Shown: one piece after another, positions 1 to 64,000 of the stretch | Layout of the letters: each line of letters begins with the position of its first letter | Numbering within the stretch: position 1 is the stretch's first letter | Origin: an uncultured Bacteroidales bacterium | GTDB lineage: Bacteria > Bacteroidota > Bacteroidia > Bacteroidales > S143-33 | DNA: 64,000 nucleotides | NCBI GenBank assembly: GCA_964649975.1 | Contig: CAZYSM010000010.1 | Span: 1,964-65,963 of the forward strand | Direction: 5' to 3' | Notes under the pieces: model-generated | Seen by the model: the letters and a program-made list of their open reading frames with translations, nothing else | The model's database searches: none | What the model was told of the DNA's origin: nothing | Made by a program: the position numbers and the translations under genes

Positions 1-667
1 GATACCAATGTCCATCTTTACGGCTTAACACGAATTCCGAGTCTTTTAATTTCATACGTATCTGTTGCACCTGGTCAGGGTCAAAAGCAGTGAGGGTATG
101 ATTACGGTAAGCATCCGCATCACTAATAAAATCAATGGCCAATAGTTTTGGAACCAGATAAACATGACGGTCACCTTTTACCCGCACATAAGTGGAATAC
201 TGCCTTTGAACATTTCCGTATGGATAGCCCTGAGGCTGCATTGAAGACTCTATCTTGCCTATATAAAGATGTGCAACTGTCCTACCACGATTGTTTTTCA
301 CAATCACGTTAATGGAATTTGTATCAACAGTGCCATATTCCAGCCAATCCTTCCTTGTATTACCAACGGCCTGATCAGGATGTAGATCCAGAAGTGTGTG
401 AATAATGGAAGCAACCTTGTCCTGGTCTGCCTCATATTTACCTTTTGCACTGATAACAAACCAGCTGTCATTCTCCTTTTTCAGAGTAATTTTATTCTTT
501 TTAGTTTTTGGATAAAAAGTTATTTCTGCAATTTTTGCAGAATCTACCTGAACAAGCGTCTGCTTAAGATTGCCAGACTGCTGGTTATTCAATAACAAAT
601 CAGCAATCAATACCGCTGTGATAATGATTAGCAGCCCTATCAGATATTTAGTCTGTTTATTTTTCAT
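1..667 (-). CDS. DUF4340-like membrane-anchored protein; partial, the 3' end lies beyond the left edge
   Basis: This gene is not in the ORF track because it is truncated. My own minus-strand translation from ATG 667..665 reads MKNKQTKYLIGLLIIITAVLIADLLLNNQQSGNLKQTLVQVDSAKIAEITFYPK... and stays open to position 1. It has an N-terminal TM anchor. Its start overlaps the gldG stop by 11 nt. A gene in this position directly downstream of gldG is typical of DUF4340 genes. Confidence 0.55.
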   Translation of the reverse strand, partial: MKNKQTKYLIGLLIIITAVLIADLLLNNQQSGNLKQTLVQVDSAKIAEITFYPKTKKNKITLKKENDSWFVISAKGKYEADQDKVASIIHTLLDLHPDQAVGNTRKDWLEYGTVDTNSINVIVKNNRGRTVAHLYIGKIESSMQPQGYPYGNVQRQYSTYVRVKGDRHVYLVPKLLAIDFISDADAYRNHTLTAFDPDQVQQIRMKLKDSEFVLSRKDGHWY

Positions 668-2150
668 AAGTCTGATATTTTTTGCGTTTTAAAGAGTTAT
701 GACGCCAACGTAATAGTCCTATTATCAAAACAATAATTATTGGCAGGATAAAGTTAAGATATTTTATCCATTGTTTTGTAGAATCTTTTAATTGTTTAAG
801 GGGTTTATATGAAACTCCTTTTGTCCGCAACTGCATAATACCAGTATCATCAGCCAGCCAATCTATAGAATTGACAGCCAGAGCCACATTATCCGAATGC
901 TCAAAACGCTCACCTGCAGGCAATTGCATAAAACTTCCATCAGAAAATACAATCATTTTCCATTTCTCACTTTGTAATATACCTCCTACAACAAGATGAT
1001 GCAGCGGAAAATCTGCCTCAGTCCAGTTACGCATCACTGAAAAGAATATTGGAGGGCTTTCCAGACCTGTATTTTTACTCGTATAAGCCAGAGGAATAAA
1101 TTTAATTTTGTTTGTATCTCCATGGAACTCCATAGGACTGGTAAAACTCATAGCAACAGCTTCCAGCCCCTTGGTCACCGGATGCTTGGCAAATGTGGTT
1201 ATCATGGGGAAATACGGAAAAGAAATAGATAAAGGCAACGGGAAATTACTTTGTTTCACCTGGATGTTTCCACAGCGGGCATCCACAATGAATTTCGGAA
1301 AAACTTTTAGACCATATTTAGCCAGCCACTTATCCATACCATTATGGCTCACAGTTCCCATAGGCGGATTTCTGGTTAAATCACCATCCACGGCATTAAA
1401 AGCAAGGAAAATTTTTCCGCCCTGACTGAGAAATCTGTCCATATAAGATAATAGACGGGCAGGCAAAGAATCTTTGGGATCTATAACAGCCAGAATTTTA
1501 TAATTGTTGAGATTATACTCAGACGAATCATAATTATACGGAACAGGCTGATAAAGTACGGACAAAGCATTGATAAATCCCTGCATCCTTGAAAAAGACG
1601 GGCATCCATATCCCTGTAAAATAGCCACTTGCGGCTTATGTTCCACTGTTAACTTCTTTATATTCATCGTAATAAGATACTCCAGAGAGGCATCTGGTGA
1701 AATATACGGGATTACTTGCTTTTTGTTTCCATATTTTATGACCAGTCCCATAAAAGCTTTTTGCTGTTTGGCCTGGTCTTTTTCGTGAATCTCTACAATC
1801 AATGGCGAAACACCATCCGAAATTGCCTGTTTCTCTGTCTCAGAATTTTTATTAGGGTCAATTACAGTATAAACAATTTTTCCAGAGGAAAAATTTTTGT
1901 AATCATCAAGCGTATTTATTAGCTCCCGCCGCAAAGATATCAGATCAGGCGGTAATTTCTTGGAAAAATAAGCGATTATAGTAACAGGCTTATCCAGATT
2001 TTTTATAATGTTAACCGTGGCTTTACTCAGGGTATAATGCTTATCCTTAGTAGCATCCAGACGGAGATGATGCCGATAGCCCAGGATAATTAATTCGGCA
2101 AGTATTAACAAAACCACCAATATTCTGATATACAAACCTTTAGTCTTCAT
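657..2150 (-). CDS. gldG: Gliding-motility-associated ABC transporter substrate-binding/auxiliary component GldG
   Basis: 497 aa with an N-terminal and a C-terminal TM helix flanking a large extracytoplasmic domain. It lies immediately downstream of the gldF and gldA homologues on the same strand. Confidence 0.8.
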   Translation of the reverse strand: MKTKGLYIRILVVLLILAELIILGYRHHLRLDATKDKHYTLSKATVNIIKNLDKPVTIIAYFSKKLPPDLISLRRELINTLDDYKNFSSGKIVYTVIDPNKNSETEKQAISDGVSPLIVEIHEKDQAKQQKAFMGLVIKYGNKKQVIPYISPDASLEYLITMNIKKLTVEHKPQVAILQGYGCPSFSRMQGFINALSVLYQPVPYNYDSSEYNLNNYKILAVIDPKDSLPARLLSYMDRFLSQGGKIFLAFNAVDGDLTRNPPMGTVSHNGMDKWLAKYGLKVFPKFIVDARCGNIQVKQSNFPLPLSISFPYFPMITTFAKHPVTKGLEAVAMSFTSPMEFHGDTNKIKFIPLAYTSKNTGLESPPIFFSVMRNWTEADFPLHHLVVGGILQSEKWKMIVFSDGSFMQLPAGERFEHSDNVALAVNSIDWLADDTGIMQLRTKGVSYKPLKQLKDSTKQWIKYLNFILPIIIVLIIGLLRWRHNSLKRKKYQTYEK

Positions 2151-2162
2151 AGCTACAATTTT

Positions 2163-2885
2163 TTAATTATACCTGCGAGAATAAAGATTAATAACAGCCA
2201 GTCGCAAAGCAATATAAATAACAGCAAAGAAATACAACACGGAATCCAGGCGGATAACACCGCGAGCCATGGTTTGAAAATGTGTATTAAAGCTAAGGAA
2301 ACGGAACAGCTCAGAGATCCATCCGTGTGTGATATTTGCAATCATGTCAAAAATCAACTGGAAGAAAATAGCAATACCAAGACTGATGAGGAAAGCAACA
2401 ATTTGATTTTTTGTCAAAGAGCTGGCATAAATACCTATGGCAATATAAGCCGAGCTTAGTAAAATCAATCCAATATATCCGCTTACAGTAGCTCCGTGGT
2501 CAACAGGACCGATAAGTGCAACAGAGAGGTAGTAAATCAAAGTAAAAGCCAGGGTCATTAAAATAAGATAAAAAGCGCCCAAAAACTTTCCCATCACAGT
2601 TTGATCATACGAAACAGGATGTGTCAAGAGCAGTTCCAGAGTGCCCAGGTTCTGCTCTTCGGCAAAAGATCGCATGGTAATTGCAGGCACAAAAAAGAAC
2701 AATGTCCAGAAAGCTACTGCAAAGAAGGGCGTAAGATCAGCCTGGCCTATGAAAAAAATATTATTGCCAGATAGCCAGGTAAAAAATCCTGTTATACCCA
2801 AAAAGAGCACCATAACTATATACCCGCCAATAGAATCCAGGTAGGAATTGAACTCTTTATTTGCTATGATTAATGCCTTTTTCAT
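2163..2885 (-). CDS. gldF: Gliding-motility-associated ABC transporter permease GldF (ABC-2 type)
   Basis: The ORF 2163..3035 is trimmed to the internal ATG at 2885 (MKKALIIANKEFNSYLDS...). The longer form would overlap gldA by 130 nt. It is a polytopic membrane protein located between gldA and gldG. Confidence 0.8.
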   Translation of the reverse strand: MKKALIIANKEFNSYLDSIGGYIVMVLFLGITGFFTWLSGNNIFFIGQADLTPFFAVAFWTLFFFVPAITMRSFAEEQNLGTLELLLTHPVSYDQTVMGKFLGAFYLILMTLAFTLIYYLSVALIGPVDHGATVSGYIGLILLSSAYIAIGIYASSLTKNQIVAFLISLGIAIFFQLIFDMIANITHGWISELFRFLSFNTHFQTMARGVIRLDSVLYFFAVIYIALRLAVINLYSRRYN

Positions 2886-2904
2886 TTTTCCGGAATTTTT
2901 GTTT

Positions 2905-3837
2905 TTAATTTTCCGAGGTAAGCTGACGGAATATATCTTCCAGTTTGGCCTGATACGGCGACAGCTCCGTGAGTATCCAGCCATTATCCACGGCAAAGCG
3001 GAAAATTTTTTCCGCAAAATTACTATCAGTCTCACCTGTTAGCATCAAATAGGTCTGATCAGGCGAAATCACTGTATAATTCACCAGAGACGGCAGCTTA
3101 GACAAAAGCTTTTCCACTTCATTCAATGTTTTGTTAGCCACGCGGACTTTATATTTTTCGCCCGAAGTGATTTGCAATTTAAGGTCCTTGGCCGTGCCAT
3201 CTGCGATGATTTTACCCTTATTAATAATGACCACACGGTCGCAGGTAGCCTCTACTTCGGCCAGGATGTGTGAGCTGAGCAGGACAGTTTTTTCCCGCCC
3301 TATCCGCTTGATAAGTTCACGTATTTCTACAATCTGGTTAGGGTCCAGGCCTGTGGTAGGCTCGTCCAGGATAAGCACGTCCGGGTCGTGCAGCAGAGCC
3401 TGTGCCAGACCTACCCGTTGCTGATACCCCTTGGACAGCTCACCTATCCGCTTGTTTACCTGGTCAGATATTCCGCATACTTCAATAATCTCCGCTATTC
3501 TGGGCTTTCTTTTAGCAGGCGGAATATCCGACAACCCAGCCATATAATCCAGAAAATCCGTCACAAACATATCCGGATAGAGCGGATTATTCTCCGGCAA
3601 ATAACCAATATGCCGGCGTGCCAGGTCAGGGTCTTGATCCACGTCAATATCATCCAGAAAAACTTTCCCGGATGTAGGTGCCAGATAAGTGGTAATAATC
3701 TTCATTGTTGTAGTCTTACCGGCACCATTAGGCCCCAAAAAACCCAGGATTTCGCCGTGTTTGACCTCAAAACTGATGTGGTCCACGGCAGTCACATCTC
3801 CGTAATTTTTAGTCAAATCCTTTACCCTTACGTTCAT
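2905..3837 (-). CDS. gldA: Gliding-motility-associated ABC transporter ATP-binding protein GldA
   Basis: Walker A GPNGAGKTT, ABC signature LSKGYQQRV and Walker [11 protein letters not shown] are present. It is the first gene of the gldA-F-G-DUF4340 string. Confidence 0.85.
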   Translation of the reverse strand: MNVRVKDLTKNYGDVTAVDHISFEVKHGEILGFLGPNGAGKTTTMKIITTYLAPTSGKVFLDDIDVDQDPDLARRHIGYLPENNPLYPDMFVTDFLDYMAGLSDIPPAKRKPRIAEIIEVCGISDQVNKRIGELSKGYQQRVGLAQALLHDPDVLILDEPTTGLDPNQIVEIRELIKRIGREKTVLLSSHILAEVEATCDRVVIINKGKIIADGTAKDLKLQITSGEKYKVRVANKTLNEVEKLLSKLPSLVNYTVISPDQTYLMLTGETDSNFAEKIFRFAVDNGWILTELSPYQAKLEDIFRQLTSEN

Positions 3838-3915
3838 AGCTAAAAAATTTTTTTGAGCTAACAGAAATAATAAAATTTCCGGATAAACGTAAGGATTTTA
3901 ACAAAATTTTATCTC

Positions 3916-3945
3916 TTTGTCATTTGAAAAAAATAGGTATATTTG
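3916..3945 (+). promoter_or_regulatory. Bacteroidota-type promoter (TTTG-N18-TATATTTG) for the 3970 gene
   Basis: TTTG lies at 3916..3919 and TATATTTG at 3938..3945. This matches the -33 TTTG / -7 TAnnTTTG consensus. The -7 box ends 24 nt before ATG 3970. Confidence 0.4.
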
Positions 3946-3969
3946 TTTGTGAACGAAAAAAATAAAGTT

Positions 3970-4350
3970 ATGGTCATCAGGATACAAAAAAACTCCGTGG
4001 ATTTATACCGCTTATATGAATATCTGTCAAATACTTTCCAGAATTATAAAGTTTCCCTGGGCAAAAACAATGTTATAACCATTGTAAAAGGCCCCTGGGC
4101 AGTAAAGATAACAGTAAAAAAGACCAGGATAATTATCACCAAAGCGTTATCCCACTCACAATATTATATCATTGCCGGTATGCTCTTCATAGCCCTGGGC
4201 GTGATATTACCCATTATCATTTACAGTGTATTTATCTATCCCCGGATGAGTATGTTTATACAAGAAGTACTGGAAGCCACTTATGCTTATTACAGGTCAA
4301 ATGTGCTGAATTACACACAGCATCAGGCTTATGACGAAGAGGAAGAATAA
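3970..4350 (+). CDS. Hypothetical small membrane protein
   Basis: The ORF 3943..4350 begins with a TTG that sits inside the putative promoter, so I chose ATG 3970. There is one clear TM segment (YYIIAGMLFIALGVILPIIIYSVFIY) and an acidic C-terminus. I recognise no family. Confidence 0.45.
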   Translation: MVIRIQKNSVDLYRLYEYLSNTFQNYKVSLGKNNVITIVKGPWAVKITVKKTRIIITKALSHSQYYIIAGMLFIALGVILPIIIYSVFIYPRMSMFIQEVLEATYAYYRSNVLNYTQHQAYDEEEE

Positions 4351-4970
4351 AAAGTCTGTGGATTTTTCCGCCATTTCTTCAATATCGTAAGCTCTTCTGC
4401 AGTAATATATTCCATTTCCAGTGCTTTTTCCACCAGGGTAACATAATCGGTGAGTGTAACTAAGTCTATATTAGCCTGTAAGATATTTTCCTGTGCAATT
4501 TCCAACTGATAAGAAAAAATCGCCAGCAGGCCTATTACGTTGATACCGTTTTCGCGCAATGTTTGCACAGCGGTCAGGCTGCTGCCACCTGTGGAAATAA
4601 GGTCTTCAATGACCAGAGCATTAGAACCAGCAGGAATAAAGCCTTCAATTTTATTTTGCAAACCATGGTCTTTGGCTTTTGGACGGACATAGACCAATGG
4701 CAAGTCCAGACGTTGAGCAACAAAACCCGCCCAGGCAATAGCTGAAGTAGCCACACCAGCTATATATTGCACATGAGGATATTTTTCTCGTATAACGCGG
4801 ACAAAATAATCAGTAATATAATCACGGATGAGTGGAAAGGATAGCAACCGGCGATTATCCGTGTATATAGGGGAAAGTATGCCACTGGCCCATTTGAAAG
4901 GATGATTAGGTGAGAGCTGCACAGCCTGGACTTTAAGCAAATATCCGGCTAATATTTCCTTGCTATCCAT
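4329..4970 (-). CDS. pyrE: Orotate phosphoribosyltransferase
   Basis: PRPP-binding motif ALVIEDLISTGGS. The ORF is trimmed to ATG 4970 (MDSKEILAGYLL...) because the upstream 22 aa look non-coding. Confidence 0.9.
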   Translation of the reverse strand: MDSKEILAGYLLKVQAVQLSPNHPFKWASGILSPIYTDNRRLLSFPLIRDYITDYFVRVIREKYPHVQYIAGVATSAIAWAGFVAQRLDLPLVYVRPKAKDHGLQNKIEGFIPAGSNALVIEDLISTGGSSLTAVQTLRENGINVIGLLAIFSYQLEIAQENILQANIDLVTLTDYVTLVEKALEMEYITAEELTILKKWRKNPQTFYSSSSS

Positions 4971-5039
4971 AGTTTTTTGCCGAAAGTTAAAAAAATAAAA
5001 CAGGCTGACCAAAAATGGCCAGCCTGTTTTTATCATCTA

Positions 5040-7166
5040 TTATTGCCCGGGCTGCTGTTGCGGAGGTTGCTGCCCAGTAGAATATGGATTAACCAAAATC
5101 TTGGCTTCCACACGTCTATTCAAAGCCCTGCCCTCGGGTGTGGAGTTTGGAGCAATAGGCTTGGTCGGGCCATAACCCTTAGCCACAAGACTTTCGGGCG
5201 GAACACCCTGGGAAATAAGGTATTGAACAACAGCCTCTGCACGGCGCTGGGATAATTTCATATTATACTGGAACGAACCTGTATTGTCAGTATGTCCAGA
5301 TATTTCCACAACAATACCAGGATAACGTTTGAGTATCTCGGCCAGACGGTTAAGCTCGGCATAAGATTCTGGTTTAAGCGTTGCACTGTTCACGTCAAAG
5401 AATACATTACGCAATACCACTTTGGAACCCGGGTCAATAGACATCAGCTGTATGTCTTTGTGTATTTCCTGATAACCTGTAGCTGCCGGGATGTCAAAGT
5501 TTTCGGAGTAAAACATGTGTCCCGGAGCATTAACCGACATTCCATAATTCTTACCCGAAGGCAACATTACCATATATTCGCCAGTGGTAGCGTTGGTCTT
5601 TATTACCTGAACAACCTTCTGTGTTTCATTATCCACAATTTCAATAGTAGCATCAAGCGGTTTATTTGTTCCGTATTCCGATACAATACCTTTGACAACA
5701 GTCAGACGTAATGTCTTAATTGGCACTGGCGCTTCCATAGTAATCTCATTGACCGGACGGTTTTCAAATGCCAGAAGGCTATGATCGGCGTCCTGAGTAA
5801 AAATCGGTTTGGGTGTATAGAAGAAGAAATCATAAACGTCATAATCACCGTATCCGTCATGACCATTGGAAGTGAAATAGCCAGTGCGTCCATCAGCATT
5901 AACGTAAATAAATAGATCATCGCCAGGAGTGTTTATCCCAAATCCAAGGTTTTCTGGCTCTGTCCAGCGTCCGTCAGGCAAACGATAACACCGGAAAATA
6001 TCATATCCGCCCATGGAGTTGTGTCCCTTGGAAGCAAAATATAATACACTGTCATTCTGAGCAATAAAAACGGATTCCTCGTCATAAGGCGTATTGATTT
6101 CCGGACCAAGATTCTTGGGCTTAGACCACCCCATAGCAGTACGTTTGGTAACCCAGATATCTTTTCCTCCGTATCCGCCAGGACGGTCGCTAACGAAAAA
6201 TACCATTGTTGAATCGTGAGAAAAAGTTAATGTTGTCTCTTTACTGCCTTTACGGTTAATTTTCCTGATAACTTCCTTGGGCTTGCTCCACTTTTCATCG
6301 CCATTGGCTTTAATCCTTTTCTTGGCAATATAGAATGTTCCTTTTCCGTCTCCGCGACGGATAATAATTTCTGTACCATAAGGATTAATGGCTACTGAGG
6401 CATCATTACCTTTACTATTAACGGGTTTTGGGAAAAGTGCTGGTTTATGCCACACTCCGTTCTTATAACTTGTATAGTAAATATCCTCGTAATAATCATC
6501 CGAGACATAAACATTCCTTCGGGAATTAAACTTGGAAGGACGGCGAGAAGTAAAGTAAACAATAGAGTCATAAGGTGCAAAAACAGGAGAATATTCCGCA
6601 TATTCGCTATTAACATTTTTCCCGAGATTAGTAATAATTACATTTAACTTTTTCTTTTTCAGTTCATTACCATTATTACACTGCTGAATATACCTCTCTA
6701 TCATAGCCTCTTTTTTCTTCAAAGCCTTCTCGTCCAACGAATTCTTATAAAGGAGATATTCATCAATAGCATCATCAAATTTTGCATTAAGATGATATGC
6801 CCTACCCAACCACAGGTGGATATCAGGTGTAACCTCAGGATTGAGGTCAAAAGCTTTTTCAATATATTTCTCTCCTTCCTTCTCATAGCCTAATTTCAAA
6901 TAGCTAATGCCCATCTCATAAAGCAATGGAGCATAATCCTGATTGTATCTATAAGCCTGTTTAAGCTCATCCAGAGCCATACGATAATCACCGTGACGAT
7001 TTTTTCTGAAATACCTGGTTCCTTTTTTCAGATGTTTCAGGGCCTGTTTATATCCAGCTTCGGTAACCAGAAAATCTTTGGGATTAATTTTTACTTTATA
7101 AGGTTTCTGACCAATTAAACTTAAAGTAATAGCCAGGGACAAAACAAAACTTATAAGTCTTTTCAT
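5040..7166 (-). CDS. OmpA-family outer-membrane/peptidoglycan-associated protein with TPR, TolB-like beta-propeller repeats and a CarboxypepD_reg-like domain
   Basis: Signal peptide and N-terminal TPR-like repeats are present. PD40/WD40-like repeats are visible (YFTSRR, FFVSDRPGGYGGKDIW, YFASKG, YFTSNG). The C-terminal OmpA domain reads ISGHTDNTGS...NMKLSQRRAEAV...NRRVE. Confidence 0.85.
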   Translation of the reverse strand: MKRLISFVLSLAITLSLIGQKPYKVKINPKDFLVTEAGYKQALKHLKKGTRYFRKNRHGDYRMALDELKQAYRYNQDYAPLLYEMGISYLKLGYEKEGEKYIEKAFDLNPEVTPDIHLWLGRAYHLNAKFDDAIDEYLLYKNSLDEKALKKKEAMIERYIQQCNNGNELKKKKLNVIITNLGKNVNSEYAEYSPVFAPYDSIVYFTSRRPSKFNSRRNVYVSDDYYEDIYYTSYKNGVWHKPALFPKPVNSKGNDASVAINPYGTEIIIRRGDGKGTFYIAKKRIKANGDEKWSKPKEVIRKINRKGSKETTLTFSHDSTMVFFVSDRPGGYGGKDIWVTKRTAMGWSKPKNLGPEINTPYDEESVFIAQNDSVLYFASKGHNSMGGYDIFRCYRLPDGRWTEPENLGFGINTPGDDLFIYVNADGRTGYFTSNGHDGYGDYDVYDFFFYTPKPIFTQDADHSLLAFENRPVNEITMEAPVPIKTLRLTVVKGIVSEYGTNKPLDATIEIVDNETQKVVQVIKTNATTGEYMVMLPSGKNYGMSVNAPGHMFYSENFDIPAATGYQEIHKDIQLMSIDPGSKVVLRNVFFDVNSATLKPESYAELNRLAEILKRYPGIVVEISGHTDNTGSFQYNMKLSQRRAEAVVQYLISQGVPPESLVAKGYGPTKPIAPNSTPEGRALNRRVEAKILVNPYSTGQQPPQQQPGQ

Positions 7167-7245
7167 TTTTCAATTGTTTTCATATTCATTTTTACAAATA
7201 TTAAAAAAAAATCTATCAAAGGCAACCGGGCATAAAACCTTTTAT

Positions 7246-8076
7246 TTAGAAATTTATTTTTGTTTTAGCCTTTTTTTTGGGTGCAAAAGGCGTTTTATTA
7301 ATAATTTCTTCTCTTTTATCAAGGTTACCTTTTTTGTATTCATCATAAATTTGCTTGATGATAATAACAAGGTCATATTGAGGGGTGCGTAAGATAAAAT
7401 CCCTGTCAAAATTCAGGAAATCCATAAATTTCTCCAGTTCTTTTCCTTTCAGGCCAGTAATAGTGCTAACCAGCTGAGGGTTAAACTTTTCTTCAATACG
7501 TTTTTCCATCTCAGAATATTTTTCCATTTTCTTTATCTTGGCCAACTCTTTTTCATACTTAGTCTTTCCGCCAATTACAAAGCCCACGCCACGTGAGGCA
7601 ATGGTCAAGGCCTGCAAATCCTCTTTACTTATGGCTTTATCCACCCATACTTTAAGCTGTTCCTGGGTTTTATCTTTTTCTACTTTTGTATGTGCTATCT
7701 GATAAACAAAAGTTTTCCATCTAACAGCAAAAACATCCACAGCTGGCAACCTGTAATAACGCCGATTCATATATATAACTGTGTTAAAATGACGGGACTG
7801 GGGATGCTTATCCGCAATGGTCCAATAAACAGGCTTATATCCCAGACACGAAATACGCAAACTATCCTTCTTGGTCATTGTTATAAGAAAACGACCTGCT
7901 GTATCTGATTGCGTTGAATTACCTTTTTTTATATTGACTATCAAGGCATAAGGAACTGGCTTCTTGGTATCTTTATCCAGAATCTGACCCGAAACATAAT
8001 AAACTCTCTGCCAGAACTGGGCAAAACTCATCTGCCATATCAAAATCAAAATCAAGATACTTATTAACCTGCGCAT
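7246..8076 (-). CDS. Hypothetical secreted protein with an N-terminal carboxypeptidase-regulatory-like domain
   Basis: Signal peptide MRRLISILILILIWQMSFAQ, followed by the pattern VSGQILDKDTKKPVPYALI...TQSDTAGRFLI. The C-terminal half is Lys/Glu-rich and helical. Confidence 0.5.
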   Translation of the reverse strand: MRRLISILILILIWQMSFAQFWQRVYYVSGQILDKDTKKPVPYALIVNIKKGNSTQSDTAGRFLITMTKKDSLRISCLGYKPVYWTIADKHPQSRHFNTVIYMNRRYYRLPAVDVFAVRWKTFVYQIAHTKVEKDKTQEQLKVWVDKAISKEDLQALTIASRGVGFVIGGKTKYEKELAKIKKMEKYSEMEKRIEEKFNPQLVSTITGLKGKELEKFMDFLNFDRDFILRTPQYDLVIIIKQIYDEYKKGNLDKREEIINKTPFAPKKKAKTKINF

Positions 8077-8167
8077 AACAATATTGTTTTATTTATTGCA
8101 AAAAAAGAATGTTTTTTTTATTATAGCAAATAACACTTAGACTGTGTGAATATATAAAAATTTTCCA

Positions 8168-9595
8168 ATGAACGAGATAAAATTTTTCTTTGACGGACGT
8201 CTGCAAACGATTGATTTCACCTCTATCAAGCCAACGACCACAGTTCTGGAATTTTTACGTTCTTATCCGGGACGATTTGGTACCAAAGAAGGGTGTAATG
8301 AAGGCGACTGTGGGGCTTGCACCGTGGTAATTGCACAACCAAACGGAAATAAGTTTGATTACCAGGCGGTTAACTCCTGTATGGTTTTTCTACCATATCT
8401 ACACGGAAAATTCCTTATAACAGTGGAAGACTTATCCTCACCCACACAATTACATCCTATACAGCAGGCTTTCATTGATAATTACGCCAGTCAATGCGGC
8501 TTTTGCACACCCGGATTTGAGATGTCGCTCTTTGCCTTATACAAATCTAATCCAAATCCCACGGAAGAAGAAATTTCCGAAGCAGTGGAAGGAAACCTGT
8601 GCCGGTGCACGGGTTACCGCCCTATCCGTGATGCAGCACTGTCATTACGGACAATGCCTTTGAAAGACCATATTACGGATACAGAGCCACAGGTTTTAGA
8701 GGCATTAAAAACAATTGATAATCCAGATGTTATAGATCTCTCATACAAGGATGAAAAATATTTTATTCCTTTTTCCCTGGAAAAAGCTCTGGATTTGATC
8801 AAGCAATATCCTGAAGCTAAAATAGTTAATGGCGCCACAGATGCTGCGCTCCTCAAAAACAAAAAGAAACAAGATTTACCATTAATAGTTGACCTATCCT
8901 TCATTAGTGAAATTTCATATATTGAAGAAAAGAATAGGGAAATCATAATAGGGGCAGGTGTACGTGTACAGCAATTAAAAGATTTCTCCCGGGATAAATT
9001 GCCTTTTCTCTATGACTATCTGAAAGTTTTTGCAGCAAAACAAATACGTAACCGGGCCAGTGTTGGAGGAAACATTATGACAGCCTCCCCCATTGGCGAT
9101 CTCATTCCTCCCTTCATCACTATGGATGCAAGCGTTGTTATAGCCAGCAGTAACGGAGATATTACAATGCCCCTGGAAGATTTTATCACAGGCTACCGCA
9201 GCACAGCCCTCAAACCTGGCCAAATCCTCAAACAAATCATTATCCCTGTTGACAACAAACGTTTTTACCGGTTTTACAAAGTATCCAAGCGTACAAGCCT
9301 GGACATCAGCACTGTTAGTCTTGCTGCCAGCATAGAAGCCGAGGGAAACACTGTCAAAGATATACGTCTGACTTACGGCGGAATGGCCGAAATGGTCAAG
9401 CGTGCCCGCAAAACAGAAGATTTCCTCCGTGGACAGGAAATTACAGAGGAAAATTTCCTGGCAGCTGCAAATATAGTGAAACAGGAATTCACTCCTATTT
9501 CTGATGCGCGTTCCTTTGCCCAGGCGCGTTCAATAATGGCTAAAAACCTACTCATAAAATTCTATCAGGATTTAACCCAAAACTCAAAGCAATGA
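8168..9595 (+). CDS. xdhA: Xanthine dehydrogenase small subunit (2Fe-2S plus FAD-binding)
   Basis: Two [2Fe-2S] cysteine clusters are present (GCNEGDCGACTV; CGFCTPG...CRCTGY). They are followed by an FAD-binding and CO-dehydrogenase-flavoprotein-like C-terminal region. A 4-nt ATGA overlap links it to xdhB. Confidence 0.85.
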   Translation: MNEIKFFFDGRLQTIDFTSIKPTTTVLEFLRSYPGRFGTKEGCNEGDCGACTVVIAQPNGNKFDYQAVNSCMVFLPYLHGKFLITVEDLSSPTQLHPIQQAFIDNYASQCGFCTPGFEMSLFALYKSNPNPTEEEISEAVEGNLCRCTGYRPIRDAALSLRTMPLKDHITDTEPQVLEALKTIDNPDVIDLSYKDEKYFIPFSLEKALDLIKQYPEAKIVNGATDAALLKNKKKQDLPLIVDLSFISEISYIEEKNREIIIGAGVRVQQLKDFSRDKLPFLYDYLKVFAAKQIRNRASVGGNIMTASPIGDLIPPFITMDASVVIASSNGDITMPLEDFITGYRSTALKPGQILKQIIIPVDNKRFYRFYKVSKRTSLDISTVSLAASIEAEGNTVKDIRLTYGGMAEMVKRARKTEDFLRGQEITEENFLAAANIVKQEFTPISDARSFAQARSIMAKNLLIKFYQDLTQNSKQ

Positions 9596-11892
9596 AACCT
9601 TTATATTACGAAAGTGCACGGCAAATAGTACAAGGGAAAGCCCGTTTTGTTGACGACATACCACCCTTTCACAGAGAGCTGAAAGCTTATATTGTAACCT
9701 CACCAGTTGCACGAGGACGGCTAAAAAGTTTTGATCTATCACAAGCCCGCGCTTATCCAGGTGTTGTTGCGGTACTCTCGCACAAAGACATTCCGGGAAG
9801 TAAAAAAATAGGCGTTGTGGAACACGACCAGCCTTTGCTGGTAGAAGACCAAATCAGCTATATGGGCGAGCCAATGTTCCTCATCGTTGCCGAAAGCTAC
9901 GAAGCCGCCCATAAAGCTGCAAAACTCATAAAAGCGGATATAGAACCAGAGGATCCTGTCATTACCATAGAACAGGCAATAGAAAAGGACTGGAAACTGG
10001 CCCCTTCCAAGAAAATAGAACGGGGGGATATAGACAAAGGCTTTGCACAGGCTGACCACATAGTAGAAGGAATTTTCCGCATAGGCGGACAGGAGCATTG
10101 GTATCTGGAAACGCATGCCGCCATTGCCGTGCCAGGAGAGGAAAACGAAATGAAAATTTATACCTCATCACAGCACCCCACGGAAAATCAACATATCATC
10201 GCCCAGGTGCTTGGAATTAATTTCAAGGACGTGGACGTGGAAGTACGCCGTCTGGGAGGTGCTTTCGGTGGCAAAGAAGCTCAGGCTTCGTGGTTTGCAG
10301 CACTGGCCGCTCTGGCTGCCTGGCATACTAAAAGACCTGTACGCCTGCGTCTGGAACGTATGCAAGACCAGGCCATCACTGGCAAACGTCATGCATTCCT
10401 GGTAAAATACAAGGTGGGATTTTCTGCCGAAGGCAAAATCATTGCGCTGGATATTGAACTAAACGGAAATGCAGGTGCTTACAAAGACCTGTCCATGCCT
10501 ATACTTGAACGGGCTATGTTCCACTCCGAAAATGCCTATTACATCCCCAACATCCGCATCATTGGTACCATGTGGCGCACTAACCTGCCTCCTAACACAG
10601 CTTTCCGAGGATTTGGCGGTCCGCAGGGAATAGCATCTATTGAAAACATTATCCACATCATTGCTCATAAATTGAAAAAAGACCCTACCATTATCAGAAA
10701 AATTAACTTCTATGACGAACAGCACAATGAAACGCCATACGGACAAAAAGTAGAAAATAACCGCTTGCATATCCTCTACGACCAGATTATATCAGAAGCC
10801 AGGTATTTTGAACGTAAAGAAGAAATTTCCCGTTTTAATTCCCAGCATAAATACCTAAAACGCGGACTGGCACTTATTCCTGTCAAATTCGGCATATCTT
10901 TCACAAACTCCATCCTTAATCAGGCAGGTGCTCTGGTAAATGTTTACACCGACGGAACAGTGCAGGTCAACCACGGTGGCATTGAAATGGGACAAGGCCT
11001 TTATACAAAAATCCTGGGTATAGCCTCAAAAGAATTTGGTATCAGCCCCGACCGCATTCGTATCACTGCCACGGACACCTCCAAAGTACCCAATACTGTT
11101 GCCACAGCAGCCTCCACAGGATCCGACCTCAACGGAATGGCTGTGGCAGATGCTATTGAAAAAATCAAACTCCGTATGGCTGTAGCCCTGAGCAATTATT
11201 TCAACCGTAATAGCACAAGTTCACGCCTGACCTATCCTTCGGATCTGGTTTTTGAAGATAATTACATCTATGATAGACAAAATCCGGAACGGCGTATTTC
11301 CTTTGCTGAGGCTGCTGCCTTAATGTTTACCTTGCAGGTTAGCATGAGTGCCACAGGATATTATCACACACCCGGAATATTTATGGATTGGGAGACAGGT
11401 AAAGGCCATCCGTTTTATTACTATTCCTTTGGCATGGGCGTTGTGGAGGTGGAATTGGACCTGCTCACCGGAAAAGCCAGGGTTATACGGGCAGACTTAT
11501 TGCACGATGTAGGCGAGAGCCTTAATCCGGAAATTGACCGCGGTCAAATAGAAGGTGCTTTTGTCCAGGGTATGGGTTGGACACTGCTGGAAGACCTGCG
11601 TTACACGCCCGATGGACGCTTGTTAAACAGCTCTCCGGATACTTATAAAATTCCGGCATACACAGATGCACCAGCAGAATTTAATGTAAAACTGCTCAAA
11701 GGCTTTCCGCAGCCTGGCACCATCCATCACAGCAAAGCCATTGGTGAACCTCCGTTCATGTATGGAATAGCTCCGTGGCTGGCTGTAAAAGATATTCTGG
11801 CAGAACTAACGGAATTTGAAAAAGAACCAGACCTGGAACTGCCAGCCACTAACGACAGAATAGTCCTTGAAGTGGAAAAATTAATGGCGTAA
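9592..11892 (+). CDS. xdhB: Xanthine dehydrogenase molybdopterin-binding subunit
   Basis: 766 aa with aldehyde oxidase/xanthine dehydrogenase a/b-hammerhead and Moco-binding signatures (GGAFGGKE, AFRGFGGPQG, GSDLNG, EPP). It is translationally coupled to xdhA. Confidence 0.88.
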   Translation: MKPLYYESARQIVQGKARFVDDIPPFHRELKAYIVTSPVARGRLKSFDLSQARAYPGVVAVLSHKDIPGSKKIGVVEHDQPLLVEDQISYMGEPMFLIVAESYEAAHKAAKLIKADIEPEDPVITIEQAIEKDWKLAPSKKIERGDIDKGFAQADHIVEGIFRIGGQEHWYLETHAAIAVPGEENEMKIYTSSQHPTENQHIIAQVLGINFKDVDVEVRRLGGAFGGKEAQASWFAALAALAAWHTKRPVRLRLERMQDQAITGKRHAFLVKYKVGFSAEGKIIALDIELNGNAGAYKDLSMPILERAMFHSENAYYIPNIRIIGTMWRTNLPPNTAFRGFGGPQGIASIENIIHIIAHKLKKDPTIIRKINFYDEQHNETPYGQKVENNRLHILYDQIISEARYFERKEEISRFNSQHKYLKRGLALIPVKFGISFTNSILNQAGALVNVYTDGTVQVNHGGIEMGQGLYTKILGIASKEFGISPDRIRITATDTSKVPNTVATAASTGSDLNGMAVADAIEKIKLRMAVALSNYFNRNSTSSRLTYPSDLVFEDNYIYDRQNPERRISFAEAAALMFTLQVSMSATGYYHTPGIFMDWETGKGHPFYYYSFGMGVVEVELDLLTGKARVIRADLLHDVGESLNPEIDRGQIEGAFVQGMGWTLLEDLRYTPDGRLLNSSPDTYKIPAYTDAPAEFNVKLLKGFPQPGTIHHSKAIGEPPFMYGIAPWLAVKDILAELTEFEKEPDLELPATNDRIVLEVEKLMA

Positions 11893-11930
11893 AAAAAAAC
11901 GGGGCGCTGTTAGGCGACCCCGTTTTTTTA
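11891..11930. terminator. Bidirectional rho-independent terminator (xdhB / valS)
   Basis: A9-ACGGGGCGC-loop-GCGACCCCGT-T7. The stem 11899..11904 pairs with 11918..11923, plus an inner CGC/GCG pairing. The A-run and T-run let it work on both strands. Confidence 0.8.
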
Positions 11931-11931
11931 T

Positions 11932-14601
11932 TTATTCAAGGAATAAGTCCATCAACTCAGTAATCTGCTCTTTCAAAGCTTTGAGCTTGGCCTCGGCACT
12001 TGCTTTTTTCTCCTTCTCCCTCTCCACAACCTTTGCAGGCGCTTTACTGATAAATTTCTCATTATTAAGCTTTTTCATCACAGAAGCCAGAAAACCTTTC
12101 TGATAATTATATTCCTCAATCAAATCCACAAGCTCCTTTTTAATATCTATCAAATCTCCAAGCGGAATATTATATTCAAGTGTTTTTATCATAAACACCT
12201 TTGCGCCTTTTATTTTTTCCTTAATTTGTTCAATATTCTCCACACCAGCTAATTTCTTAATTACCTCATCAAACACAGGATTATATTCACCTTCCATCAC
12301 ACGTACTTTCACACTTAATTTCTGCTGATTATCAATCTTATAATCTTTCCTTAGCCCACGGATAGTACTGATGATCTTCTTGGTATCCTCAAAAAGTTCC
12401 AGTAATTTTTCATCATACTCACCAGGCACGGGATAAGAGGCAATCATAATACTCTCACCATCTTTACGGTCATCCAGCTTTTGCCAGAGCTCCTCGGTAA
12501 CAAATGGCATAAACGGATGAAGCATTCTCAGCAGCTTATCAAAGAAAATGCGGGTAGCCTCAAAAGTTTCCTTATCAATGAAAGCTGCGTTACGGTTTTT
12601 GTCAAATTTAGGCTTAATTATTTCCAGATACCATGAAGCAAAATCATCCCAGAAAAGCTGATACAGTGTCATCAATATCTCGGAAAGCCGATAATTTTCG
12701 TACATTTGCTCGGTCTGATCCAATACTTTGTTAAGCTTGTTTTCAAACCACTGGATAGCAACTTTGTTAACCTGCGGCTGAGCGAGATTTTCATCCACCT
12801 CCCACATTGAAATCAAGCGAAAGGCATTCCATATTTTATTAGCAAAATTACGTCCTTGTTCAGGTAAATCATCCTTGTATAAAAGATCACCTCCGGCAGG
12901 GGCGCACGAAAGTATACCAAAACGCACACCGTCTGCACCGTATTTATCAATCAACTCCAGTGGGTCGGGCGAATTACCAAGCGACTTTGACATTTTACGT
13001 CTCAGGTTATCACGCACCAACCCAGTAAAATACACATCCTTAAATGGATAGGTGCCACGATAATGGTATCCTGCCATAATCATACGAGCCACCCAGAAAA
13101 AGATAATATCATGCCCAGTAACCAGTACAGTAGTAGGATAATAATAATTTATGTCAGGATTATCTGGATAGCGTATTCCGTCAAATACGGCAATGGGCCA
13201 CAGCCAGGAAGAAAACCAGGTGTCCAGCGTGTCAGGGTCTTGATGCAAATCATCCAATGTCAAGGATTTATCTCCGGTCTTTTCAATAGCCAACTGTAAA
13301 GCCTCTTCCTTGGTTTCTGCCACAACAAACTCCTCTGTATCACGGATATAATAAACCGGAATACGATGGCCCCACCATAGCTGACGAGAGATGTTCCAGT
13401 CGCGGATATTTTCCATCCAGTGGCGGTAAGTGTTTTTAAACATATCAGGAACAAAACGTATTTCCCCGTCCATCACAGCTTTGAGAGCGGGTTTAGCCAA
13501 CTCTTTCATTTTCAAGAACCACTGTCTGGACAGGCGTGGCTCAATTGGCACATCTGTACGCTCAGAAAAACCAACGTTATGAGTGTAATCTTCCTCCTTG
13601 ACAAGCAGACCGCGCTTGCGTAATTCCTCTACAATGAGTTTTTGCGCTTCCTCACGGCTTTTGCCAACAAAGAACTGAGCCTGCTGGTTAAGTGTAGCAT
13701 CCTCATTGAAAATATCTATAATTTCCAATCCATGACGCAGGCCTATTTCATAGTCATTAGGGTCATGGGCAGGTGTAATCTTTAAAGCGCCAGTACCAAA
13801 CTCAGGGTCAACATAATCATCTGCAATAACCGGTACCTCACGTTCTACCAGCGGAACTATTACTTTTTTCCCAATGAAATCCTTATAACGTTCATCGCCA
13901 GGATTAACTGCTACAGCAGTATCTGCCAGGATAGTTTCCGGACGTGTAGTTGCAATAACAATGTATTTATCTTCCTCACCCACAACAGGATATTTAACAT
14001 ACCATAGCTTACCTGGAACCTCTTTGTATATAACTTCTTCATCACTAATAGAAGTCTTAGCCTCAGGGTCCCAGTTAACCATACGGTATCCACGGTAGAT
14101 GAGACCTTTGCGGTAAAGGTCAACAAATACTTTAATAACGCTCTGATAATAATGGTCATCCAGGGTAAAATTAGTACGATCCCAGTCGGCAGAAGCACCG
14201 AGCTTACGAAGCTGTTTAAGTATTATACCGCCATGCTCATGTGTCCATTCCCAGGCATGTTTGAGGAATTCCTCACGTGTGATCTGGGATTTTTCAATGC
14301 CCTGTTTTTTAAGCTTGGCAACAACTTTAGCCTCTGTTGCAATAGAAGCGTGGTCTGTACCAGGCACCCACAGGGCATTATAGCCCTTCATCCTGGCATG
14401 ACGCACCAGAATATCCTGTATAGTGTTGTTAAGGATGTGTCCCATGTGTAGCACGCCTGTTACATTAGGCGGGGGTATGACAATAGTATAAGGCTTACGT
14501 TCATCAGGCTCAGAATGGAAAAGCTTTTTTTCCATCCAGTAATTATACCATTTTTCCTCAATCTGCTGCGGTTCAAACTTCTTAGGCAAATTCTTGTCCA
14601 T
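11932..14601 (-). CDS. valS: Valine--tRNA ligase
   Basis: Class I HIGH motif (LHMGHILN) and KMSKS motif are present. The 889-aa length and the C-terminal coiled coil are typical of ValRS. Confidence 0.97.
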   Translation of the reverse strand: MDKNLPKKFEPQQIEEKWYNYWMEKKLFHSEPDERKPYTIVIPPPNVTGVLHMGHILNNTIQDILVRHARMKGYNALWVPGTDHASIATEAKVVAKLKKQGIEKSQITREEFLKHAWEWTHEHGGIILKQLRKLGASADWDRTNFTLDDHYYQSVIKVFVDLYRKGLIYRGYRMVNWDPEAKTSISDEEVIYKEVPGKLWYVKYPVVGEEDKYIVIATTRPETILADTAVAVNPGDERYKDFIGKKVIVPLVEREVPVIADDYVDPEFGTGALKITPAHDPNDYEIGLRHGLEIIDIFNEDATLNQQAQFFVGKSREEAQKLIVEELRKRGLLVKEEDYTHNVGFSERTDVPIEPRLSRQWFLKMKELAKPALKAVMDGEIRFVPDMFKNTYRHWMENIRDWNISRQLWWGHRIPVYYIRDTEEFVVAETKEEALQLAIEKTGDKSLTLDDLHQDPDTLDTWFSSWLWPIAVFDGIRYPDNPDINYYYPTTVLVTGHDIIFFWVARMIMAGYHYRGTYPFKDVYFTGLVRDNLRRKMSKSLGNSPDPLELIDKYGADGVRFGILSCAPAGGDLLYKDDLPEQGRNFANKIWNAFRLISMWEVDENLAQPQVNKVAIQWFENKLNKVLDQTEQMYENYRLSEILMTLYQLFWDDFASWYLEIIKPKFDKNRNAAFIDKETFEATRIFFDKLLRMLHPFMPFVTEELWQKLDDRKDGESIMIASYPVPGEYDEKLLELFEDTKKIISTIRGLRKDYKIDNQQKLSVKVRVMEGEYNPVFDEVIKKLAGVENIEQIKEKIKGAKVFMIKTLEYNIPLGDLIDIKKELVDLIEEYNYQKGFLASVMKKLNNEKFISKAPAKVVEREKEKKASAEAKLKALKEQITELMDLFLE

Positions 14602-14749
14602 AACTATTTTTTGTTTTTATTTCCAGAAAAGATTGATACAAAGGTATAAAATTCTGCAAAAATAAAATTTAAAAATTCAACCGGCATATAAAAACAGAAA
14701 AACCATGAACGCCACATAAAACATCCCCATGATAAACAAAGACATAGCA

Positions 14750-15340
14750 TTATCTACGACTAACAGGCTTATAACCATATAATCCTTTACGCTTGATATA
14801 CTCTGCAACTTGCGGATGCAGGAAAAACCACGGATGTTTCCCCTCAGCAATAGCCTTGCGGATAAAAGTTGCGGAAATTTCCAGCAAAGGGGCATGTACA
14901 ATACGCAGACGTGGGAAAGAGACATAATCAGCATTATATCCAGGACGGGGATAAACATAGATATCAAATTCATGGGCTATCCAGTCGGCCTGCTTCCATT
15001 TATGGAAAGATACAAGATTATCCCCGCCCATTATCAAAACGAATTCATAATCCGGAAATTGCTGCCTGAGCGCCTGCAATGTCCTGTAAGTATATGATGG
15101 ACGGGGCAAATTGAGTTCAATATCACAAACCCTGTATCCTTCTGTTCCGCTCAGTGCCAGACGTAGCATCTCCGCACGGTCTTCTTCTGCAGCCAGTTTA
15201 TCGTCTATCTTAAATGGGCTTTGCGGACTGACAACAAACCATACCTGATCTATATCCGTGAATTCCCGGAAAAAATTGGCAATTATCAAATGTCCTACAT
15301 GAACCGGGTTGAACGAACCAAAGAGTAATCCGATTTTCAT
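14750..15340 (-). CDS. nadD: Nicotinate-nucleotide adenylyltransferase
   Basis: GSFNPVHVGH nucleotidyltransferase motif and ISAT motif. The ORF-track start at 15373 is a TTG, so I trimmed to ATG 15340 (MKIGLLFGSFNP...). Confidence 0.88.
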   Translation of the reverse strand: MKIGLLFGSFNPVHVGHLIIANFFREFTDIDQVWFVVSPQSPFKIDDKLAAEEDRAEMLRLALSGTEGYRVCDIELNLPRPSYTYRTLQALRQQFPDYEFVLIMGGDNLVSFHKWKQADWIAHEFDIYVYPRPGYNADYVSFPRLRIVHAPLLEISATFIRKAIAEGKHPWFFLHPQVAEYIKRKGLYGYKPVSRR

Positions 15341-15372
15341 ATCTTTGCGGAAATTATATTTGCTTTTTGCCA

Positions 15373-16029
15373 ATGAAAATAATCAAATTTTACATTTTTC
15401 TCGTATTGATATTTCCCTACACTTTATTAAAGGCTCAAAACAATGAAATAATTTTTTCTGTAGGCGGTACACTCTCCACAGTGCGTTTTGATGATTCTGC
15501 AGCGCAGGCAGCTGTTAGTCCGCATTTAAAGCCCAAAGCCGGTTATCTTGTATCCGCGATATGGGAACATTATTTTGCTCCTATACTGAGCCTGCGCACC
15601 TCCATGGATTATATCCAGAAAGGATTTGCTTATTCCTATCCCTATAAGCAAGGATACAAAACCTTTAATTACCTCACACTCTCGGTTGCTGGTAATCTTG
15701 TATTATACCGTGCGCCCATAATGGAAATCTCGGCCTCGGTGGCACCTTTCACAGGTTACTGGATAAGCGGCTTTAAATTTGAAGCTGATTACCGCGGCAA
15801 TGCCCTTTATGCCCAGAAAATCATCTTTTCCGACAGCACATATAGCTATAACCGCTGGGACGCAGGTGTGGCAGCAGGATTACATCTAAAATACTGGCAA
15901 AGCTCATCACAGGCTATCACTCTGGACATAGGACTTAAATATTCCGCGGTTAGCAATGACCGCAAAAACGTGGCTGGAACAAAAAACCGTTGTTTTTACA
16001 TCCGCATGGGATACTTATGGTCTTTGTGA
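15373..16029 (+). CDS. Outer-membrane beta-barrel (porin-family-like) protein
   Basis: Signal peptide ending LKAQ, followed by an alternating aromatic/hydrophobic beta-strand pattern. The C-terminus MGYLWSL is aromatic. I chose ATG 15373 over the TTG at 15367. Confidence 0.5.
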   Translation: MKIIKFYIFLVLIFPYTLLKAQNNEIIFSVGGTLSTVRFDDSAAQAAVSPHLKPKAGYLVSAIWEHYFAPILSLRTSMDYIQKGFAYSYPYKQGYKTFNYLTLSVAGNLVLYRAPIMEISASVAPFTGYWISGFKFEADYRGNALYAQKIIFSDSTYSYNRWDAGVAAGLHLKYWQSSSQAITLDIGLKYSAVSNDRKNVAGTKNRCFYIRMGYLWSL

Positions 16030-16071
16030 GAAAATTTTATTACCTTTAAATCCAAATTACATCTGGATTTG

Positions 16072-18156
16072 ATGAAAAAACTTTTAATCCTGTTTATTGG
16101 TATAATTCTTTCCGCGGGCCTATGGGCACAGCAAGACTCCACAGGTTTTCCTTCGGAAGTAATTGAAAATCTGGCAGAACAAATCGTTGAAAATTCCGAA
16201 GGCGAAGTGGATTTAAGTCAGGTTTATGACGATTTGATGTATTTTTACGAAAATAAGCTTAACCTCAATACTGCAACCTGGGGGCAACTGTCCCATTTAT
16301 ATTTCCTTGATGACCAGCAGATAAAAGCACTTTTACATTACCGCAAACAGCACGGACAAATCATTTCCATAGGCGAATTATACGCTGTTCCGGGCTTTAC
16401 TTATGACGTGATACAACAACTGGCACCTTTCATAACTTTTGCCCCTGCGGAAAAAATACCTCCGCTCAAACCACGGAATATACTCCGTTACGGACGTAGT
16501 GAGCTGTATTTGCGCGACCAGTTCATTATCCAGCCGCAAAAGGGCTACATCATCAACGATACCATTTCGCCAGAGGACAGCACAACCAGCCGTTATCTGG
16601 GAAACAAGCACAAGATTTATATGCGGTATAAATTCACTTATGGCGACCGTGTAATGGCAGGCTTCACCGCGGAAAAGGACGCAGGCGAGCAGTTTTTCCA
16701 GGGCGCGCAACGTTACGGATTTGATTTTTATTCCGCGCATCTGCAGGTAAACCGTATAAGTAAAACTGTTAACCGCCTGGTGCTGGGTGATTTTCAGGCA
16801 CAGTTTGGTCAGGGCCTTGTCCTGTGGAACGGTTTTGCCATGAGTAAATCCGCTTATGTGCTGGACATACGCCGGCGTCCGCGCGGACTGCGTAAGTATT
16901 CCTCCACGGACGAAAACCGCTTTTTCCGTGGAATAGGCACAACACTACGCCGTGGGGATTACTATTTGTCTGTTTTTGCTTCGGCCAAGCATATTGATGC
17001 CAGCATCCAGGAAACAGACACAACGGAAAACGACTTTGCACACTACATTACGTCCATACAATCCACTGGCTACCACCGGACATTTTCCGAGATAGCCAAA
17101 CGTCATGCCATCTTTGAAACAGTGGGCGGATTAGACCTCTCGCACAAAGGAGAAAAATTGCATTGGGGCATCACCGGTATTGCCTACCACTACTCTGTTC
17201 CGCTTCTGCCAGGACCAGCCATTTACCAGCAAAATAATTTTAGCGGACAGACAGGTGCCAATATCGGCGGAAACTGGTTCTATATGGACAACCACCTGTC
17301 ATTTTTCGGCGAAGCGGCTCTATCGTCCAACCTCGGATATGCTTTTCTGTCCGGACTGGTGCTTCCTCTGCACTACCGCCTTCAGCTGGCAATGTTATAC
17401 CGTTATTATTCTCCGGAGTATTTTGCCTACTACGGAGGGGGCTTTGGCGAAGGCAGTAATACCCAGAATGAACAAGGAATATACTTTGGTTTGCAAATCC
17501 TGCCCATGCCCAAATGGAAAGTTTCCGTGTATTTTGACCGTTATATGTTTCCATCGTTCCGCTACCGCATTTACCAGCCGCAGACCTGGGGCAATGAAGT
17601 TTTTGGACAAATTGATTACCTCCCGTCCCGTTCCATTACAATGTATCTACGTTATAAGACCGAGATTAAGCCTCAAAATCTGTCCGTTGGAGAGATTTAT
17701 CCTGTGGAAATGTATCACCGTAGCTATTTGAGATATAACCTGCGGATAAACGTCAGCAGCAGCTTCCGTCTCAATAGCCGGATAGAGATGAGCCATTACA
17801 TTCTGGATACCATCAACGACCATGGCATTCTGCTTATGCAGGACTTGCGCTGGGCACCGCAAGGGTTTCCTCTAACGTTAAACTGGCGGATAGCTTTGTT
17901 TGATGCCCCTTACAATGCCCGTCTCTATGCTTACGAAAATGATGTGCTATATGCTTTTTCTGTGCCAGCATATTTCTATAAAGGTATGCGGACTTATTTG
18001 TTAATCCGCTATGATGTCAACCGGAAAATCTCCCTGTGGCTACGTCTGGCTTCCACAAGTTATTTTGACAGGCAGGTTATCAGCGGGGGCAGTTTGAACG
18101 AAATCCAGGGCAATACAAAATCTGAGGTCAAAATACAATTACGTATCCGATTATAA
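16072..18156 (+). CDS. Helix-hairpin-helix (ComEA-like) domain protein with a large beta-rich C-terminal domain
   Basis: Signal peptide, then two HhH-like units (LNLNTATWGQLSHLYFLDDQQIKALLHYRKQHGQIISIGELYAVPGF). About 550 aa of Tyr/Phe-rich beta sequence follow. Confidence 0.6.
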   Translation: MKKLLILFIGIILSAGLWAQQDSTGFPSEVIENLAEQIVENSEGEVDLSQVYDDLMYFYENKLNLNTATWGQLSHLYFLDDQQIKALLHYRKQHGQIISIGELYAVPGFTYDVIQQLAPFITFAPAEKIPPLKPRNILRYGRSELYLRDQFIIQPQKGYIINDTISPEDSTTSRYLGNKHKIYMRYKFTYGDRVMAGFTAEKDAGEQFFQGAQRYGFDFYSAHLQVNRISKTVNRLVLGDFQAQFGQGLVLWNGFAMSKSAYVLDIRRRPRGLRKYSSTDENRFFRGIGTTLRRGDYYLSVFASAKHIDASIQETDTTENDFAHYITSIQSTGYHRTFSEIAKRHAIFETVGGLDLSHKGEKLHWGITGIAYHYSVPLLPGPAIYQQNNFSGQTGANIGGNWFYMDNHLSFFGEAALSSNLGYAFLSGLVLPLHYRLQLAMLYRYYSPEYFAYYGGGFGEGSNTQNEQGIYFGLQILPMPKWKVSVYFDRYMFPSFRYRIYQPQTWGNEVFGQIDYLPSRSITMYLRYKTEIKPQNLSVGEIYPVEMYHRSYLRYNLRINVSSSFRLNSRIEMSHYILDTINDHGILLMQDLRWAPQGFPLTLNWRIALFDAPYNARLYAYENDVLYAFSVPAYFYKGMRTYLLIRYDVNRKISLWLRLASTSYFDRQVISGGSLNEIQGNTKSEVKIQLRIRL

Positions 18157-18157
18157 A

Positions 18158-19051
18158 TCAACCCTTTGTCCGTGAGATAAATTTGAGGAAAGCAGGGCTA
18201 ATCATTACTTTGTCCGGGTCTTTTCTGGCCATAATTATATCAACAGATAATCCTATGGGGAGGTTGACAAAAGCCTTTTCTGGCACTTGCTGGTAATAAG
18301 TTCCGTAGGCCGTTTCAAAAGCTACATAATATGCAGGATATAATTTCCCCAGCAATCCTCTGGGTTCTATTTTCACCCATTTGTCAATAATTTTAACGCT
18401 GTCAAATAGTTTATCATCCCTCCAGAAATTCAATACAGGAAAAATATTAATAAAACCGCCAATAGTCAGATAAGCCCCAGCAAGGATAAATACGCCGGCA
18501 ATTATGCCTGTAATAAATTTCCACAAAGCAACAGCAAGGACAATAAAAAGTAAACCAGTGACAATCTTTGCTATATAAATAAAACGTCTGTTGTAAGCCT
18601 CATCAAAAGCAGATTCGTAAGTCTCCTCTTTTTTTTCTACCTCCTTGAAATACACATCATTATAGAAAGGCAGATACCACGAAAAATCGTATTCAGGCGA
18701 AAATTTATTAAAATCCAGTGTCCTGGCTAATTCCCGGTTAAGATGTTGTTTAGCCCAAAAAACTTTCAGTTTTTCCAGATCTTTTTGAGATAAAAGTGTA
18801 TCTGGCCAGGCAATATCTTTCAAAAAGTTATACATTTCCATAGCATCATAATCGCTACGTTTGTTCACGTCAAGCAAAGTTTCATAGGCTTTATCCAGCT
18901 GTTTGAGATAGTCTCTCAACTGGCTATTATCCTTAAAATCCGCACGGTTAAGATGTTTCATCCTGTAATTATAAGCCTTTTTAATCTCTCTGGTAGTGGC
19001 ACTACGTCTGATACCCAGAAGACGATATAAATTTTTATTCTGCGTTAACAT
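18158..19051 (-). CDS. J-like domain membrane protein (HPD motif absent)
   Basis: The N-terminal J-domain signature is LYRLLGIRRSATTREIKKAY...LDKAYETLLDVNKRSDYD. The position of the HPD tripeptide reads HLN (codons 18947..18955). Two to three TM helices sit at mid-protein. A 17-nt overlap links it to xdhC. Confidence 0.65.
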   Translation of the reverse strand: MLTQNKNLYRLLGIRRSATTREIKKAYNYRMKHLNRADFKDNSQLRDYLKQLDKAYETLLDVNKRSDYDAMEMYNFLKDIAWPDTLLSQKDLEKLKVFWAKQHLNRELARTLDFNKFSPEYDFSWYLPFYNDVYFKEVEKKEETYESAFDEAYNRRFIYIAKIVTGLLFIVLAVALWKFITGIIAGVFILAGAYLTIGGFINIFPVLNFWRDDKLFDSVKIIDKWVKIEPRGLLGKLYPAYYVAFETAYGTYYQQVPEKAFVNLPIGLSVDIIMARKDPDKVMISPAFLKFISRTKG

Positions 19052-19826
19052 TTTTGCTTAATTTGTTTTTTAAATCAACCAGCCTGGCCAAGATAGATAT
19101 AGCAATTTCCTGAGGTGTCTCGCAGGCAATAGGCACTCCCATAGGCATGTCAATTTGTTTTACATCCTCATCGGAATAACCATATTTCTGGACAAGTGCC
19201 CGTGCAAATTTTGCAGCTTTATTCCTGCTTGCCAGCACGCCCAGATAAGCAAAATCTTTTTTCAAACAACGCGCAGCAATTTCCAGGTCATATTCATGGC
19301 CAAAAGTCATGGAACAAATATAAGTATCCTTGTCAAATTTTATCTCATCAATAGCACTGAGATAATCTTTTATTACAAATTTAACATTTTCTTTTGAATT
19401 CCAAGAATCCAGCACATCTTTTCTGGGCTCAACCACTACAATGTCAAAGTCAAGATTAGCAGCCATAGTAGCAAGTGCCTGTCCTACATGTCCGCCACCA
19501 AAAATAACAAGCTGACTGGCTGGCAATAATGGTTCAAAATAGACACTCACCTGGCCACCACAAGCCATGTTCAAGTCACGGGAAAGGTTAAAAGTCATCA
19601 AACGTGACTGAGGATTAACCAGAAGTTTCCTGGCTTCCTCAATAGTACGGTATTCCAGATCGCCTCCGCCCACAGTGCCAAAAAACTTCCCATCCCCGGT
19701 TACCAACAGCTTAGATCCTGGCTTACGCGGGGTAGAACCTTTTGCTTCCACAACAATGCACAGGATAGCTTTCTGCCTTTCTTGTTTAATTTCCAGTATT
19801 TTTTGCCATATATTATCCATAAGCAT
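19035..19826 (-). CDS. xdhC: XdhC/CoxI-family molybdenum-cofactor insertion accessory protein
   Basis: N-terminal XdhC_CoxI pattern (CIVVEAKGSTPRKPGSKLLV...GTVGGGDLE) and a Rossmann-like module (LVIFGGGHVGQALA). The start is set at ATG 19826, which forms a TGATG overlap with the upstream stop. Confidence 0.8.
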   Translation of the reverse strand: MLMDNIWQKILEIKQERQKAILCIVVEAKGSTPRKPGSKLLVTGDGKFFGTVGGGDLEYRTIEEARKLLVNPQSRLMTFNLSRDLNMACGGQVSVYFEPLLPASQLVIFGGGHVGQALATMAANLDFDIVVVEPRKDVLDSWNSKENVKFVIKDYLSAIDEIKFDKDTYICSMTFGHEYDLEIAARCLKKDFAYLGVLASRNKAAKFARALVQKYGYSDEDVKQIDMPMGVPIACETPQEIAISILARLVDLKNKLSKNVNAE

Positions 19827-20482
19827 CACGGATTTGTAAACACGTAACTAATTATATTAGCTCCCATTTTCAAAGCCTGTTCGTGCAGATACTCCGAGTC
19901 GTGATAAACCTGAGGGTCACACCATCCGTCGCCCAGATCGCATTCATAATCGTAGAAAACAACCAGACGTCCGTTGTAAAAAATACCAAAGCCCTGAGGA
20001 CGTTTATTATCATGCCTGTGAATTTTAGGCAAGCCATTGGGGAAATCAAAAAACTGATGAAAAATGGGATGAGAAGCAGGTAGTTCTACAAAATCCTTGT
20101 CCGGAAAGACCTTTTTCATCTCACGACGGATATATTTATCCAATCCGTAGCTGTCGGATATTTCCAGGAAACCGCCAGAAATCAAATAATTACGTAAATT
20201 TTCTGCTTCCTGTTCGGAAAAAATAATGTTGCCGTTGCCCGTGATATGCACAAATGGATAATTAAAAATTTCCGGGCTGCCAGGGTCAACAGTAGCAGCG
20301 TCAAGGGCTATGTTTGTTCCCATTTTCTCATTACAAAAACGTGCCAGATTAGGCAAAGCCGTAGGGTTAACATACCAGTTTCCGCCGCCACGATAGCGCA
20401 GAACAGCCAGTTTTACAGTTGTTTTCTGACCAAAACTAAAAAGAGAAACAAACATCAAAAACAATATTAACAAACGCCTCAT
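19826..20482 (-). CDS. DUF4159 domain-containing secreted protein
   Basis: Trimmed to ATG 20482 (MRRLLILFLMFVSLFSFGQ signal peptide). The pattern LRYRGGGNWYVNPTALPNL...FNYPFVHITGNG...EAENLRNYLISGGFL matches my recollection of DUF4159. Confidence 0.6.
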   Translation of the reverse strand: MRRLLILFLMFVSLFSFGQKTTVKLAVLRYRGGGNWYVNPTALPNLARFCNEKMGTNIALDAATVDPGSPEIFNYPFVHITGNGNIIFSEQEAENLRNYLISGGFLEISDSYGLDKYIRREMKKVFPDKDFVELPASHPIFHQFFDFPNGLPKIHRHDNKRPQGFGIFYNGRLVVFYDYECDLGDGWCDPQVYHDSEYLHEQALKMGANIISYVFTNP

Positions 20483-20626
20483 AGCCACGGATTTTATTTT
20501 CAACAAAATAAAACATTTCAACAAAAAAAGAAAAGTGTCCTCTACACGATGGATATAAAACATTTCGCATTTTGCCAGGTAAATTTTATTTTGTCCTTCT
20601 GCTATCAGTGCAAAGCCGTGAAGGAA

Positions 20627-21781
20627 ATGAAAAGAGGTATAGCATTAATAATAAGCGAATTAATAGTCATCAATATTTTCTCTCAGACCTTCATCACCAG
20701 GGAATTTCTGCCAGATACGTGTAATCACGATATTTTTCTCCGTCTGGAAGGATCAATGTTTTTCAAGAACAATGAATATTTCACGCCCTACACAGCCAGT
20801 TACACATGGCCTGGATTTTACTTAAAACCTCAATTACAGTATTATCTTACCCCCAGCACACGCATAAGTCTGGGATATTTCTTTGAAAAATTCTTTGGAT
20901 GGGATAATTTCTGGCGAACAATTCCTGTTTTCACAGTGCAACAACGCCTGACACCTGGATTAGACCTGGTATTTGGCAATATCTACGGAACACTTAACCA
21001 TGGGATGGAAGAAGCACTATTGCGCTTTGATCGTTATATGACCAAACCTATGGAATACGGGATTCAGCTAATATACAAACGGCCTAAATTCAGTGGGGAC
21101 ACATGGCTTAACTGGGAACGATTTATTTACTTCAACTCAACAGTGCAGGAAGAAATACAATTCGGTCATAACAGCCTGCTGCAAGTGATGAACTATAAAG
21201 ATGTAAAACTAAGCCTGCCATTGCAAATCCTTGTATATCACCATGGTGGACATCTGTTAACGCCTATCAGGATATTAACAGTAGCGGATATGATGTATGG
21301 CTTTGAAATAGATAAACCTTTGCCAGATGGAAGTGTTTTCACCATTGAGCCCCTGATGTTTCTATATCAAGGACTTAACGTCCCAGACACAGGACGGAAC
21401 ACATTGCCATATAAGCATGGTTCCGCCTTTTATTTCAAATTCAAATACACAAAAAGAAATCTTAATGCGATGATCGGACTGTGGATGCCTACACAATTCA
21501 TTGCTCCCGAAGGTGAATACCTCATCTCAGATATTTCGGAAACTTACACAACTTATTACGAATTCTCCCGCTTTTTGTTCATAGGTAAAATTGCTTTCCA
21601 CCGTCAAACGAAAAAATACCTCAACTGGGAGCTAAATGCTGGCTTTTACTACGACCCATGGCTCAACAACTTTGCTTATTACTACGGACTATACTTTACA
21701 ATCAACCAGCCGTTTTATCTGGGAAAAATCCATCCGGAAAAAGTCAGATTATCAGACCTGAAATTTCCTAAAAAATTATAA
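20627..21781 (+). CDS. Hypothetical outer-membrane/secreted protein
   Basis: Trimmed to ATG 20627 (MKRGIALIISELIVINIFSQ). The sequence is aromatic-rich and beta-type. No family is recognised. Confidence 0.45.
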   Translation: MKRGIALIISELIVINIFSQTFITREFLPDTCNHDIFLRLEGSMFFKNNEYFTPYTASYTWPGFYLKPQLQYYLTPSTRISLGYFFEKFFGWDNFWRTIPVFTVQQRLTPGLDLVFGNIYGTLNHGMEEALLRFDRYMTKPMEYGIQLIYKRPKFSGDTWLNWERFIYFNSTVQEEIQFGHNSLLQVMNYKDVKLSLPLQILVYHHGGHLLTPIRILTVADMMYGFEIDKPLPDGSVFTIEPLMFLYQGLNVPDTGRNTLPYKHGSAFYFKFKYTKRNLNAMIGLWMPTQFIAPEGEYLISDISETYTTYYEFSRFLFIGKIAFHRQTKKYLNWELNAGFYYDPWLNNFAYYYGLYFTINQPFYLGKIHPEKVRLSDLKFPKKL

Positions 21782-21808
21782 CTTTGGTAAAATTTAAATT
21801 CCAGGCCA

Positions 21809-22744
21809 ATGAAAGAACAACACTTTAATTTCACATCCACTGACGGACAAAAAATATTTGTTTACAAATGGTTGCCAGAGAGCCAGCCCTGGATGATACT
21901 GAACATTGTCCACGGAATGGCCGAACATGCCGCACGTTACAAAGACTTTGCCCGCTTTTTAACCGACAATGGCATAGGCGTTTATGCTATGGACCTGAGG
22001 GGGCACGGAAAAACAGCTGGCACAATGGACAAATTCGGTTTCTTTGCCCCAAAGGACGGCTGGAAGAAAGTCCTGGAAGACCTCCACAGCCTTGTAAAGA
22101 TCATAAACCACGAATGGCAAGGACTACCTATCGTTATGCTGGGTCACAGCATGGGTTCGCTTTTCACAAGAGCTTACATAGCCAAATATCCCGACACCCT
22201 TGACGGCGCAATACTATCGGGCACCAGCGGCCAGAGCGGTTTCCTGGTCTCTGCCGGAAAAACCATTGCCAAACTTCAGGGCATCTTTGCCGGAAAAACA
22301 AGACCCAGCAAGCTGCTTAATAACATGACTTTCCAGGATTACAACAAAGCTTTCCGCCCGAATAAAACAGAATTTGACTGGCTCAGTCGCGACAGCCAGC
22401 AAGTGAAAAAATACATAGACGACCCATGGTGCGGCGGCGTGGTCTCCAACAGATTCTATTACGACTTGCTCTCTCTGGTGCAGTTCATCAACCGCCCCGA
22501 AACTTACCTTGCCACACCCAAGGAAATGCCTATACTCATGTTCTCAGGCGAAAAAGACCCTGTGGGGGACTTTGGCAAAGGTGTAAAAAAAGTTTATGAC
22601 AAATATCTGAAATCCGGCATCAAAAACATCACTCTTAAACTTTATCCTGACGGACGCCACGAAATGATCAACGAAATTAACCGCAAGGAAGTCTATGAAG
22701 ACGTCCTGGACTGGCTAAAAACCAATTTTCAGAAACAAAACTGA
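21809..22744 (+). CDS. Alpha/beta hydrolase (lysophospholipase / monoacylglycerol-lipase-like)
   Basis: HGMAEH oxyanion region, GHSMGS nucleophile elbow, and late D...H residues (GEKDPV; GRHE). Confidence 0.8.
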   Translation: MKEQHFNFTSTDGQKIFVYKWLPESQPWMILNIVHGMAEHAARYKDFARFLTDNGIGVYAMDLRGHGKTAGTMDKFGFFAPKDGWKKVLEDLHSLVKIINHEWQGLPIVMLGHSMGSLFTRAYIAKYPDTLDGAILSGTSGQSGFLVSAGKTIAKLQGIFAGKTRPSKLLNNMTFQDYNKAFRPNKTEFDWLSRDSQQVKKYIDDPWCGGVVSNRFYYDLLSLVQFINRPETYLATPKEMPILMFSGEKDPVGDFGKGVKKVYDKYLKSGIKNITLKLYPDGRHEMINEINRKEVYEDVLDWLKTNFQKQN

Positions 22745-22793
22745 GATAATTTTATTCCGGATAACAGCGTTTAAGAATAAAACAAGGACGACA

Positions 22794-24221
22794 ATGAAAA
22801 AAATTGCGGTATTTGCCCTCATATTCACCGCGTATTTATCTTATGGACAAAAAGTTACAATCTCAGGCCAGAATAAAACCTATTCCGGCAGGGTGCTAAA
22901 ACTTTATACATTCATAGACCGCATTACATTCAAGCCCACCTTGCTTGACTCATGCACAGTGGACTCTGCCGGAAATTTCTCTTTCTCGGTAAGCCCCAGC
23001 ACAATAATGCAGGTTTTCGTAGACTTAACCTCACGCAGAGGATTTTTTTACATTGTCCCGGGGCATCAATACCACGTAGATATACCCGACTATAAGCCAC
23101 TAACAGAGGACGAATTCCTTAATCCATATTTCCAGCCGCAATATATCCGGCTACCTGTAATAAACACTGACACTAATAATCTGAATTACAAAATTTTTCT
23201 GTTTGACAAATACTACAATATAACTATCAACCAGCTGGTAATAAGGTCTTTGATAAATAAGGACAGTGTAGAATACGCTATTTCTCTGCTAAAAAGATAC
23301 GCACCAAAAGACTCGTCTGAATTTTACAAAAATTACTGTAAATACCGTTTCGGATCCATCCGCTTTGCAACATACTACAAAGACGCATGGAAATTCGGCC
23401 AGGAATATTTATTACACCAAAAGCCATTACTTTACAATCCAGCCTATATGAGCCTGTTTAACAACGTATTTGATAATTGTCTGGGCCCAATGAAAGTATT
23501 TTTTCCGGTGCATAATATTTTGATTAATCTAAAAACAGGAAATTTCCAGGCAATGGTGGACAGCTTTATTTCCCTGGATACCGCCACCAATCATCAAACT
23601 GCACAATTAATTCTGCTAAAAGGACTACATGATTTGTTCTACGACCAGACTTATTTGCAGGAAAATATTATACTGACCATAGAAAATGCCACAAAAACAA
23701 TAACAGACAGCAATCTGCTGCTGATAACCCATAATATCCTTGACAAAATAACGGCGCTGCGTCCGGGATACGCTGCTCCGGATTTTAATTTACCCGGACG
23801 TCTTGGAATACACAAATCCCTTAAAAATTACCGTGGCAAGTTTATTTACCTGAACTTCTGCCATCCCAAGAGCCTGGCATGCCAGGAACAATTACCGCTG
23901 CTTAAACGCTATGCACAGGGGGGACCGGATGATTTTACCGTAGTTACCATACTCTATGGCGTGGATAAAAAGCAATTCAAGGAATTCCTGAAAAAGCACA
24001 AAGATTATAACTGGCCCATCCTGCGGGCTGGCAATAACCACCAGCTGCTAAAAAAATACAAAGTAGTTGCCTTTCCTACATATTATCTAATAGACCCGGA
24101 CGGGAAATTGCTAACAAGCCCCGCCCCGGCGCCTACCGAAAATTTTGATGAAATATTCCTATCAGAATATAAAAAATGGCACAAGGAACACGCAAAACAA
24201 CCGGGTATCAGAACGCCTTAA
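22794..24221 (+). CDS. TlpA/redoxin-like thioredoxin-fold protein with a long N-terminal domain (degenerate CxxC)
   Basis: Signal peptide present. The C-terminal thioredoxin-fold pattern is APDFNLPG...GKFIYLNFCHPKSLACQEQLP...AFPTYYLIDPDGKL. The CxxC position reads SLAC. Confidence 0.6.
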   Translation: MKKIAVFALIFTAYLSYGQKVTISGQNKTYSGRVLKLYTFIDRITFKPTLLDSCTVDSAGNFSFSVSPSTIMQVFVDLTSRRGFFYIVPGHQYHVDIPDYKPLTEDEFLNPYFQPQYIRLPVINTDTNNLNYKIFLFDKYYNITINQLVIRSLINKDSVEYAISLLKRYAPKDSSEFYKNYCKYRFGSIRFATYYKDAWKFGQEYLLHQKPLLYNPAYMSLFNNVFDNCLGPMKVFFPVHNILINLKTGNFQAMVDSFISLDTATNHQTAQLILLKGLHDLFYDQTYLQENIILTIENATKTITDSNLLLITHNILDKITALRPGYAAPDFNLPGRLGIHKSLKNYRGKFIYLNFCHPKSLACQEQLPLLKRYAQGGPDDFTVVTILYGVDKKQFKEFLKKHKDYNWPILRAGNNHQLLKKYKVVAFPTYYLIDPDGKLLTSPAPAPTENFDEIFLSEYKKWHKEHAKQPGIRTP

Positions 24222-25923
24222 AACCATTTCCTCCAAAGAGCTGATGCAGGCTTTTCATTCTACCTTTTTTCCACCACAGCCCTGGCACAGCCTGCCAATG
24301 ACGTGTGGGTGCAGGGTTTACTACCTTTTTCTCTTTTATCCATTCTATAATCAAGGAACGCAAATCTTTTTCAAACTTCTTAATAATACGCTTGTGTAAT
24401 TCCTCATGCGGAATACCAACTCCGTCGGTCAGATGCCCTCCGCCACCATTGGCACGATAAGAATTAATAGCTACTTTGTAAACCCTGTCATAATCAAAAG
24501 GTTCTCCATTGGCCATCTCAATAATCTGAATCTTATCCCCATAAGGTCGGCGTAAATCTACTAAATATTTTATTCCAGCTGCCGAGGAAAAATTATAATA
24601 TTTTCCGTAAAGCACGGTTTCACCCTTCTGATTAACTGTAAAACGCAACAAATGGTCGTTCTCATCAATCATAGTATTAAACCAATTGGCATAGGAAAAC
24701 TCCAGATAATCCTTTATTTCCCGGCCGGTTAATTCCATGATATACAAGAGATTGTCAAATTTGTATAATTTGAACATATCCCGGATAAACACATTGCCCT
24801 TAACAATCCGCGTGTCATAGGTCAGAGGTGCAGAAAAGGAAACATCTGCCCCAGTAATATCCAGCTGTATTTTATGGATTAAATCCACAAAAGCACTATC
24901 CGCAAAAAGCGCCTCCCGTGAGGAAATGGAGCGGGTGAATACACCAACAGGTTGTGCAACATAATTCCTTGCCTGAACAATATGACGACGGAATTTATTT
25001 TCAAAATGATTATGCACATCGCAGAAATTCATCTCCAGATTTAATCCGGTAATATCCTTTTTCTCAAACTTTTTCCGGGCACGGTTGTATTTCATATCCA
25101 CCTCAATAACAGCCACATACTTGGCCAGACTTTTGGGATTAATCACCAGCACTTTGTTTCCGAAATCATTGGTAATAATGGCATTGAATTCCTGATGGTC
25201 GTGGCCTGCAATGACAATATCAAAGCCATCAACTTTCTGAGCCACCAGCAATGACGCATTCTCGTTTTTATAAGTATTCTCGCTCTGGCGGTTATATGTA
25301 AAATCTATGCCTGCATGGAACAGTCCTACAAGCAAATCCGGATTTTCACGCTCTTTAATAATCTTGACCCATTTAGCAGCAGCCTCAATCATATCTTCAA
25401 AATCCATTCCCTCCCACAAAGTCTCTGGTAACCAATTAGGTATTGCTGGCGTTGTTAGCCCCAGGATAGCAATTTTTACACCTCTCCTATCCAACACAGT
25501 ATAAGGCTGAAAATAAGGCTCTCGCGTATCTTTTTTGACTATATTAGCCGAGAGCCATGGGAACTTAAACTCCTTGCGCAAAAAATCATATACCTCGTGT
25601 CCGGCTTCAATATCGTGATTGCCCACCGAAGCTGCGTCATAGCCCATATAATTCATTACCTCTGCAACAACATGTGTCTTTTCCTCACCCGGCTTAGCAA
25701 AATTTTTGTTGGAATAATACACAACCGGCTGTCCCTGCAATATATCTCCATTATCCAGAAGAATAACCTCCTGATCCGAGTTATTCCTCTGCTCCTCTAC
25801 ATAAGTAAAAATCTGGGAAAGGGATGAGGTGGTCAACACATCTTCTATAAAGTCATACTGGAAAATAGCGCCGTGTATATCACTTGTTACTATAAATTTT
25901 ATCTTAATATTTTTGGTTAGCAT
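24208..25923 (-). CDS. Bifunctional metallophosphatase / 5'-nucleotidase-like protein
   Basis: Calcineurin-like metallophosphoesterase motifs are present (TSDIHG, DNGD, GNHD, GHDH). A 5'-nucleotidase C-terminal-like region follows. Confidence 0.78.
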   Translation of the reverse strand: MLTKNIKIKFIVTSDIHGAIFQYDFIEDVLTTSSLSQIFTYVEEQRNNSDQEVILLDNGDILQGQPVVYYSNKNFAKPGEEKTHVVAEVMNYMGYDAASVGNHDIEAGHEVYDFLRKEFKFPWLSANIVKKDTREPYFQPYTVLDRRGVKIAILGLTTPAIPNWLPETLWEGMDFEDMIEAAAKWVKIIKERENPDLLVGLFHAGIDFTYNRQSENTYKNENASLLVAQKVDGFDIVIAGHDHQEFNAIITNDFGNKVLVINPKSLAKYVAVIEVDMKYNRARKKFEKKDITGLNLEMNFCDVHNHFENKFRRHIVQARNYVAQPVGVFTRSISSREALFADSAFVDLIHKIQLDITGADVSFSAPLTYDTRIVKGNVFIRDMFKLYKFDNLLYIMELTGREIKDYLEFSYANWFNTMIDENDHLLRFTVNQKGETVLYGKYYNFSSAAGIKYLVDLRRPYGDKIQIIEMANGEPFDYDRVYKVAINSYRANGGGGHLTDGVGIPHEELHKRIIKKFEKDLRSLIIEWIKEKKVVNPAPTRHWQAVPGLWWKKGRMKSLHQLFGGNGFKAF

Positions 25924-26043
25924 TTTTTACTCCTATTTTTGTAATGGCAGAGATTATAAAAAAAATTGTTTTAAAAGTCAATTTTTTTTGACAAATCGGA
26001 ATAATTTTTATTCAATTAAACCATAAATCATAACACACTAACA

Positions 26044-26520
26044 ATGAATGAATTAAACACATCAAAAAAAAGTTTCTTCATCTGGCTAACAATATTTGTC
26101 ATTTTTTCCGGATTAGTGATAATACTCAAAAAAGTCTTACTCGTAAAAGATTTTATTGACAATAGCAATGTCATACTGGTTATTTCACCTTTACTTTTCA
26201 TCACCAGTATGATACTGGGCTATGGATTATACGACAGGATTATGCGGAAAGCACGGCAAAGCACGGATACAAACGAAAAAATCAATCAATTCAACAAAGC
26301 AAACAAAATCAAATTTATCTTCCTTTCTCTGGGCGGAATTGTCATTGCCCTGACACTGCTACTGATATGGAAAGCCGATTATTTATACCTGTTGGGCATA
26401 GCCCTGATACTGCTGCTGATAGCTTACCCCAGCAGGACAAAGTATGACATTGAATTTAACAGTGAAAGATTCAATAAAAAAAGCCCGGAAGAAACACAAA
26501 CCAAAGAGGGCGAAGAATAA
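26044..26520 (+). CDS. Hypothetical membrane protein (4 TM)
   Basis: Four hydrophobic segments and an acidic C-terminal tail. No family recognised. Confidence 0.45.
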   Translation: MNELNTSKKSFFIWLTIFVIFSGLVIILKKVLLVKDFIDNSNVILVISPLLFITSMILGYGLYDRIMRKARQSTDTNEKINQFNKANKIKFIFLSLGGIVIALTLLLIWKADYLYLLGIALILLLIAYPSRTKYDIEFNSERFNKKSPEETQTKEGEE

Positions 26521-26533
26521 TTGCCCTCTTTGG

Positions 26534-28531
<1,998 letters not shown>

Positions 28532-28676
28532 TTAATTCCCAAAAACAAATAAATAAAAAAAGGGCACAAAGCCCATTTCATTCTATACAAAGATAAGCTT
28601 TTTTTCTTAAACCAACAAATTTATTTATCACTGCAATCCACTGAAAATCAGAGATATACTTACTTAAAGAATCCAC

Positions 28677-29228
28677 TTATAGCCAACGTTTTAGCACATC
28701 TACCAGATCCACGGATAAAAATTTCTTTTGTTCATCCATATCAGGCAGGGCTTCCTTTAATTTATCAATATTCTGGCTGGCAATAGCTTTGTCAACAGGC
28801 CGGTCAATGTATTCAATAACTGTAAAAGCCTCAAAAGCAATATCAAAAGGCTCATTAATGAAAATATCAACCAGCTCTGGCAAATAAGAGGAAAAATCTA
28901 TTGCACTTTGCCACAGAACGCTTAACAAATCCTTACGTATTGTCCTGAAACTATCATCACGTATGTAGGAAAAAATAATTTCTCCAGCCTGGGAATATTT
29001 AATATCTGTCAGCAGCTTGAAAAGTTCCTTCTTCACAAACTCATCTTTTTCCCGTGCATATTTTTCAATAATAAAGGGCAATATTTTAACATTCCCAAAA
29101 TCCCTTATTTCCTTAATAGTCTCTTTAACAACTTCCTGATTGGGCGAACTAAGACGTTCTTTCCAGATTTGTTCCTGACTCTTTTTCTTTTTATTAGTGC
29201 CTTTATTAGATTTTTCCTTATGTTCCAT
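28677..29228 (-). CDS. Hypothetical helical (HEAT-like) protein
   Basis: 183 aa with a Lys-rich N-terminus and predicted all-alpha repeats. No family recognised. Confidence 0.45.
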   Translation of the reverse strand: MEHKEKSNKGTNKKKKSQEQIWKERLSSPNQEVVKETIKEIRDFGNVKILPFIIEKYAREKDEFVKKELFKLLTDIKYSQAGEIIFSYIRDDSFRTIRKDLLSVLWQSAIDFSSYLPELVDIFINEPFDIAFEAFTVIEYIDRPVDKAIASQNIDKLKEALPDMDEQKKFLSVDLVDVLKRWL

Positions 29229-29288
29229 TTTTTTGGATTGAATTTTGTAAAATAATTATCAGTTGCAAATTTAAATATTTAAACTGCT

Positions 29289-30179
29289 ATGTTTAAAACA
29301 TATAAAATTATTTTAATACTTTTAGGATTTTCTCTGATTATCTCTTCGTGCAAAAGAGAAAGCCAACAGAAACAAATAAAACTTAACGAAAAAGATACTA
29401 TTTCGCTATCACAGACCATTACTAAAATTTATTACTCTCTGCCCTCGCCTCTGGAAATAGCCAATCTGGTCCAGGTAGGTGATATAAATTTTGACGACAA
29501 AGCCTTATTTACCCCAGACCAATACCTTAATTTTCAGACAGATAACGAGAAAGCGCTTGCTCTGGGCATTTACGCTGCCGACCTTAGTTTTTGCACCGTA
29601 TTCGGACAACAACAAAAATCCCTGGAATATTTCAATGTGATAAAAAAATTGGCAACTGACCTGGATATTGTTTCTGTCATTTCGGATTCTCTTATGAACC
29701 AGATTGAACAAAACCTCAACAATGTTTACAAACTCCAGCAAATTGTAGGCGAAATCCTATTCAAAACAGATGCACTATTACAAGATTCTCATCGTAAAGA
29801 CCTGGCACTACTGGTAATATATTCCAGCTGGGTGGAAACGATGCATCTATCACTGGATATGGCCGCACAGGCCCAGAACGACAGCGTTAAAAATCAAATA
29901 TATAAAATAATAGCAGACGAATACTTCGTCGTGGATTATTTGATAAAGATGTTGCAAACCAGCACATTGAAACAAAAAGACGATTTCATCCACAATATTG
30001 AAAGCGTAAAAGCTTTATTAAAAAAGCTTGTTAAAATTTCTTATAAAAAAATCTATGACCCTTATTCTGGCAAAATGCTTAAAAAGAAAATCATTAATTA
30101 TCAATTAGATGCAGAAGTTATTAAAAAACTACAACAAAAGATACTTAAAATTCGTAAAAACATAATTGAATACCGGTAA
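29289..30179 (+). CDS. Hypothetical lipoprotein
   Basis: Lipobox LIISSC at the end of the signal peptide. The mature part is helical. No family recognised. Confidence 0.5.
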   Translation: MFKTYKIILILLGFSLIISSCKRESQQKQIKLNEKDTISLSQTITKIYYSLPSPLEIANLVQVGDINFDDKALFTPDQYLNFQTDNEKALALGIYAADLSFCTVFGQQQKSLEYFNVIKKLATDLDIVSVISDSLMNQIEQNLNNVYKLQQIVGEILFKTDALLQDSHRKDLALLVIYSSWVETMHLSLDMAAQAQNDSVKNQIYKIIADEYFVVDYLIKMLQTSTLKQKDDFIHNIESVKALLKKLVKISYKKIYDPYSGKMLKKKIINYQLDAEVIKKLQQKILKIRKNIIEYR

Positions 30180-30213
30180 ATTTTTTTCTTTTGTCAAAAA
30201 CAAGTTCAAAATT

Positions 30214-30708
30214 ATGAAAAGATTTTTCCCTATACTACTCGCTATATTTCTAAGTATCAATCTTTTTGGTCAGTGCCGCGAATATATCAAAGCAATGGCG
30301 CCCACACTGCTTCAGCCTTATGTATCAGACGGAAATTTCTTTGCTCCTGTAGTTTACGAAGGCGATAAAGTCCAGCTTACCAGAACTTTTATTGGTGGAC
30401 AAAAATATAAAATACTCATAATGGGCATGGACCTGTGGCAAAAATATATCACTATAAAAGACGATGACGGATTTACCCTTTTCCAGAACTTCCCACCACG
30501 AAGGAAAAAACTTAACTGCGAATTTACTGATTATCAAGGAAACAAAATCCCGTGCATAGGACAAAATTATTTTGAATTCCAACCTGATCATACTGTCACC
30601 CTCACCATTACTGTAAAAATCCAACAAATAGCTAAAAGGAAAAAAAATAGGGTTAAAGGCTGCCTCGGCATTGTAGTAGGCTATCTACCAAAGGATTACA
30701 AACAATAA
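30214..30708 (+). CDS. Hypothetical small secreted beta-rich protein
   Basis: Trimmed to ATG 30214 (MKRFFPILLAIFLSINLFGQ signal peptide). It has 4 Cys and lies 94 nt upstream of the C10 protease gene on the same strand. Confidence 0.5.
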   Translation: MKRFFPILLAIFLSINLFGQCREYIKAMAPTLLQPYVSDGNFFAPVVYEGDKVQLTRTFIGGQKYKILIMGMDLWQKYITIKDDDGFTLFQNFPPRRKKLNCEFTDYQGNKIPCIGQNYFEFQPDHTVTLTITVKIQQIAKRKKNRVKGCLGIVVGYLPKDYKQ

Positions 30709-30802
30709 ATTTCTCCCTTCAATACCAGGGTAAGAAAATCTATTTTTTTTGAACTCTTTACTTTAAAAATTTATTTTTGTTAAAAAATAAAAATTCAAAC
30801 CT

Positions 30803-33679
30803 ATGAAAAGATTTACCCTGGTATTTGTAAATTTATTGCTATTTGTAGCAGTAATCTTTGCAGGCCCTGTTGACAAGCAACAGGCACAAAAGCTTGCCGC
30901 TCAATATTTCGGTAAAATCAGCGGACAAAAATCTGTTAAATTTGACTATTCTTACACTATCTCAAAGGATAACACAAAGCTGCTTTACGTATTTGGCCGT
31001 AAAGACAAAGGATTTGTTATTGTCAGTGCCGACGATAACGCAAAACCTGTGCTGGGCTATTCTCTAAATAGCAATTTCCCTTGGCCTATTGCCAGCCCCG
31101 AAGTCAAATGGTGGATAGATGGTATTGCCGGACAAATTAAACAAATCATTGACAAAGGCATTAACAATCCTGTCTATAAAAAACAGTGGCAAGACTATCT
31201 CAACGGAAATATATCAGTACCAAAAGCACAGGTAGGTCCTCTGGTACAAACCACATGGAATCAGGATGGTGGTGATGATACTTATCCATACAACTACTTC
31301 TGTCCCTCAGGAACACCTGTCGGATGTGTTGCCACTGCTACTGCTCAAGTTTTACGATACTGGAAATACCCTGCAAAAGGACGTAGCTGGCATACATACG
31401 AACATCCCAAATACGGACGTCTATCTGCAACTTTTGACACCACTAACTATAACTGGAACGCCATGCCCCTGAACAAAAGTAGTTTCTGGGTAGCCCTGAT
31501 CAGCTATCAATTAGGCGTGGCCCTGGATATGGACTATGACCCATCTGGATCAGGGTCTTATACCTTTGATCTCACATATATACTGCCTAACTACTTCCTT
31601 TACAGCGAGGATATAATGTACTACACACGTGAATACATTGAAAAACTGCACAGCACACAAGCATGGATTGATACACTGAAAAAACAAATTGACCTTGGCT
31701 ATCCTATAATATACGCAGGTTCTGGTGACCAGGGCGGACATGCTTTCGTATGCGATGGATATGACGACCAAAACAACTTCCACTTCAACTGGGGATGGGG
31801 CGGTAGCTACGACGGATTCTTCTCCCTGGATAACCTCAATCCTGGAGGCAGTAGCTTTACCAAGAGCCAAAGCATCGTATGCAACATCCATCCTGCTACA
31901 CCGGGTAATGAACCATATTTCAAAGCTGTAAAAGTACAAAGCCCATTTGAAACAAAAACAGATGTCACCAGATATATTGATGCTGTGGACGACAATGTAG
32001 CTTACAGTGTACCAAGTAAATCCCCTGGAATTGGTAAAACTACTAATGGAGGAGCTACCTGGACATACCTGCCTCTGCCTGATGATTACAAAAACTATGG
32101 CGTTTCAATGGTTTATGCTATAAGCAGGGATACTTTATTTATTCCCATTTTTGGCAATGCAGGCGGAAATACCTACATACTCAAATCCACTGACGGCGGC
32201 AAGACCTGGACACAAGTTCTGCAAGGAGCACAGCCAGGAACAAGTTTCTTTAACGTTATACATTTCTTTGACAGTAAACACGGTATCGTTCAAGGTGACC
32301 CGGTCAACGGTGACTTTGAAATATACGTAACTTCCGATGGAGGAGATACCTGGACACGTATTGACGGGGCTAATATCCCAGACGCCCTGGATGGTGAATA
32401 CGGAACAGTTGGATATTACTACGGAGACTCCGCTAATATCTGGTTCTTTACTACAAAAGGACGTGTTTTCCGCTCCATGGACAAAGGACAAACGTGGGAC
32501 GTAAAAGAACTCGTTACACCTGCATCCTTCGGAGACCCTGAAAATAACGACCTTGCTTCAATTGCAGGCGCTGTACGCGGTGACGGTGTCGGAATACTGG
32601 CCGAAACTTATATTGAATACACTTCCACTGATACTAACTACCATTACTATTATTACAAAACAAGTGATTTTGGTGCCAACTGGACGCAATTCACTCCTAA
32701 CGGAACCGTAGGTGTGGAACAAATACGTATTATACCTACAACCCCATATTTCATCAGTGTTGGTTCAGGCATACATCTTTCGTCTGATGGAGAAAATTGG
32801 TTAGACTTGGCACCATACTATAACCTATTCTACATTAGCTCAATAGACATGGGCGCCCCAGAATATGGATACCTTGGTTCCAGCAAATGGAGCTTTAGAG
32901 AAGGAGGATGGATACTCGGCGAAAACCGAAAAGCCATACCTGACTATAAAACATCTGTTGACCGCGCCTGCACAGGTAATAATGTAGTATTTACCAACAC
33001 ATCATTGGGACTGGTTTCTTCTATTGAATGGGACTTCGGACAGGATGCCAATCCGCAAACTGCCACAGGCCCAGGACCTCATACCGTAACATATTCTACA
33101 CCTGGCGATAAAACTATCACACTTACCGTAACTGACCCTCAAGGACAACAATACATACTCACACGTAACTTCAGAGTGGATGGAGAGGTACCAGCATATA
33201 TACCTGAAATCCAGGGAGATAAAACTCCGCTCATCAACAAGTCTTATACATACTCCGTGGAGGATATGGGCGATAAATACCGCTGGACATTCCCTACTCT
33301 ATGGTCTGTTAACACATACAATGACAGTTCCGTGGCTACAGTTACTGTCAAAGGTGACCTGGGACAACAAACTATCTCTGTCACACCATACAACGGATGT
33401 GGTACTGGTCAGACAGGTAATCTAATTGTGGCTGTTGTCGGCGGTCAGGAAAAACCTTATCCTAACCCATCTTCCGACTACATTTATCTGGAAAACACTA
33501 CCGACGCCACCATTTATGTATTTAACTATCAGGGCAAACTCGTGGAAAAAATCCAGAGCAATAGTTATCTAACAGTGCTTAACGTTGCCGATAGCAAATA
33601 TACCAGCGGAGTATATACTGTGGTTATTCAAGACAAGGACGGAAACAAACGTACTGTTAAAATACTGGTAGTTAAGTAA
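30803..33679 (+). CDS. Mosaic C10-family (streptopain-like) cysteine peptidase: Spi-type propeptide + C10 catalytic domain + Asp-box beta-propeller + PKD + T9SS C-terminal sorting domain
   Basis: - Propeptide pattern: LLYVFGRKDKGFVIVSADDNAKPVLGYS.
- Catalytic Cys in TPVGCVATATAQV (TGT 31325..31327).
- Catalytic His in GGHAFVCDGYD...FHFNWGWGG (CAT 31739..31741).
- Six SxDxGxTW-type Asp-boxes.
- PKD-like WDFGQDANPQ...TVTYSTPGDKTITLTVTD.
- C-terminal PYPNPSSDYIYL...GVYTVVIQDKDGNKRTVKILVVK. Confidence 0.85.
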   Translation: MKRFTLVFVNLLLFVAVIFAGPVDKQQAQKLAAQYFGKISGQKSVKFDYSYTISKDNTKLLYVFGRKDKGFVIVSADDNAKPVLGYSLNSNFPWPIASPEVKWWIDGIAGQIKQIIDKGINNPVYKKQWQDYLNGNISVPKAQVGPLVQTTWNQDGGDDTYPYNYFCPSGTPVGCVATATAQVLRYWKYPAKGRSWHTYEHPKYGRLSATFDTTNYNWNAMPLNKSSFWVALISYQLGVALDMDYDPSGSGSYTFDLTYILPNYFLYSEDIMYYTREYIEKLHSTQAWIDTLKKQIDLGYPIIYAGSGDQGGHAFVCDGYDDQNNFHFNWGWGGSYDGFFSLDNLNPGGSSFTKSQSIVCNIHPATPGNEPYFKAVKVQSPFETKTDVTRYIDAVDDNVAYSVPSKSPGIGKTTNGGATWTYLPLPDDYKNYGVSMVYAISRDTLFIPIFGNAGGNTYILKSTDGGKTWTQVLQGAQPGTSFFNVIHFFDSKHGIVQGDPVNGDFEIYVTSDGGDTWTRIDGANIPDALDGEYGTVGYYYGDSANIWFFTTKGRVFRSMDKGQTWDVKELVTPASFGDPENNDLASIAGAVRGDGVGILAETYIEYTSTDTNYHYYYYKTSDFGANWTQFTPNGTVGVEQIRIIPTTPYFISVGSGIHLSSDGENWLDLAPYYNLFYISSIDMGAPEYGYLGSSKWSFREGGWILGENRKAIPDYKTSVDRACTGNNVVFTNTSLGLVSSIEWDFGQDANPQTATGPGPHTVTYSTPGDKTITLTVTDPQGQQYILTRNFRVDGEVPAYIPEIQGDKTPLINKSYTYSVEDMGDKYRWTFPTLWSVNTYNDSSVATVTVKGDLGQQTISVTPYNGCGTGQTGNLIVAVVGGQEKPYPNPSSDYIYLENTTDATIYVFNYQGKLVEKIQSNSYLTVLNVADSKYTSGVYTVVIQDKDGNKRTVKILVVK

Positions 33680-33680
33680 T

Positions 33681-33711
33681 AAAAAAAGCCGCCTCGGAGG
33701 CGGCTTTTTTT
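33681..33711. terminator. Bidirectional rho-independent terminator (C10 peptidase / dfx)
   Basis: A7-GCCGCCT-CGG-AGGCGGC-T7. The stem 33688..33694 pairs perfectly with 33698..33704. Confidence 0.85.
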
Positions 33712-33726
33712 ATTTTAGCATATTTT

Positions 33727-34110
33727 TTACATACTGCCTTTCCACAATCCGTGGATATTGCAGAACTCACGGGCATAAACATCTTTTCCTTCCGGAACTT
33801 CAAATTCTGCCTTGGGATCATCACCCGGATTGAGGAACTGACGATATACCTTGCCGTCAACTACCAGCTCAATCCATTCAATATAGTGCTTTTCCTCCAT
33901 TGGATGAGCCTGGTTCTCACCTACTTTAACAACGTATTTGTTGCCAACACGCTCAATAAAAGGAACGTGCTTCTCGGTAGAACTCTCTGCTGTTTTTTCT
34001 TCCAACAGCTTCATTGGCTGGCCACAGCAATAAAGCTCGCCACCGCCAACGTGCAGCAGTTCAACAATATTACCGCAAACTTCGCATTTATAAACTTGTA
34101 ATTTTTCCAT
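33727..34110 (-). CDS. dfx: Desulfoferrodoxin (2Fe superoxide reductase)
   Basis: N-terminal desulforedoxin CxxC...CC centre ([11 protein letters not shown]...LYCCGQPM). The C-terminal SOR centre ligands are [16 protein letters not shown] and CNIHGLW. Confidence 0.9.
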
Positions 34111-34140
34111 AATCGTAAAGTTTTTTAGTTTTCACTATTT

Positions 34141-34148
34141 CAAAGATA
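34141..34148 (-). promoter_or_regulatory. Candidate -7 promoter box TATCTTTG for dfx
   Basis: The minus strand reads TATCTTTG and matches TAnnTTTG. It lies 30 nt upstream of ATG 34110. I saw no good -33 TTTG. Confidence 0.3.
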
Positions 34149-34181
34149 AAAAAAGGAGCGGAATTAAAAAAAACCGCTCCT
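34146..34181 (-). terminator. Rho-independent terminator downstream of prx
   Basis: On the minus strand: AGGAGCGG, a 12-nt loop, CCGCTCCT, then T8. The stem 34154..34161 pairs with 34174..34181. Confidence 0.6.
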
Positions 34182-34197
34182 TAAATTTTCAGAAAAA

Positions 34198-34857
34198 TTA
34201 GTCAAGTTTCTTGTAGCAGAGCCACCAGTCGTAGCACTCAATCTCGCCCTTGCTCTGGGCAGCTTCTCTCTGAGCCTTTTCATCAATGCTGGCTGCGGGC
34301 GGAACAATAACTTTGTCACCAATAAGCTCGTTATTTGGCCAGTTAGCTGGCATAGCAACGCCATTCTCTGTGGATACCTGCAATGCTTTGAGAGCGCGCA
34401 GTATTTCGTCCATATTACGTCCCAGCTCTGCTGGATAGTAGATAATAGCGCGGATAATGCCGTTAGGGTCAATAAAGAATACTGCACGTACTGTGTTCTT
34501 CATTCCTTCCTTAATCATTCCAAGAGCAGCTGCAATATCACCACGGTCGTCAGCAATAATCGGGAATTCAATTTTTACTCCCAACTTCTCTTCAATCCAT
34601 TCCATCCACTTGATGTGAGAGAATACCTGGTCAATAGACAGACCCAGCAGCTCGGCATTCAATTTCTTGAACTCATCATAACGCTTCTGGAAAGCAACAA
34701 ATTCTGTTGTACATACAGGTGTGAAATCTGCTGGATGGCTGAACAAAATAAGCCATTTGCCTTTATAATCGTCGGGCAGCTTCTTTACGCCGTGTGTGGT
34801 TACTACTTCAAGTGCAGGAAATTTTTCCCCAATCAAAAGGTTAGTTAACTTTTCCAT
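34198..34857 (-). CDS. Peroxiredoxin (1-Cys / Prx6-like)
   Basis: Peroxidatic Cys motif [14 protein letters not shown]. The ~219-aa length and C-terminal extension are typical of 1-Cys Prx. Confidence 0.88.
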
Positions 34858-34895
34858 AGTTCTGTGTTTTTTTGGTTTTGTTTAATTTGACATTA

Positions 34896-34925
34896 CAAAG
34901 ATAATTATTTTAGAATAATTCCAAA
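34896..34925 (-). promoter_or_regulatory. Candidate prx promoter (TTTG-N18-TATCTTTG) enclosing an AT palindrome
   Basis: On the minus strand, TATCTTTG is 34903..34896 and TTTG is 34925..34922. The inverted repeat AATTATT-N4-AATAATT (34903..34920) fills the spacer. Confidence 0.35.
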
Positions 34926-35024
34926 ATAAAAATCTTTATATTTTACATTTTTTAACTTTTCTTTATTGACATATTAAATTTATAAAAATATTTTCAAGTA
35001 AACTGTTAAAAAAATCAAAGAATT

Positions 35025-35558
35025 ATGAGAACTAAAACATTATTAATCAGCATCTTAATCGCAACGCTTATCCTCCCGGGATGCTTCCTCAAAAAAAGCA
35101 TTACTTTTTACGTTAACGACAGCACAGAAACAACTATCCCGGCCACTATTCCACTGGGTATTCCTTTCAACCTGCCTATCCCAACTGTCTCTACATCAGC
35201 CACTCAGGATTTTGAAAACAACAACACCACGCCCGACCTCATTACCAGCGTCTCCCTTGACCAGCTGACCATCACCATTACAAATCCCCCTGACCAGAAC
35301 TTCTCTTTCCTCAAAGAAATTTACATTTACATTCAATATCCCGACGGCAGCAATGAAAAGCTAATCGCCTCAAAGACAAACATTTCATCTTCTGCAAAAA
35401 GCATTGACCTGGACGTTACCAACGAAAACCTCGTGCCATACCTCCAACAAAGCGGATATAAAATCAGAACCAAAGTCAAAGTCAGCCAGGCTCTTACCCA
35501 CGATGTTAATATTCGTATAGACCTACGTTTCAAGGTCACGGCACAATTGATTAAATAA
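35025..35558 (+). CDS. Hypothetical lipoprotein
   Basis: Lipobox LILPGC. The mature part is beta-rich. No family recognised. Confidence 0.5.
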   Translation: MRTKTLLISILIATLILPGCFLKKSITFYVNDSTETTIPATIPLGIPFNLPIPTVSTSATQDFENNNTTPDLITSVSLDQLTITITNPPDQNFSFLKEIYIYIQYPDGSNEKLIASKTNISSSAKSIDLDVTNENLVPYLQQSGYKIRTKVKVSQALTHDVNIRIDLRFKVTAQLIK

Positions 35559-35562
35559 GTTC

Positions 35563-35731
35563 TGGGCGTGCCCCGCGGCCTGCGGCCGGGGGTCGGTCTA
35601 CGGCTGCGGCCATCCTCGGCTGTGGCCTGTGCCGCTAAGATGCGGCTGCGGTGGCTTACTCCGCTCGCCTCCTCGCCGCAGCGGCACTAAGGCCACAGCC
35701 TTCGTCTTGCCTCCGCCTCCGCCCTCACGCA
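35563..35731. other. GC-rich structured intergenic element (REP/MITE-like repeat or structured RNA), function unknown
   Basis: My hand count is 123 G+C in 170 nt (35561..35730), about 72%, inside an AT-rich genome. It has nested inverted repeats. GGCTGTGGCCTGTGCCGCT (35618..35636) pairs with AGCGGCACTAAGGCCACAGCC (35680..35700). A second hairpin, CCCCGCGGCC/GGCCGGGG, lies at 35571..35591. GCGGCC/GCGGCT repeats recur through the element. Confidence 0.6.
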
Positions 35732-35816
35732 AAACACTGTTTTTCACTCTACCATTACCAGAAAATTTTCGCTTTTTTTACTAACTTTGTCGGCTAAAAG
35801 CATTGACAATAGCACA

Positions 35817-38636
35817 ATGGATAAAATAGAAGTTTTCGGAGCACGCGAAAATAACCTCAAAAATATTGACGTCACAATACCCCATAATAAACTTACCGTT
35901 ATCACAGGCCTGAGCGGTAGCGGAAAATCCTCCCTGGCTTTTGACACAATTTATGCCGAAGGACAACGCCGCTATCTGGAAACATTCAACGCTTACGCAC
36001 GCCAGTTCCTCGGAGTGCTCAAACGTCCGGACGTGGATAAAATAAACGGACTGGCGCCTGTTATAGCTATTGAACAAAAAACTGTCAGCAAAAATCCCCG
36101 TTCTACTGTTGGCACAATTACTGAAATATACGATTTTATGCGTCTGTGGTTCGCTCGTGCTGCCACAGCTTATTCCTACGTCACCGGCGAGGAAATGGTT
36201 AAATACACCGACGACCAGATCGTGGAACTTATCCGGAAAAATTACGGCGGAAAAAAACTTCTTATCCTCGCCCCTGTCGTAAAAGCACGAAAAGGACATT
36301 ACAAGGAACTGCTGGAAAAATACTTCAAACTCGGTTTCTCGCAGGCACGAATAGATGGACAGCTAACAGAGATAACACCCGGAATGCGCCTGCAACGCTA
36401 CAAAACACACAACATTGAAATTGTTATTGATAAAATCGTTGTGCCACAGACACAGTCCGACAGCGGCGGAATAAAACGCCTGAAAAAATCCGTGGAACTG
36501 GCTATGAAACACGGAAAAGGCGTTATCCTGGTGATGGAAAAAGACTCCGGACAAATACGGTATTACAGCCGCAAACTGATGTGTCCCTCTTCCGGAATAT
36601 CTTACGATGAACCTGCTCCAAACACCTTTTCCTTCAACTCTCCCGAAGGATACTGCCCAAAATGTAAAGGACTGGGTTATATTGAACAAATTGATATAAA
36701 AAAGCTAATTCCTGACCCAAATAAATCTATCCGCGATGGCGGCATTGCGCCATTGGGAAGGTTCCGTTCCAGTGTGCTTTTCTGGCAAATTGACGAAATA
36801 CTAAAACAAGACGGATTTTCCTTGCAAACGCCCATAAAAGACATTCCGCCCGAGACAATGGACAAAATCCTGCACGGAACAGATCAGACCCTGCGGCTTA
36901 GCTCAACACCTCTGGGCGATCTGGCTAAATATTACACCAAATACGAAGGTATTGTCAATGAACTACTCTATGGCGCGCTGTCGGAAAAAGGCGAAAAACT
37001 ACGGGATTATTTTCACAAACAAACTTGCCCGGTATGCCACGGAACACGCCTCAAGCAGGAAGCCCTCCACTTCCGTATTGACGGAAAAAATATTGCCGAA
37101 CTGGCTGAGATGGACATTGAACAGCTCTACCAATGGCTGGAAAACATTGAACAACGTCTATCACCAGCACAAAGGGAAATATCCGCCGAGATACTCAAAG
37201 AAATCCGTTCGCGCCTGAAATTCCTGGTGGATGTTGGCGTGGGCTACCTGTCGCTGAACCGGCCGGCTGCTACCCTTTCGGGTGGAGAGGCACAACGTAT
37301 CCGTCTGGCTACACAGATAGGATCACAGCTGGTAAACGTGCTATATATCCTGGACGAGCCCAGCATAGGCCTGCATCCGCGGGATAACCTCCGGCTGATT
37401 AACTCTCTCAAACGCCTGCGCGACGCCGAAAATACCGTCATAGTTGTGGAACACGACGAGGAAATTATGCATCAGGCCGATTACCTCATTGATATGGGCC
37501 CTGGCGCCGGACGCTGCGGCGGTCACGTGGTAGCAGCCGGAGAACCCGGAAAAGTTATGCAGTCCGACTCGCTCACTGCACAATACATCAGCGGACGAAA
37601 AAAAATCCCTGTGCCTCAACAACGGCGTAAAGGCAATGGTAAATTCCTTACCATCCACGGCGCTCGCGGAAATAATCTGAAAAACATTACTGTTTCCTTT
37701 CCGCTGGGCACATTCATCTGTGTGACAGGCGTTTCGGGCAGCGGAAAATCCACACTTATCAATGACACACTCTATCCTGCCCTGGCACAGAAATTATACA
37801 AGTCATCACTCACTCCGCTGGATTACGACAGTATAGATGGACTGGAACATATCAACAAAGTAGTGGTAGTGGACCAGGCACCTATCGGACGCACCCCACG
37901 TTCCAATCCTGCCACTTATACAAAAGTCTTTACGGATATACGGCAAGTTTTTGCACAAACCCCTGTGGCCAAAATCCGTGGATATACCCCGAGCACCTTT
38001 TCATTTAACGTGCGCGGAGGACGCTGCGAAACCTGTAAGGGATCCGGCGTGCAGGTTGTGGAGATGAAACTCATTCCGGATGTGTATGTCACCTGCCCTG
38101 ATTGCCGAGGCAAACGCTATACTCCTGAGACACTGGAAGTGCGTTACAAAGGCAAGAGCATTGCCGACGTACTGGATATGACTGTTAATCAAGCTATAGA
38201 ATTCTTTGAAAATCATCCCAAAATCCTGCAAATTTTGCAAGCTCTGCAAGACGTGGGGCTTGGCTATATCAAGCTTGGACAAAGCTCCACAACCCTCTCG
38301 GGCGGAGAGGCTCAACGGGTAAAACTTGCAGCAGAGCTTGCCAAACGTTCCACTGGCAAAACACTTTATATCCTGGATGAGCCCACAACAGGTATGCACT
38401 TTGCCGATATAGAAAAATTATTAAACGTGCTACACCGCCTCACCGACAAGGGAAACACTGTCATCGTCATTGAGCACAACCTGGACGTAATAAAAAATGC
38501 CGACTGGATAATAGACCTGGGGCCCGAAGGAGGCCGCTTTGGTGGAGAGGTGGTATGCGCAGGCACACCAGAGCAGGTTGCTAAATGCCAAAAAGGTCAC
38601 ACTGCCGGGTTTCTCAGACAAGTATTAAGCAAATAA
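35817..38636 (+). CDS. uvrA: Excinuclease ABC subunit A
   Basis: Two ABC ATPase modules (GLSGSGKSS; GVSGSGKST; LSGGEAQR twice; [10 protein letters not shown] / [10 protein letters not shown]) and zinc modules (CPKCKGLG; CPVCHG; CETCKGSG...CPDCRG). The track start at 35787 is a TTG, so I chose ATG 35817 ([17 protein letters not shown]). Confidence 0.97.
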
Positions 38637-38663
38637 ACCTGGAACACTAACCTGAGTATAAAC

Positions 38664-38704
38664 AAAAAATGGAGGCTGGCCCAGAGGGCAGCCTCCATTT
38701 TTTA
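38664..38704. terminator. Bidirectional rho-independent terminator (uvrA / clpB)
   Basis: A-run, then ATGGAGGCTGGCCC-AGA-GGGCAGCCTCCAT, then T6. The stem has about 12 bp with one bulged G. Confidence 0.8.
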
Positions 38705-38716
38705 TATCAGACAAAA

Positions 38717-41305
38717 TTAGTTGCGGAATACCAGATGGTCGTTTTCCACGTCAATGATGATTGGCTTAGCGCGGTCAACCTCGTCGGCAATGAGCTTCTT
38801 AGCAAGCTCATTAAGCACTTCACGCTGCATAACACGGCGTATCGGACGGGCACCAAAGACCGGATCATATCCAACACGTGCAACCCAGTCAATAGCTGCA
38901 TCAGTCATCTCAGCCTCAATATTCTGTTCTTTGAGCAGTTTACGGATACGGTTAAACTGCAGCATAACAATTTCGCGTACCTGTTCGCGTGAAAGCGGTT
39001 TGAACATTATAATCTCGTCCACACGGTTAATGAATTCCGGCGGCAGAGTGGTCTTGAGCAAGTCCAGAACGCGGTCTTCTGTCTCCTGCAGCACTTGTTC
39101 GCGGTTATCATCACGCAGCCGCTTAATGGCATCCAGGATATAGTGTGAACCGAGGTTAGATGTCATAATTATGATAGTGTTCTTAAAGTCCACGGTACGG
39201 CCTTTGTTATCAGTCAAGCGGCCATCATCAAGCACCTGCAGAAGGATATTAAACACGTCTTTATGGGCTTTTTCAATCTCATCCAACAGGATAACGGAAT
39301 AAGGACGTCTGCGCACTGCCTCAGTAAGCTGTCCGCCTTCTTCATAACCCACATATCCTGGAGGCGCACCAATAAGACGGGATACACTATGACGTTCCTG
39401 GTATTCGGACATATCAATACGTATCATAGCCTTTTCGTCATCAAACAGCGCCTCAGCCAGAGCTTTTGCCAGCTCGGTTTTACCAACACCCGTAGAACCA
39501 AGGAAAATGAAAGACCCAAGCGGACGGTTCTGGTCAGCCAATCCGGCACGGCTACGGCGCACAGCATCAGCCACAGCACGGATAGCTTCGTCCTGACCAA
39601 CAACGCGCTGGTGCAATACCTCCTCCAGGTGCAATAATTTCTCTTTCTCGGTCTGCATCAGCTTGCTCACCGGAATACCGGTCCAACGGCTAACAACCTC
39701 AGCAATATCCTCATAGTCCACTTCCTCGCGGATAAGCGGATTTTCACCCTGTACCTTTTTCAGTTCTTCCTGCAGTTGTTCAATTTCTTTCTGTGCCTGC
39801 GGAATACGGCCATAACGCAGCTCGGCTACGTAGTTGAAATTACCTTCGCGTTCGGCTTTTTCGGCTTCAAACTTAAAACGTTCAATATCTTCCTTGAGCT
39901 TTTGTATTTTGGTCAAGATGTCTTTTTCCATCCGCCATTTGGCCTCCAGTTCGGAACGTTTCTGCTTGAGTTCAGCAATCTTTTCCTCAATAACCTTTAG
40001 CCGATCGCTGTGCTTATCTTTGACCAGAGCAGCACGTTCTATTTCCAGCTGACGGATCTGGCTATCCAGTTCATCAATAGGAGCAGGCACGGAATCCATT
40101 TCCAGACGCAGCTTAGCAGCAGCTTCATCAATAAGGTCAATAGCCTTGTCGGGCAAATAACGGTCGGTAATGTAGCGGATACTCAGATCCACGGATCCAA
40201 TAATAGCGTCATCAGTAATACGCACTTTATGGTGATTTTCGTAGCGCTCTTTCAGTCCACGCAAAATAGCGATAGCAGCGGCACGGTCTGGCTCGTCCAC
40301 CATAACCTTCTGGAAACGACGTTCCAGAGCCTTGTCTTTTTCAAAATATTTCTGGAATTCGTCCAGAGTAGTAGCACCAATAGCGCGTAATTCTCCACGA
40401 GCCAGAGCAGGCTTAAGGATATTAGCAGCATCCATAGCACCCTGACTACGTCCTGCTCCCACGAGAGTGTGTATCTCGTCAATGAATAGGATTATCTCTC
40501 CATCGGACTGAACTACTTCCTTGACCACAGATTTAAGACGTTCCTCAAATTCGCCCTGATACTTAGCACCAGCAATCAAAGCTCCCATATCCAGAGCGTA
40601 TATAGTCTTGGTTTTGAGGTTTTCAGGCACCTCTCCTTTTACAATACGCTGAGCAATACCTTCTACAATAGCAGTTTTACCCACGCCAGGGTCACCAACG
40701 AGTACCGGGTTGTTCTTGGTACGGCGCGAGAGTATTTGCAATACACGACGTATTTCCTCATCACGTCCGATAACCGGGTCAAGTTTGCCTTTCTGAGCCT
40801 GTTCGTTAAGGTTTATAGCGTATTTGGACAGAGCCTGATAAGTTTCTTCGGCGGTTTGCGAAGTAACTTTCTGTCCTTTACGCAAATCTTTAATAGCAGC
40901 CCGGAGTTCCTTTTCGGTCACTCCAGCATCCTTCATAGCCTGGGATACCTGGTCATTAGCCAGAAGTATTCCCAGGATAATATACTCCAGAGAAGCATAT
41001 TCATCCCCGTCCTTTTTGGACTGGTTAATAGCCTCGCGCAGGGCAAAAGAAGCCGAATTGGACAGATAAGGTTCTCCTCCCTGCACACGGGGATAGGAAC
41101 TAATAATACTATCCAGGACACGCCTGAAGTTTTCCAGATTCACTCCTAACTTTTTAAACAAAAAGTTAGGCACATTTTCATCAGTTTCAAAAACAGCCTT
41201 AAGCAGGTGGCCGTTTTCAATAGCCTGATGCCCATATCCCTGGGCAATAGTAAAAGCGTGTTGTATAGCTTCTTGAGCTTTTATTGTGAAGTTATCAAGT
41301 TTCAT
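38717..41305 (-). CDS. clpB: ATP-dependent chaperone / disaggregase ClpB
   Basis: Two AAA+ modules ([17 protein letters not shown]; [20 protein letters not shown]) flank the long coiled-coil middle domain. Trimmed to ATG 41305 ([18 protein letters not shown]), which is preceded by AGGAGG. Confidence 0.97.
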
Positions 41306-41313
41306 AGGCAATT

Positions 41314-41319
41314 CCTCCT
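41314..41319 (-). promoter_or_regulatory. Shine-Dalgarno-like AGGAGG 8 nt upstream of the clpB ATG
   Basis: The minus strand reads AAAAAAGGAGGAATTGCCTATG. None of about 10 other gene starts I inspected in this window has a comparable purine core. Confidence 0.5.
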
Positions 41320-41438
41320 TTTTTGTTTTGTCACCCCAAAAGAACAAAATCCTTGCCCAAAGAACCGGAAAACACAACATACTGATTTACAAAACAATAA
41401 AAAGCAAAACTAGACTGTCAAAATGTCAGCAAAACAAT

Positions 41439-41468
41439 AAAAAAAGCGGGACTAACCGTCAGTCCCGC
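41439..41468 (-). terminator. Rho-independent terminator ending the 46405-41500 two-gene unit
   Basis: On the minus strand: GCGGGACT, a 7-nt loop, AGTCCCGC (a perfect 8-bp stem, 41446..41453 with 41461..41468), then T7. Confidence 0.75.
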
Positions 41469-41499
41469 TTTTCAGCAATCATATCAAGAACATTCTCCA

Positions 41500-42366
41500 T
41501 CACTTACAGAAAGAATCAAAGAAATCGGTGAAAATTCTTAAAAATCCGGTAGTTGCAAGGATATAAAAAATCAGGTTAAGGATGAATAAAATCCAGATCA
41601 CGGTTTTAGCGCCAGTAATTTTTTTACGGTTGTTCTCTACTTTTTCGTAAAGCTCTTCCTGAGCAATCAATACCTGATTGATTTTTGTGAGTATCTGGTC
41701 GGTCTGGTCAGCAGTAAAATCCTTAACGTTTTTCTCAGCCTCATTAACCCGTGTATTAAGAGATGATAGCTTATTATCAATATTATCCAGGCGCTTAGGG
41801 AAATTAACGCTCTCAATAACCTGTGTAAGCTGTGCGGTTTTCTCAGCTAATTCCAGATAACTTTCCAGTACTTTTTGTTCCTTTTCCAGATTTTTCTGAT
41901 GTTCTTGAGCAACACTATCCAGGGATTTTACGGACTTATTGGTATATTCCTCCAAAAGCTTACGCTGCTTATCCAGGGTGGTATTAACCTCGCTAACAAG
42001 CTTATCTACCAATTTTTTATTATCAGCCACAACAGTATCAACGACTTTTTTGACCAGATCCTCGCTCTGGGCAGAGAGCTCAGAAAATTTGGATAAAATT
42101 CCTTCTTCCTCTTTCAGTCTTTCCTGAAAGGCCATAAAAAGCTTGGTAAGATTCTCCTCAGTGAGCTTGTAAGTTTTGTTCATATAATCCGAGACCAGGC
42201 TCTGCAACTTTTTTAATACATCAGAATATTTTTCGGTAAGGTTCTGCCCTAATTCCACAACATCCTTGCTCAATTTACCAGCGTGCGCAATTTGTTCCGA
42301 AGCACTTTTGAGCTTTTTAAGCTCTTCCTGCAATTTAAGCAGCTCAATATTTATCTGCTCAATCAT
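41500..42366 (-). CDS. Tail-anchored coiled-coil protein, unknown function
   Basis: 288 aa. About 255 aa show heptad-like, Lys/Glu/Leu/Gln-rich helical sequence. A single C-terminal TM helix follows (TVIWILFILNLIFYILATTGFL). There is no signal peptide. The start lies 13 nt after the stop of the 1341-aa gene. Confidence 0.6.
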   Translation of the reverse strand: MIEQINIELLKLQEELKKLKSASEQIAHAGKLSKDVVELGQNLTEKYSDVLKKLQSLVSDYMNKTYKLTEENLTKLFMAFQERLKEEEGILSKFSELSAQSEDLVKKVVDTVVADNKKLVDKLVSEVNTTLDKQRKLLEEYTNKSVKSLDSVAQEHQKNLEKEQKVLESYLELAEKTAQLTQVIESVNFPKRLDNIDNKLSSLNTRVNEAEKNVKDFTADQTDQILTKINQVLIAQEELYEKVENNRKKITGAKTVIWILFILNLIFYILATTGFLRIFTDFFDSFCK

Positions 42367-42379
42367 AATTTCTTTAGTT

Positions 42380-45300
42380 TTAGGTTAAATCAATAAATTG
42401 TTTATTAAAATCCCTTAACCAGGATGTAAATATTTTCAGATGGAAAAGTTTTTCCACTTTGGCTTTAAGTTCAAAGTTATAATTTTCAAGTGTAAATAAC
42501 AATCCATCAATTCTCTCAATGAATTTTTCCACATCAGCATCATAGGTTTTCCTCCACAAATTCAAAGCCATAGCCATATCATCCAGCGCCTGAGAAATCT
42601 TAGCTTCATCATTCTCATTAATAATCAACCCAGCCCATCCACGCATTAATAGTGCTACGTAATCTCCAGGGTTCTGCTGCAACAAAATATCAGCGGTATT
42701 ATATAAATGTTTAAGATTGGATTTAAAAATTCCCACCTTCTGGATAAAATAGTCAATAATTTTAATCCAGTCCTGCTTAACTGCTTTTTTACGTTCTTCC
42801 AGGTCAAAAATATATTTAGCCCTGAAATAATTAGAAATAATGTATTTACACCGCTGCACATCCCCGTTTTGCATAAAGGTATCAATCATACGCGAAAGGT
42901 CAGATATAGCTTCATATCTACGAGGAATAATATAAGTGTATTCAAAAGAAATCCAGTAATTAAGCACTTTTTGCACAAATGTATCGCCTTTAAATCCAGG
43001 CACTTTCTGAAAAGTCTCCAATGCTTTTTCCTTGGAGACAAAAGTTAAAATACGTTTATAAATCCGGTGCAAATATTTATCATCGGAAAGCTTACGCAAT
43101 TTGATAACAAAATGACGGCTGCGGAAATCAATAATATAATCTTCGGCCAATCCTACAACCAGTAAATAATAGATCAAACGGTATGTATCGTCAAAAGTGC
43201 GCAAGCGCAAGAAAATCTCTTCTAATTTATCTTTGTTCTTACGGACAAATTTTTTATCAGTATACAGGAGGATAAAATCGTAAAAAGTCTCTAAATCGGG
43301 ATTTGCCAGTATCATACGGTTAAAATCCTCACGTGAAATTTTATCCTTACCTGCAAGCTTTACCAGATCGTCATAAATATCATTTGTAAAATCCACAATA
43401 ATACTGGCGGTTTCGTCTTCTTTCATATTAACCAGACGGGAAATAATGGTTTCGGAAGGCGTCTCCACTGTTTCATCCATAATCAGCAGAAAGTCCTGGG
43501 GTCTGGCAACAACCTGCCTTATTTCATAATCAATGAATGCAAGGATATTATCAGCAAGTTTTTTCTTGAGCGCACTGGCCTGATTATCAATAGTATTTTC
43601 TTTAAGATTAATTACACCAAGAATATCCTCCTGGTCATAGACATACAAAGAAGTAGGTGTTTGCTCAGGTTGAGGTTCAAGGGAGACCCATATTCCAAAA
43701 ATCTGATAAACACGTTTAATCAGAATATCTTTAACCGTATCTTTTGGCGAATTAGCCAGCTTGAGAATTTCCTCTACAAGCAAAAAATCTTTTTTTACAT
43801 TTCCGTGCATAGAGGAAAAAAAGCGGCTGGCAACATATTCCTCATAAGGAATTTCCCGTGTTTGTCTGATGGCAACCGGTTCATTACCGGAAATAATATA
43901 TTGTTTCTGGTCAAAATACACGCGGCGTGAGGAAAAAACAAAATTTATTCTTGCTGGCTGCATATCCCTGCCAACCCTCTGGAACAGATATAACAAATCG
44001 GTCATCCCCATAGGGAAGGAAACCACATTAAGATTGTGTATATCTTTTGCATCCAGACCAAAAACAAAATTTCTATTGGCAATAAGCAGATCATCCTCAC
44101 TATCAACAAACTGGCGAAAATGTTCATAAGCCTCCACACTATGACGTGTGTAGAGAGAAGCCGTACCAGAAACAGGCCTATCATTAAATAAAAACAAATC
44201 CTTCTTTACCTTATTAAATAAATTATCGTAATAAAAATCTGGCTTAAGAGTATATATAACAGACTTCTCATCCAGCAAATCATTATCTATCAATAAGTTA
44301 ATTTTATCCTGCTCAACTTTTTCCTCGTCTAATTTGTCCAATGGGACAACATTATCCTGATTATCCTTATATAAAACCACATCAATATTTTCCAGAGGAA
44401 AGACCTCAGAGAAAATATTGTCCTGGGAAATATCCAAAAACAGCTTAACATCTTCGGTGGCATCATAATCAATACCAGAGCTAAGAGCAAGAATTACAGC
44501 ATTTTCAGAACCTGGTAAAAACTTTTTCACATTGTTGCCCAGGCTGTAATAAGCATAATTAAAAGAGGAAGACCAGGAACTAAGGCTCTGTGCCTGGTCC
44601 ACAACAACTGTTGTAAAAAATCCTCCTTTACTTTCAAAAAGTTTTAGATCACTACGGAAATCATTAGAATGGAAAGCTTCGGCAGTGATAAAAACAAATA
44701 AAGCCGAGGCAGAAGCAAATAATTCCCGTCTATGGCGGCAATCATAAACATCATAATAATTCAGGCAAATATACGACACAGCATCAATGCGGAACTCCCG
44801 CAATTTATCCAGCTGATTTAACAGTGCAGGAACAAGCGGTTCCACGATAAGAGCGAATCCAGGACGGAATAAAGCAACTATCTGATAAAGAAGGGTTTTC
44901 TCAGCCACAAAAGAAAAATCTGCCATAGTATTATGCCCCGAGAGTGCCGAGGAAAGGACTTTCATCTGATAGGGATCCAGTATCTGGCGGCGGAAAATAT
45001 TCTTTATGAAATAAAAGAAACTTTCCCTTACTTTTTCCACACGTTCCAGATCGTCCTTGGCAATATTTTCGCCTGGCACAAAGGATTGATATTTCACAGG
45101 TTCAGCTGCGAGGAAAGTCCTATCAGCCTCAATATTACGAGAGGACCGCACTATGGCAAGATTTTCGGAAGCTGTATCAATCTTTTCAACATCCAGGCCT
45201 TTATAACGCAATAGAGAACTGTCAATGACCAGGTCATATTGTTTTGTTGGGTCAAATTCCTCAATCAAAAATTTCTCACCCTGGTAAAGGATATTCAAAG

Positions 45301-46405
45301 CAGCCTCTTCAAATTCCTGGTCATAATATATTTCCAGATGCACCTGAGGGAAATTGCGTCGCACCCCAGCCAGATGGAAAAGATTGTTGAATTTCATAGA
45401 AAGGTCCTGCACAGCCAAAAAAGCCCCAGGTACATCACGTTCAATAACAGCAATATTCCACTCCCCGGCGTTCAAATCCAATTTTCCGGCAAGGATATAT
45501 TGCAGGATAACACGCTGAATGCGCGCTACTTCAAAAGGTGTCAGAGCTATTTGCAATGCATCCATTCCGTAGGCATTGCCATAAACAGGTCGTTCGTAAT
45601 TTTTTCGGACTTCCTCAAAATACTGATTATAAGAAAAATCCACCAGTGGCGCATAATCAATCTTATTGGAATAAAAATCCGACTGTTTCAGATACAGAAT
45701 CCTGCCCCACCCTATATTTGACAGCATCCACGATCTGGAATCATAATCCATTATCTCAGGCCCTTCCACAAGTTTTTTTTCTATTTCAATAGCTAATCCG
45801 CGATACTGATTATCCTCAGCATAAGGCACTTCCAGGACAAAATCCATTGAAGTGTCAATAACCCGGCGTCCCAGAGCCTGATAATAATCTTTGAGTGAAT
45901 GTCTCTTCAAGATTGACAGAAAACTATGGTCAGCATCAATCAGTTGCAGTAAATAATCGCCCACATAGGAAGGGACAGTCTGAAACAAAAATTTCTTTTT
46001 CAAATCAGCTTCAGGGTCATCCTCAAAAGTATAAATCTTCTGAAGGTCATTGGTAGTTATACGCGGATCTATGATATGAAGTGCCCGGAAAATTTCCTCT
46101 TTCAGTTCGTCATTAACAAATGGATATGAGAAAACTCCCCTTTTGTCAACTTGCTTTTTTGTTTTGAAAAAAGTAGCAGAAATAATTTCTTCAATAAAAG
46201 TAGGAGCCAATGTAGGCAGCCCACGAGAAATCAAATTATGGATTACCACAGGGAAAGGGTCATTAGATATGGGGGACAAATCCTGTCCTGCGGCATCAAG
46301 ATCAAAATAAGACAAGTGTTTAATTAAAGCTTCCACGTATTCTCTCTGAGAACCAGCAAACAAAGAAGGTAAAGCCTCAAGAATATATCCTGCTTGCAAT
46401 TGCAT
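42380..46405 (-). CDS. Giant (1341 aa) RecQ-like SF2 pseudo-helicase protein, with an uncharacterised N-terminal region and a long helical C-terminal region
   Basis: Residues ~472-830 align motif by motif with the RecQ helicase core:
- LDPYQ...LSG.
- P-loop position FSFVAEKTLLYQIVAL.
- IVEPLVPALLNQ.
- Walker B VVVDQAQSLSSWSSSFNYAY.
- ALSSGI.
- LFQRVGRD.
The remainder matches no family I recognise. Confidence 0.75.
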   Translation of the reverse strand: MQLQAGYILEALPSLFAGSQREYVEALIKHLSYFDLDAAGQDLSPISNDPFPVVIHNLISRGLPTLAPTFIEEIISATFFKTKKQVDKRGVFSYPFVNDELKEEIFRALHIIDPRITTNDLQKIYTFEDDPEADLKKKFLFQTVPSYVGDYLLQLIDADHSFLSILKRHSLKDYYQALGRRVIDTSMDFVLEVPYAEDNQYRGLAIEIEKKLVEGPEIMDYDSRSWMLSNIGWGRILYLKQSDFYSNKIDYAPLVDFSYNQYFEEVRKNYERPVYGNAYGMDALQIALTPFEVARIQRVILQYILAGKLDLNAGEWNIAVIERDVPGAFLAVQDLSMKFNNLFHLAGVRRNFPQVHLEIYYDQEFEEAALNILYQGEKFLIEEFDPTKQYDLVIDSSLLRYKGLDVEKIDTASENLAIVRSSRNIEADRTFLAAEPVKYQSFVPGENIAKDDLERVEKVRESFFYFIKNIFRRQILDPYQMKVLSSALSGHNTMADFSFVAEKTLLYQIVALFRPGFALIVEPLVPALLNQLDKLREFRIDAVSYICLNYYDVYDCRHRRELFASASALFVFITAEAFHSNDFRSDLKLFESKGGFFTTVVVDQAQSLSSWSSSFNYAYYSLGNNVKKFLPGSENAVILALSSGIDYDATEDVKLFLDISQDNIFSEVFPLENIDVVLYKDNQDNVVPLDKLDEEKVEQDKINLLIDNDLLDEKSVIYTLKPDFYYDNLFNKVKKDLFLFNDRPVSGTASLYTRHSVEAYEHFRQFVDSEDDLLIANRNFVFGLDAKDIHNLNVVSFPMGMTDLLYLFQRVGRDMQPARINFVFSSRRVYFDQKQYIISGNEPVAIRQTREIPYEEYVASRFFSSMHGNVKKDFLLVEEILKLANSPKDTVKDILIKRVYQIFGIWVSLEPQPEQTPTSLYVYDQEDILGVINLKENTIDNQASALKKKLADNILAFIDYEIRQVVARPQDFLLIMDETVETPSETIISRLVNMKEDETASIIVDFTNDIYDDLVKLAGKDKISREDFNRMILANPDLETFYDFILLYTDKKFVRKNKDKLEEIFLRLRTFDDTYRLIYYLLVVGLAEDYIIDFRSRHFVIKLRKLSDDKYLHRIYKRILTFVSKEKALETFQKVPGFKGDTFVQKVLNYWISFEYTYIIPRRYEAISDLSRMIDTFMQNGDVQRCKYIISNYFRAKYIFDLEERKKAVKQDWIKIIDYFIQKVGIFKSNLKHLYNTADILLQQNPGDYVALLMRGWAGLIINENDEAKISQALDDMAMALNLWRKTYDADVEKFIERIDGLLFTLENYNFELKAKVEKLFHLKIFTSWLRDFNKQFIDLT

Positions 46406-46431
46406 ACAAAAACGCGTTTTGAAAATAAGTT

Positions 46432-46459
46432 CAAATTTAATACCACAAACGCCCTACAA
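46432..46459 (-). promoter_or_regulatory. Candidate promoter (TTG-N17-TAAATTTG) for the 1341-aa gene
   Basis: On the minus strand, TAAATTTG is 46439..46432 and TTG is 46459..46457. The -7 box ends 26 nt upstream of ATG 46405. Confidence 0.35.
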
Positions 46460-46521
46460 AAAAGGGCATTAACAAATTTATATAAACATTTTTGATTTCA
46501 AAAGTATTAATTTATAAAAGT

Positions 46522-47763
46522 TTACTTTTGTTTATGTAAATAAAACAATACATTGGCCTTATCCTCAGAAAAAATCATACGAGAATATTCCAGGATGTCT
46601 TCACGGGAAACATTCATATATCGCTGCAAATCAAGACTATATAAAGCAGGATGTGCCATCATTGTGTAAAAAGCAAGATTATATACCCGCGAACGCAAAC
46701 TTATAGTGGAATATATAAATTGGGCTTCAATGTTATTTTTTATTTTTTCAAATTCATTTTCTGAAATCAATTCGTTTTTTAACTTTTGCAGCTGATCGCA
46801 TATAGCTTCATAACCCAGCTGAGGTTTTATCCCGGGTTTTAGCACTCCTTCCACAATAACAAGGCCTGGGTCCTGGGTTCCGGTAATATAAGCATCAATA
46901 TCGGAAAAAATCTCTCTTTCCTTAACCAGGGATCGGAAAAGACGGGATGATTTCCCTTCGGCCAGTATATCAGTGATAATATCAGCAACATAAAAACCGA
47001 ATTCCTTGCGCCCAAAATACGGAAAAGCGATTAAAATTTTATCATAAGGTATATCCCTATAAACTGTTTTGGTGCGTAGTCCGTGCTGAGGGGGCTCTTG
47101 CGGATAAGATCTCACAGGCAGAGGACGGGAGGGGATGTCGCCGAACCACTTATTAACCAAACGCTTAACTTCATCCACAGAAAAATTTCCACCTATGGAC
47201 AGTATAGCGTTATTGGGCCCATAATAGCTATTGAAAAAATCTTTAACCTGCTGAAGGCTTGCCTGCTCAATATGCTTAAAATCCTCGCCTATGACCAGCC
47301 AACGGTAAGGATGCACCTGATAGGCAAGTTTTTTCAACAGTTTATAATCGTCACCATAAGGACGGTTAAGCACAGTTTCCTTATACTCTTCAATGACCAC
47401 GTTTTTTTGTATCTCCAACTTATGTGGATTAAAATCCAGACCCAGCATCCGGTCGGATTCGAGCCACAGGGCTGTTTCAATATTATCCCTGGGAATGGTA
47501 ATATAGTAATTTGTAAAGTCGTAAGTAGTAAAAGCATTGCTTGATCCCCCGGCTTTTTCCAGCACACGGTCAAAATCCGGAATGTTTTGGGAACCTTCAA
47601 ACATAAAGTGCTCAAACAGATGAGCAAAGCCAGTATGATCAGGGCTTTCGTCGCGAGATCCAACCCTGTATAAAACATTCACTACAGCAATGTTAGTAGT
47701 GGCATCCGGATGAAATATAACTGTCAGTCCGTTGTCCAGATAAAAAAGATCAAAGTCAATCAT
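46522..47763 (-). CDS. M16-family (pitrilysin/insulinase-like) zinc peptidase
   Basis: Inverted zinc-binding motif HxxEH in GFAHLFEHFMFEGS, with a downstream Glu region (LESDRM..., EEYKE). Confidence 0.85.
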   Translation of the reverse strand: MIDFDLFYLDNGLTVIFHPDATTNIAVVNVLYRVGSRDESPDHTGFAHLFEHFMFEGSQNIPDFDRVLEKAGGSSNAFTTYDFTNYYITIPRDNIETALWLESDRMLGLDFNPHKLEIQKNVVIEEYKETVLNRPYGDDYKLLKKLAYQVHPYRWLVIGEDFKHIEQASLQQVKDFFNSYYGPNNAILSIGGNFSVDEVKRLVNKWFGDIPSRPLPVRSYPQEPPQHGLRTKTVYRDIPYDKILIAFPYFGRKEFGFYVADIITDILAEGKSSRLFRSLVKEREIFSDIDAYITGTQDPGLVIVEGVLKPGIKPQLGYEAICDQLQKLKNELISENEFEKIKNNIEAQFIYSTISLRSRVYNLAFYTMMAHPALYSLDLQRYMNVSREDILEYSRMIFSEDKANVLFYLHKQK

Positions 47764-47807
47764 TAGTCCGTGGTTTACAAATAAAAAAGCTGATTCCGCG
47801 CAGAGGG

Positions 47808-47815
47808 CAAAGATA
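47808..47815 (-). promoter_or_regulatory. Candidate -7 box TATCTTTG for the M16 peptidase gene
   Basis: The minus strand reads TATCTTTG, 44 nt upstream of ATG 47763. No clear -33 element. Confidence 0.25.
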
Positions 47816-47863
47816 TAAAATTACACGGAACCAGCCTTAAAAAGTGAGGTAAAATAAAAAAAT

Positions 47864-48916
47864 TTATTGACAGCTTTCCAGGAAACTCTCAGCTTCTTTC
47901 ACGCCAAGTTTCAGGGCTTTTTTCCAGTCCTGGCACGCACCTTTAAAATCTTTCACCAGCTCACGAGCACTTCCGCGGTTGGCATAAGCATAACCGTAGT
48001 TAGGATCCAGATCAATAGCTTTGTTATATGCCTTAATAGCGTCATTATATTTTTCCAGTTTAAACAAAGCAGCTCCCAGATTGTTATAAGCCACGGCATA
48101 GTCAGGTTTTATTTCTATAGCCTTTTTGAAGTCTTTGACAGCGCCTTGATAATCACCTTTAAGGAATTTAGCACGTCCGCGGTTGTTCCAGGAAATATAG
48201 TAAGTAGAATCCAGACGGATGGCCTGGGAGTAATCCCTGATAGCTCCGTCGTAATCTTTCATAATGCGCTTAAGTGTTCCGCGGTTATCAAAGTAGAATG
48301 GCAGGTTTGGATTCAATGAAATAGCCTTGTCGTAGTCAGCCAAAGCCTGGTCGTATTTTTTCAACATCCGGCGGGTGCTACCACGGTCATTATAAGCATA
48401 ATCATAATCAGGTTTAATTTCAATAGCCTTAGTATAGCTCTGTTCTGCTCCTTCGTAGTCGCCAAGCTCAAACTGAGCCAGGCCCATATAATAATAAGCA
48501 TTAGCTTCCTTGTATCCTAATTCCACAGCTGTGCGCAGGTCTTTGAGGCCTTCCATATATTTTCCGTTACGCACATAAGCATAACCACGGCTGAAGTATG
48601 CTTTAGAAAGGGAAGGATCCAGCTTAATAGCTTTGGTAAAATCCTCCACTGCACCGTCATAATCTTTCATTTCCATTCTAACACTTCCGCGGTTGAAATA
48701 AGCTTTCGCAAAATTAGGTTTCAATTTGATGGCTTTTGTAAACTGGACAATAGCCGAATCATATTTATTCTGGGAATAAAGTTCAAGACCTTTATTATAA
48801 GCCAATTCAGCCTCTTGTCCTTCGGCAATGACAACAGTAGAATCTCCGGCAGGCTGCTGTGCATAAACGCTTAAAAACAATATTAAGCCCATTATTAAAG
48901 AAAAAAGTTTTTTCAT
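47864..48916 (-). CDS. Secreted tetratricopeptide-repeat protein
   Basis: Trimmed to ATG 48916 (MKKLFSLIMGLILFLSVYAQQ). About nine consecutive 34-aa TPR units follow (AYFNRG..., AYNDRG..., AIEIKPDYA...). Confidence 0.8.
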   Translation of the reverse strand: MKKLFSLIMGLILFLSVYAQQPAGDSTVVIAEGQEAELAYNKGLELYSQNKYDSAIVQFTKAIKLKPNFAKAYFNRGSVRMEMKDYDGAVEDFTKAIKLDPSLSKAYFSRGYAYVRNGKYMEGLKDLRTAVELGYKEANAYYYMGLAQFELGDYEGAEQSYTKAIEIKPDYDYAYNDRGSTRRMLKKYDQALADYDKAISLNPNLPFYFDNRGTLKRIMKDYDGAIRDYSQAIRLDSTYYISWNNRGRAKFLKGDYQGAVKDFKKAIEIKPDYAVAYNNLGAALFKLEKYNDAIKAYNKAIDLDPNYGYAYANRGSARELVKDFKGACQDWKKALKLGVKEAESFLESCQ

Positions 48917-49014
48917 TGTGCTGATGATTTTAATTTTATTCAAACTAAAAAATTCTATCTTTGTCAAAGATAATAGATTTATTTAAAACTTGCCAATTAT
49001 AAAATTTTACAAAA

Positions 49015-49470
49015 ATGATTCAAAGAATACAAAGCTTATATCTTTTAGTGGCCACGGCACTGCTGATAGCAGCCTCATTTATGCCATTTTTCACTCTCAA
49101 TAATGGTGCACTGGTAATAGATGGATTTTATCTTCATTCCAGTGCCGGGGAAAAAATTTTTTCCACTGTTCCGATGAACATAATTTTATGGCTTGGTGCT
49201 TTGCTCTCTTTTATAACCATTTTTCTTTTCAAAAACCGTATTCTGCAAATGCGCATTACCACCTATACGGTAATCATCCTGCTGGGCTTTTATTTATTGC
49301 TGATATATTACCGTTTTATGGCTCTGCCTAAAATTGAAAAGATTGTTTATTCCAAAATGGAAATAGCTTCGTTGTTCCCGGTTATAGGTGCTATTCTGGT
49401 ATATATGGCTAACAGAGCTATAAAGAAAGATGAGGAAAAAGTGCGTTCAATGGACAGGTTTAGAGATTAA
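49015..49470 (+). CDS. DUF4293-like small membrane protein
   Basis: The N-terminus MIQRIQSLYLLVA and the 4-TM layout match my recollection of DUF4293. Confidence 0.55.
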   Translation: MIQRIQSLYLLVATALLIAASFMPFFTLNNGALVIDGFYLHSSAGEKIFSTVPMNIILWLGALLSFITIFLFKNRILQMRITTYTVIILLGFYLLLIYYRFMALPKIEKIVYSKMEIASLFPVIGAILVYMANRAIKKDEEKVRSMDRFRD

Positions 49471-49605
49471 AAGGCCTACTATTTTGGCTTTCCGAAAAGC
49501 AGATTTATACAATAAATTAAGGCTAATTTTTACTCCGGAATTTTATATGACCATTAAGTAACTATATCATTGATTTTCAAAAAAATTATAAACCATCAAA
49601 AATCT

Positions 49606-49636
49606 CCGTCTGATAACAAACAGGCGGGAATTTTTT
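49606..49636 (+). terminator. Possible rho-independent terminator, 136 nt after the DUF4293 stop
   Basis: CCGTCTG, an 8-nt loop, CAGGCGG (7 bp including one G-U pair), then GAATTTTTT. Confidence 0.4.
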
Positions 49637-49654
49637 ACAAGAAAGGGTTAAACT

Positions 49655-50545
49655 TCATCCAGTATTTTGTCTGGCCTTAGATGGATTATTAATCAAAAAC
49701 ACGCTACCCAATATTGCAACAATCCCAAATAAAATAAAAAAAACAGATTTTAAGGAAAAACTACGTCCAAAGACCATATAGTAAAATAAAGGCGCAATCT
49801 GAACAGGCATCTGCTGTATAGGGGCCACCAAGGAAACATCAGCAAGATCATATGCCTGCTGCAACTCTTTAATTCCTATAATATTAAACCCAATCAATAA
49901 AATACAAGATAAAACAAAAAAAAGCCAGATGATAAAGTTATTGTCACCAGCAAAAATTAAAGGAAAAGTCACATAAAGTGGAAAAATCCAGAAATTGCTC
50001 AAAACGTATGGGAAACCAGCAGATAAAGCCCTGTAAATATGCTTATTATCCGTATTTTTCACAGACAAAAAATAAAAAAACGCCCATATTACCAGAGCTA
50101 ACAGATTAAATAAAATTATCTTTTTTATGATAAAACTATTAGTAATGTCAATGTTTCTGCAATCAACAATTAACTTACTCATAGTTAATGAAATAACCCC
50201 CATTGACAGGATAAAAATTCCTAAAATTTCCCTGAAGGAAATTTTTTCGTGCAAAATAGTTACCGACCCGATAATCAAGGCAATAAAACCACTTGTCATC
50301 AGTCCAGGCACCAATACTGGGCCCAATAGAAACTCAGCATACATATAAAATACAGTTGCCAATACTAAATACAGGAATAATCCCAATATCCAGGTTTTAT
50401 TACGGAATAAAAATCCGTATTTTTTTCCTTTTAATCCGGAAGGAATATTATTTACGGCTTTTTTCTGTAATACCTGGCCCAAAAAACTACTTACCCCAGC
50501 GCCCACAGCCATCAAAATCCCAAGGAAAAAACGGATTTTCATCAT
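49655..50545 (-). CDS. Polytopic membrane protein (DMT/EamA-like fold suspected)
   Basis: 296 aa with about 9-10 hydrophobic helices. The family assignment is a guess from topology only. Confidence 0.4.
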   Translation of the reverse strand: MMKIRFFLGILMAVGAGVSSFLGQVLQKKAVNNIPSGLKGKKYGFLFRNKTWILGLFLYLVLATVFYMYAEFLLGPVLVPGLMTSGFIALIIGSVTILHEKISFREILGIFILSMGVISLTMSKLIVDCRNIDITNSFIIKKIILFNLLALVIWAFFYFLSVKNTDNKHIYRALSAGFPYVLSNFWIFPLYVTFPLIFAGDNNFIIWLFFVLSCILLIGFNIIGIKELQQAYDLADVSLVAPIQQMPVQIAPLFYYMVFGRSFSLKSVFFILFGIVAILGSVFLINNPSKARQNTG

Positions 50546-50588
50546 TAAAAAGTCTTAACTCCAAGACAAGTTATAAAAAACTATCCAT

Positions 50589-51842
50589 TTACTCAAACCT
50601 GATAGCTTTGACCGGATCCACTTTTGTAGCAATCACAGCAGGAAAGACCATAAACAAAAGAGTAATAATCACAGTAGCTATATTCAAAGCCAGCAGATAC
50701 CAGATATTCAGATAAATAGGCACATAACTAACATAATAAGTTTCTGGGTTAAGCGGAATAATATGGAAAAACTGCTGCAGCAGAGCCAGGCCCAATCCAA
50801 TGGCATTGCCCCAAATCAGGCCCTTACGTAAAATAAACCAGGCATTGTAAACAAAAATCCTGCGTATGGATTTATCCTTAGCGCCCAGAGCTTTAAGCAC
50901 TCCTATAAAAGTCGTTTTTTCCAGAATGATGATAAGCAACCCGGTGGTCATATTAATCAGAGCAATGATAATCATAATGGACAAAATCACCACCACATTC
51001 ATATCCACCAGAGTAAGCCAATCAAAGATATCTGGGTATAATTCCTTGATATTCTGAACTTTTAATTTTGGTCTATTCTCAAAAAAGCCAAAAGCAATTT
51101 TTTTCTTCAACTCCTGGGTAATATCGTCAATATCCTTGAAGTTTTTAACAAAAACCTCATAACCGGATATTAAGAACTTACCTTTATCATTCCAGCCATT
51201 AAGCTTTTGAATTTCACGAATATCAGAGAGCACATATATTTTATCAAAATCCACAAGTCCGGTATTGTAAATACCTGCAATTTTGTAACTCCGCATACGT
51301 GGCGGATTCTGTATAAAAAATGCAAAAGCGTGATCCCCCAGCTTATAATCCAGTTTATCAGCTAATTCCTGCGAAATAATTATTTGCTTAGAACTGGGCA
51401 GGGTATCCAGATTAATAATTCTACCTTTTTGAATATATTGATCAAAAAATTTCCAGTTAAAATCTTTCCACACACCTTTGAAAACCACACCCTGGATATT
51501 GTCTTTGTGCTTTATCAAGCCGGCTTTCACAGCAAACACCTGCACATAAGCCACGCCCGGTGTAGTTATAATTTTTTCAATAACATTCGAATCCAGTTCA
51601 ATGGGTTGCAACTCATAGGATTCGTTAACAGTATGTTTCGTAATAATGATATGTCCGACAAAATCAGAGAGTTTGCGTTGTATCTCCCGCCTAAAACCTG
51701 TAACAATAGCTACAGACAATATCATCGTGGCAAGGCTCAAAGCCACTGCAACAGTGGTAATTCGGATAATTAGGAAGGATAAAGACTTATGCTTTTTATC
51801 CCGCGAGTTCAATCTATGTGCAACAAAAAACTCAAAATTCAT
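50589..51842 (-). CDS. ABC transporter permease, FtsX/LolC/LolE family
   Basis: One N-terminal TM helix, a MacB-like periplasmic domain, and a C-terminal FtsX 3-TM bundle (IGVLKALGA motif; the protein ends DPVKAIRFE). Confidence 0.8.
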   Translation of the reverse strand: MNFEFFVAHRLNSRDKKHKSLSFLIIRITTVAVALSLATMILSVAIVTGFRREIQRKLSDFVGHIIITKHTVNESYELQPIELDSNVIEKIITTPGVAYVQVFAVKAGLIKHKDNIQGVVFKGVWKDFNWKFFDQYIQKGRIINLDTLPSSKQIIISQELADKLDYKLGDHAFAFFIQNPPRMRSYKIAGIYNTGLVDFDKIYVLSDIREIQKLNGWNDKGKFLISGYEVFVKNFKDIDDITQELKKKIAFGFFENRPKLKVQNIKELYPDIFDWLTLVDMNVVVILSIMIIIALINMTTGLLIIILEKTTFIGVLKALGAKDKSIRRIFVYNAWFILRKGLIWGNAIGLGLALLQQFFHIIPLNPETYYVSYVPIYLNIWYLLALNIATVIITLLFMVFPAVIATKVDPVKAIRFE

Positions 51843-51954
51843 TGCAAAAACAGGTTTGTTCTGGCAAAATTATCATTTTTTACCGAAAACAAAACTTGGC
51901 TGTTAAAGGTATTTTAATATTTTTGTTAATAGCCAAATTCAAAAATCAAAGTGT

Positions 51955-53697
51955 ATGAAAAAAGTTTTGTTAAGCATTCTGCTAATAGGAATTTTAGGTC
52001 TGGCTCAAAAAGCCGTGGCCTGCACCAACTTTTTAATCACCAAAGGTGCCACAGCTGATGGTTCTACTATTGTGACGTATAACGCAGATTCCCATCTACT
52101 TTTCGGAGAGCTATATTTTTGGCCAGCAGCTGACTGGCCAGCAGGTTCAAAAGTAGATATATACGAATGGGACACCGGAAAATACCTTGGACAAATAGAT
52201 CAGGTGCCTCATACCTATCAGGTTGTTGGCAATATGAACGAAAACCAGGTTATTATCGGCGAAACAACATACGGAGGACGCGAAGACCTGCAACACCAGC
52301 CTGGCGCGGTTATAGACTATGGTAGTTTGATTTATATAACCCTACAACGTGCACGCACTGCCCGTGATGCTATCCGCATAATGGCTGATTTGATGGACAA
52401 ATACGGATATTATAGTGAAGGAGAAAGTTTCTCCATCGCCGACCCCAACGAGGTATGGATTATGGAGGTCATAGGCAAAGGCAAATATGAAAAAGGCGCT
52501 GTATGGGTAGCAGTGCGTATTCCGGATGGCTATGTTAGTGCACACGCCAATCAGGCACGTATTACCACTTTTGAATACCAGAAGGAAAATCGCTGGGACG
52601 ACCCTAATGCCACTGTATTCAATTCTCCTGACGTTATAAGCTTTGCCCGCAAGCTTGGATATAAAGGCAGTGACGAAGATTTCAGCTTTTCAGATTTTTA
52701 TGCTCCCGTAGATTTTGGAGGAGCGCGTTTCTGCGAAATGCGTGTATGGTCATTCTTCAAATCTATTAACAAAAATTTCCGACAGAATCAGCAATATTTT
52801 GAATATGCCAAAGGCAATCTCAAACACGACAAAAAGCTGGCTAATGGCCATAAAAATGTTAATGGTTTCTGCACCAACCGTATGCCTTTGTATATCAAAC
52901 CCGACCACAAACTCACTGTTCACGAGATAATGAACCTGATGCGTGACCATCTGGAAGGCACAGAACTGGATATGGCTATGGATATAGGAGCAGGTCCGTG
53001 GCATATGCCATACCGTCCACGTCCGCTAACCTGGAAATGTTGTGGCCATACGTATTTCAACGAACGCACCACAGCTACCCAGCAAACAGGATTCACATTC
53101 GTGGCGCAAGCCCGTAGCTGGTTACCCAACGAAATAGGCGGTTTGTTCTGGTTTGGTGTTGATGATGCTGCAAGCACTGTATATGTGCCTATTTATGTAG
53201 GAATCAAACATCCACCCGAGTCTTATGCAGTGGGCAACGGATCTATGGAAAAATGGTCGGACAACGCTGCTTTCTGGGTATTTAACCAGGTGTCCAATCT
53301 GGCTTATATGAGATATGATTCGATCCATCCCTACATTGAAAAGTATCAGCAGCAACTGGAAGAGAAATATATTGCATACACACCAGCCGTAGATCTTGCA
53401 GCAAACACGCTTTATGACCAGGATCCTGATCTGGCACGTGATTTCCTTACCGACTATTCGGTTTGTACTGCCGATAAAACTGTAGAATTCTGGAAAAACC
53501 TCTACCACTTCCTGTTTATGAAATTCAAGGATTTTAATATTATGAAGTCCAAAGGAATGAAAATTATTGATAACGGCAACGGAAAAGGCATTCCACTCTT
53601 CCCCTATCAGCCGGGGTATAGCAAAGAATATTACAAAGTTATTGTGGAAAAAACAGGAAAAAAATTCCTCTATCCTGAGGAAAAGAAAAAACATTAA
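51955..53697 (+). CDS. C69-family dipeptidase
   Basis: The signal peptide is followed directly by the Ntn nucleophile context VACTNFLITKGATADGS. The 580-aa length is typical of the family. Confidence 0.82.
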   Translation: MKKVLLSILLIGILGLAQKAVACTNFLITKGATADGSTIVTYNADSHLLFGELYFWPAADWPAGSKVDIYEWDTGKYLGQIDQVPHTYQVVGNMNENQVIIGETTYGGREDLQHQPGAVIDYGSLIYITLQRARTARDAIRIMADLMDKYGYYSEGESFSIADPNEVWIMEVIGKGKYEKGAVWVAVRIPDGYVSAHANQARITTFEYQKENRWDDPNATVFNSPDVISFARKLGYKGSDEDFSFSDFYAPVDFGGARFCEMRVWSFFKSINKNFRQNQQYFEYAKGNLKHDKKLANGHKNVNGFCTNRMPLYIKPDHKLTVHEIMNLMRDHLEGTELDMAMDIGAGPWHMPYRPRPLTWKCCGHTYFNERTTATQQTGFTFVAQARSWLPNEIGGLFWFGVDDAASTVYVPIYVGIKHPPESYAVGNGSMEKWSDNAAFWVFNQVSNLAYMRYDSIHPYIEKYQQQLEEKYIAYTPAVDLAANTLYDQDPDLARDFLTDYSVCTADKTVEFWKNLYHFLFMKFKDFNIMKSKGMKIIDNGNGKGIPLFPYQPGYSKEYYKVIVEKTGKKFLYPEEKKKH

Positions 53698-53705
53698 TAT
53701 CCAGA

Positions 53706-53741
53706 CAAAAAAAGCCGCCTTTACTCAGGCGGCTTTTTTGT
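53706..53741. terminator. Bidirectional rho-independent terminator (C69 dipeptidase / GH13)
   Basis: A-run, then AGCCGCCT-TTACTC-AGGCGGCT, then T6. The 8-bp stem is perfect (53713..53720 with 53727..53734). Confidence 0.85.
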
Positions 53742-53761
53742 TATAAAGTAGAGATTTTCAA

Positions 53762-56566
53762 TTAGTTAACTATCACCTTACCCACTTTCACATTCTGACC
53801 ATCACGCAGGCGTACAATATAAACGCCGCTACTCCAGCCCACTGTATTAATCGTCATCAAATCTCCATCTGCAACAGCTATATAAACAGGTTTTCCTGCA
53901 GGTGAATACACTTCCACAACAGCAGAGGGGGCAGTTTTTACAGCAAAATATCCCCGTGACGGATTGGGGTAAACCTTGAGCATACCCTGACGTGGCGCTG
54001 GCATTGTATCTTGCTGCAATTGAATATATTTATCAGTGAAAAAATGGAATTCACCTGGCTGATAAGTCTTCATCATCTCCGGATCATCCAGCACAAACGA
54101 GGAATCGCCAAACAAATCAATCCACAATCCGGCGTGAGGAAAGTCAATTTTATAATCCATAGGTTTAACGCCAAAATTACCTACCAGCACAATATTTTCC
54201 TCAGGGGAAATAACTTTGATATATTTTACAGTACCAAAAAGATTGTACTTATACTGGGCATTGTCAAAAACATCATCATTCTTTTTCCAGTAAATCATCT
54301 GTGAATACCTGTTATAAAGGGAACGCCTCAAGGAATCGTCATAATAATCCCAATGAATAGGTTTAGGGCAGGTATGACAATCATAATCAATGGAATAGTC
54401 ATATCCTAATTCGCCGAACTCCCATATCATTTTCGGCCCCGGAGCAGAGAAAAAGAAAGGCACCAGGGCTTTTTCGCGGTTTATAGCGGTTTCCAGATCT
54501 TTTACATTATAATCACCGTAAGCATTACCCCATTTAAGGGCTTTGTACATAATGCGCTCCTCATCATGGCTTTCCATAAAGGCCACAGCAGCAGGTTTAT
54601 CAAATCCGTGTGCCTGATAAAATATCCTGGAAAAATCTGACTGGTCCATCCATCCCATAAGGCTCTGCGCAAAAGCATTATTGCTATTAGACCAGAGCAT
54701 CATTCCGTTATGAGCCAGGGCCTGTTCCTCTCTATCTTCAGCAAAATGTTCCAGAATCATGTAAGCCTGAGGCTTGACAGACTTAATATAATGATAATAA
54801 TCTGTGAGGATGTCAATACGGGACTGGTCGTAAGCCGACCAGGCGCCTACATCCGTAGTATAATGCTGTGTAAAGCCTTTTGACAGGTCAAAACGGAAAC
54901 CGTCAATATGGAACTCTGTAAGCCAGTATCTTAGCACTTCTTTGACAAATTCCCTGGTAGCAGGGCTTTCGTGATTAAAGTCATAGCCAACGTTAAAAGG
55001 ATGGCGTGGAGTGGGATTATACCATGGATTATCCGGCGAGGGACGATTATTTGCAGCATCCCAGTACATACGCACCAGAGGGCTCTGTCCATAGGAATGA
55101 TTAAGGACGATATCCATAATTACAGCAATACCCCTGTTATGACATTCATTAATAAAATGTTTGAAATCCCAGGCTGTACCATAATACTTATCCACGGCAA
55201 AATAGAAATCCGGATTATACCCCCAACTGATATTACCTTCAAACTCATTGAAAGGCATTAGTTCTATGGCATTAACACCCAGCTGCTGCAAATAATCCAG
55301 CTTTTCCTCTACTCCGGTAATAGAATGTGATTTAACAAAGTCGCCAATCCACAGCTCATAAATAACCATTCTGGAAGAGTCGGGCCTAACAAAAGACGAA
55401 TCTGTCCAATGAAATTGTGGCGAATTAATCTGGAACACGCTTACAATTCCGTTTGCCTTATCCGGATAAGGTTTCAGGTCAGGGAAAACCGAGGAAGGAA
55501 TATAAGAATCGTTCCACGGGTCAAGGATAAGATGCGTATAAGGGTCAGCAATGTAAATCTGTCCATCAATAAAATATTGATAAGCATATTGATCGTTGGG
55601 GTTCAGTCCGCTGACAGTTAGCCAGTAAAATTTTCCATCCGGAGTGCGGTTCATCATATAATTTTCGTTGACCTGCCAGTTATTAAAATCGCCTATTAGA
55701 AAAACAAAATTCTTTTTAGCGGCAGGGTCCCACAGAACAAAAGTCACAGTAGTGTCGTTAATAATATTCACACCTTTGTGTAATCCCTGGGGTAGGTCTG
55801 CCACTGGAACCTGTGGCAATATCAAAAAACTGGCAGTATCATAAACCACCGAATTTCCATCAGTAGCAGAAGCCACAATAGTATGTGTTCCGCGCGAAAG
55901 AGTATCAGTAAGTATGTTAAAATGCAAGCTGGTAGTGGTGTTCGTAGTAACTATATGTCCATCAAGGGATAATGACATATTCGCAGCATTAACCGAATAA
56001 GCACAAACTTTCACAGTATCTCCGGACGGATTATAAAGGTATTTTGAAGAATTAGGGCTCAATATCTTAACATTTAACTCATTATTATACAACGGAATAA
56101 AAAAATCACTTCCGTCAGCATTACGTGCCACATAATAATCCGAAGATCCCGGAATGGTAGATCCGCTGCGGATGACCATAGCTATTTTCAAGACGTGTTC
56201 ATCAGGGTCGGTAATACCGTAATAAGAACGAATATCCGGAATATCAAGCTTATAGAGATTATCGGCAATCTTAGTAAACTTTGTCTTGGGCAAATTTACA
56301 CCCCAATCCGAAACCACATGCAGCCAATAAGTAGATGTAGGACTTTTGGTTGTTACCACGCCAGTATGAGCGTAAATATCCCCGGAATAATCTTTCAGGG
56401 CTTTATTACCCTTTGTTGCATCAAAATAAATAGTCACTCCCCCGTTTTCGGTGGGGAAAACCGGATAAGTGGCAATAACATCAGTAACTATATTGCAAGT
56501 ATCCTGCGCTTTGAGTAATAACCCGCTAAATATCAGCAGGAAAACAAATAAAATGTGTTTTTTCAT
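53762..56566 (-). CDS. GH13 alpha-amylase-family enzyme (pullulanase/amylase-like, with an E-set/CBM48-like module) carrying a T9SS C-terminal sorting domain
   Basis: GH13 regions are present: DIVLNHS, DGFRFDLSKGF, ILEHF, FMESHDEER. An E-set module is visible (TFVLWDPAAKKNFVFLIGDFNNWQ). The C-terminus reads LKVYPNPSRGYFAV...GVYIVRLRDGQNVKVGKVIVN. Confidence 0.85.
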   Translation of the reverse strand: MKKHILFVFLLIFSGLLLKAQDTCNIVTDVIATYPVFPTENGGVTIYFDATKGNKALKDYSGDIYAHTGVVTTKSPTSTYWLHVVSDWGVNLPKTKFTKIADNLYKLDIPDIRSYYGITDPDEHVLKIAMVIRSGSTIPGSSDYYVARNADGSDFFIPLYNNELNVKILSPNSSKYLYNPSGDTVKVCAYSVNAANMSLSLDGHIVTTNTTTSLHFNILTDTLSRGTHTIVASATDGNSVVYDTASFLILPQVPVADLPQGLHKGVNIINDTTVTFVLWDPAAKKNFVFLIGDFNNWQVNENYMMNRTPDGKFYWLTVSGLNPNDQYAYQYFIDGQIYIADPYTHLILDPWNDSYIPSSVFPDLKPYPDKANGIVSVFQINSPQFHWTDSSFVRPDSSRMVIYELWIGDFVKSHSITGVEEKLDYLQQLGVNAIELMPFNEFEGNISWGYNPDFYFAVDKYYGTAWDFKHFINECHNRGIAVIMDIVLNHSYGQSPLVRMYWDAANNRPSPDNPWYNPTPRHPFNVGYDFNHESPATREFVKEVLRYWLTEFHIDGFRFDLSKGFTQHYTTDVGAWSAYDQSRIDILTDYYHYIKSVKPQAYMILEHFAEDREEQALAHNGMMLWSNSNNAFAQSLMGWMDQSDFSRIFYQAHGFDKPAAVAFMESHDEERIMYKALKWGNAYGDYNVKDLETAINREKALVPFFFSAPGPKMIWEFGELGYDYSIDYDCHTCPKPIHWDYYDDSLRRSLYNRYSQMIYWKKNDDVFDNAQYKYNLFGTVKYIKVISPEENIVLVGNFGVKPMDYKIDFPHAGLWIDLFGDSSFVLDDPEMMKTYQPGEFHFFTDKYIQLQQDTMPAPRQGMLKVYPNPSRGYFAVKTAPSAVVEVYSPAGKPVYIAVADGDLMTINTVGWSSGVYIVRLRDGQNVKVGKVIVN

Positions 56567-56579
56567 AATTTATAAGGTT

Positions 56580-57956
56580 TTATTTTTTTATAAATACTTT
56601 ATAATCCCAGGGTTTAAGAGAGACCATGGATCCTCTTTTTAACTCTGCCTCGGTATCAGAAAAATATTCTTTGAACTGACCAGCAGGACGGGCAAAACGC
56701 AATTTCACATTAACCGTATCCCCGGATAAGTTAAACAAAGCCACAATTGTATCATTGTCCTTATAGCGGGCCAGAGCAAACACATGGACAGAATCGGAAG
56801 TGCGTAAAATTTTCATTTTTCCACGATCAGGGCCTCCAGCCAATGCCGGATGAGTATGTCGGAGGCTGTTAAGTTTTTGGTACAGTCCAAACATATCGCA
56901 ATCTTTCCATTCAATAGTATCTTTATCAAAGAAACGCAGGCGTTTATTGAGGCAAGCTTCCTGTCCGCTGTAAATCAACGGAATATCTGGCACAATATAA
57001 GTAAAGACAGCAAAAGTCTTATAACTATGAGGCATACGTTCAAACACAGTACCATTCCAGGAATTTTCATCATGGTTTGAAGTAAAATTCATACGCATAG
57101 CCCTTGCAGGAAATTCCTTAGCATGGCCATTGAAATATTTTTTCAGTTCGCGGGCATCCATCTTTCCCTGGGAAATCTGATTCATAATGTACAAAAGATG
57201 CCATCCGTAATAAGCATCAAAAGCCGAATACATAAGGTCAGGTTTTTCGGCCTCAGCCAGCATAAACAGAGGTTTAACTTTTTCCAGTTCCACACGTGCC
57301 GAATCCCAGAAATCCGTAGGCACCTCGCCTGCCACATCACAACGGAAACCATCAATATCAAAATTCTCCACCCAGTATTTCATAGCATTGATCATTGCCT
57401 TGCGCATCTGCATATTATTGTAGTCCAGCTTCACAACATCAGTCCAGTCAAAAGGCGAGTGCAGAGTACCGTCCGGATTATGCACGTACCAATCAGGATG
57501 CTTTTTAACCCATGGATTATCCCATGCAGTATGATTAGCCACCCAGTCCAGGATAACGAGCATACCATTCTCATGTGCTTGGTCTATCAAATGTTTCAAA
57601 TCCTGTTTTGTTCCATACTCAGGATTAACGCCGTAATAATCTTTCACTGAATAGTAACTACCCAGGGTACCTTTACGGTTTTTCTCCCCAATGGGATAAA
57701 TTGGCATAAGCCAGATCACATCCACGCCTAATTGTTTGAGGCGCGGCAGATGTTTCTCAAAAGCACGGAAAGTGCCTTCGGGCGTATATTGACGGATATT
57801 AACCTCATATATTACTGCCTGGCTTATACGCTTGTCCAATTGTTTTTTCTCTGCAGAATAAGTCTGCACTTCATTTTCGGACTTTTTACATCCAGAAATA
57901 AAAGGCAAACCCAGCATAAGCACAAAGATTAAAACATATATTCCTTTGATTTTCAT
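56580..57956 (-). CDS. GH13 alpha-amylase lipoprotein
   Basis: Lipobox FISGC. GH13 regions are DWVANHT, DGFRCDVAGEVP, MLAEAE and FTSNHDEN. Confidence 0.85.
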   Translation of the reverse strand: MKIKGIYVLIFVLMLGLPFISGCKKSENEVQTYSAEKKQLDKRISQAVIYEVNIRQYTPEGTFRAFEKHLPRLKQLGVDVIWLMPIYPIGEKNRKGTLGSYYSVKDYYGVNPEYGTKQDLKHLIDQAHENGMLVILDWVANHTAWDNPWVKKHPDWYVHNPDGTLHSPFDWTDVVKLDYNNMQMRKAMINAMKYWVENFDIDGFRCDVAGEVPTDFWDSARVELEKVKPLFMLAEAEKPDLMYSAFDAYYGWHLLYIMNQISQGKMDARELKKYFNGHAKEFPARAMRMNFTSNHDENSWNGTVFERMPHSYKTFAVFTYIVPDIPLIYSGQEACLNKRLRFFDKDTIEWKDCDMFGLYQKLNSLRHTHPALAGGPDRGKMKILRTSDSVHVFALARYKDNDTIVALFNLSGDTVNVKLRFARPAGQFKEYFSDTEAELKRGSMVSLKPWDYKVFIKK

Positions 57957-57967
57957 AGCAATACTTT

Positions 57968-60346
57968 TTAGTTTTTGATTATAATGTAGCTAATAGGTTT
58001 AAGATTAACAGTTATTTCGGAACCGGAATGAGTAAAATCGCCACCCATAGGCGCTTGTAAACGCTTACCCAGGAAACGGGCAGGCAAATTGAATTTGACG
58101 GTATGAGGCTTACTATCCTTATTAATAGCGACTATGACGATTTTATCAAAATAAGTTCGTTGATATACCATAACATTATCATCAGTATAAATCCACTTAA
58201 AATCACCATAAATAAGTGCGAGAGAAGAACGTCTCAGGTGTATCAGCTTAGCAGCTTGATTTTTCAGCCATTTCTGATGTTTATTTAATCCGTCAAATAT
58301 CATCATTCTACGGTTATCAGGGTCATTACCGCCAGGCATACCAATCTCGTCTCCGTAATAAACGACCGGCACACCCGGGATAGTAGTAATAAAACTGAAA
58401 AGCAAGGCACTACGATTATATCCAATTGTATCGCCCACCTCAATATCCCGTGTCCAACCAGCAACTTTAGGATTTTCCGAAAAACTCAAAGTACCAGAAG
58501 CATAAGATATAAAACGTCCTCTATCCTGATTACCAGTAATATATCCCATAAGGTTATGCCATCCGTAATACTTGAAGCTGGTATTAAGGACATTACGCAG
58601 ATTAGTAAAGGAATTTCCATCGGCCAGAGCAGTGATTAGAGCATCGTAAACATTGAAATCAAACTGTGCATCCAGCAGGCCTGTGCCCAGATAGCTGGCT
58701 ATGAGTTCGGGACTACCATAAGTTTCACCAATTTGGTAAAGTTTTCTATGTTCCGGAATTTCCACCTGCAATTTTAGTTTACGCGTGAGGGTCCGCCAGA
58801 AAACAAGCGGAACATGCTTGGCCGCATCATGACGGAAGCCATCCAGGTTATAATGCTTAATCCACCATACCGCCGAATCGGTCACCATCTGGTAAACCTC
58901 CGGACGTGTATTATCCAGCGTAGGTAAAAAAGTATCAAACCAGGTGGTAAGGCGGTGAGTATCCCATTTTTCCGTATTAAGTGTTCCGTCAGGCAGATAA
59001 AGACTGGTTGTCCAGTCAGGATGTTCCTTGTAAAACCACGATTCCTTATGAACGTGATGAGCCACGTAATCAATAATTAAGTTTTTATCATTTTTATGTA
59101 AAAGGCTAACAAGGTGTTTTAGCTGATCTGGTGTACCAAAACGTGGGTCAATACGGGTGAAGGAAATAGGCCAATATCCGTGATAGGCAGAAAATTTCGT
59201 GCGAGGATTAGGCCACAATCCATAAGCGCCTTTCACGTTTAGCATAATTGGCGAAATCCACAGGGTATTGACACCTAAGGAATCAAAATAACCCTGACGC
59301 ACTTTTTCAATAATCCCCAACAAATCACCGCCCATAAAATTAGCCTTAGGCAAAACAGAACCATCGGTAATAGGCTGGTCATTAGTAGAATCGCCATCAC
59401 AGAACCTGTCCACAAACACATTGTAAATCACAGCAGCGCGGTAGTCAGTCCTGGTGATCTGGCTTACGGATGAAATGGGTTGTCCGTGGTCAAGCGGAAT
59501 GAAAATATCGTTTGCCAGTCCATAACGGTTAGCAGCAAAAACACGGATATAAGAACGTTTTTTCTGGGCAGCCTGTCGCGGAATGCGTATCTTTATTTTA
59601 TTGTCCGAGAGGCTAACAAAAGAGGAAGGCAATAGGAAATTATCATAAAATACCTGAAACTCGGAAATATTATTTTCAAAACCCAGCAAAATATATTTTT
59701 TATTGTAGGAAAGCGTATAAAGATAAGGCAGGCTATCATCTGCCATATGTCCTACTTTGAGTATAGAATTAAATCCGCCCATACCATTGCTCACCGAGTC
59801 CGGATTATTTGGGTCAAGGTGGTCTTTTCCGTCAAGCACCAGCAAGTATTGATAAATACCTGGTTCCAGCAATAGACCAACTTTCCATGTGCTATCGGAC
59901 GGGTCAAAGGTCAGTGGTGTAGCTGTGGAATTCCACGAGTTCATCTCGCCCCGGATATATACTGATTTATAATGCTTTCCGTGAGGATTAAAAATGAATA
60001 GATATTTGATTTTCCGTGGTTTACGTACAGGGATGGAATATTTATATCCGTGGGCATACACGTCCAGGGTCATCAGCCACGGCAAGGAATCAGAAACAAT
60101 TTTTAGAGCAATTTTTCCATTTTTGCCAAACATTGTCATATCCAGGCCAGCAGGCGGTTTAACACTGTCAATTACTTTTGGTTCCGGGAAATAATCCGTA
60201 AGCCATACTGGTGTAATGTCATTATTCAACTGAATTGGAGACGCCAGACCAAAAAGGTCGGAATGTTCCGGGATTGATAATTTTGTTTCTCTGGCACAAC
60301 TAATGGCCAAAAGACTAATTAACAGAAAAAAAAGTATTTTTTTCAT
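57968..60346 (-). CDS. GH13-family enzyme (neopullulanase/cyclomaltodextrinase-like) lipoprotein with an N-terminal beta-domain
   Basis: Lipobox LAISC. GH13 regions are DYVAHHV, DGFRHDAAKHVP and IGETYG. Region IV reads ITGNQDRGR, that is NQD where NHD is usual. Confidence 0.8.
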   Translation of the reverse strand: MKKILFFLLISLLAISCARETKLSIPEHSDLFGLASPIQLNNDITPVWLTDYFPEPKVIDSVKPPAGLDMTMFGKNGKIALKIVSDSLPWLMTLDVYAHGYKYSIPVRKPRKIKYLFIFNPHGKHYKSVYIRGEMNSWNSTATPLTFDPSDSTWKVGLLLEPGIYQYLLVLDGKDHLDPNNPDSVSNGMGGFNSILKVGHMADDSLPYLYTLSYNKKYILLGFENNISEFQVFYDNFLLPSSFVSLSDNKIKIRIPRQAAQKKRSYIRVFAANRYGLANDIFIPLDHGQPISSVSQITRTDYRAAVIYNVFVDRFCDGDSTNDQPITDGSVLPKANFMGGDLLGIIEKVRQGYFDSLGVNTLWISPIMLNVKGAYGLWPNPRTKFSAYHGYWPISFTRIDPRFGTPDQLKHLVSLLHKNDKNLIIDYVAHHVHKESWFYKEHPDWTTSLYLPDGTLNTEKWDTHRLTTWFDTFLPTLDNTRPEVYQMVTDSAVWWIKHYNLDGFRHDAAKHVPLVFWRTLTRKLKLQVEIPEHRKLYQIGETYGSPELIASYLGTGLLDAQFDFNVYDALITALADGNSFTNLRNVLNTSFKYYGWHNLMGYITGNQDRGRFISYASGTLSFSENPKVAGWTRDIEVGDTIGYNRSALLFSFITTIPGVPVVYYGDEIGMPGGNDPDNRRMMIFDGLNKHQKWLKNQAAKLIHLRRSSLALIYGDFKWIYTDDNVMVYQRTYFDKIVIVAINKDSKPHTVKFNLPARFLGKRLQAPMGGDFTHSGSEITVNLKPISYIIIKN

Positions 60347-60413
60347 GACAATATTTTTTTCAATTAATGGGAAAAACTCAAGTATTTTTCACCCAGATTA
60401 CCGCAACTATTTT

Positions 60414-60474
60414 CAAAAAAAGGGGCTGGGAGCTGTAATTATAACAAGTAAACCTCAATACTACTCCCTGCCCC
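60414..60474 (-). terminator. Probable terminator after the GH65 gene (long-loop hairpin plus T-run)
   Basis: On the minus strand: GGGGCAGGGAG, a 31-nt loop, CTCCCAGCCCC (11 bp, one mismatch), then T8. Confidence 0.45.
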
Positions 60475-60510
60475 AATAATTTCAAAGAGCGAGGAATAAA
60501 TCCCCTGTAA

Positions 60511-62847
60511 TTATGCCAGTGTTTTATTAATAGTATGTTCTAAAGGATATTCTACTGTTTTATACGGTTCAATACTAATCAAATTGCTGTAAAGATACAG
60601 ACTCACAGGCGTATCACTTTCGTTTGTGATAGAAACTTTTGTTTTATCCACTCTTATTTTAAGCAGCCACTGGCGGAAACGTATTTTAAAAGAAAAGGCT
60701 TGCCAACGCCGTGGAATAAAAGGTGCAAAAGCAATTTTTCCGTTCTTAACTTTCATTCCACCAAATCCGTAAGTAATGCTCATCCATGTTCCGGCCATAC
60801 TTGTAACATGTAATCCTTGATGCACTTCGTTATTATAGTCATCCAGGTCCAGACGTGCAGTACGCAGATAAAGATCATAAGCCTTATCCTCCTTACCGAT
60901 ACGAGAGGCAATGATGGAATATACACTTGGCGAAAGCGAGGATTCGTGCACGGTCATAGGCTCATAAAACTCAAAATTACGGCGGAGAGTATCCAGATCA
61001 AAATGGTCTTCAAAGAAAAACAATCCCTGCAATACATCGGCCTGCTTGATATAACACGAACGGAGTATTCTATCCCATGACCAGTGCTGTGAAATAGGAC
61101 GATCGCCTACTGGAATCTCGTCAACGGTTTTCAGATCTTTATCCAGATAACCTTCCTGCTGGAGAATCACCTGACGTTCCTCATCATAGGGGAAGTACAT
61201 ATTTTCAATAATGTCCTGCCATTTGTCAAGCTCGGAATTAACAAAACGAGTTTTTTCTATAACTCTCTGATAATCCTCAGGGTAATTCTTACGCACAAAA
61301 TCCATCACCTCGCGCGTATAACGCATTGTCCACACGGCCAGATAGTTAGTATACCAGTTATTATTTACGTTATTTTCATATTCATTTGGTCCGGTAACAC
61401 CAAGCATAACATATTTCTGCTTAGGCACAGACCAATTAACACGCTGTGCCCAGAAGCGCGAAATAGCAATCAATACTTCCAGCCCATATTTGGCCAGATA
61501 TTCTTTATCGTCATTATAACGCACGTAATTGTAGATAGCATAAGCAATAGCTCCGTTACGGTGGATTTCCTCAAAAGTAATTTCCCACTCATTATGACAC
61601 TCCTCACCATTTATGGTAACCATAGGATAAAGGGCAGCACCGCCAGTAAAGCCCAATTTTTCGGCATTTTCAATCGCCTTGGGCAGATGACGATAACGGT
61701 ATAACACCAGATTACGTGCCACCTCCGAGCCAGCAGTACTCATATAAAATGGAAGGCAGAAAGCCTCTGTGTCCCAGTATGTAACACCACCATATTTTTC
61801 ACCAGTAAAACCTTTTGGCCCTATATTAAGACGAGGGTCACGTCCGGTATAAGTCTGATTGAGCTGGAAGATATTAAAACGTATTCCTTGCTGTGCTGCA
61901 ATATCTCCTTCTATGACAATATCACTATCGCGCCATTTTTCCTCCCATGCTTTACAATGATCATCAAATAGTTTATCAAAACCTTGTTCCAGAGCTGTTT
62001 TCACATTATCAAATGCGGCATTAAGCAAAGCCTTGCCCTTGTCATAATACAAAGAGCTGGTAACAGAAACAAATTTATGTATTTCCAGAGGAGTATTTTC
62101 TCTGACTGATAATGTATATAGATAACCCACGTATTTTTCTGCTTCCAAACGGGCTATTTTCAGTGGGGTAATTTGTTCATTTCCGGAATAAAAACGAGCT
62201 TGAAAAACATTTGCCACATGAAAAAATGTCTTTTTTGTCTCAGTAACAACGTAAGGCATAGGATCAAAACCATGTTCTATCTCATTCCAGAACTTTTCTC
62301 CGTAATTAGCGTCGCGGTTTGCCACATCTGCATCAATATCCAGGATAACTTCTATATTACCGGAAAAATTAAGCGGAATAATTCTGTATTTAATCATGCC
62401 TAACTCGTCATTAACTATGCTAAGGAAGCGTAAAGATTCAACTTTAATTTCCTTGCCACTATCCAGTTTTGCAATAAAAGTTTTGTACAGATAACCATGC
62501 TTCATATTAAGCTCACGGCGGAAATCATGTAACTGTACTTTGTATAAATCCAACTTTTCCCCATCCACGGTCAGTTTAACACCGCGCCAATCAGGGGCAT
62601 TTATAACTTTTGCAAAATATTCAGGATAGCCGTTTTTCCACCATCCTACTTTGGTTTTATCCGGATAATAAACACCGGCAATATATGTACCTTGCAGTGA
62701 GGGACCGGAGAAATACTCTTCAAAATTTCCGCGATGTCCCATCTTGCCGTTACCAAGGCTGAAAATACTTTCATAACCTTCGTTAAGGCTAAAATCAGTG
62801 TCTTCGGAAATAATTTTCCACGGGTCGTGTATAATCTTTGGTTTCAT
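60511..62847 (-). CDS. GH65 glycoside phosphorylase (maltose/kojibiose phosphorylase-like)
   Basis: 778 aa with an N-terminal beta-sandwich and an (alpha/alpha)6 catalytic domain. The general-acid context is VTGPNEYENNVNNNWYTN. Further family-typical stretches are GVTYWDTEAF and HRNGAIAYA. Confidence 0.88.
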   Translation of the reverse strand: MKPKIIHDPWKIISEDTDFSLNEGYESIFSLGNGKMGHRGNFEEYFSGPSLQGTYIAGVYYPDKTKVGWWKNGYPEYFAKVINAPDWRGVKLTVDGEKLDLYKVQLHDFRRELNMKHGYLYKTFIAKLDSGKEIKVESLRFLSIVNDELGMIKYRIIPLNFSGNIEVILDIDADVANRDANYGEKFWNEIEHGFDPMPYVVTETKKTFFHVANVFQARFYSGNEQITPLKIARLEAEKYVGYLYTLSVRENTPLEIHKFVSVTSSLYYDKGKALLNAAFDNVKTALEQGFDKLFDDHCKAWEEKWRDSDIVIEGDIAAQQGIRFNIFQLNQTYTGRDPRLNIGPKGFTGEKYGGVTYWDTEAFCLPFYMSTAGSEVARNLVLYRYRHLPKAIENAEKLGFTGGAALYPMVTINGEECHNEWEITFEEIHRNGAIAYAIYNYVRYNDDKEYLAKYGLEVLIAISRFWAQRVNWSVPKQKYVMLGVTGPNEYENNVNNNWYTNYLAVWTMRYTREVMDFVRKNYPEDYQRVIEKTRFVNSELDKWQDIIENMYFPYDEERQVILQQEGYLDKDLKTVDEIPVGDRPISQHWSWDRILRSCYIKQADVLQGLFFFEDHFDLDTLRRNFEFYEPMTVHESSLSPSVYSIIASRIGKEDKAYDLYLRTARLDLDDYNNEVHQGLHVTSMAGTWMSITYGFGGMKVKNGKIAFAPFIPRRWQAFSFKIRFRQWLLKIRVDKTKVSITNESDTPVSLYLYSNLISIEPYKTVEYPLEHTINKTLA

Positions 62848-62914
62848 AAAAATTATTTTTTCTTTTTTCCGGTCTAAGCAAAATAGTTAAAATATTTAAA
62901 ATTCAATCTTTTAC

Positions 62915-62951
62915 ATAAAAACTGGCTGCTCTCCCTGTGGAGAGCAGCCAG
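62915..62951 (-). terminator. Rho-independent terminator after the SusE/F-like gene
   Basis: CTGGCTGCTCTCC-CTGT-GGAGAGCAGCCAG forms a perfect 13-bp stem (62922..62934 with 62939..62951). On the minus strand it is followed by TTTTTAT. Confidence 0.7.
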
Positions 62952-62974
62952 AAAAAATAGGCTACAAAGAAAAC

Positions 62975-64000
62975 TTACTTAGCATTTGCCAGATCAAGTG
63001 TAGCATTTCCATAATTTGCATCAATAGTGAATGTGCAGTTATAAGTGGCATCGGAACCAACAACAAAGTTATCGGTACCAGAAATATTAGAAGCACCGTC
63101 GCCAGTAACTGTGGTATTACCCATACCCCAGTTTGTACCCCAATCATGGTCTTTACGGAGCTTGAATTCGCCACCGCCGATAAAATGCAGACCATTATAA
63201 ACAAACTGGTAATTGCCATTGGCATCCTGGCCGTTATAGGTCATATCCAAATCAGAATCCCAGTTAGTTTGTGCCTGAGTAGTATCATTATTTACATAAA
63301 AAGCAGATCCAATGAAACTGATAGTGTGATAATCAGGAGTAGGAGGTGTAGGAGGAGTAAATCCGCCTTTGTAAGTAAATGTTACAGTAGCAGTATAAGC
63401 GCGTCCATCATAAGCAAATACTACTTTATACTCTGCATTAGCTGTTGACTTGAAGTTATTGCCTTTACCAGCAGCATTAACAATACTGTCAACATCACCC
63501 TGGAGGGTAACATCTTCGTAACCCCAGTTTCTGTCCCAGCTGTGGTTCAAACGGAACTTGAATTCACCACCGTTAGAAACAGCAAAGCTATCAATCTCAA
63601 AGCTATAAACATCATTCTGAACTCCTGTATATGCCAGATCAATATCCTCAGTCCAACCAGCAACTTCTACAAATGATCCGTTCTGAATAGTACCAATACC
63701 TGAACCAATGAGGCTAACAGTATCATCAGAGAAATCATCCAGAGGAGGCTGACCTACATAGTCAAGAGTGGCAGTAAATTTTCCGCCATAAGTGTATTTA
63801 AGAGTAACATTGTAAATACCAGCCTGATCAACAGGAATATTAGCGCCACCAGGGGTAAGATCATCAAGGCTTCCACCAAGGTTGGTGAAGAACTTAGGAT
63901 CACCATTACCTTCAGCATTTGGATCAGCACTGTAGTATGTCCACCAGCTATTGAAACGGAATTTCAGGCTGGCTTTCATAAGCAGGACATTCTCTACAGT
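62975..64000 (-). CDS. SusE/SusF-like outer-membrane starch-binding protein; partial, the 5' end lies beyond the right edge
   Basis: The reading frame stays open upstream of the track's ATG 63979 through to position 64000. Three repeated beta-sandwich modules each carry an aromatic carbohydrate-binding-like signature (FRFNSWW; FKFRLNHSWDRNWGY; FKLRKDHDWGTNWGMG). Confidence 0.6.
   Translation of the reverse strand, partial: TVENVLLMKASLKFRFNSWWTYYSADPNAEGNGDPKFFTNLGGSLDDLTPGGANIPVDQAGIYNVTLKYTYGGKFTATLDYVGQPPLDDFSDDTVSLIGSGIGTIQNGSFVEVAGWTEDIDLAYTGVQNDVYSFEIDSFAVSNGGEFKFRLNHSWDRNWGYEDVTLQGDVDSIVNAAGKGNNFKSTANAEYKVVFAYDGRAYTATVTFTYKGGFTPPTPPTPDYHTISFIGSAFYVNNDTTQAQTNWDSDLDMTYNGQDANGNYQFVYNGLHFIGGGEFKLRKDHDWGTNWGMGNTTVTGDGASNISGTDNFVVGSDATYNCTFTIDANYGNATLDLANAK

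Follow-up and report, generated by a model that had tools for sequence, protein, structure and literature searches.

A conserved two-gene unit pairing a motif-depleted RecQ-like protein with a tail-anchored coiled-coil protein in a Bacteroidales bacterium

In the 64,000-nucleotide stretch of an uncultured Bacteroidales genome analyzed here (the window; contig CAZYSM010000010.1 of assembly GCA_964649975.1), a two-gene unit was found with both open reading frames (ORFs) on the minus strand. ORF calling placed the large-subunit gene at 42380..46405 (ATG start, 1341 aa) and, after a gap of 13 nt, the partner gene at 41500..42366 (ATG start, 288 aa), exactly as a first-pass annotation of the sequence had claimed. 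By reading the sequence, we located two tandem putative Bacteroidota-type promoter elements on the minus strand 5' of the large gene (46432..46502): TTTG-N18-TAAATTTG at 46502..46473, and TTTG(46460-46457)-N17-TAAATTTG(46439-46432) at 46460..46432, the latter being the candidate with the N17 spacer that had been annotated before. The published Bacteroides -33/-7 consensus is the basis for reading such elements as promoters. In the window, 13 copies of the pattern TTTG-N17-21-TAnnTTTG were counted versus 3.2 expected, a number that none of 100 shuffles reached, and we infer that the tandem elements would drive the large gene. The unit is closed by a putative intrinsic terminator (41441..41473, minus strand), AGCGGGACT-loop-AGTCCCGCT followed by T7, with a G+C-rich stem of 9 bp that is extendable to 15 pairs. 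This hairpin, previously pointed out, is the strongest terminator-like site of the region (41473..41441) and lies in the intergenic stretch before clpB, which has its own copy of the promoter pattern at 41433..41405, 3' of the terminator. With an M16 peptidase gene and clpB as flanks, and with promoter and terminator both in place, the locus bears out the proposal of an autonomous unit between these two genes. Parts of the cassette had also looked more AT-rich than clpB; its G+C content of 0.35-0.41 is indeed below the 0.48 of clpB and uvrA, but the window overall spans 0.35-0.48, so the cassette is no compositional outlier.

The N-terminal region of the large protein (aa 1-465; 45011..46405, minus strand) was analyzed by AlphaFold modeling, motif alignment and invariant columns. 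Its model (pLDDT 92.3, pTM 0.93) begins with a small alpha/beta subdomain (aa 1-130) bearing SRGLPT and IIDPR motifs, followed at about aa 133-245 by a probable DUF559/Vsr-like PD-(D/E)xK nuclease fold that is decayed in the window copy. A helical linker then separates this part from a Rossmann-like subdomain (aa 315-421) with the invariant motifs IERDVP (E322, D324) and YDLVIDSS (D391, D395). The family invariants F34, G62, P64, P194, N269, R295, E322, D324 and D395 are all present in the window protein, and in phmmer searches its N-terminal domain matched family members with E down to 1e-164. No fold in PDB or BFVD matched the region at E<=0.001, and weak VRR-NUC fold hints appeared in two structure libraries.

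The identity of the nuclease-like part was suggested by relatives. The N-terminal segments of 18 of 51 relatives match PF04480 (DUF559) and PF18741 (REase_MTES_1575) at aa ~178-242; these matches are sub-threshold (best 1.8e-7, mostly just under the gathering cut-offs), and motif inspection was added. Intact members carry the canonical vDF..PY..IEIDGsqH..RD..GW..RI motif in the alignment, and one fragment is annotated by JGI as 'very-short-patch-repair endonuclease'. Intact relatives thus appear to bear a DUF559/Vsr-type endonuclease signature that had not been recognized in this region. The window region itself matched no family at all at E<=1, PF04480 and PF18741 included. At its nuclease site D188, E207, R224 and W232/R234 are kept, and D209E, G210K and H213V are changed (IEIEKKLV versus ExDGxxH). 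The fold is probably retained, the model showing pLDDT >90 across the region, but it is doubtful that the site could still act as a catalyst.

Downstream of this region lies a RecQ-type superfamily 2 (SF2) helicase core (aa ~466-850; 43856..45010, minus strand), identified by profile matches and motif columns. The family profile matched the cores of RecQ1, RecQ and BLM at E ~5e-61 (positions 467-836), the match stopping at the second RecA lobe, about chain residue 346-400 of the RecQ structures. Alignment to relatives confirmed the inactivating-looking changes reported earlier: motif I reads FVAEKT in place of TGGGKS/T, motif II DQAQ in place of DEAH and motif III LSSG in place of TATA, and motif VI is partly kept (QRVGRD). 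Loss of canonical motifs is, however, no strict proof of lost nucleotide binding. The window protein matches NCBIfam recQ models at E 1e-19, yet scores just 64-70 bits, below the RecQ cut-offs (TIGR00614, 64.3 versus 219.8 bits; TIGR01389, 70.1 versus 640.2), and it matches the PADLOC DpdF model at E 7.5e-20. Intact relatives exceed the TIGR00614 cut-off (221-253 bits) and fall below the RecQ equivalog cut-off. Zn-binding, RQC winged-helix and HRDC domains gave no Pfam match in the window protein, nor did they appear in precomputed Pfam lists for 120 relatives.

The C-terminal domain (aa 843-1341; 42383..43879, minus strand) was modeled by AlphaFold with a pLDDT of 91.8. Its winged-helix-like alpha/beta units give way to a helical-repeat region, and the chain closes with a tail in which W1329, F1333 and N1334 are invariant columns. 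It matched no PDB fold at E<=0.001, with weak TPR-like matches only. Both terminal regions had been left unrecognized; this holds for the C-terminal one, but not wholly for the N-terminal one, given the endonuclease signature of its intact relatives.

The partner is a tail-anchored coiled-coil protein, as anticipated, whose single hydrophobic stretch near the C-terminus (about aa 256-274) is predicted to span the membrane. E, K, L and Q are abundant in the soluble part, and Pro makes up 0.4% of it. A heptad helix (aa 1-30) is conserved at the N-terminus, and a conserved central block closes with a DFPxRL-type motif (NFPKRL, aa 188-193), the spacers being variable. Partners across loci always have a single predicted C-terminal transmembrane segment with 0-20 residues past it. 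Their PADLOC matches, to ZorA tails (E 1e-3 to 1e-5), JetC and LmuB, reflect coiled-coil composition noise.

The large protein has 437 homologues. Its N-terminal domain, which is confined to this architecture, was found in 576 of 1.84 billion representative clusters, where it nearly always opens a protein of ~1300-1500 aa; large proteins of the family typically measure ~1300-1450 aa. The family occurs in Bacteroidota, Ignavibacteriota/Chlorobiota, Cloacimonadota, Rhodothermota, Gammaproteobacteria and Patescibacteria and on plasmids. Where the sequence 3' of the large gene leaves room (75 loci), a tail-anchored coiled-coil gene directly follows on the same strand in ~70 cases while the flanks vary, which answers the earlier question of whether the two genes stay adjacent across genomes. 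By clustering, partners were counted in 63 of 80 loci, plus two loci with an analogous partner and five on re-inspection. Overlaps of 4-29 nt between the two genes are common, and translation of the partner is usually coupled to that of the large gene. Neither the PADLOC system models, the Pfam and NCBIfam families and the PDB folds nor any paper that we found describes the pair as such, in keeping with the first-pass statement that no system of such composition had been described. On the sequence evidence, the cassette is a member of an unnamed, rare, phylogenetically wide two-gene family. Relatives with intact motifs do exist, but since the entire architecture and the partner recur in them, they are neither universal core genes nor plain RecQ paralogues.

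Compared with an 89%-identical relative, the large gene shows a dN/dS of 0.098 overall (N-terminal region 0.056, helicase 0.121, C-terminal domain 0.086), and the M16 peptidase gene 0.051. The partner is the most conserved component, with 97% identity and a dN/dS of 0.049. Both reading frames are full length in relatives at 89%, 55% and 43% identity, and helicase and nuclease motifs are lost stepwise along a gradient across the family tree. The order M16 peptidase, pair, clpB persists down to 55% identity, and at 43% identity the neighbors are holA, der and trmD. Vertical inheritance of the window copy in a housekeeping locus is indicated by this synteny.

When the five degenerate loci (the window, P0002, P0005, P0010 and P0021) were inspected individually, no defence gene was found within 10 kb. 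The intact loci inspected in this way, including two plasmids, all adjoin restriction-modification, defence or toxin genes. Intact pairs include WP_013060229.1 with WP_043551465.1 of Salinibacter pSR56 and WP_013769079.1 with WP_013769080.1 of Haliscomenobacter. Neighbors of the intact loci include GmrSD and HsdR; Cas_APE2256, AAA_15/21, DUF3800 and transposases; MazG, DUF4276 with AAA_21, and BrnT, a set that differs between strains; and HEPN_RiboL-PSP and HigBA-like genes. Type I restriction-modification, GIY-YIG and PD-(D/E)XK genes surround the pSR56 plasmid locus, and a helicase and DUF1998 the pHALHY02 plasmid locus. Among 275 neighbors scanned, 156 PADLOC model families were matched in the intact set versus 38 in the degenerate set. 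A Pfam survey of de-duplicated neighbors returned mostly housekeeping families for intact members too, with few methylase matches, and hence gave no statistical defence-island enrichment for them.

The closest helicase core among known systems is that of DpdF from the Dpd 7-deazaguanine restriction-modification system (intact members E ~1e-82, window 7.5e-20). For the DpdF subtype PDLC02868, the likeness runs upstream into the nuclease and linker: matches of E 1e-8 to 7e-3 were obtained for all nine intact N-terminal segments, and P0076 aligns collinearly over residues 213-687. The window N-terminal region did not match PDLC02868, nor did the window protein match the NCBIfam DpdF model at E<=0.1. 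Moreover, the large proteins are ~300 aa longer than DpdF, and the tail-anchored partner is foreign to Dpd. No published mechanism for DpdF was found in the literature. PsyrT/RqlH of PsyrTA is also similar in having a RecQ-like core within a two-gene module of defence/toxin-antitoxin type (intact members E 1e-54 to 1e-67; matches to the DpdF and PsyrT models taken together at E 1e-63 to 1e-85). The PsyrT model (~690 positions) matches the helicase core only, leaving the N-terminal region without a counterpart, and the PsyrA partner is a soluble protein rather than a tail-anchored rod. Canonical RecQ proteins (E. coli RecQ, human RECQ1/BLM) share the two RecA-like lobes and the motif order, but the family differs in having extra N-terminal (470 aa) and C-terminal (500 aa) regions, and the window copy lacks the ATPase motifs.

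Hhe follows the same logic, one polypeptide uniting a helicase with an endonuclease of Vsr/DUF559 type (MTES_1575-like). It was reportedly described by Gao and colleagues in 2020 as a single-gene system of a helicase plus a Vsr-type endonuclease. Its helicase is of SF1 type, with the nuclease at the C-terminus. In contrast, the large protein has an N-terminal nuclease followed by a RecQ-type SF2 core, and Hhe has no membrane partner. Hhe was shown by experiment to be anti-phage in a manner dependent on its nuclease site (bioRxiv 10.1101/2022.06.16.496414). The pair matched neither the Hhe nor the PDC models of PADLOC. Zorya comprises membrane-anchored ZorAB with a long coiled-coil tail, ZorC and the helicase-nuclease ZorD (PMC11946911). 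It resembles the pair in that a coiled coil fixed in the membrane is joined by a soluble helicase/nuclease effector, which targets invading DNA close to the membrane. Different from the single-pass tail anchor of the partner, however, ZorAB is a MotAB-like ion-driven motor, and ZorD is of Snf2 type. In PADLOC-DB 2.0, both proteins never matched one and the same system, the large protein matching only the helicase cores of DpdF and PsyrT, and the partner giving noise.

Based on these data, we lean, with modest confidence, towards the window pair having descended from a membrane-tethered nuclease-helicase module, not described before and probably defensive, and having become catalytically inactivated and vertically fixed; the defensive role is suggested by the architecture and a handful of neighborhoods. 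In the intact form, the rod would insert its C-terminal helix into the cytoplasmic membrane, and its heptad helix and DFPxRL block would hold the large subunit at the inner face; a physical interaction of the two proteins is suggested by their synteny, gene overlap and conservation. There, the ATP-driven helicase and the nuclease may process DNA in a restriction-like action on incoming or replicating foreign DNA, which would fit the finding of family members on plasmids and in the vicinity of genes for restriction-modification, defence and toxins. In the window lineage, the Walker A loop, DEAH box, motif III and nuclease ExDGxxH have decayed, with both genes remaining full length under purifying selection. 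ATP hydrolysis and DNA cutting via the ancestral sites would be lost, and the pair may survive as a membrane-tethered, nucleic-acid-binding scaffold or sensor, any leftover activity presumably sitting in the invariant Rossmann-like IERD/YDLxID subdomain. At present, the pair most likely binds DNA at the membrane without enzymatic action, and it is doubtful that the window copy still performs a defence action. The hedged first-pass reading of a defence-like pair or a DNA-to-membrane tether is consistent with all these findings.

Two other functional readings, both of which we hold to be unlikely, assign a different present role to the pair. The window pair might still be actively anti-phage, the motif-dead helicase sensing foreign nucleic acid and the partner acting as effector, e.g. 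by oligomerizing and compromising the membrane in abortive infection. Membrane-anchored coiled-coil components are indeed known from Zorya (PMC11946911), relatives of the pair sit in defence contexts, and the partner, with its 97% identity and low dN/dS, is kept in nearly all degenerate lineages. However, its single-pass anchor with so few residues past the membrane offers no obvious pore-forming feature, and the individually inspected degenerate loci are devoid of nearby defence genes. Defence genes turn over quickly, and a locus fixed among housekeeping genes and syntenic to 55% identity would be atypical for them. This vertical inheritance and stable core-genome position, together with strong purifying selection despite the loss of both signatures and with the holA, der and trmD neighborhood, would suit exaptation to a putative non-defence housekeeping role, e.g. 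attaching chromosomal or other DNA or RNA to the cytoplasmic membrane, or serving as the scaffold of a complex close to it. On the other hand, no conserved functional partner genes lie nearby, and the rarity and patchiness of the family argue against a general housekeeping function.

A divergent RecQ paralogue for DNA repair or recombination is very improbable: the core is RecQ-like and intact relatives clear the TIGR00614 cut-off, but the window protein, with motifs I, II and III gone, stays at 64 bits against 219.8, no RQC, Zn-binding or HRDC domain was detected in any member, the RecQ match ends with the second RecA lobe, and the 470-aa family-specific N-terminal region and the membrane partner are foreign to RecQ. 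Loss of the catalytic motifs could also point to a decaying pseudogene pair, and the best PADLOC matches to DpdF, with PDLC02868 extending into the nuclease and linker of intact members, to a detached Dpd component. Full-length frames at all three identity levels and a dN/dS of about 0.1 speak against decay, and the DpdF equivalog scores of intact relatives (125-165 bits) lie far below the 550-bit cut-off. In addition, no other dpd gene (dpdA, dpdB, dpdC and so on) was annotated among the neighbors of any inspected locus, and no Dpd family was among the best 25 of the 156 and the best 25 of the 38 PADLOC families matched by neighbors, leaving this last reading scarcely credible.

If the intact family is defensive, the favored reading of an inactivated nuclease-helicase module would add a two-gene system of wide occurrence that keeps a RecQ/DpdF-type helicase-nuclease at the membrane by means of a simple tail-anchored rod, a minimal arrangement that could help to study the placing of defence enzymes at the entry sites of foreign DNA. 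The family may also inform on DpdF, and it holds two confidently predicted folds, N-terminal and C-terminal, without relatives among solved structures. A bolder version, which we regard as conceivable rather than probable, is that the module was domesticated in this Bacteroidales lineage, its new, maintained function residing on the fold-orphan Rossmann-like subdomain, perhaps a new enzymatic or ligand-sensing module at the heart of the family, and that the intact family represents a new class of membrane-anchored defence. The window lineage offers a natural experiment, in which the signatures were lost stepwise while purifying selection was kept at a fixed core-genome site. This combination of decay and selection would either show where in the machine the essential activity resides or document the exaptation of an immune module to a cellular role.

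The two ORFs named by the first-pass annotation are present on the minus strand of the window, a large ORF at 46405..42380 (1341 aa) and a partner ORF at 42366..41500 (288 aa), with 13 nt between them. The promoter proposed for them was recovered 5' of the large gene as a promoter-like sequence pattern, TTTG-N17-TAAATTTG, at 46460..46432, and a second promoter-like pattern of the same type was found at 46502..46473. The proposed hairpin and T7 terminator was likewise located 3' of the pair, at 41473..41441 (AGCGGGACT / AGTCCCGCT followed by T7), and this intrinsic-terminator-like site ranks strongest in the region. The window contains 13 copies of the Bacteroidota-type pattern TTTG-N17-21-TAnnTTTG where 3.2 would be expected, 13 being attained in 0 of 100 shuffles, and several mapped sites lie directly 5' of ORF starts, including that of clpB (41433..41405, right after the terminator). 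Judged from its own promoter-like and terminator-like signals, the pair looks like a transcriptionally autonomous unit.

Upstream of the pair lie genes for an M16 peptidase and a TPR protein, and downstream clpB and uvrA. The cassette is more AT-rich than clpB, as had been noted by eye (GC 0.35-0.41 versus 0.48 for clpB/uvrA), but it is not anomalous, since the window itself ranges from 0.35 to 0.48. Also as noted earlier, no integrase or transposase was found among the inspected flanking genes (uvrA, clpB, M16 peptidase, TPR protein, EamA-like and FtsX-type), and the window contains no tRNA genes or Rfam elements; a horizontal-transfer signature in the window was thus rejected. The lowest GC of the neighbourhood (0.32-0.36, below that of the cassette) was found at 48500..52000, which carries a DUF4293-like ORF, an EamA-like membrane protein and an FtsX/MacB-type permease. 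Directly 3' of the cassette terminator, clpB has two minus-strand promoter-like elements (41394..41433), TTTG-N17-TAGTTTTG at 41433..41405 and TTGACA-N16-TATTGT at 41421..41394. At 887 aa (from 41380), the listed clpB ORF exceeds by 25 aa the 862-aa product annotated in relatives, which puts the probable true start ~75 nt further downstream.

Neither window protein could be assigned to a family directly with Pfam, NCBIfam and PADLOC, which gave coiled-coil noise only for the partner and sub-threshold RecQ/DEAD/DpdF matches to the centre of the large protein only: Pfam DEAD at E 0.003, under the gathering score; NCBIfam recQ and recQ_fam at 70 and 64 bits versus cut-offs of 640 and 220; and PADLOC DpdF at E 7.5e-20. 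A family profile matched the two RecA lobes of RecQ1, RecQ, BLM and WRN (E ~5e-61) over positions 467-836 only, and neither an RQC nor a Zn-binding or HRDC module turned up in the large protein. Alignment to relatives bore out the inactivating-looking motif changes described earlier: motif I (FVAEKT versus TGGGKS/T), motif II (DQAQ versus DEAH) and motif III (LSSG versus TATA) are degenerate, and motif VI (QRVGRD) is partly retained.

The window large protein has 437 detectable homologues, nearly all of 1310-1430 aa. A scan with one genome per species found 126 relatives, most of them in Bacteroidales and other Bacteroidota; the other hosts are Ignavibacteriota/Chlorobiota, Cloacimonadota, Calditrichota, Synergistota, Competibacteraceae, a Patescibacteria genome and a Clostridium MAG. 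Carriage by phages was rejected, with 0 matches in 50,697 phage genomes and only 2 among 2.9 million IMG/VR contigs. One sub-group bears an extra N-terminal extension of 170-300 aa (1590-1785 aa in total) and a more divergent partner that forms a separate BLAST cluster; it comprises loci L071 (Bacteroidales), L075 (Paraprevotella), L079 (Parabacteroides faecis) and L095 (IMG/VR) and proteins P0165, P0212, P0237, P0253 and P0272.

The N-terminal region is the best conserved part of the large protein, where F34, G62, P64, P194, N269, R295, E322, D324 and D395 vary little or not at all between phyla. With its first 470 aa as the query, an exhaustive phmmer search retrieved 576 representative clusters among 1.84 billion, in almost all of which the domain sits at the very N-terminus of 1300-1500-aa proteins, indicating that it is specific to the large-protein architecture. 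When 51 N-terminal segments were scanned singly, 18 matched PF04480 (DUF559; best E 1.8e-7), 18 matched PF18741 (REase_MTES_1575) and 4 matched DUF2726, the DUF559/REase matches mapping to aa ~178-242. There, intact members carry a classic DUF559/Vsr-like signature, vDF..PY..G.vIEIDGsqH...LD..RD...GW..iRI, which falls on an alpha-beta-beta-beta-alpha-beta stretch of the AlphaFold model, and JGI independently gave one family fragment the name 'very-short-patch-repair endonuclease'. The corresponding stretch in the window, MDFVLEVPY...GLAIEIEKKLVEG, keeps D188 and E207 and shows the changes D209E, G210K and H213V; no profile match is left there in the window protein. PDLC02868, a PADLOC DpdF-subtype model, matches the nuclease region in 9 of 9 intact members through its positions ~90-210 (E 1e-8 to 7e-3), and its alignment with the relative P0076 is collinear from residue 213 on into the helicase. 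What the family has in common with some DpdF-annotated proteins thus goes beyond the helicase core.

An N-terminal-only profile gave 0 matches to PDB sequences even at E<=10, and a search of a large database with this N-terminal profile yielded chiefly fragments from contig ends and revealed no new architecture. Shorter proteins of 587-625 aa recur (P0290, P0291, P0293 and P0294, the last with 49 member sequences), matching 71-76% of the N-terminal query and lacking a Pfam helicase match; since their contigs are 11-23 kb long, truncation at contig ends is less likely, and they could be N-domain-only variants or split genes.

AlphaFold modelled both terminal regions confidently (aa 1-470, pLDDT 92.3 and pTM 0.93; aa 843-1341, pLDDT 91.8). 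Despite this, no known fold could be assigned, as Foldseek at E<=0.001 returned no PDB match for either model and no BFVD match for the N-terminal one. The only recurrent hints for the N-terminal model were small VRR-NUC/'nuclease' proteins (probability 0.3-0.6, TM ~0.4 on target), along with low-probability Rossmann-fold enzymes (SIS-domain proteins, methyltransferases), and the C-terminal model gave weak TPR-like matches. For the Rossmann-like subdomain (aa 315-421), assignment to a Toprim or SAM-methyltransferase fold was dropped, the signs of it being no more than low-probability methyltransferase-like Foldseek matches and motif resemblances. The domain make-up of the large protein can be taken as shown.

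Of 80 loci, 63 have a homologue of the 288-aa protein as the next downstream gene in the same orientation and 2 more have an analogous protein, and re-inspection of 5 apparent exceptions revealed a tail-anchored ORF overlapping the stop of the large gene. The remaining partner-less loci are mostly at contig edges, and true absences are few (L002, L049, L069, L080 and perhaps L028). Beyond the partner, no neighbouring gene is shared by more than 16 of the 80 loci, by which a conserved third gene was rejected, and clpB and the M16 peptidase lie on either side of the pair only in close relatives of the window copy; the two genes thus stay adjacent while their flanks vary. The gap between them ranges from -41 to +212 nt, and the frequent overlaps of 4-29 nt suggest translational coupling. 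The two genes are a conserved pair, and are probably co-translated. At L028 (6459..7147, Synergistales), two short ORFs of 93 and 141 aa, with hydrophobic segments near the N-terminus or in the middle, follow the large gene in place of the tail-anchored partner, which may be a partner replacement.

The coiled coil with one C-terminal TM helix first described for the window partner holds across the partner family (140-377 aa, median 241): a single hydrophobic helix is followed by a median of 6 residues, with no second hydrophobic segment, and the soluble part is rich in E, K, Q and L, with 0.6% Pro and 2% Gly. Two stretches are conserved, an N-terminal heptad helix (I5, L9, L12, L16, L19, A22, I26 and A29) and, in the centre, a block with DFPxRL at its end, which reads NFPKRL in the window; spacers of variable length set these stretches apart from the TM helix.

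Motif states placed on a neighbour-joining tree (distance-based, midpoint-rooted) follow a gradient of decay. The first grade, 35 loci spread over many phyla, retains helicase motifs I, II and VI as well as the nuclease signature in intact form. In the second (L006, L008, L010, L014, L015 and L026), the helicase is intact and ExDD replaces ExDGxxH. The third, a rumen Bacteroidales clade, has GxGKT and DEAQ without motif VI or the nuclease signature, and in the fourth, the window's clade with L003/L012, L007, L040 and L043, Walker A is lost too. The SRGLPT motif and the Rossmann-like subdomain, with IERD[VI]P ending its first strand and YDLLIDxS, are essentially invariant across grades. The helicase and nuclease signatures have therefore decayed in the window's lineage.

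Degenerate members adjoin housekeeping genes: relatives at 89% and 55% identity retain the order FtsX - C69 - DUF4293 - TPR - M16 - pair - clpB, a 43% relative has the pair between SpoU/Lactamase_B and holA/der/trmD, and P0021 has a housekeeping setting as well. Every individually inspected intact member has defence-, toxin- or mobility-type neighbours, namely GmrSD (two copies), HsdR and DUF6088 with an HSP70/kinase-AAA cluster; Cas_APE2256, an AAA_15/21 ATPase, DUF3800 and transposases; MazG, DUF4276 with AAA_21, and BrnT, in a region differing among strains; a Gp49/HTH pair, and ParA with HEPN_RiboL-PSP; a type I R-M system, a GIY-YIG nuclease and a PD-(D/E)XK/helicase pair on Salinibacter ruber plasmid pSR56; and a helicase-related protein with a DUF1998 protein on Haliscomenobacter plasmid pHALHY02. 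The intact pairs on the two plasmids are WP_013060229.1 with WP_043551465.1 for pSR56 and WP_013769079.1 with WP_013769080.1 for pHALHY02, and Algoriphagus sp. AK58 has an intact pair too. When neighbours were de-duplicated, the PADLOC models that they matched at E<=1e-10 numbered 156 in the intact set, including R-M types I, II and III, a defence reverse transcriptase, DrmB and PDC-S02, versus 38, mostly generic, in the degenerate set. Pfam scans of 148 intact-set and 127 degenerate-set neighbours found housekeeping genes dominant in both sets, and a general defence-island enrichment was not upheld. Since most neighbours are ordinary and the contrast appears only in the PADLOC comparison and the individually inspected loci, the link of intact members with defence genes is suggestive, an association and not an enrichment statistic.

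Two further features were noted near intact members. Downstream of the pair in P0036 strains (L086, 16266..24137; L087, 16947..21203) lies a tandemly duplicated cassette of HTH_3, a 221-aa ORF, a 52-aa ORF, CarbopepD_reg_2, a thioredoxin-like gene and Peptidase_C39; the intervening stretch holds DUF4276+AAA_21 in one strain and BrnT in another, and the region resembles a hotspot that varies among strains and bears a bacteriocin-type processing module. A Pkinase+AAA protein occurs near two unrelated loci, ending a cluster with two HSP70-like proteins and several unannotated ORFs in L082 (15602..24221) and preceding a faint TerB-domain protein in L084 (1..960), and may belong to a separate, possibly uncharacterized conflict system.

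That the window copy is a pseudogene pair or a Dpd remnant is scarcely credible. The motif losses would fit a pseudogene, which is ruled out by low dN/dS against the 89%-identical relative (large gene 0.098, partner 0.049) and by full-length 1341-aa and 288-aa frames persisting at 55% and 43% identity. By part, the large gene gave 0.056 (N-terminal), 0.121 (helicase core) and 0.086 (C-terminal domain), and the neighbours gave 0.051 (M16 peptidase) and 0.006 (clpB), with dS of 0.25-0.83. The pair is under purifying selection, and it is vertically inherited. Despite the matches to DpdF models, identity with DpdF was rejected on an NCBIfam equivalog score of 125-165 bits versus a cut-off of 550 and on the lack of dpd neighbours, no other dpd gene being annotated at any inspected locus. 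A plain RecQ paralogue, to which the RecA-lobe matches would point and which would leave the regions outside 467-836 unaccounted for, is very improbable. Two other readings are each unlikely, though well ahead of these: a still-active non-catalytic sensor with a membrane effector, which the defence-type neighbours of intact members favour and the housekeeping setting of degenerate ones disfavours, and, with about the same small chance, a housekeeping tether exapted from the degenerate pair, which that setting favours and the rarity of the family disfavours.

Our preferred reading is that the partner would hold the large subunit at the cytoplasmic membrane. Docking is likely to involve the partner's DFPxRL block and conserved N-terminal helix, with the invariant C-terminal tail of the large protein (W1329, F1333, N1334) as a candidate counterpart. 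Intact members may work as ATP-driven helicase-nucleases on foreign DNA, by likeness to DpdF and PsyrT in the helicase core, to Hhe in the logic of helicase plus Vsr-type nuclease, and to Zorya in that a helicase-nuclease goes together with a membrane-anchored coiled coil (PMC11946911); Hhe has been validated as anti-phage (bioRxiv 10.1101/2022.06.16.496414). No described system, in line with the first-pass annotation, and no curated family or solved fold in Pfam, NCBIfam, PADLOC, PDB or BFVD matches the pair or its N- and C-terminal domains, and literature searches found no published description of the pair. As a type of system, a probably defensive helicase-nuclease is already familiar; new are the domain combination of the large protein, the tail-anchored partner and the step-by-step disappearance of catalytic signatures from a pair that selection retains. 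In the window copy, ATP hydrolysis and DNA cleavage at the ancestral sites would have been lost, and the pair may persist as a module for binding or scaffolding that is tethered to the membrane, or through a putative activity of the invariant Rossmann-like subdomain.

Follow-up and report, generated by a model that had tools for sequence, protein, structure and literature searches.

What does a protein do with a complete RecQ-type helicase core once the residues for ATP binding and hydrolysis are gone? The question is raised by a 1341-aa open reading frame (ORF) in a 64,000-nucleotide stretch of DNA from an uncultured Bacteroidales bacterium, referred to as the window in the following. Dead helicase folds reused as scaffolds are already known from RecC and AddB. 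In the literature searched we found no description of a RecQ-type pseudo-helicase scaffold, nor of the joint death of a helicase and a nuclease with an obligate membrane partner kept. A first-pass annotation of the window had recognised the damaged core and proposed a non-hydrolysing helicase fold that acts as scaffold, sensor or clamp. Here we show that purifying selection acts on the helicase fold, including its motif Ia and aromatic-loop positions, and on the domains at either side of it. The ORF is probably (at a rough probability of 0.6) a catalytically disabled member of an uncharacterised multidomain family, with its own core retained as a non-motor scaffold. Beyond the first-pass annotation, we report that a nuclease motif is degenerate as well, that a membrane partner is obligate and that the family is large, with several dead lineages.

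Architecture of the ORF and extent of the family

The ORF is composed of three parts:

42380..46405, minus strand: 1341-aa ORF with N-terminal module, degenerate RecQ-type core and C-terminal domain
45011..46405, minus strand: N-terminal module, aa 1-465, the best-conserved part in the window clade and family-defining
43856..45010, minus strand: RecQ-type SF2 helicase core, aa 466-850, two RecA-like lobes with degenerate ATPase motifs
42383..43855, minus strand: C-terminal domain, aa 851-1341, mostly helical and without known relatives

The 1341-aa ORF has 437 homologues, mostly of 1310-1430 aa. A profile search with the N-terminal module yields 882 clusters (50% identity), in which the matches almost always cover residues 1-460 of proteins of approximately 1300-1500 aa. 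The architecture is fixed family-wide: an N-terminal module with a Vsr/DUF559-type nuclease fold comes first, then the RecQ-like core, then a C-terminal domain of 490 aa. Family members were located in genomes by the E-R-D pattern of the N-terminal module (E322-R323-D324), and the window ORF carries the complete family signature, namely W-x-I-[AG]-[VI]-[IV]-E-R-D, the RecQ-like core, the C-terminal W-x-x-x-F-N ending and the partner gene downstream. The architecture is absent from the literature searched, including recent systematic defence-discovery papers, and Pfam and PADLOC hold no description or model of the two-gene system. On the locus itself PADLOC gives only generic DpdF/PsyrT/Cas3-like helicase matches and weak coiled-coil matches of the partner. 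An Rfam scan of the window returns zero matches.

A RecQ-type core with degenerate ATPase motifs

Closest sequence relatives of the core are the RecQ helicases (E. coli RecQ, human RECQ1; TIGR00614), in which motifs 0, I, Ia, II, III and VI are arranged and spaced as in the core and the aromatic-rich loop likewise carries the W/F. NCBIfam recQ TIGR01389 matches aa 468-696 (E=1.3e-19), human RECQ1 (7a8r) matches the core with E=2.2e-10, and the DpdF-type RecQ-like profiles of PADLOC extend over both RecA lobes (aa 466-848, E=7.5e-20). Judged by these profiles, the helicase homology of the core is far above chance. The first-pass annotation had identified the core from the order and spacing of its motifs; RecQ profiles and RECQ1 alignments put the residues under the canonical motifs, and the positions it gave for the core (43916..44992, corresponding to aa 472-830) and for both Walker remnants are exact:

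44894..44917, minus strand: Walker A remnant FSFVAEKT, aa 497-504; canonical M/L-P-T-G-x-G-K-S/T, with Glu replacing the Gly before Lys
44588..44599, minus strand: Walker B / DExH remnant DQAQ, aa 603-606, placed by motif alignments
43961..43984, minus strand: motif VI FQRVGRDM, aa 808-815, both arginines retained

HMMER alignment with RECQ1 sets 'fsfvaeKTllYQ' against 'mptgggKSlcYQ' (Walker A), 'ivePLvpallnQ' against 'vicPLislmedQ' (motif Ia), 'vvvDqaqslssWsssF' against 'iavDevhccsqWghdF' (Walker B) and 'lalssg' against 'gltata' (motif III). FQRVGRDM aligns with Q-E-x-G-R-x-G-R-D in a 120-sequence family alignment. The window protein has the two-lobed SF2 core, with motifs 0-VI ordered and spaced as in RecQ; Walker A G-x-G-K-[ST] and the DExH Walker B are both missing. 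With 64.3 bits against NCBIfam TIGR00614 (recQ_fam) it stays below the curated threshold of 219.8, which the intact relatives P0076 (253 bits) and P0053 (240 bits) exceed. Scores then fall through 217 (P0029), 197 (P0036), 155 (P0015) and 126 (P0018) to 72 (P0077). In pairwise BLASTP with an intact relative lobe 1 only aligns (30% identity, E=8e-24), the divergence of lobe 2 being too great.

Neither the window protein nor its intact relatives match the RecQ C-terminal Zn-binding/winged-helix region. The RecQ profile matches end at model positions 213-223 in the window protein and at ~335-354 of 470 in the relatives, and a Cys cluster or Zn finger is lacking behind motif VI, where the next 200 aa contain 0-2 Cys and not one CxxC. 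Unlike RecQ, the window protein thus has no P-loop Gly, no DExH Glu/His and no Zn-binding/winged-helix part; RecQ in turn has no counterpart to the N-terminal domain of 465 aa, the C-terminal domain of 490 aa or the membrane partner.

In line with the first-pass annotation, the degenerate state is no private lesion. It is shared by a clade of 39-100% identity in which length is conserved. The annotated loss of all P-loop glycines with retention of Lys-Thr is confirmed, FSFVAEKT lying under 'mptgggKS' and [ED]-K-T occurring in 13/14 clade members; in the same proportion (13/14) the Gly before the P-loop Lys has become a conserved acidic residue, E or D. Gln stands at the DExH Glu position (D-Q) in 11/14 members. 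The fourth DExH position is no conserved Gln, since relatives have Q, E, G, D, H or S there. The annotation of the DEAH Glu and His as both replaced by Gln is therefore correct for DQAQ and for most of the clade at the Glu position, but does not extend to the His position in relatives. Motif VI reads R-x-G-R-D in 13 of the 14 members and R-A-A-R-D in the remaining one, with R810, G812, R813 and D814 conserved in the window clade.

Among intact members, 85 core columns reach a conservation of at least 90%. In the window clade 42 of these have turned variable, and ATP-contacting or coupling positions are among them: G/T of the P-loop, E and H of DExH, T-A-T of motif III, Thr of motif V and Gln of motif VI. 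Q480, K503, P523, D603, W611, F615, R810 and R813 are retained. In the window clade K503-T504, D603, Q480, R810 and R813 are clearly more conserved than the average position of the domain. In sister clades the losses go further and take in Lys-Thr or both motif VI arginines, and in a neighbour-joining sketch tree the degenerate-P-loop proteins form one clade, whose subclades then lost different motifs. As far as residue conservation tells, the clade-wide retention of K503-T504, D603 and the motif VI arginines shows that the old nucleotide pocket is still constrained for something.

A nuclease remnant in the N-terminal module

The N-terminal module contains a second degenerate catalytic site and the most constant motif of the family:

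45626..45895, minus strand: Vsr/DUF559/MTES_1575-type restriction-endonuclease-like subdomain, ~aa 171-260, catalytically degenerate
45770..45799, minus strand: nuclease-motif remnant GLAIEIEKKL, aa 203-212; intact members have G-x-x-[IV]-E-[IV]-D-G-x-Q-H
45434..45442, minus strand: E322-R323-D324 at the end of a beta-strand ('WNIAVIERD'), (near-)invariant family-wide, all dead lineages included

Among 37 family members, Pfam matches MTES_1575 in 16, DUF559 in 13 and DUF2726 in 5; the N-terminus of the window protein has zero Pfam matches, these three families included. The window protein retains the nuclease scaffold residues D188-F, P194-Y and G203. The E-x-D-G-x-x-H-type catalytic motif is absent and reads EIEKKL. 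Where the nuclease motif is lost, ATPase motifs tend to be lost as well (odds ratio 21.7, p=2e-11, from 118 representatives with kinship ignored), and at least one ATPase motif is degenerate in 39 of these 118.

The AlphaFold2 model of the N-terminal module has a pLDDT of 92 and a pTM of 0.92. Foldseek against PDB finds nothing significant for it (none below E=0.06), and neither does the N-terminal profile against PDB sequences; a weak VRR_NUC resemblance of the model is consistent with the nuclease-like subdomain. The C-terminal domain is modelled with a pLDDT of 91, its best Foldseek matches being E 0.17 (PDB) and E 0.09 (BFVD viral models). According to the models, the family of 882 clusters would hold two confidently folded domains without structural relatives.

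Purifying selection on the degenerate protein

Compared with an 89%-identical orthologue, dN/dS (omega) is 0.098 for the whole ORF, with 0.105 in helicase lobe 1 and 0.150 in lobe 2. Omega of the N-terminal domain is 0.06 in the window lineage versus 0.24-0.28 in the most diverged intact pairs, and other dead lineages have omega of at most 0.17. The helicase core is the fastest-evolving part, its dN being 5 times that of the N-terminal module. The ratio of helicase to N-terminal dN is 1.05-5.3 in dead pairs compared with 0.39-1.02 in intact pairs. Mean identity in the window clade is 0.53-0.60 for the N-terminal module and 0.40-0.44 for the helicase core; in intact members the order is reversed and the core is more conserved than the N-terminal domains.

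A reading of the gene as a copy that lost its activity recently and is on its way to a pseudogene might draw on the fast evolution of the core and on a 99.7%-identical relative, in which 4/4 amino-acid differences fall within the core. However, the 4-kb frame is open with omega of 0.10-0.15, 19/23 nucleotide differences from the nearest relative are synonymous, and degenerate state and length are conserved down to 39% identity. The clade-wide degenerate state and dN/dS refute this reading, to which we give next to no weight. Because the gene is under purifying selection (omega 0.10 overall, 0.11-0.15 in the core), the first-pass annotation was right in rejecting a decaying pseudogene, and also in the class of role that it proposed, a non-motor one.

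The membrane partner

The ORF forms a two-gene operon with a gene immediately downstream:

41500..42366, minus strand: partner gene, encoding a coiled-coil protein of 288 aa with a single transmembrane helix at its C-terminus; it follows the 1341-aa ORF after 13 nt
41545..41601, minus strand: predicted transmembrane tail anchor of the partner, aa 256-274, VIWILFILNLIFYILATTG (Kyte-Doolittle)
41441..41473, minus strand: intrinsic terminator-like hairpin, 15-bp stem and T-run, at the end of the two-gene operon before clpB

The Kyte-Doolittle 19-residue mean is 2.20 at the partner tail versus at most 0.36 across the first 230 aa. There is no terminator-like site between the 1341-aa ORF and the partner gene. 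The partner matches zero Pfam or NCBIfam families; its weak PADLOC matches to ZorA, LmuB and JetC (E ~1e-3) are at the coiled-coil level and probably compositional. It evolves with an omega of 0.049. A homologous partner lies downstream in 7/8 loci from other clades, and in 66 of 74 full-length genome loci a downstream ORF ends in a hydrophobic tail; of the remaining 8, 6 end at a contig edge and 2 are without such an ORF. The partner is kept, under strong selection, in all dead clades.

Intact cassettes and fixed dead lineages

In about one third of the family ATPase motifs have been lost, usually along with the nuclease motif. The members form a graded series, from fully intact through nuclease-dead but helicase-intact to several differently decayed helicase-dead clades. 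Intact members are two-gene cassettes, often adjoining restriction-modification genes. Around them we find Type I/III restriction-modification systems, GmrSD, AbiEii-like ATPases, reverse transcriptases and integrases; dead members are surrounded by housekeeping genes, and the commonest neighbour families of dead lineages include zero defence or mobile genes. Between the loci of intact cassettes that are 73-78% identical the partner gene is the sole common gene, even across phyla, whereas in dead or nuclease-dead lineages the flanking genes are still shared at 47-62% identity. The intact pair behaves as a mobile cassette, and the dead lineages are vertically inherited in fixed housekeeping loci. 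By gene neighbourhood alone, the intact members look like a mobile defence-type cassette.

Since the catalytic residues are lost and strong selection and the membrane-anchored partner are kept, a mobile helicase-nuclease cassette appears to have turned into a non-enzymatic gene pair fixed in the chromosome. The intact pair would presumably be a membrane-tethered helicase-nuclease. In the window lineage the cassette would have been fixed in the chromosome of the uncultured Bacteroidales, with the nuclease motif and the residues for ATP binding and hydrolysis lost afterwards. As judged from sequence, the core would no longer be a motor and most likely would not bind ATP. It may have been kept as a rigid scaffold, probably with a nucleic-acid-binding surface, that would link the conserved N- and C-terminal domains with the membrane partner; precedent for this are the dead helicase and nuclease folds of RecC.

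Comparison with known systems

With its fold retained, its catalytic motifs lost and purifying selection acting on it, the window protein is a pseudo-helicase. In RecC (RecBCD) and AddB (AddAB), a dead helicase fold is reused as scaffold and ssDNA scanner (PMC4614115); the nuclease fold is dead in RecC and live in AddB. The window protein is RecC-like in principle, helicase and nuclease-type folds being kept under selection without catalytic motifs. However, RecC and AddB are SF1-type and complexed with an active motor (RecB/RecD or AddA). The window protein is SF2/RecQ-type with a membrane-anchored coiled coil as partner and has no sequence relationship to RecC/AddB. The analogy is one of principle only, since no motor subunit comparable to RecB adjoins the window ORF or is part of its operon. 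From sequence and analogy, the role that fits best would be that of a RecC-like scaffold or of a nucleic-acid-binding protein.

Concerning defence systems, the best PADLOC matches are DpdF of the 7-deazaguanine Dpd system and PsyrT/RqlH of PsyrTA, both through the RecQ-like core; the flanking domains of these proteins differ from those of the window protein. An identity with DpdF was rejected, as intact relatives score 125-165 bits against an equivalog cutoff of 550 and no dpd genes are nearby. Likewise rejected was PsyrTA / RqlHI, for which the PsyrT match is only 5e-7 over part of lobe 1, with no PsyrA-type partner nearby. Zorya combines ZorAB with a coiled-coil tail and the helicase-nuclease ZorD. 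By analogy, a Zorya-like logic of coiled-coil membrane component and helicase-nuclease effector may be suggested for the intact members. Zorya membership was rejected because the matches are weak and the partner topology differs, with one transmembrane helix and no MotA/ExbB-type channel; ZorB/C are lacking as well.

What the core may be retained for

Three further readings compete with a non-motor scaffold. The core might bind ATP without hydrolysing it, as a nucleotide-locked clamp or sensor comparable to a Walker-B E-to-Q trap or the AddB fold. The above-average conservation of K503-T504, D603, Q480 (motif 0), R810 and R813 and the Walker B E-to-Q in 11/14 members would fit, and there is precedent in AddB, whose dead helicase fold is still able to bind ATP (PMC4614115). 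Yet variation is seen in motif III, at the Thr of motif V and at the Gln of motif VI, and sister clades keep the protein despite loss of K/T or both arginines. The P-loop position before Lys needs a Gly, whose place is taken by Glu/Asp in 13/14 members, since backbone amides hold the phosphates; all P-loop glycines are gone. On these residues ATP binding by the window core seems unlikely, and the reading 'binds, does not hydrolyse' is therefore unsupported; we rate it as quite improbable. Of the first-pass proposal of a non-hydrolysing scaffold, sensor or clamp, the non-motor role stands, and ATP binding without hydrolysis loses support through the acidic residue, the 42/85 variable columns and the sister clades without Lys-Thr or arginines. 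An active ATPase or helicase working through an unorthodox nucleotide-binding site is highly improbable: Lys-Thr, the Walker B Asp and the arginine fingers speak for it, but DExH has neither its catalytic Glu nor its His, the P-loop has no Gly and motif III is gone, and the recQ_fam score is 64 bits against the cutoff of 219.8 that intact relatives pass with 240-253.

The pair could also still be an immune system in which catalysis is dispensable, the big protein sensing or acting as a decoy without enzymatic activity, with the membrane partner as effector. We regard this as unlikely, given that the dead lineages are vertical and sit in fixed housekeeping loci, unusual for defence genes, and that N-terminal omega is 0.06 here versus 0.24-0.28 in the most diverged intact pairs. 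It is favoured by the strong selection on a partner kept in all dead clades, by the defence-type neighbourhoods of the intact relatives and by the third of the family that is degenerate, so that dead forms are evidently viable. In a separate, more speculative and likewise unlikely reading, the intact cassette would be a new widespread membrane-tethered helicase-nuclease immune system, with the invariant N-terminal E-R-D domain as its sensing/effector centre, and the window lineage its domesticated, doubly dead descendant. E502-K503-T504, D603-Q604 and R810-x-G-R813-D814 would then form a self-liganded pocket, in which Glu replaces the phosphate and bridges Lys and the arginine fingers, locking the RecA lobes in an ATP-like closed state as a static DNA clamp at the membrane.

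Under the preferred reading of a retained non-motor scaffold, the locus is a possible case of a domesticated immune cassette, and the graded series from intact to dead members offers a natural experiment on what stays useful once catalysis is lost. Cultured carriers of intact members are Phocaeicola massiliensis DSM 17679, Bacteroides gallinarum DSM 18171 and Ancylomarina longa.

Identity of the helicase core

The predicted fold of the core of the 1341-aa protein is confirmed as RecQ-type SF2 by profile and pairwise searches. NCBIfam recQ matches aa 468-696 (E=1.3e-19) and recQ_fam reaches E=8.9e-18, while PADLOC DpdF-type RecQ-like profiles span aa 466-848 and thus both RecA lobes (E=7.5e-20). 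Human RECQ1 (7a8r) and E. coli RecQ (1oyw) match at E=2.2e-10 and E=2e-7. The first-pass annotation had assigned RecQ motifs by eye; HMMER alignment to RECQ1 places every segment beneath the motif named for it, and the coordinates proved exact:

42380..46405, (-) strand: ORF of 1341 aa
43916..44992, (-) strand: aa 472-830, span of the first-pass finding
44894..44917, (-) strand: FSFVAEKT, Walker A remnant, aa 497-504
44588..44599, (-) strand: DQAQ, Walker B remnant, aa 603-606

The position of motif VI was set by a 120-sequence family alignment. Lobe 1 aligns with an intact relative, i.e. one keeping its ATPase motifs, at 30% identity (E=8e-24); lobe 2 gave no pairwise alignment with it, the divergence being too great.

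Motif decay across the family

The family to which this protein belongs is large and uncharacterised. At E<=1e-3 a protein search gave 437 homologues, the best 120 of which have 1310-1428 aa and mostly cover the whole query. Most of these 120 carry L-P-T-G-x-G-K-S-L-x-Y-Q, D-E-A-H-C-x-S-E-W-G-H-D-F-R, L-T-A-T-A-S and Q-E-x-G-R-x-G-R-D. In the window clade (P0001-P0014, 39-100% identical) there are no P-loop glycines; [ED]-K-T is found in 13 of 14 proteins, D-Q in 11 and R-x-G-R-D in 13, the remaining one having R-A-A-R-D. The degenerate P-loop/DQ state, whose conservation the first-pass annotation had proposed to check in homologues, is therefore kept clade-wide and is a conserved, derived character. 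In a neighbour-joining tree, a distance-based sketch, the proteins with degenerate P-loops form a single large clade whose subclades decay differently: one has kept DEAH and lost Lys-Thr and motif VI, and a sister clade retains G-x-G-K-T, has DEAQ at Walker B and lacks motif VI. P0015 (loci L005/L011) has a degenerate P-loop, PFTASKT, yet keeps DEAH and RGGRD. Against the curated RecQ-family cutoff of 219.8 bits, intact members score 253 and 240; scores then drop step by step along the series, through 217, 197, 155, 126 and 72, to 64 for the window protein.

Selection on the two genes

Purifying selection, which was to be confirmed by dN/dS, is evident against L001, an 89%-identical orthologue: dN/dS is 0.098 for the whole gene, 0.056 for the N-terminal module, 0.105 and 0.150 for helicase lobes 1 and 2, 0.086 for the C-terminal domain and 0.049 for the partner gene. 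A 99.7%-identical relative differs at 23 nucleotides of the big gene, 19 of them synonymous, and the four amino-acid changes all fall inside the helicase core. The synonymous excess and the low dN/dS indicate that the helicase fold is maintained, yet is the least constrained part of the protein. Accordingly, mean identity in the window clade is higher in the N-terminal domains (0.53-0.60) than in the lobes (0.44, 0.40), whereas intact members show the opposite order (lobes 0.52, 0.47; N-terminal domains 0.38-0.42). Dead pairs (degenerate ATPase motifs) have helicase/N-terminal dN ratios of 1.05-5.3, and intact pairs of 0.39-1.02.

At least 90% of intact members agree in 85 columns of the core; in the window clade 34 of these are unchanged, 9 have switched to a different conserved residue and 42 are variable. 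Among the variable columns are those for ATP contact or hydrolysis coupling, namely G/T of the P-loop, Glu and His of DExH, T-A-T of motif III, Thr of motif V and Gln of motif VI. Kept are Gln of motif 0, K503, P523 of motif Ia, D603, aromatic-loop W611 and F615, R810 and R813.

dS is very uneven along the big gene (42380..46405 versus L001 10001..14026): it is lowest in the N-terminal module (0.34) and reaches 0.92 in lobe 1, with 0.71 in lobe 2 and 0.58 in the C-terminal domain (partner 0.35). The helicase part may thus have a history that is mosaic or recombinant. Relative to L089 (0.47% base difference), 5 of 23 gene differences lie within 20 nt at and after the Walker B remnant (44576..44599, codons 603-610) and yield three of the four amino-acid changes, A605T, S607I and S610P; SLSS after Walker B in the window protein is an outlier, other clade members having [IMF]-S-P. 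Since the 10-kb comparison shows comparable SNP clusters at other sites, small recombination tracts are the likely cause.

Role of the degenerate core

Purifying selection thus preserves, as part of a two-gene operon, a RecQ-type fold whose ATPase motifs are disabled. P-loop NTPases require Gly at the position before Lys. Here no P-loop glycine survives, the Gly preceding the Lys is replaced by an acidic residue, and constraint on the coupling motifs has been lifted. We infer that the core no longer binds ATP; most likely it persists as a scaffold that also binds nucleic acid. That E-K-T, D-Q and R-x-G-R-D are conserved throughout the clade shows that the old nucleotide pocket still matters. 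It may serve as a nucleotide-locked clamp, as envisaged in the first-pass annotation, a reading which the three losses make improbable, or as a self-liganded salt-bridge network that fixes both lobes. In AddB, Walker A/B are retained and ATP is bound but not hydrolysed (PMC4614115).

Flanking domains and partner gene

Structure prediction was confident for the N-terminal 470 aa (pLDDT 92) and the C-terminal 491 aa (pLDDT 91). Neither model had a significant structural match in the PDB, nor the C-terminal one among viral models; a weak match to VRR_NUC was the sole recognisable one for the N-terminal model. By family matches among 37 relatives (MTES_1575 in 16, DUF559 in 13, DUF2726, a third Pfam family of this type, in 5), aa ~171-260 form a Vsr/DUF559/MTES_1575-type endonuclease fold. 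Its motif in intact members, G-x-x-[IV]-E-[IV]-D-G-x-Q-H, corresponds to GLAIEIEKKL in the window protein and is wholly gone in other dead clades. A Rossmann-like alpha/beta domain lies C-terminal to it, with E322-R323-D324 at a strand end (near-)invariant across all clades, dead and intact.

The 73%-identical loci L037, L039 and L040 give the most diverged intact pairs, and in these the evolutionary rate of the N-terminal module exceeds that of the helicase core 2-3 times (dN 0.29-0.33 versus 0.10-0.17; omega 0.24-0.28), opposite to the trend in dead lineages; in other intact pairs the excess is smaller or absent (helicase/N-terminal dN ratio 0.58-1.02). The fast module of the most diverged pairs would fit a role in recognising a target or partner, with diversifying pressure acting on it.

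The partner, a coiled-coil protein of 288 aa, begins 13 nt 3' of the big gene and ends in a single hydrophobic helix (aa 256-274, KD 2.2). It is followed by:

41473..41441, (-) strand: terminator-like hairpin, 15-bp stem, 3' of the partner and before clpB

A homologous small protein with a transmembrane tail (163-304 aa) lies 3' of the big gene in 7 of 8 loci fetched from other clades; common motifs are M-x-E-Q-I-N-x-E-L and [VI]-[ND]-F-P-x-R-L. A scan of 185,579 genomes, one per species, found 87 relatives. Full-length loci number 74. In 66 of them the big gene is followed by an ORF whose C-terminus is a hydrophobic tail, and in many intact members this ORF overlaps the big gene by 8-35 nt; six are cut by contig ends and two are without it. 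L005/L011 and L063 are the sole full-length members lacking a partner despite downstream room.

Family distribution and gene neighbourhood

Exhaustive HMMER searching with the N-terminal profile gave 882 clusters at 50% identity (457 at E<=1e-30), the module occupying residues 1-460 of a ~1300-1500-aa protein in almost all. Walker A, Walker B and motif VI are all kept in 79 of 118 full-length representatives and at least one is lost in 39; ATPase-motif loss is associated with nuclease-motif loss (63/16 versus 6/33, odds ratio 21.7, p=2e-11, uncorrected for phylogeny). The P0036 group, adjoining rpoBC, combines a dead nuclease motif with an intact helicase, which suggests that the nuclease was lost before the helicase.

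Intact cassettes (big gene plus partner) of 73-78% identity share the partner as sole common gene between loci. L037 (Flavobacteriales), L039 (Competibacteraceae, Gammaproteobacteria) and L040 (Bacteroidales), each with the big gene at ~7001..11215, have no flanking genes in common, which in such distant metagenome-assembled genomes points to horizontal transfer across phyla. In dead or nuclease-dead lineages flanking genes are retained at 47-62% identity (ORFs in common: L002/L010 12/19, L026/L038 7/7, L007/L020 7/13). The cassette is mobile when intact and fixed when dead. By a census counting families rather than individual proteins, intact members lie near GmrSD, HsdR/HsdM, Type III methylases, ResIII helicases, AbiEii-like ATPases, HEPN, toxin-antitoxin pairs, reverse transcriptases and integrases, a context suggesting a defence function. 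Near dead members housekeeping genes are most frequent (M16 peptidase, ClpB, UvrA, holA, Der, TrmD, SpoU, NIF3, OmpA-like). We describe the window-lineage pair as domesticated.

Carriers are mostly metagenome-assembled genomes labelled just 'Bacteroidales bacterium'; others are labelled Cloacimonadota, Ignavibacteria, Calditrichaceae, Chlorobiota, Beckwithbacteria and 'archaeon'. A 1735-aa subgroup with intact motifs (L-P-T-G-G-G-K-S, D-E-V-H-C), ~330 aa longer than other members, occurs in gut Bacteroidaceae, including cultured Phocaeicola massiliensis DSM 17679 (L067, L069, L072, L074, L076: Phocaeicola, Paraprevotella, rumen Bacteroidales); Bacteroides gallinarum DSM 18171 (L084) has identical motif strings in a 1518-aa ORF truncated by the contig end.

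No Rfam family reached the gathering threshold in 1..64000 of the window (no tRNA, rRNA or riboswitch). On the orthologous contig, neighbouring proteins carry Por_Secre_tail (T9SS) domains, as expected in a Bacteroidota host. The mechanical start of the ClpB ORF (38717..41380, (-) strand, 887 aa) lies 25 codons upstream of the conserved N-terminus; as the L001 orthologue is called at 862 aa, the true start is probably an internal ATG.
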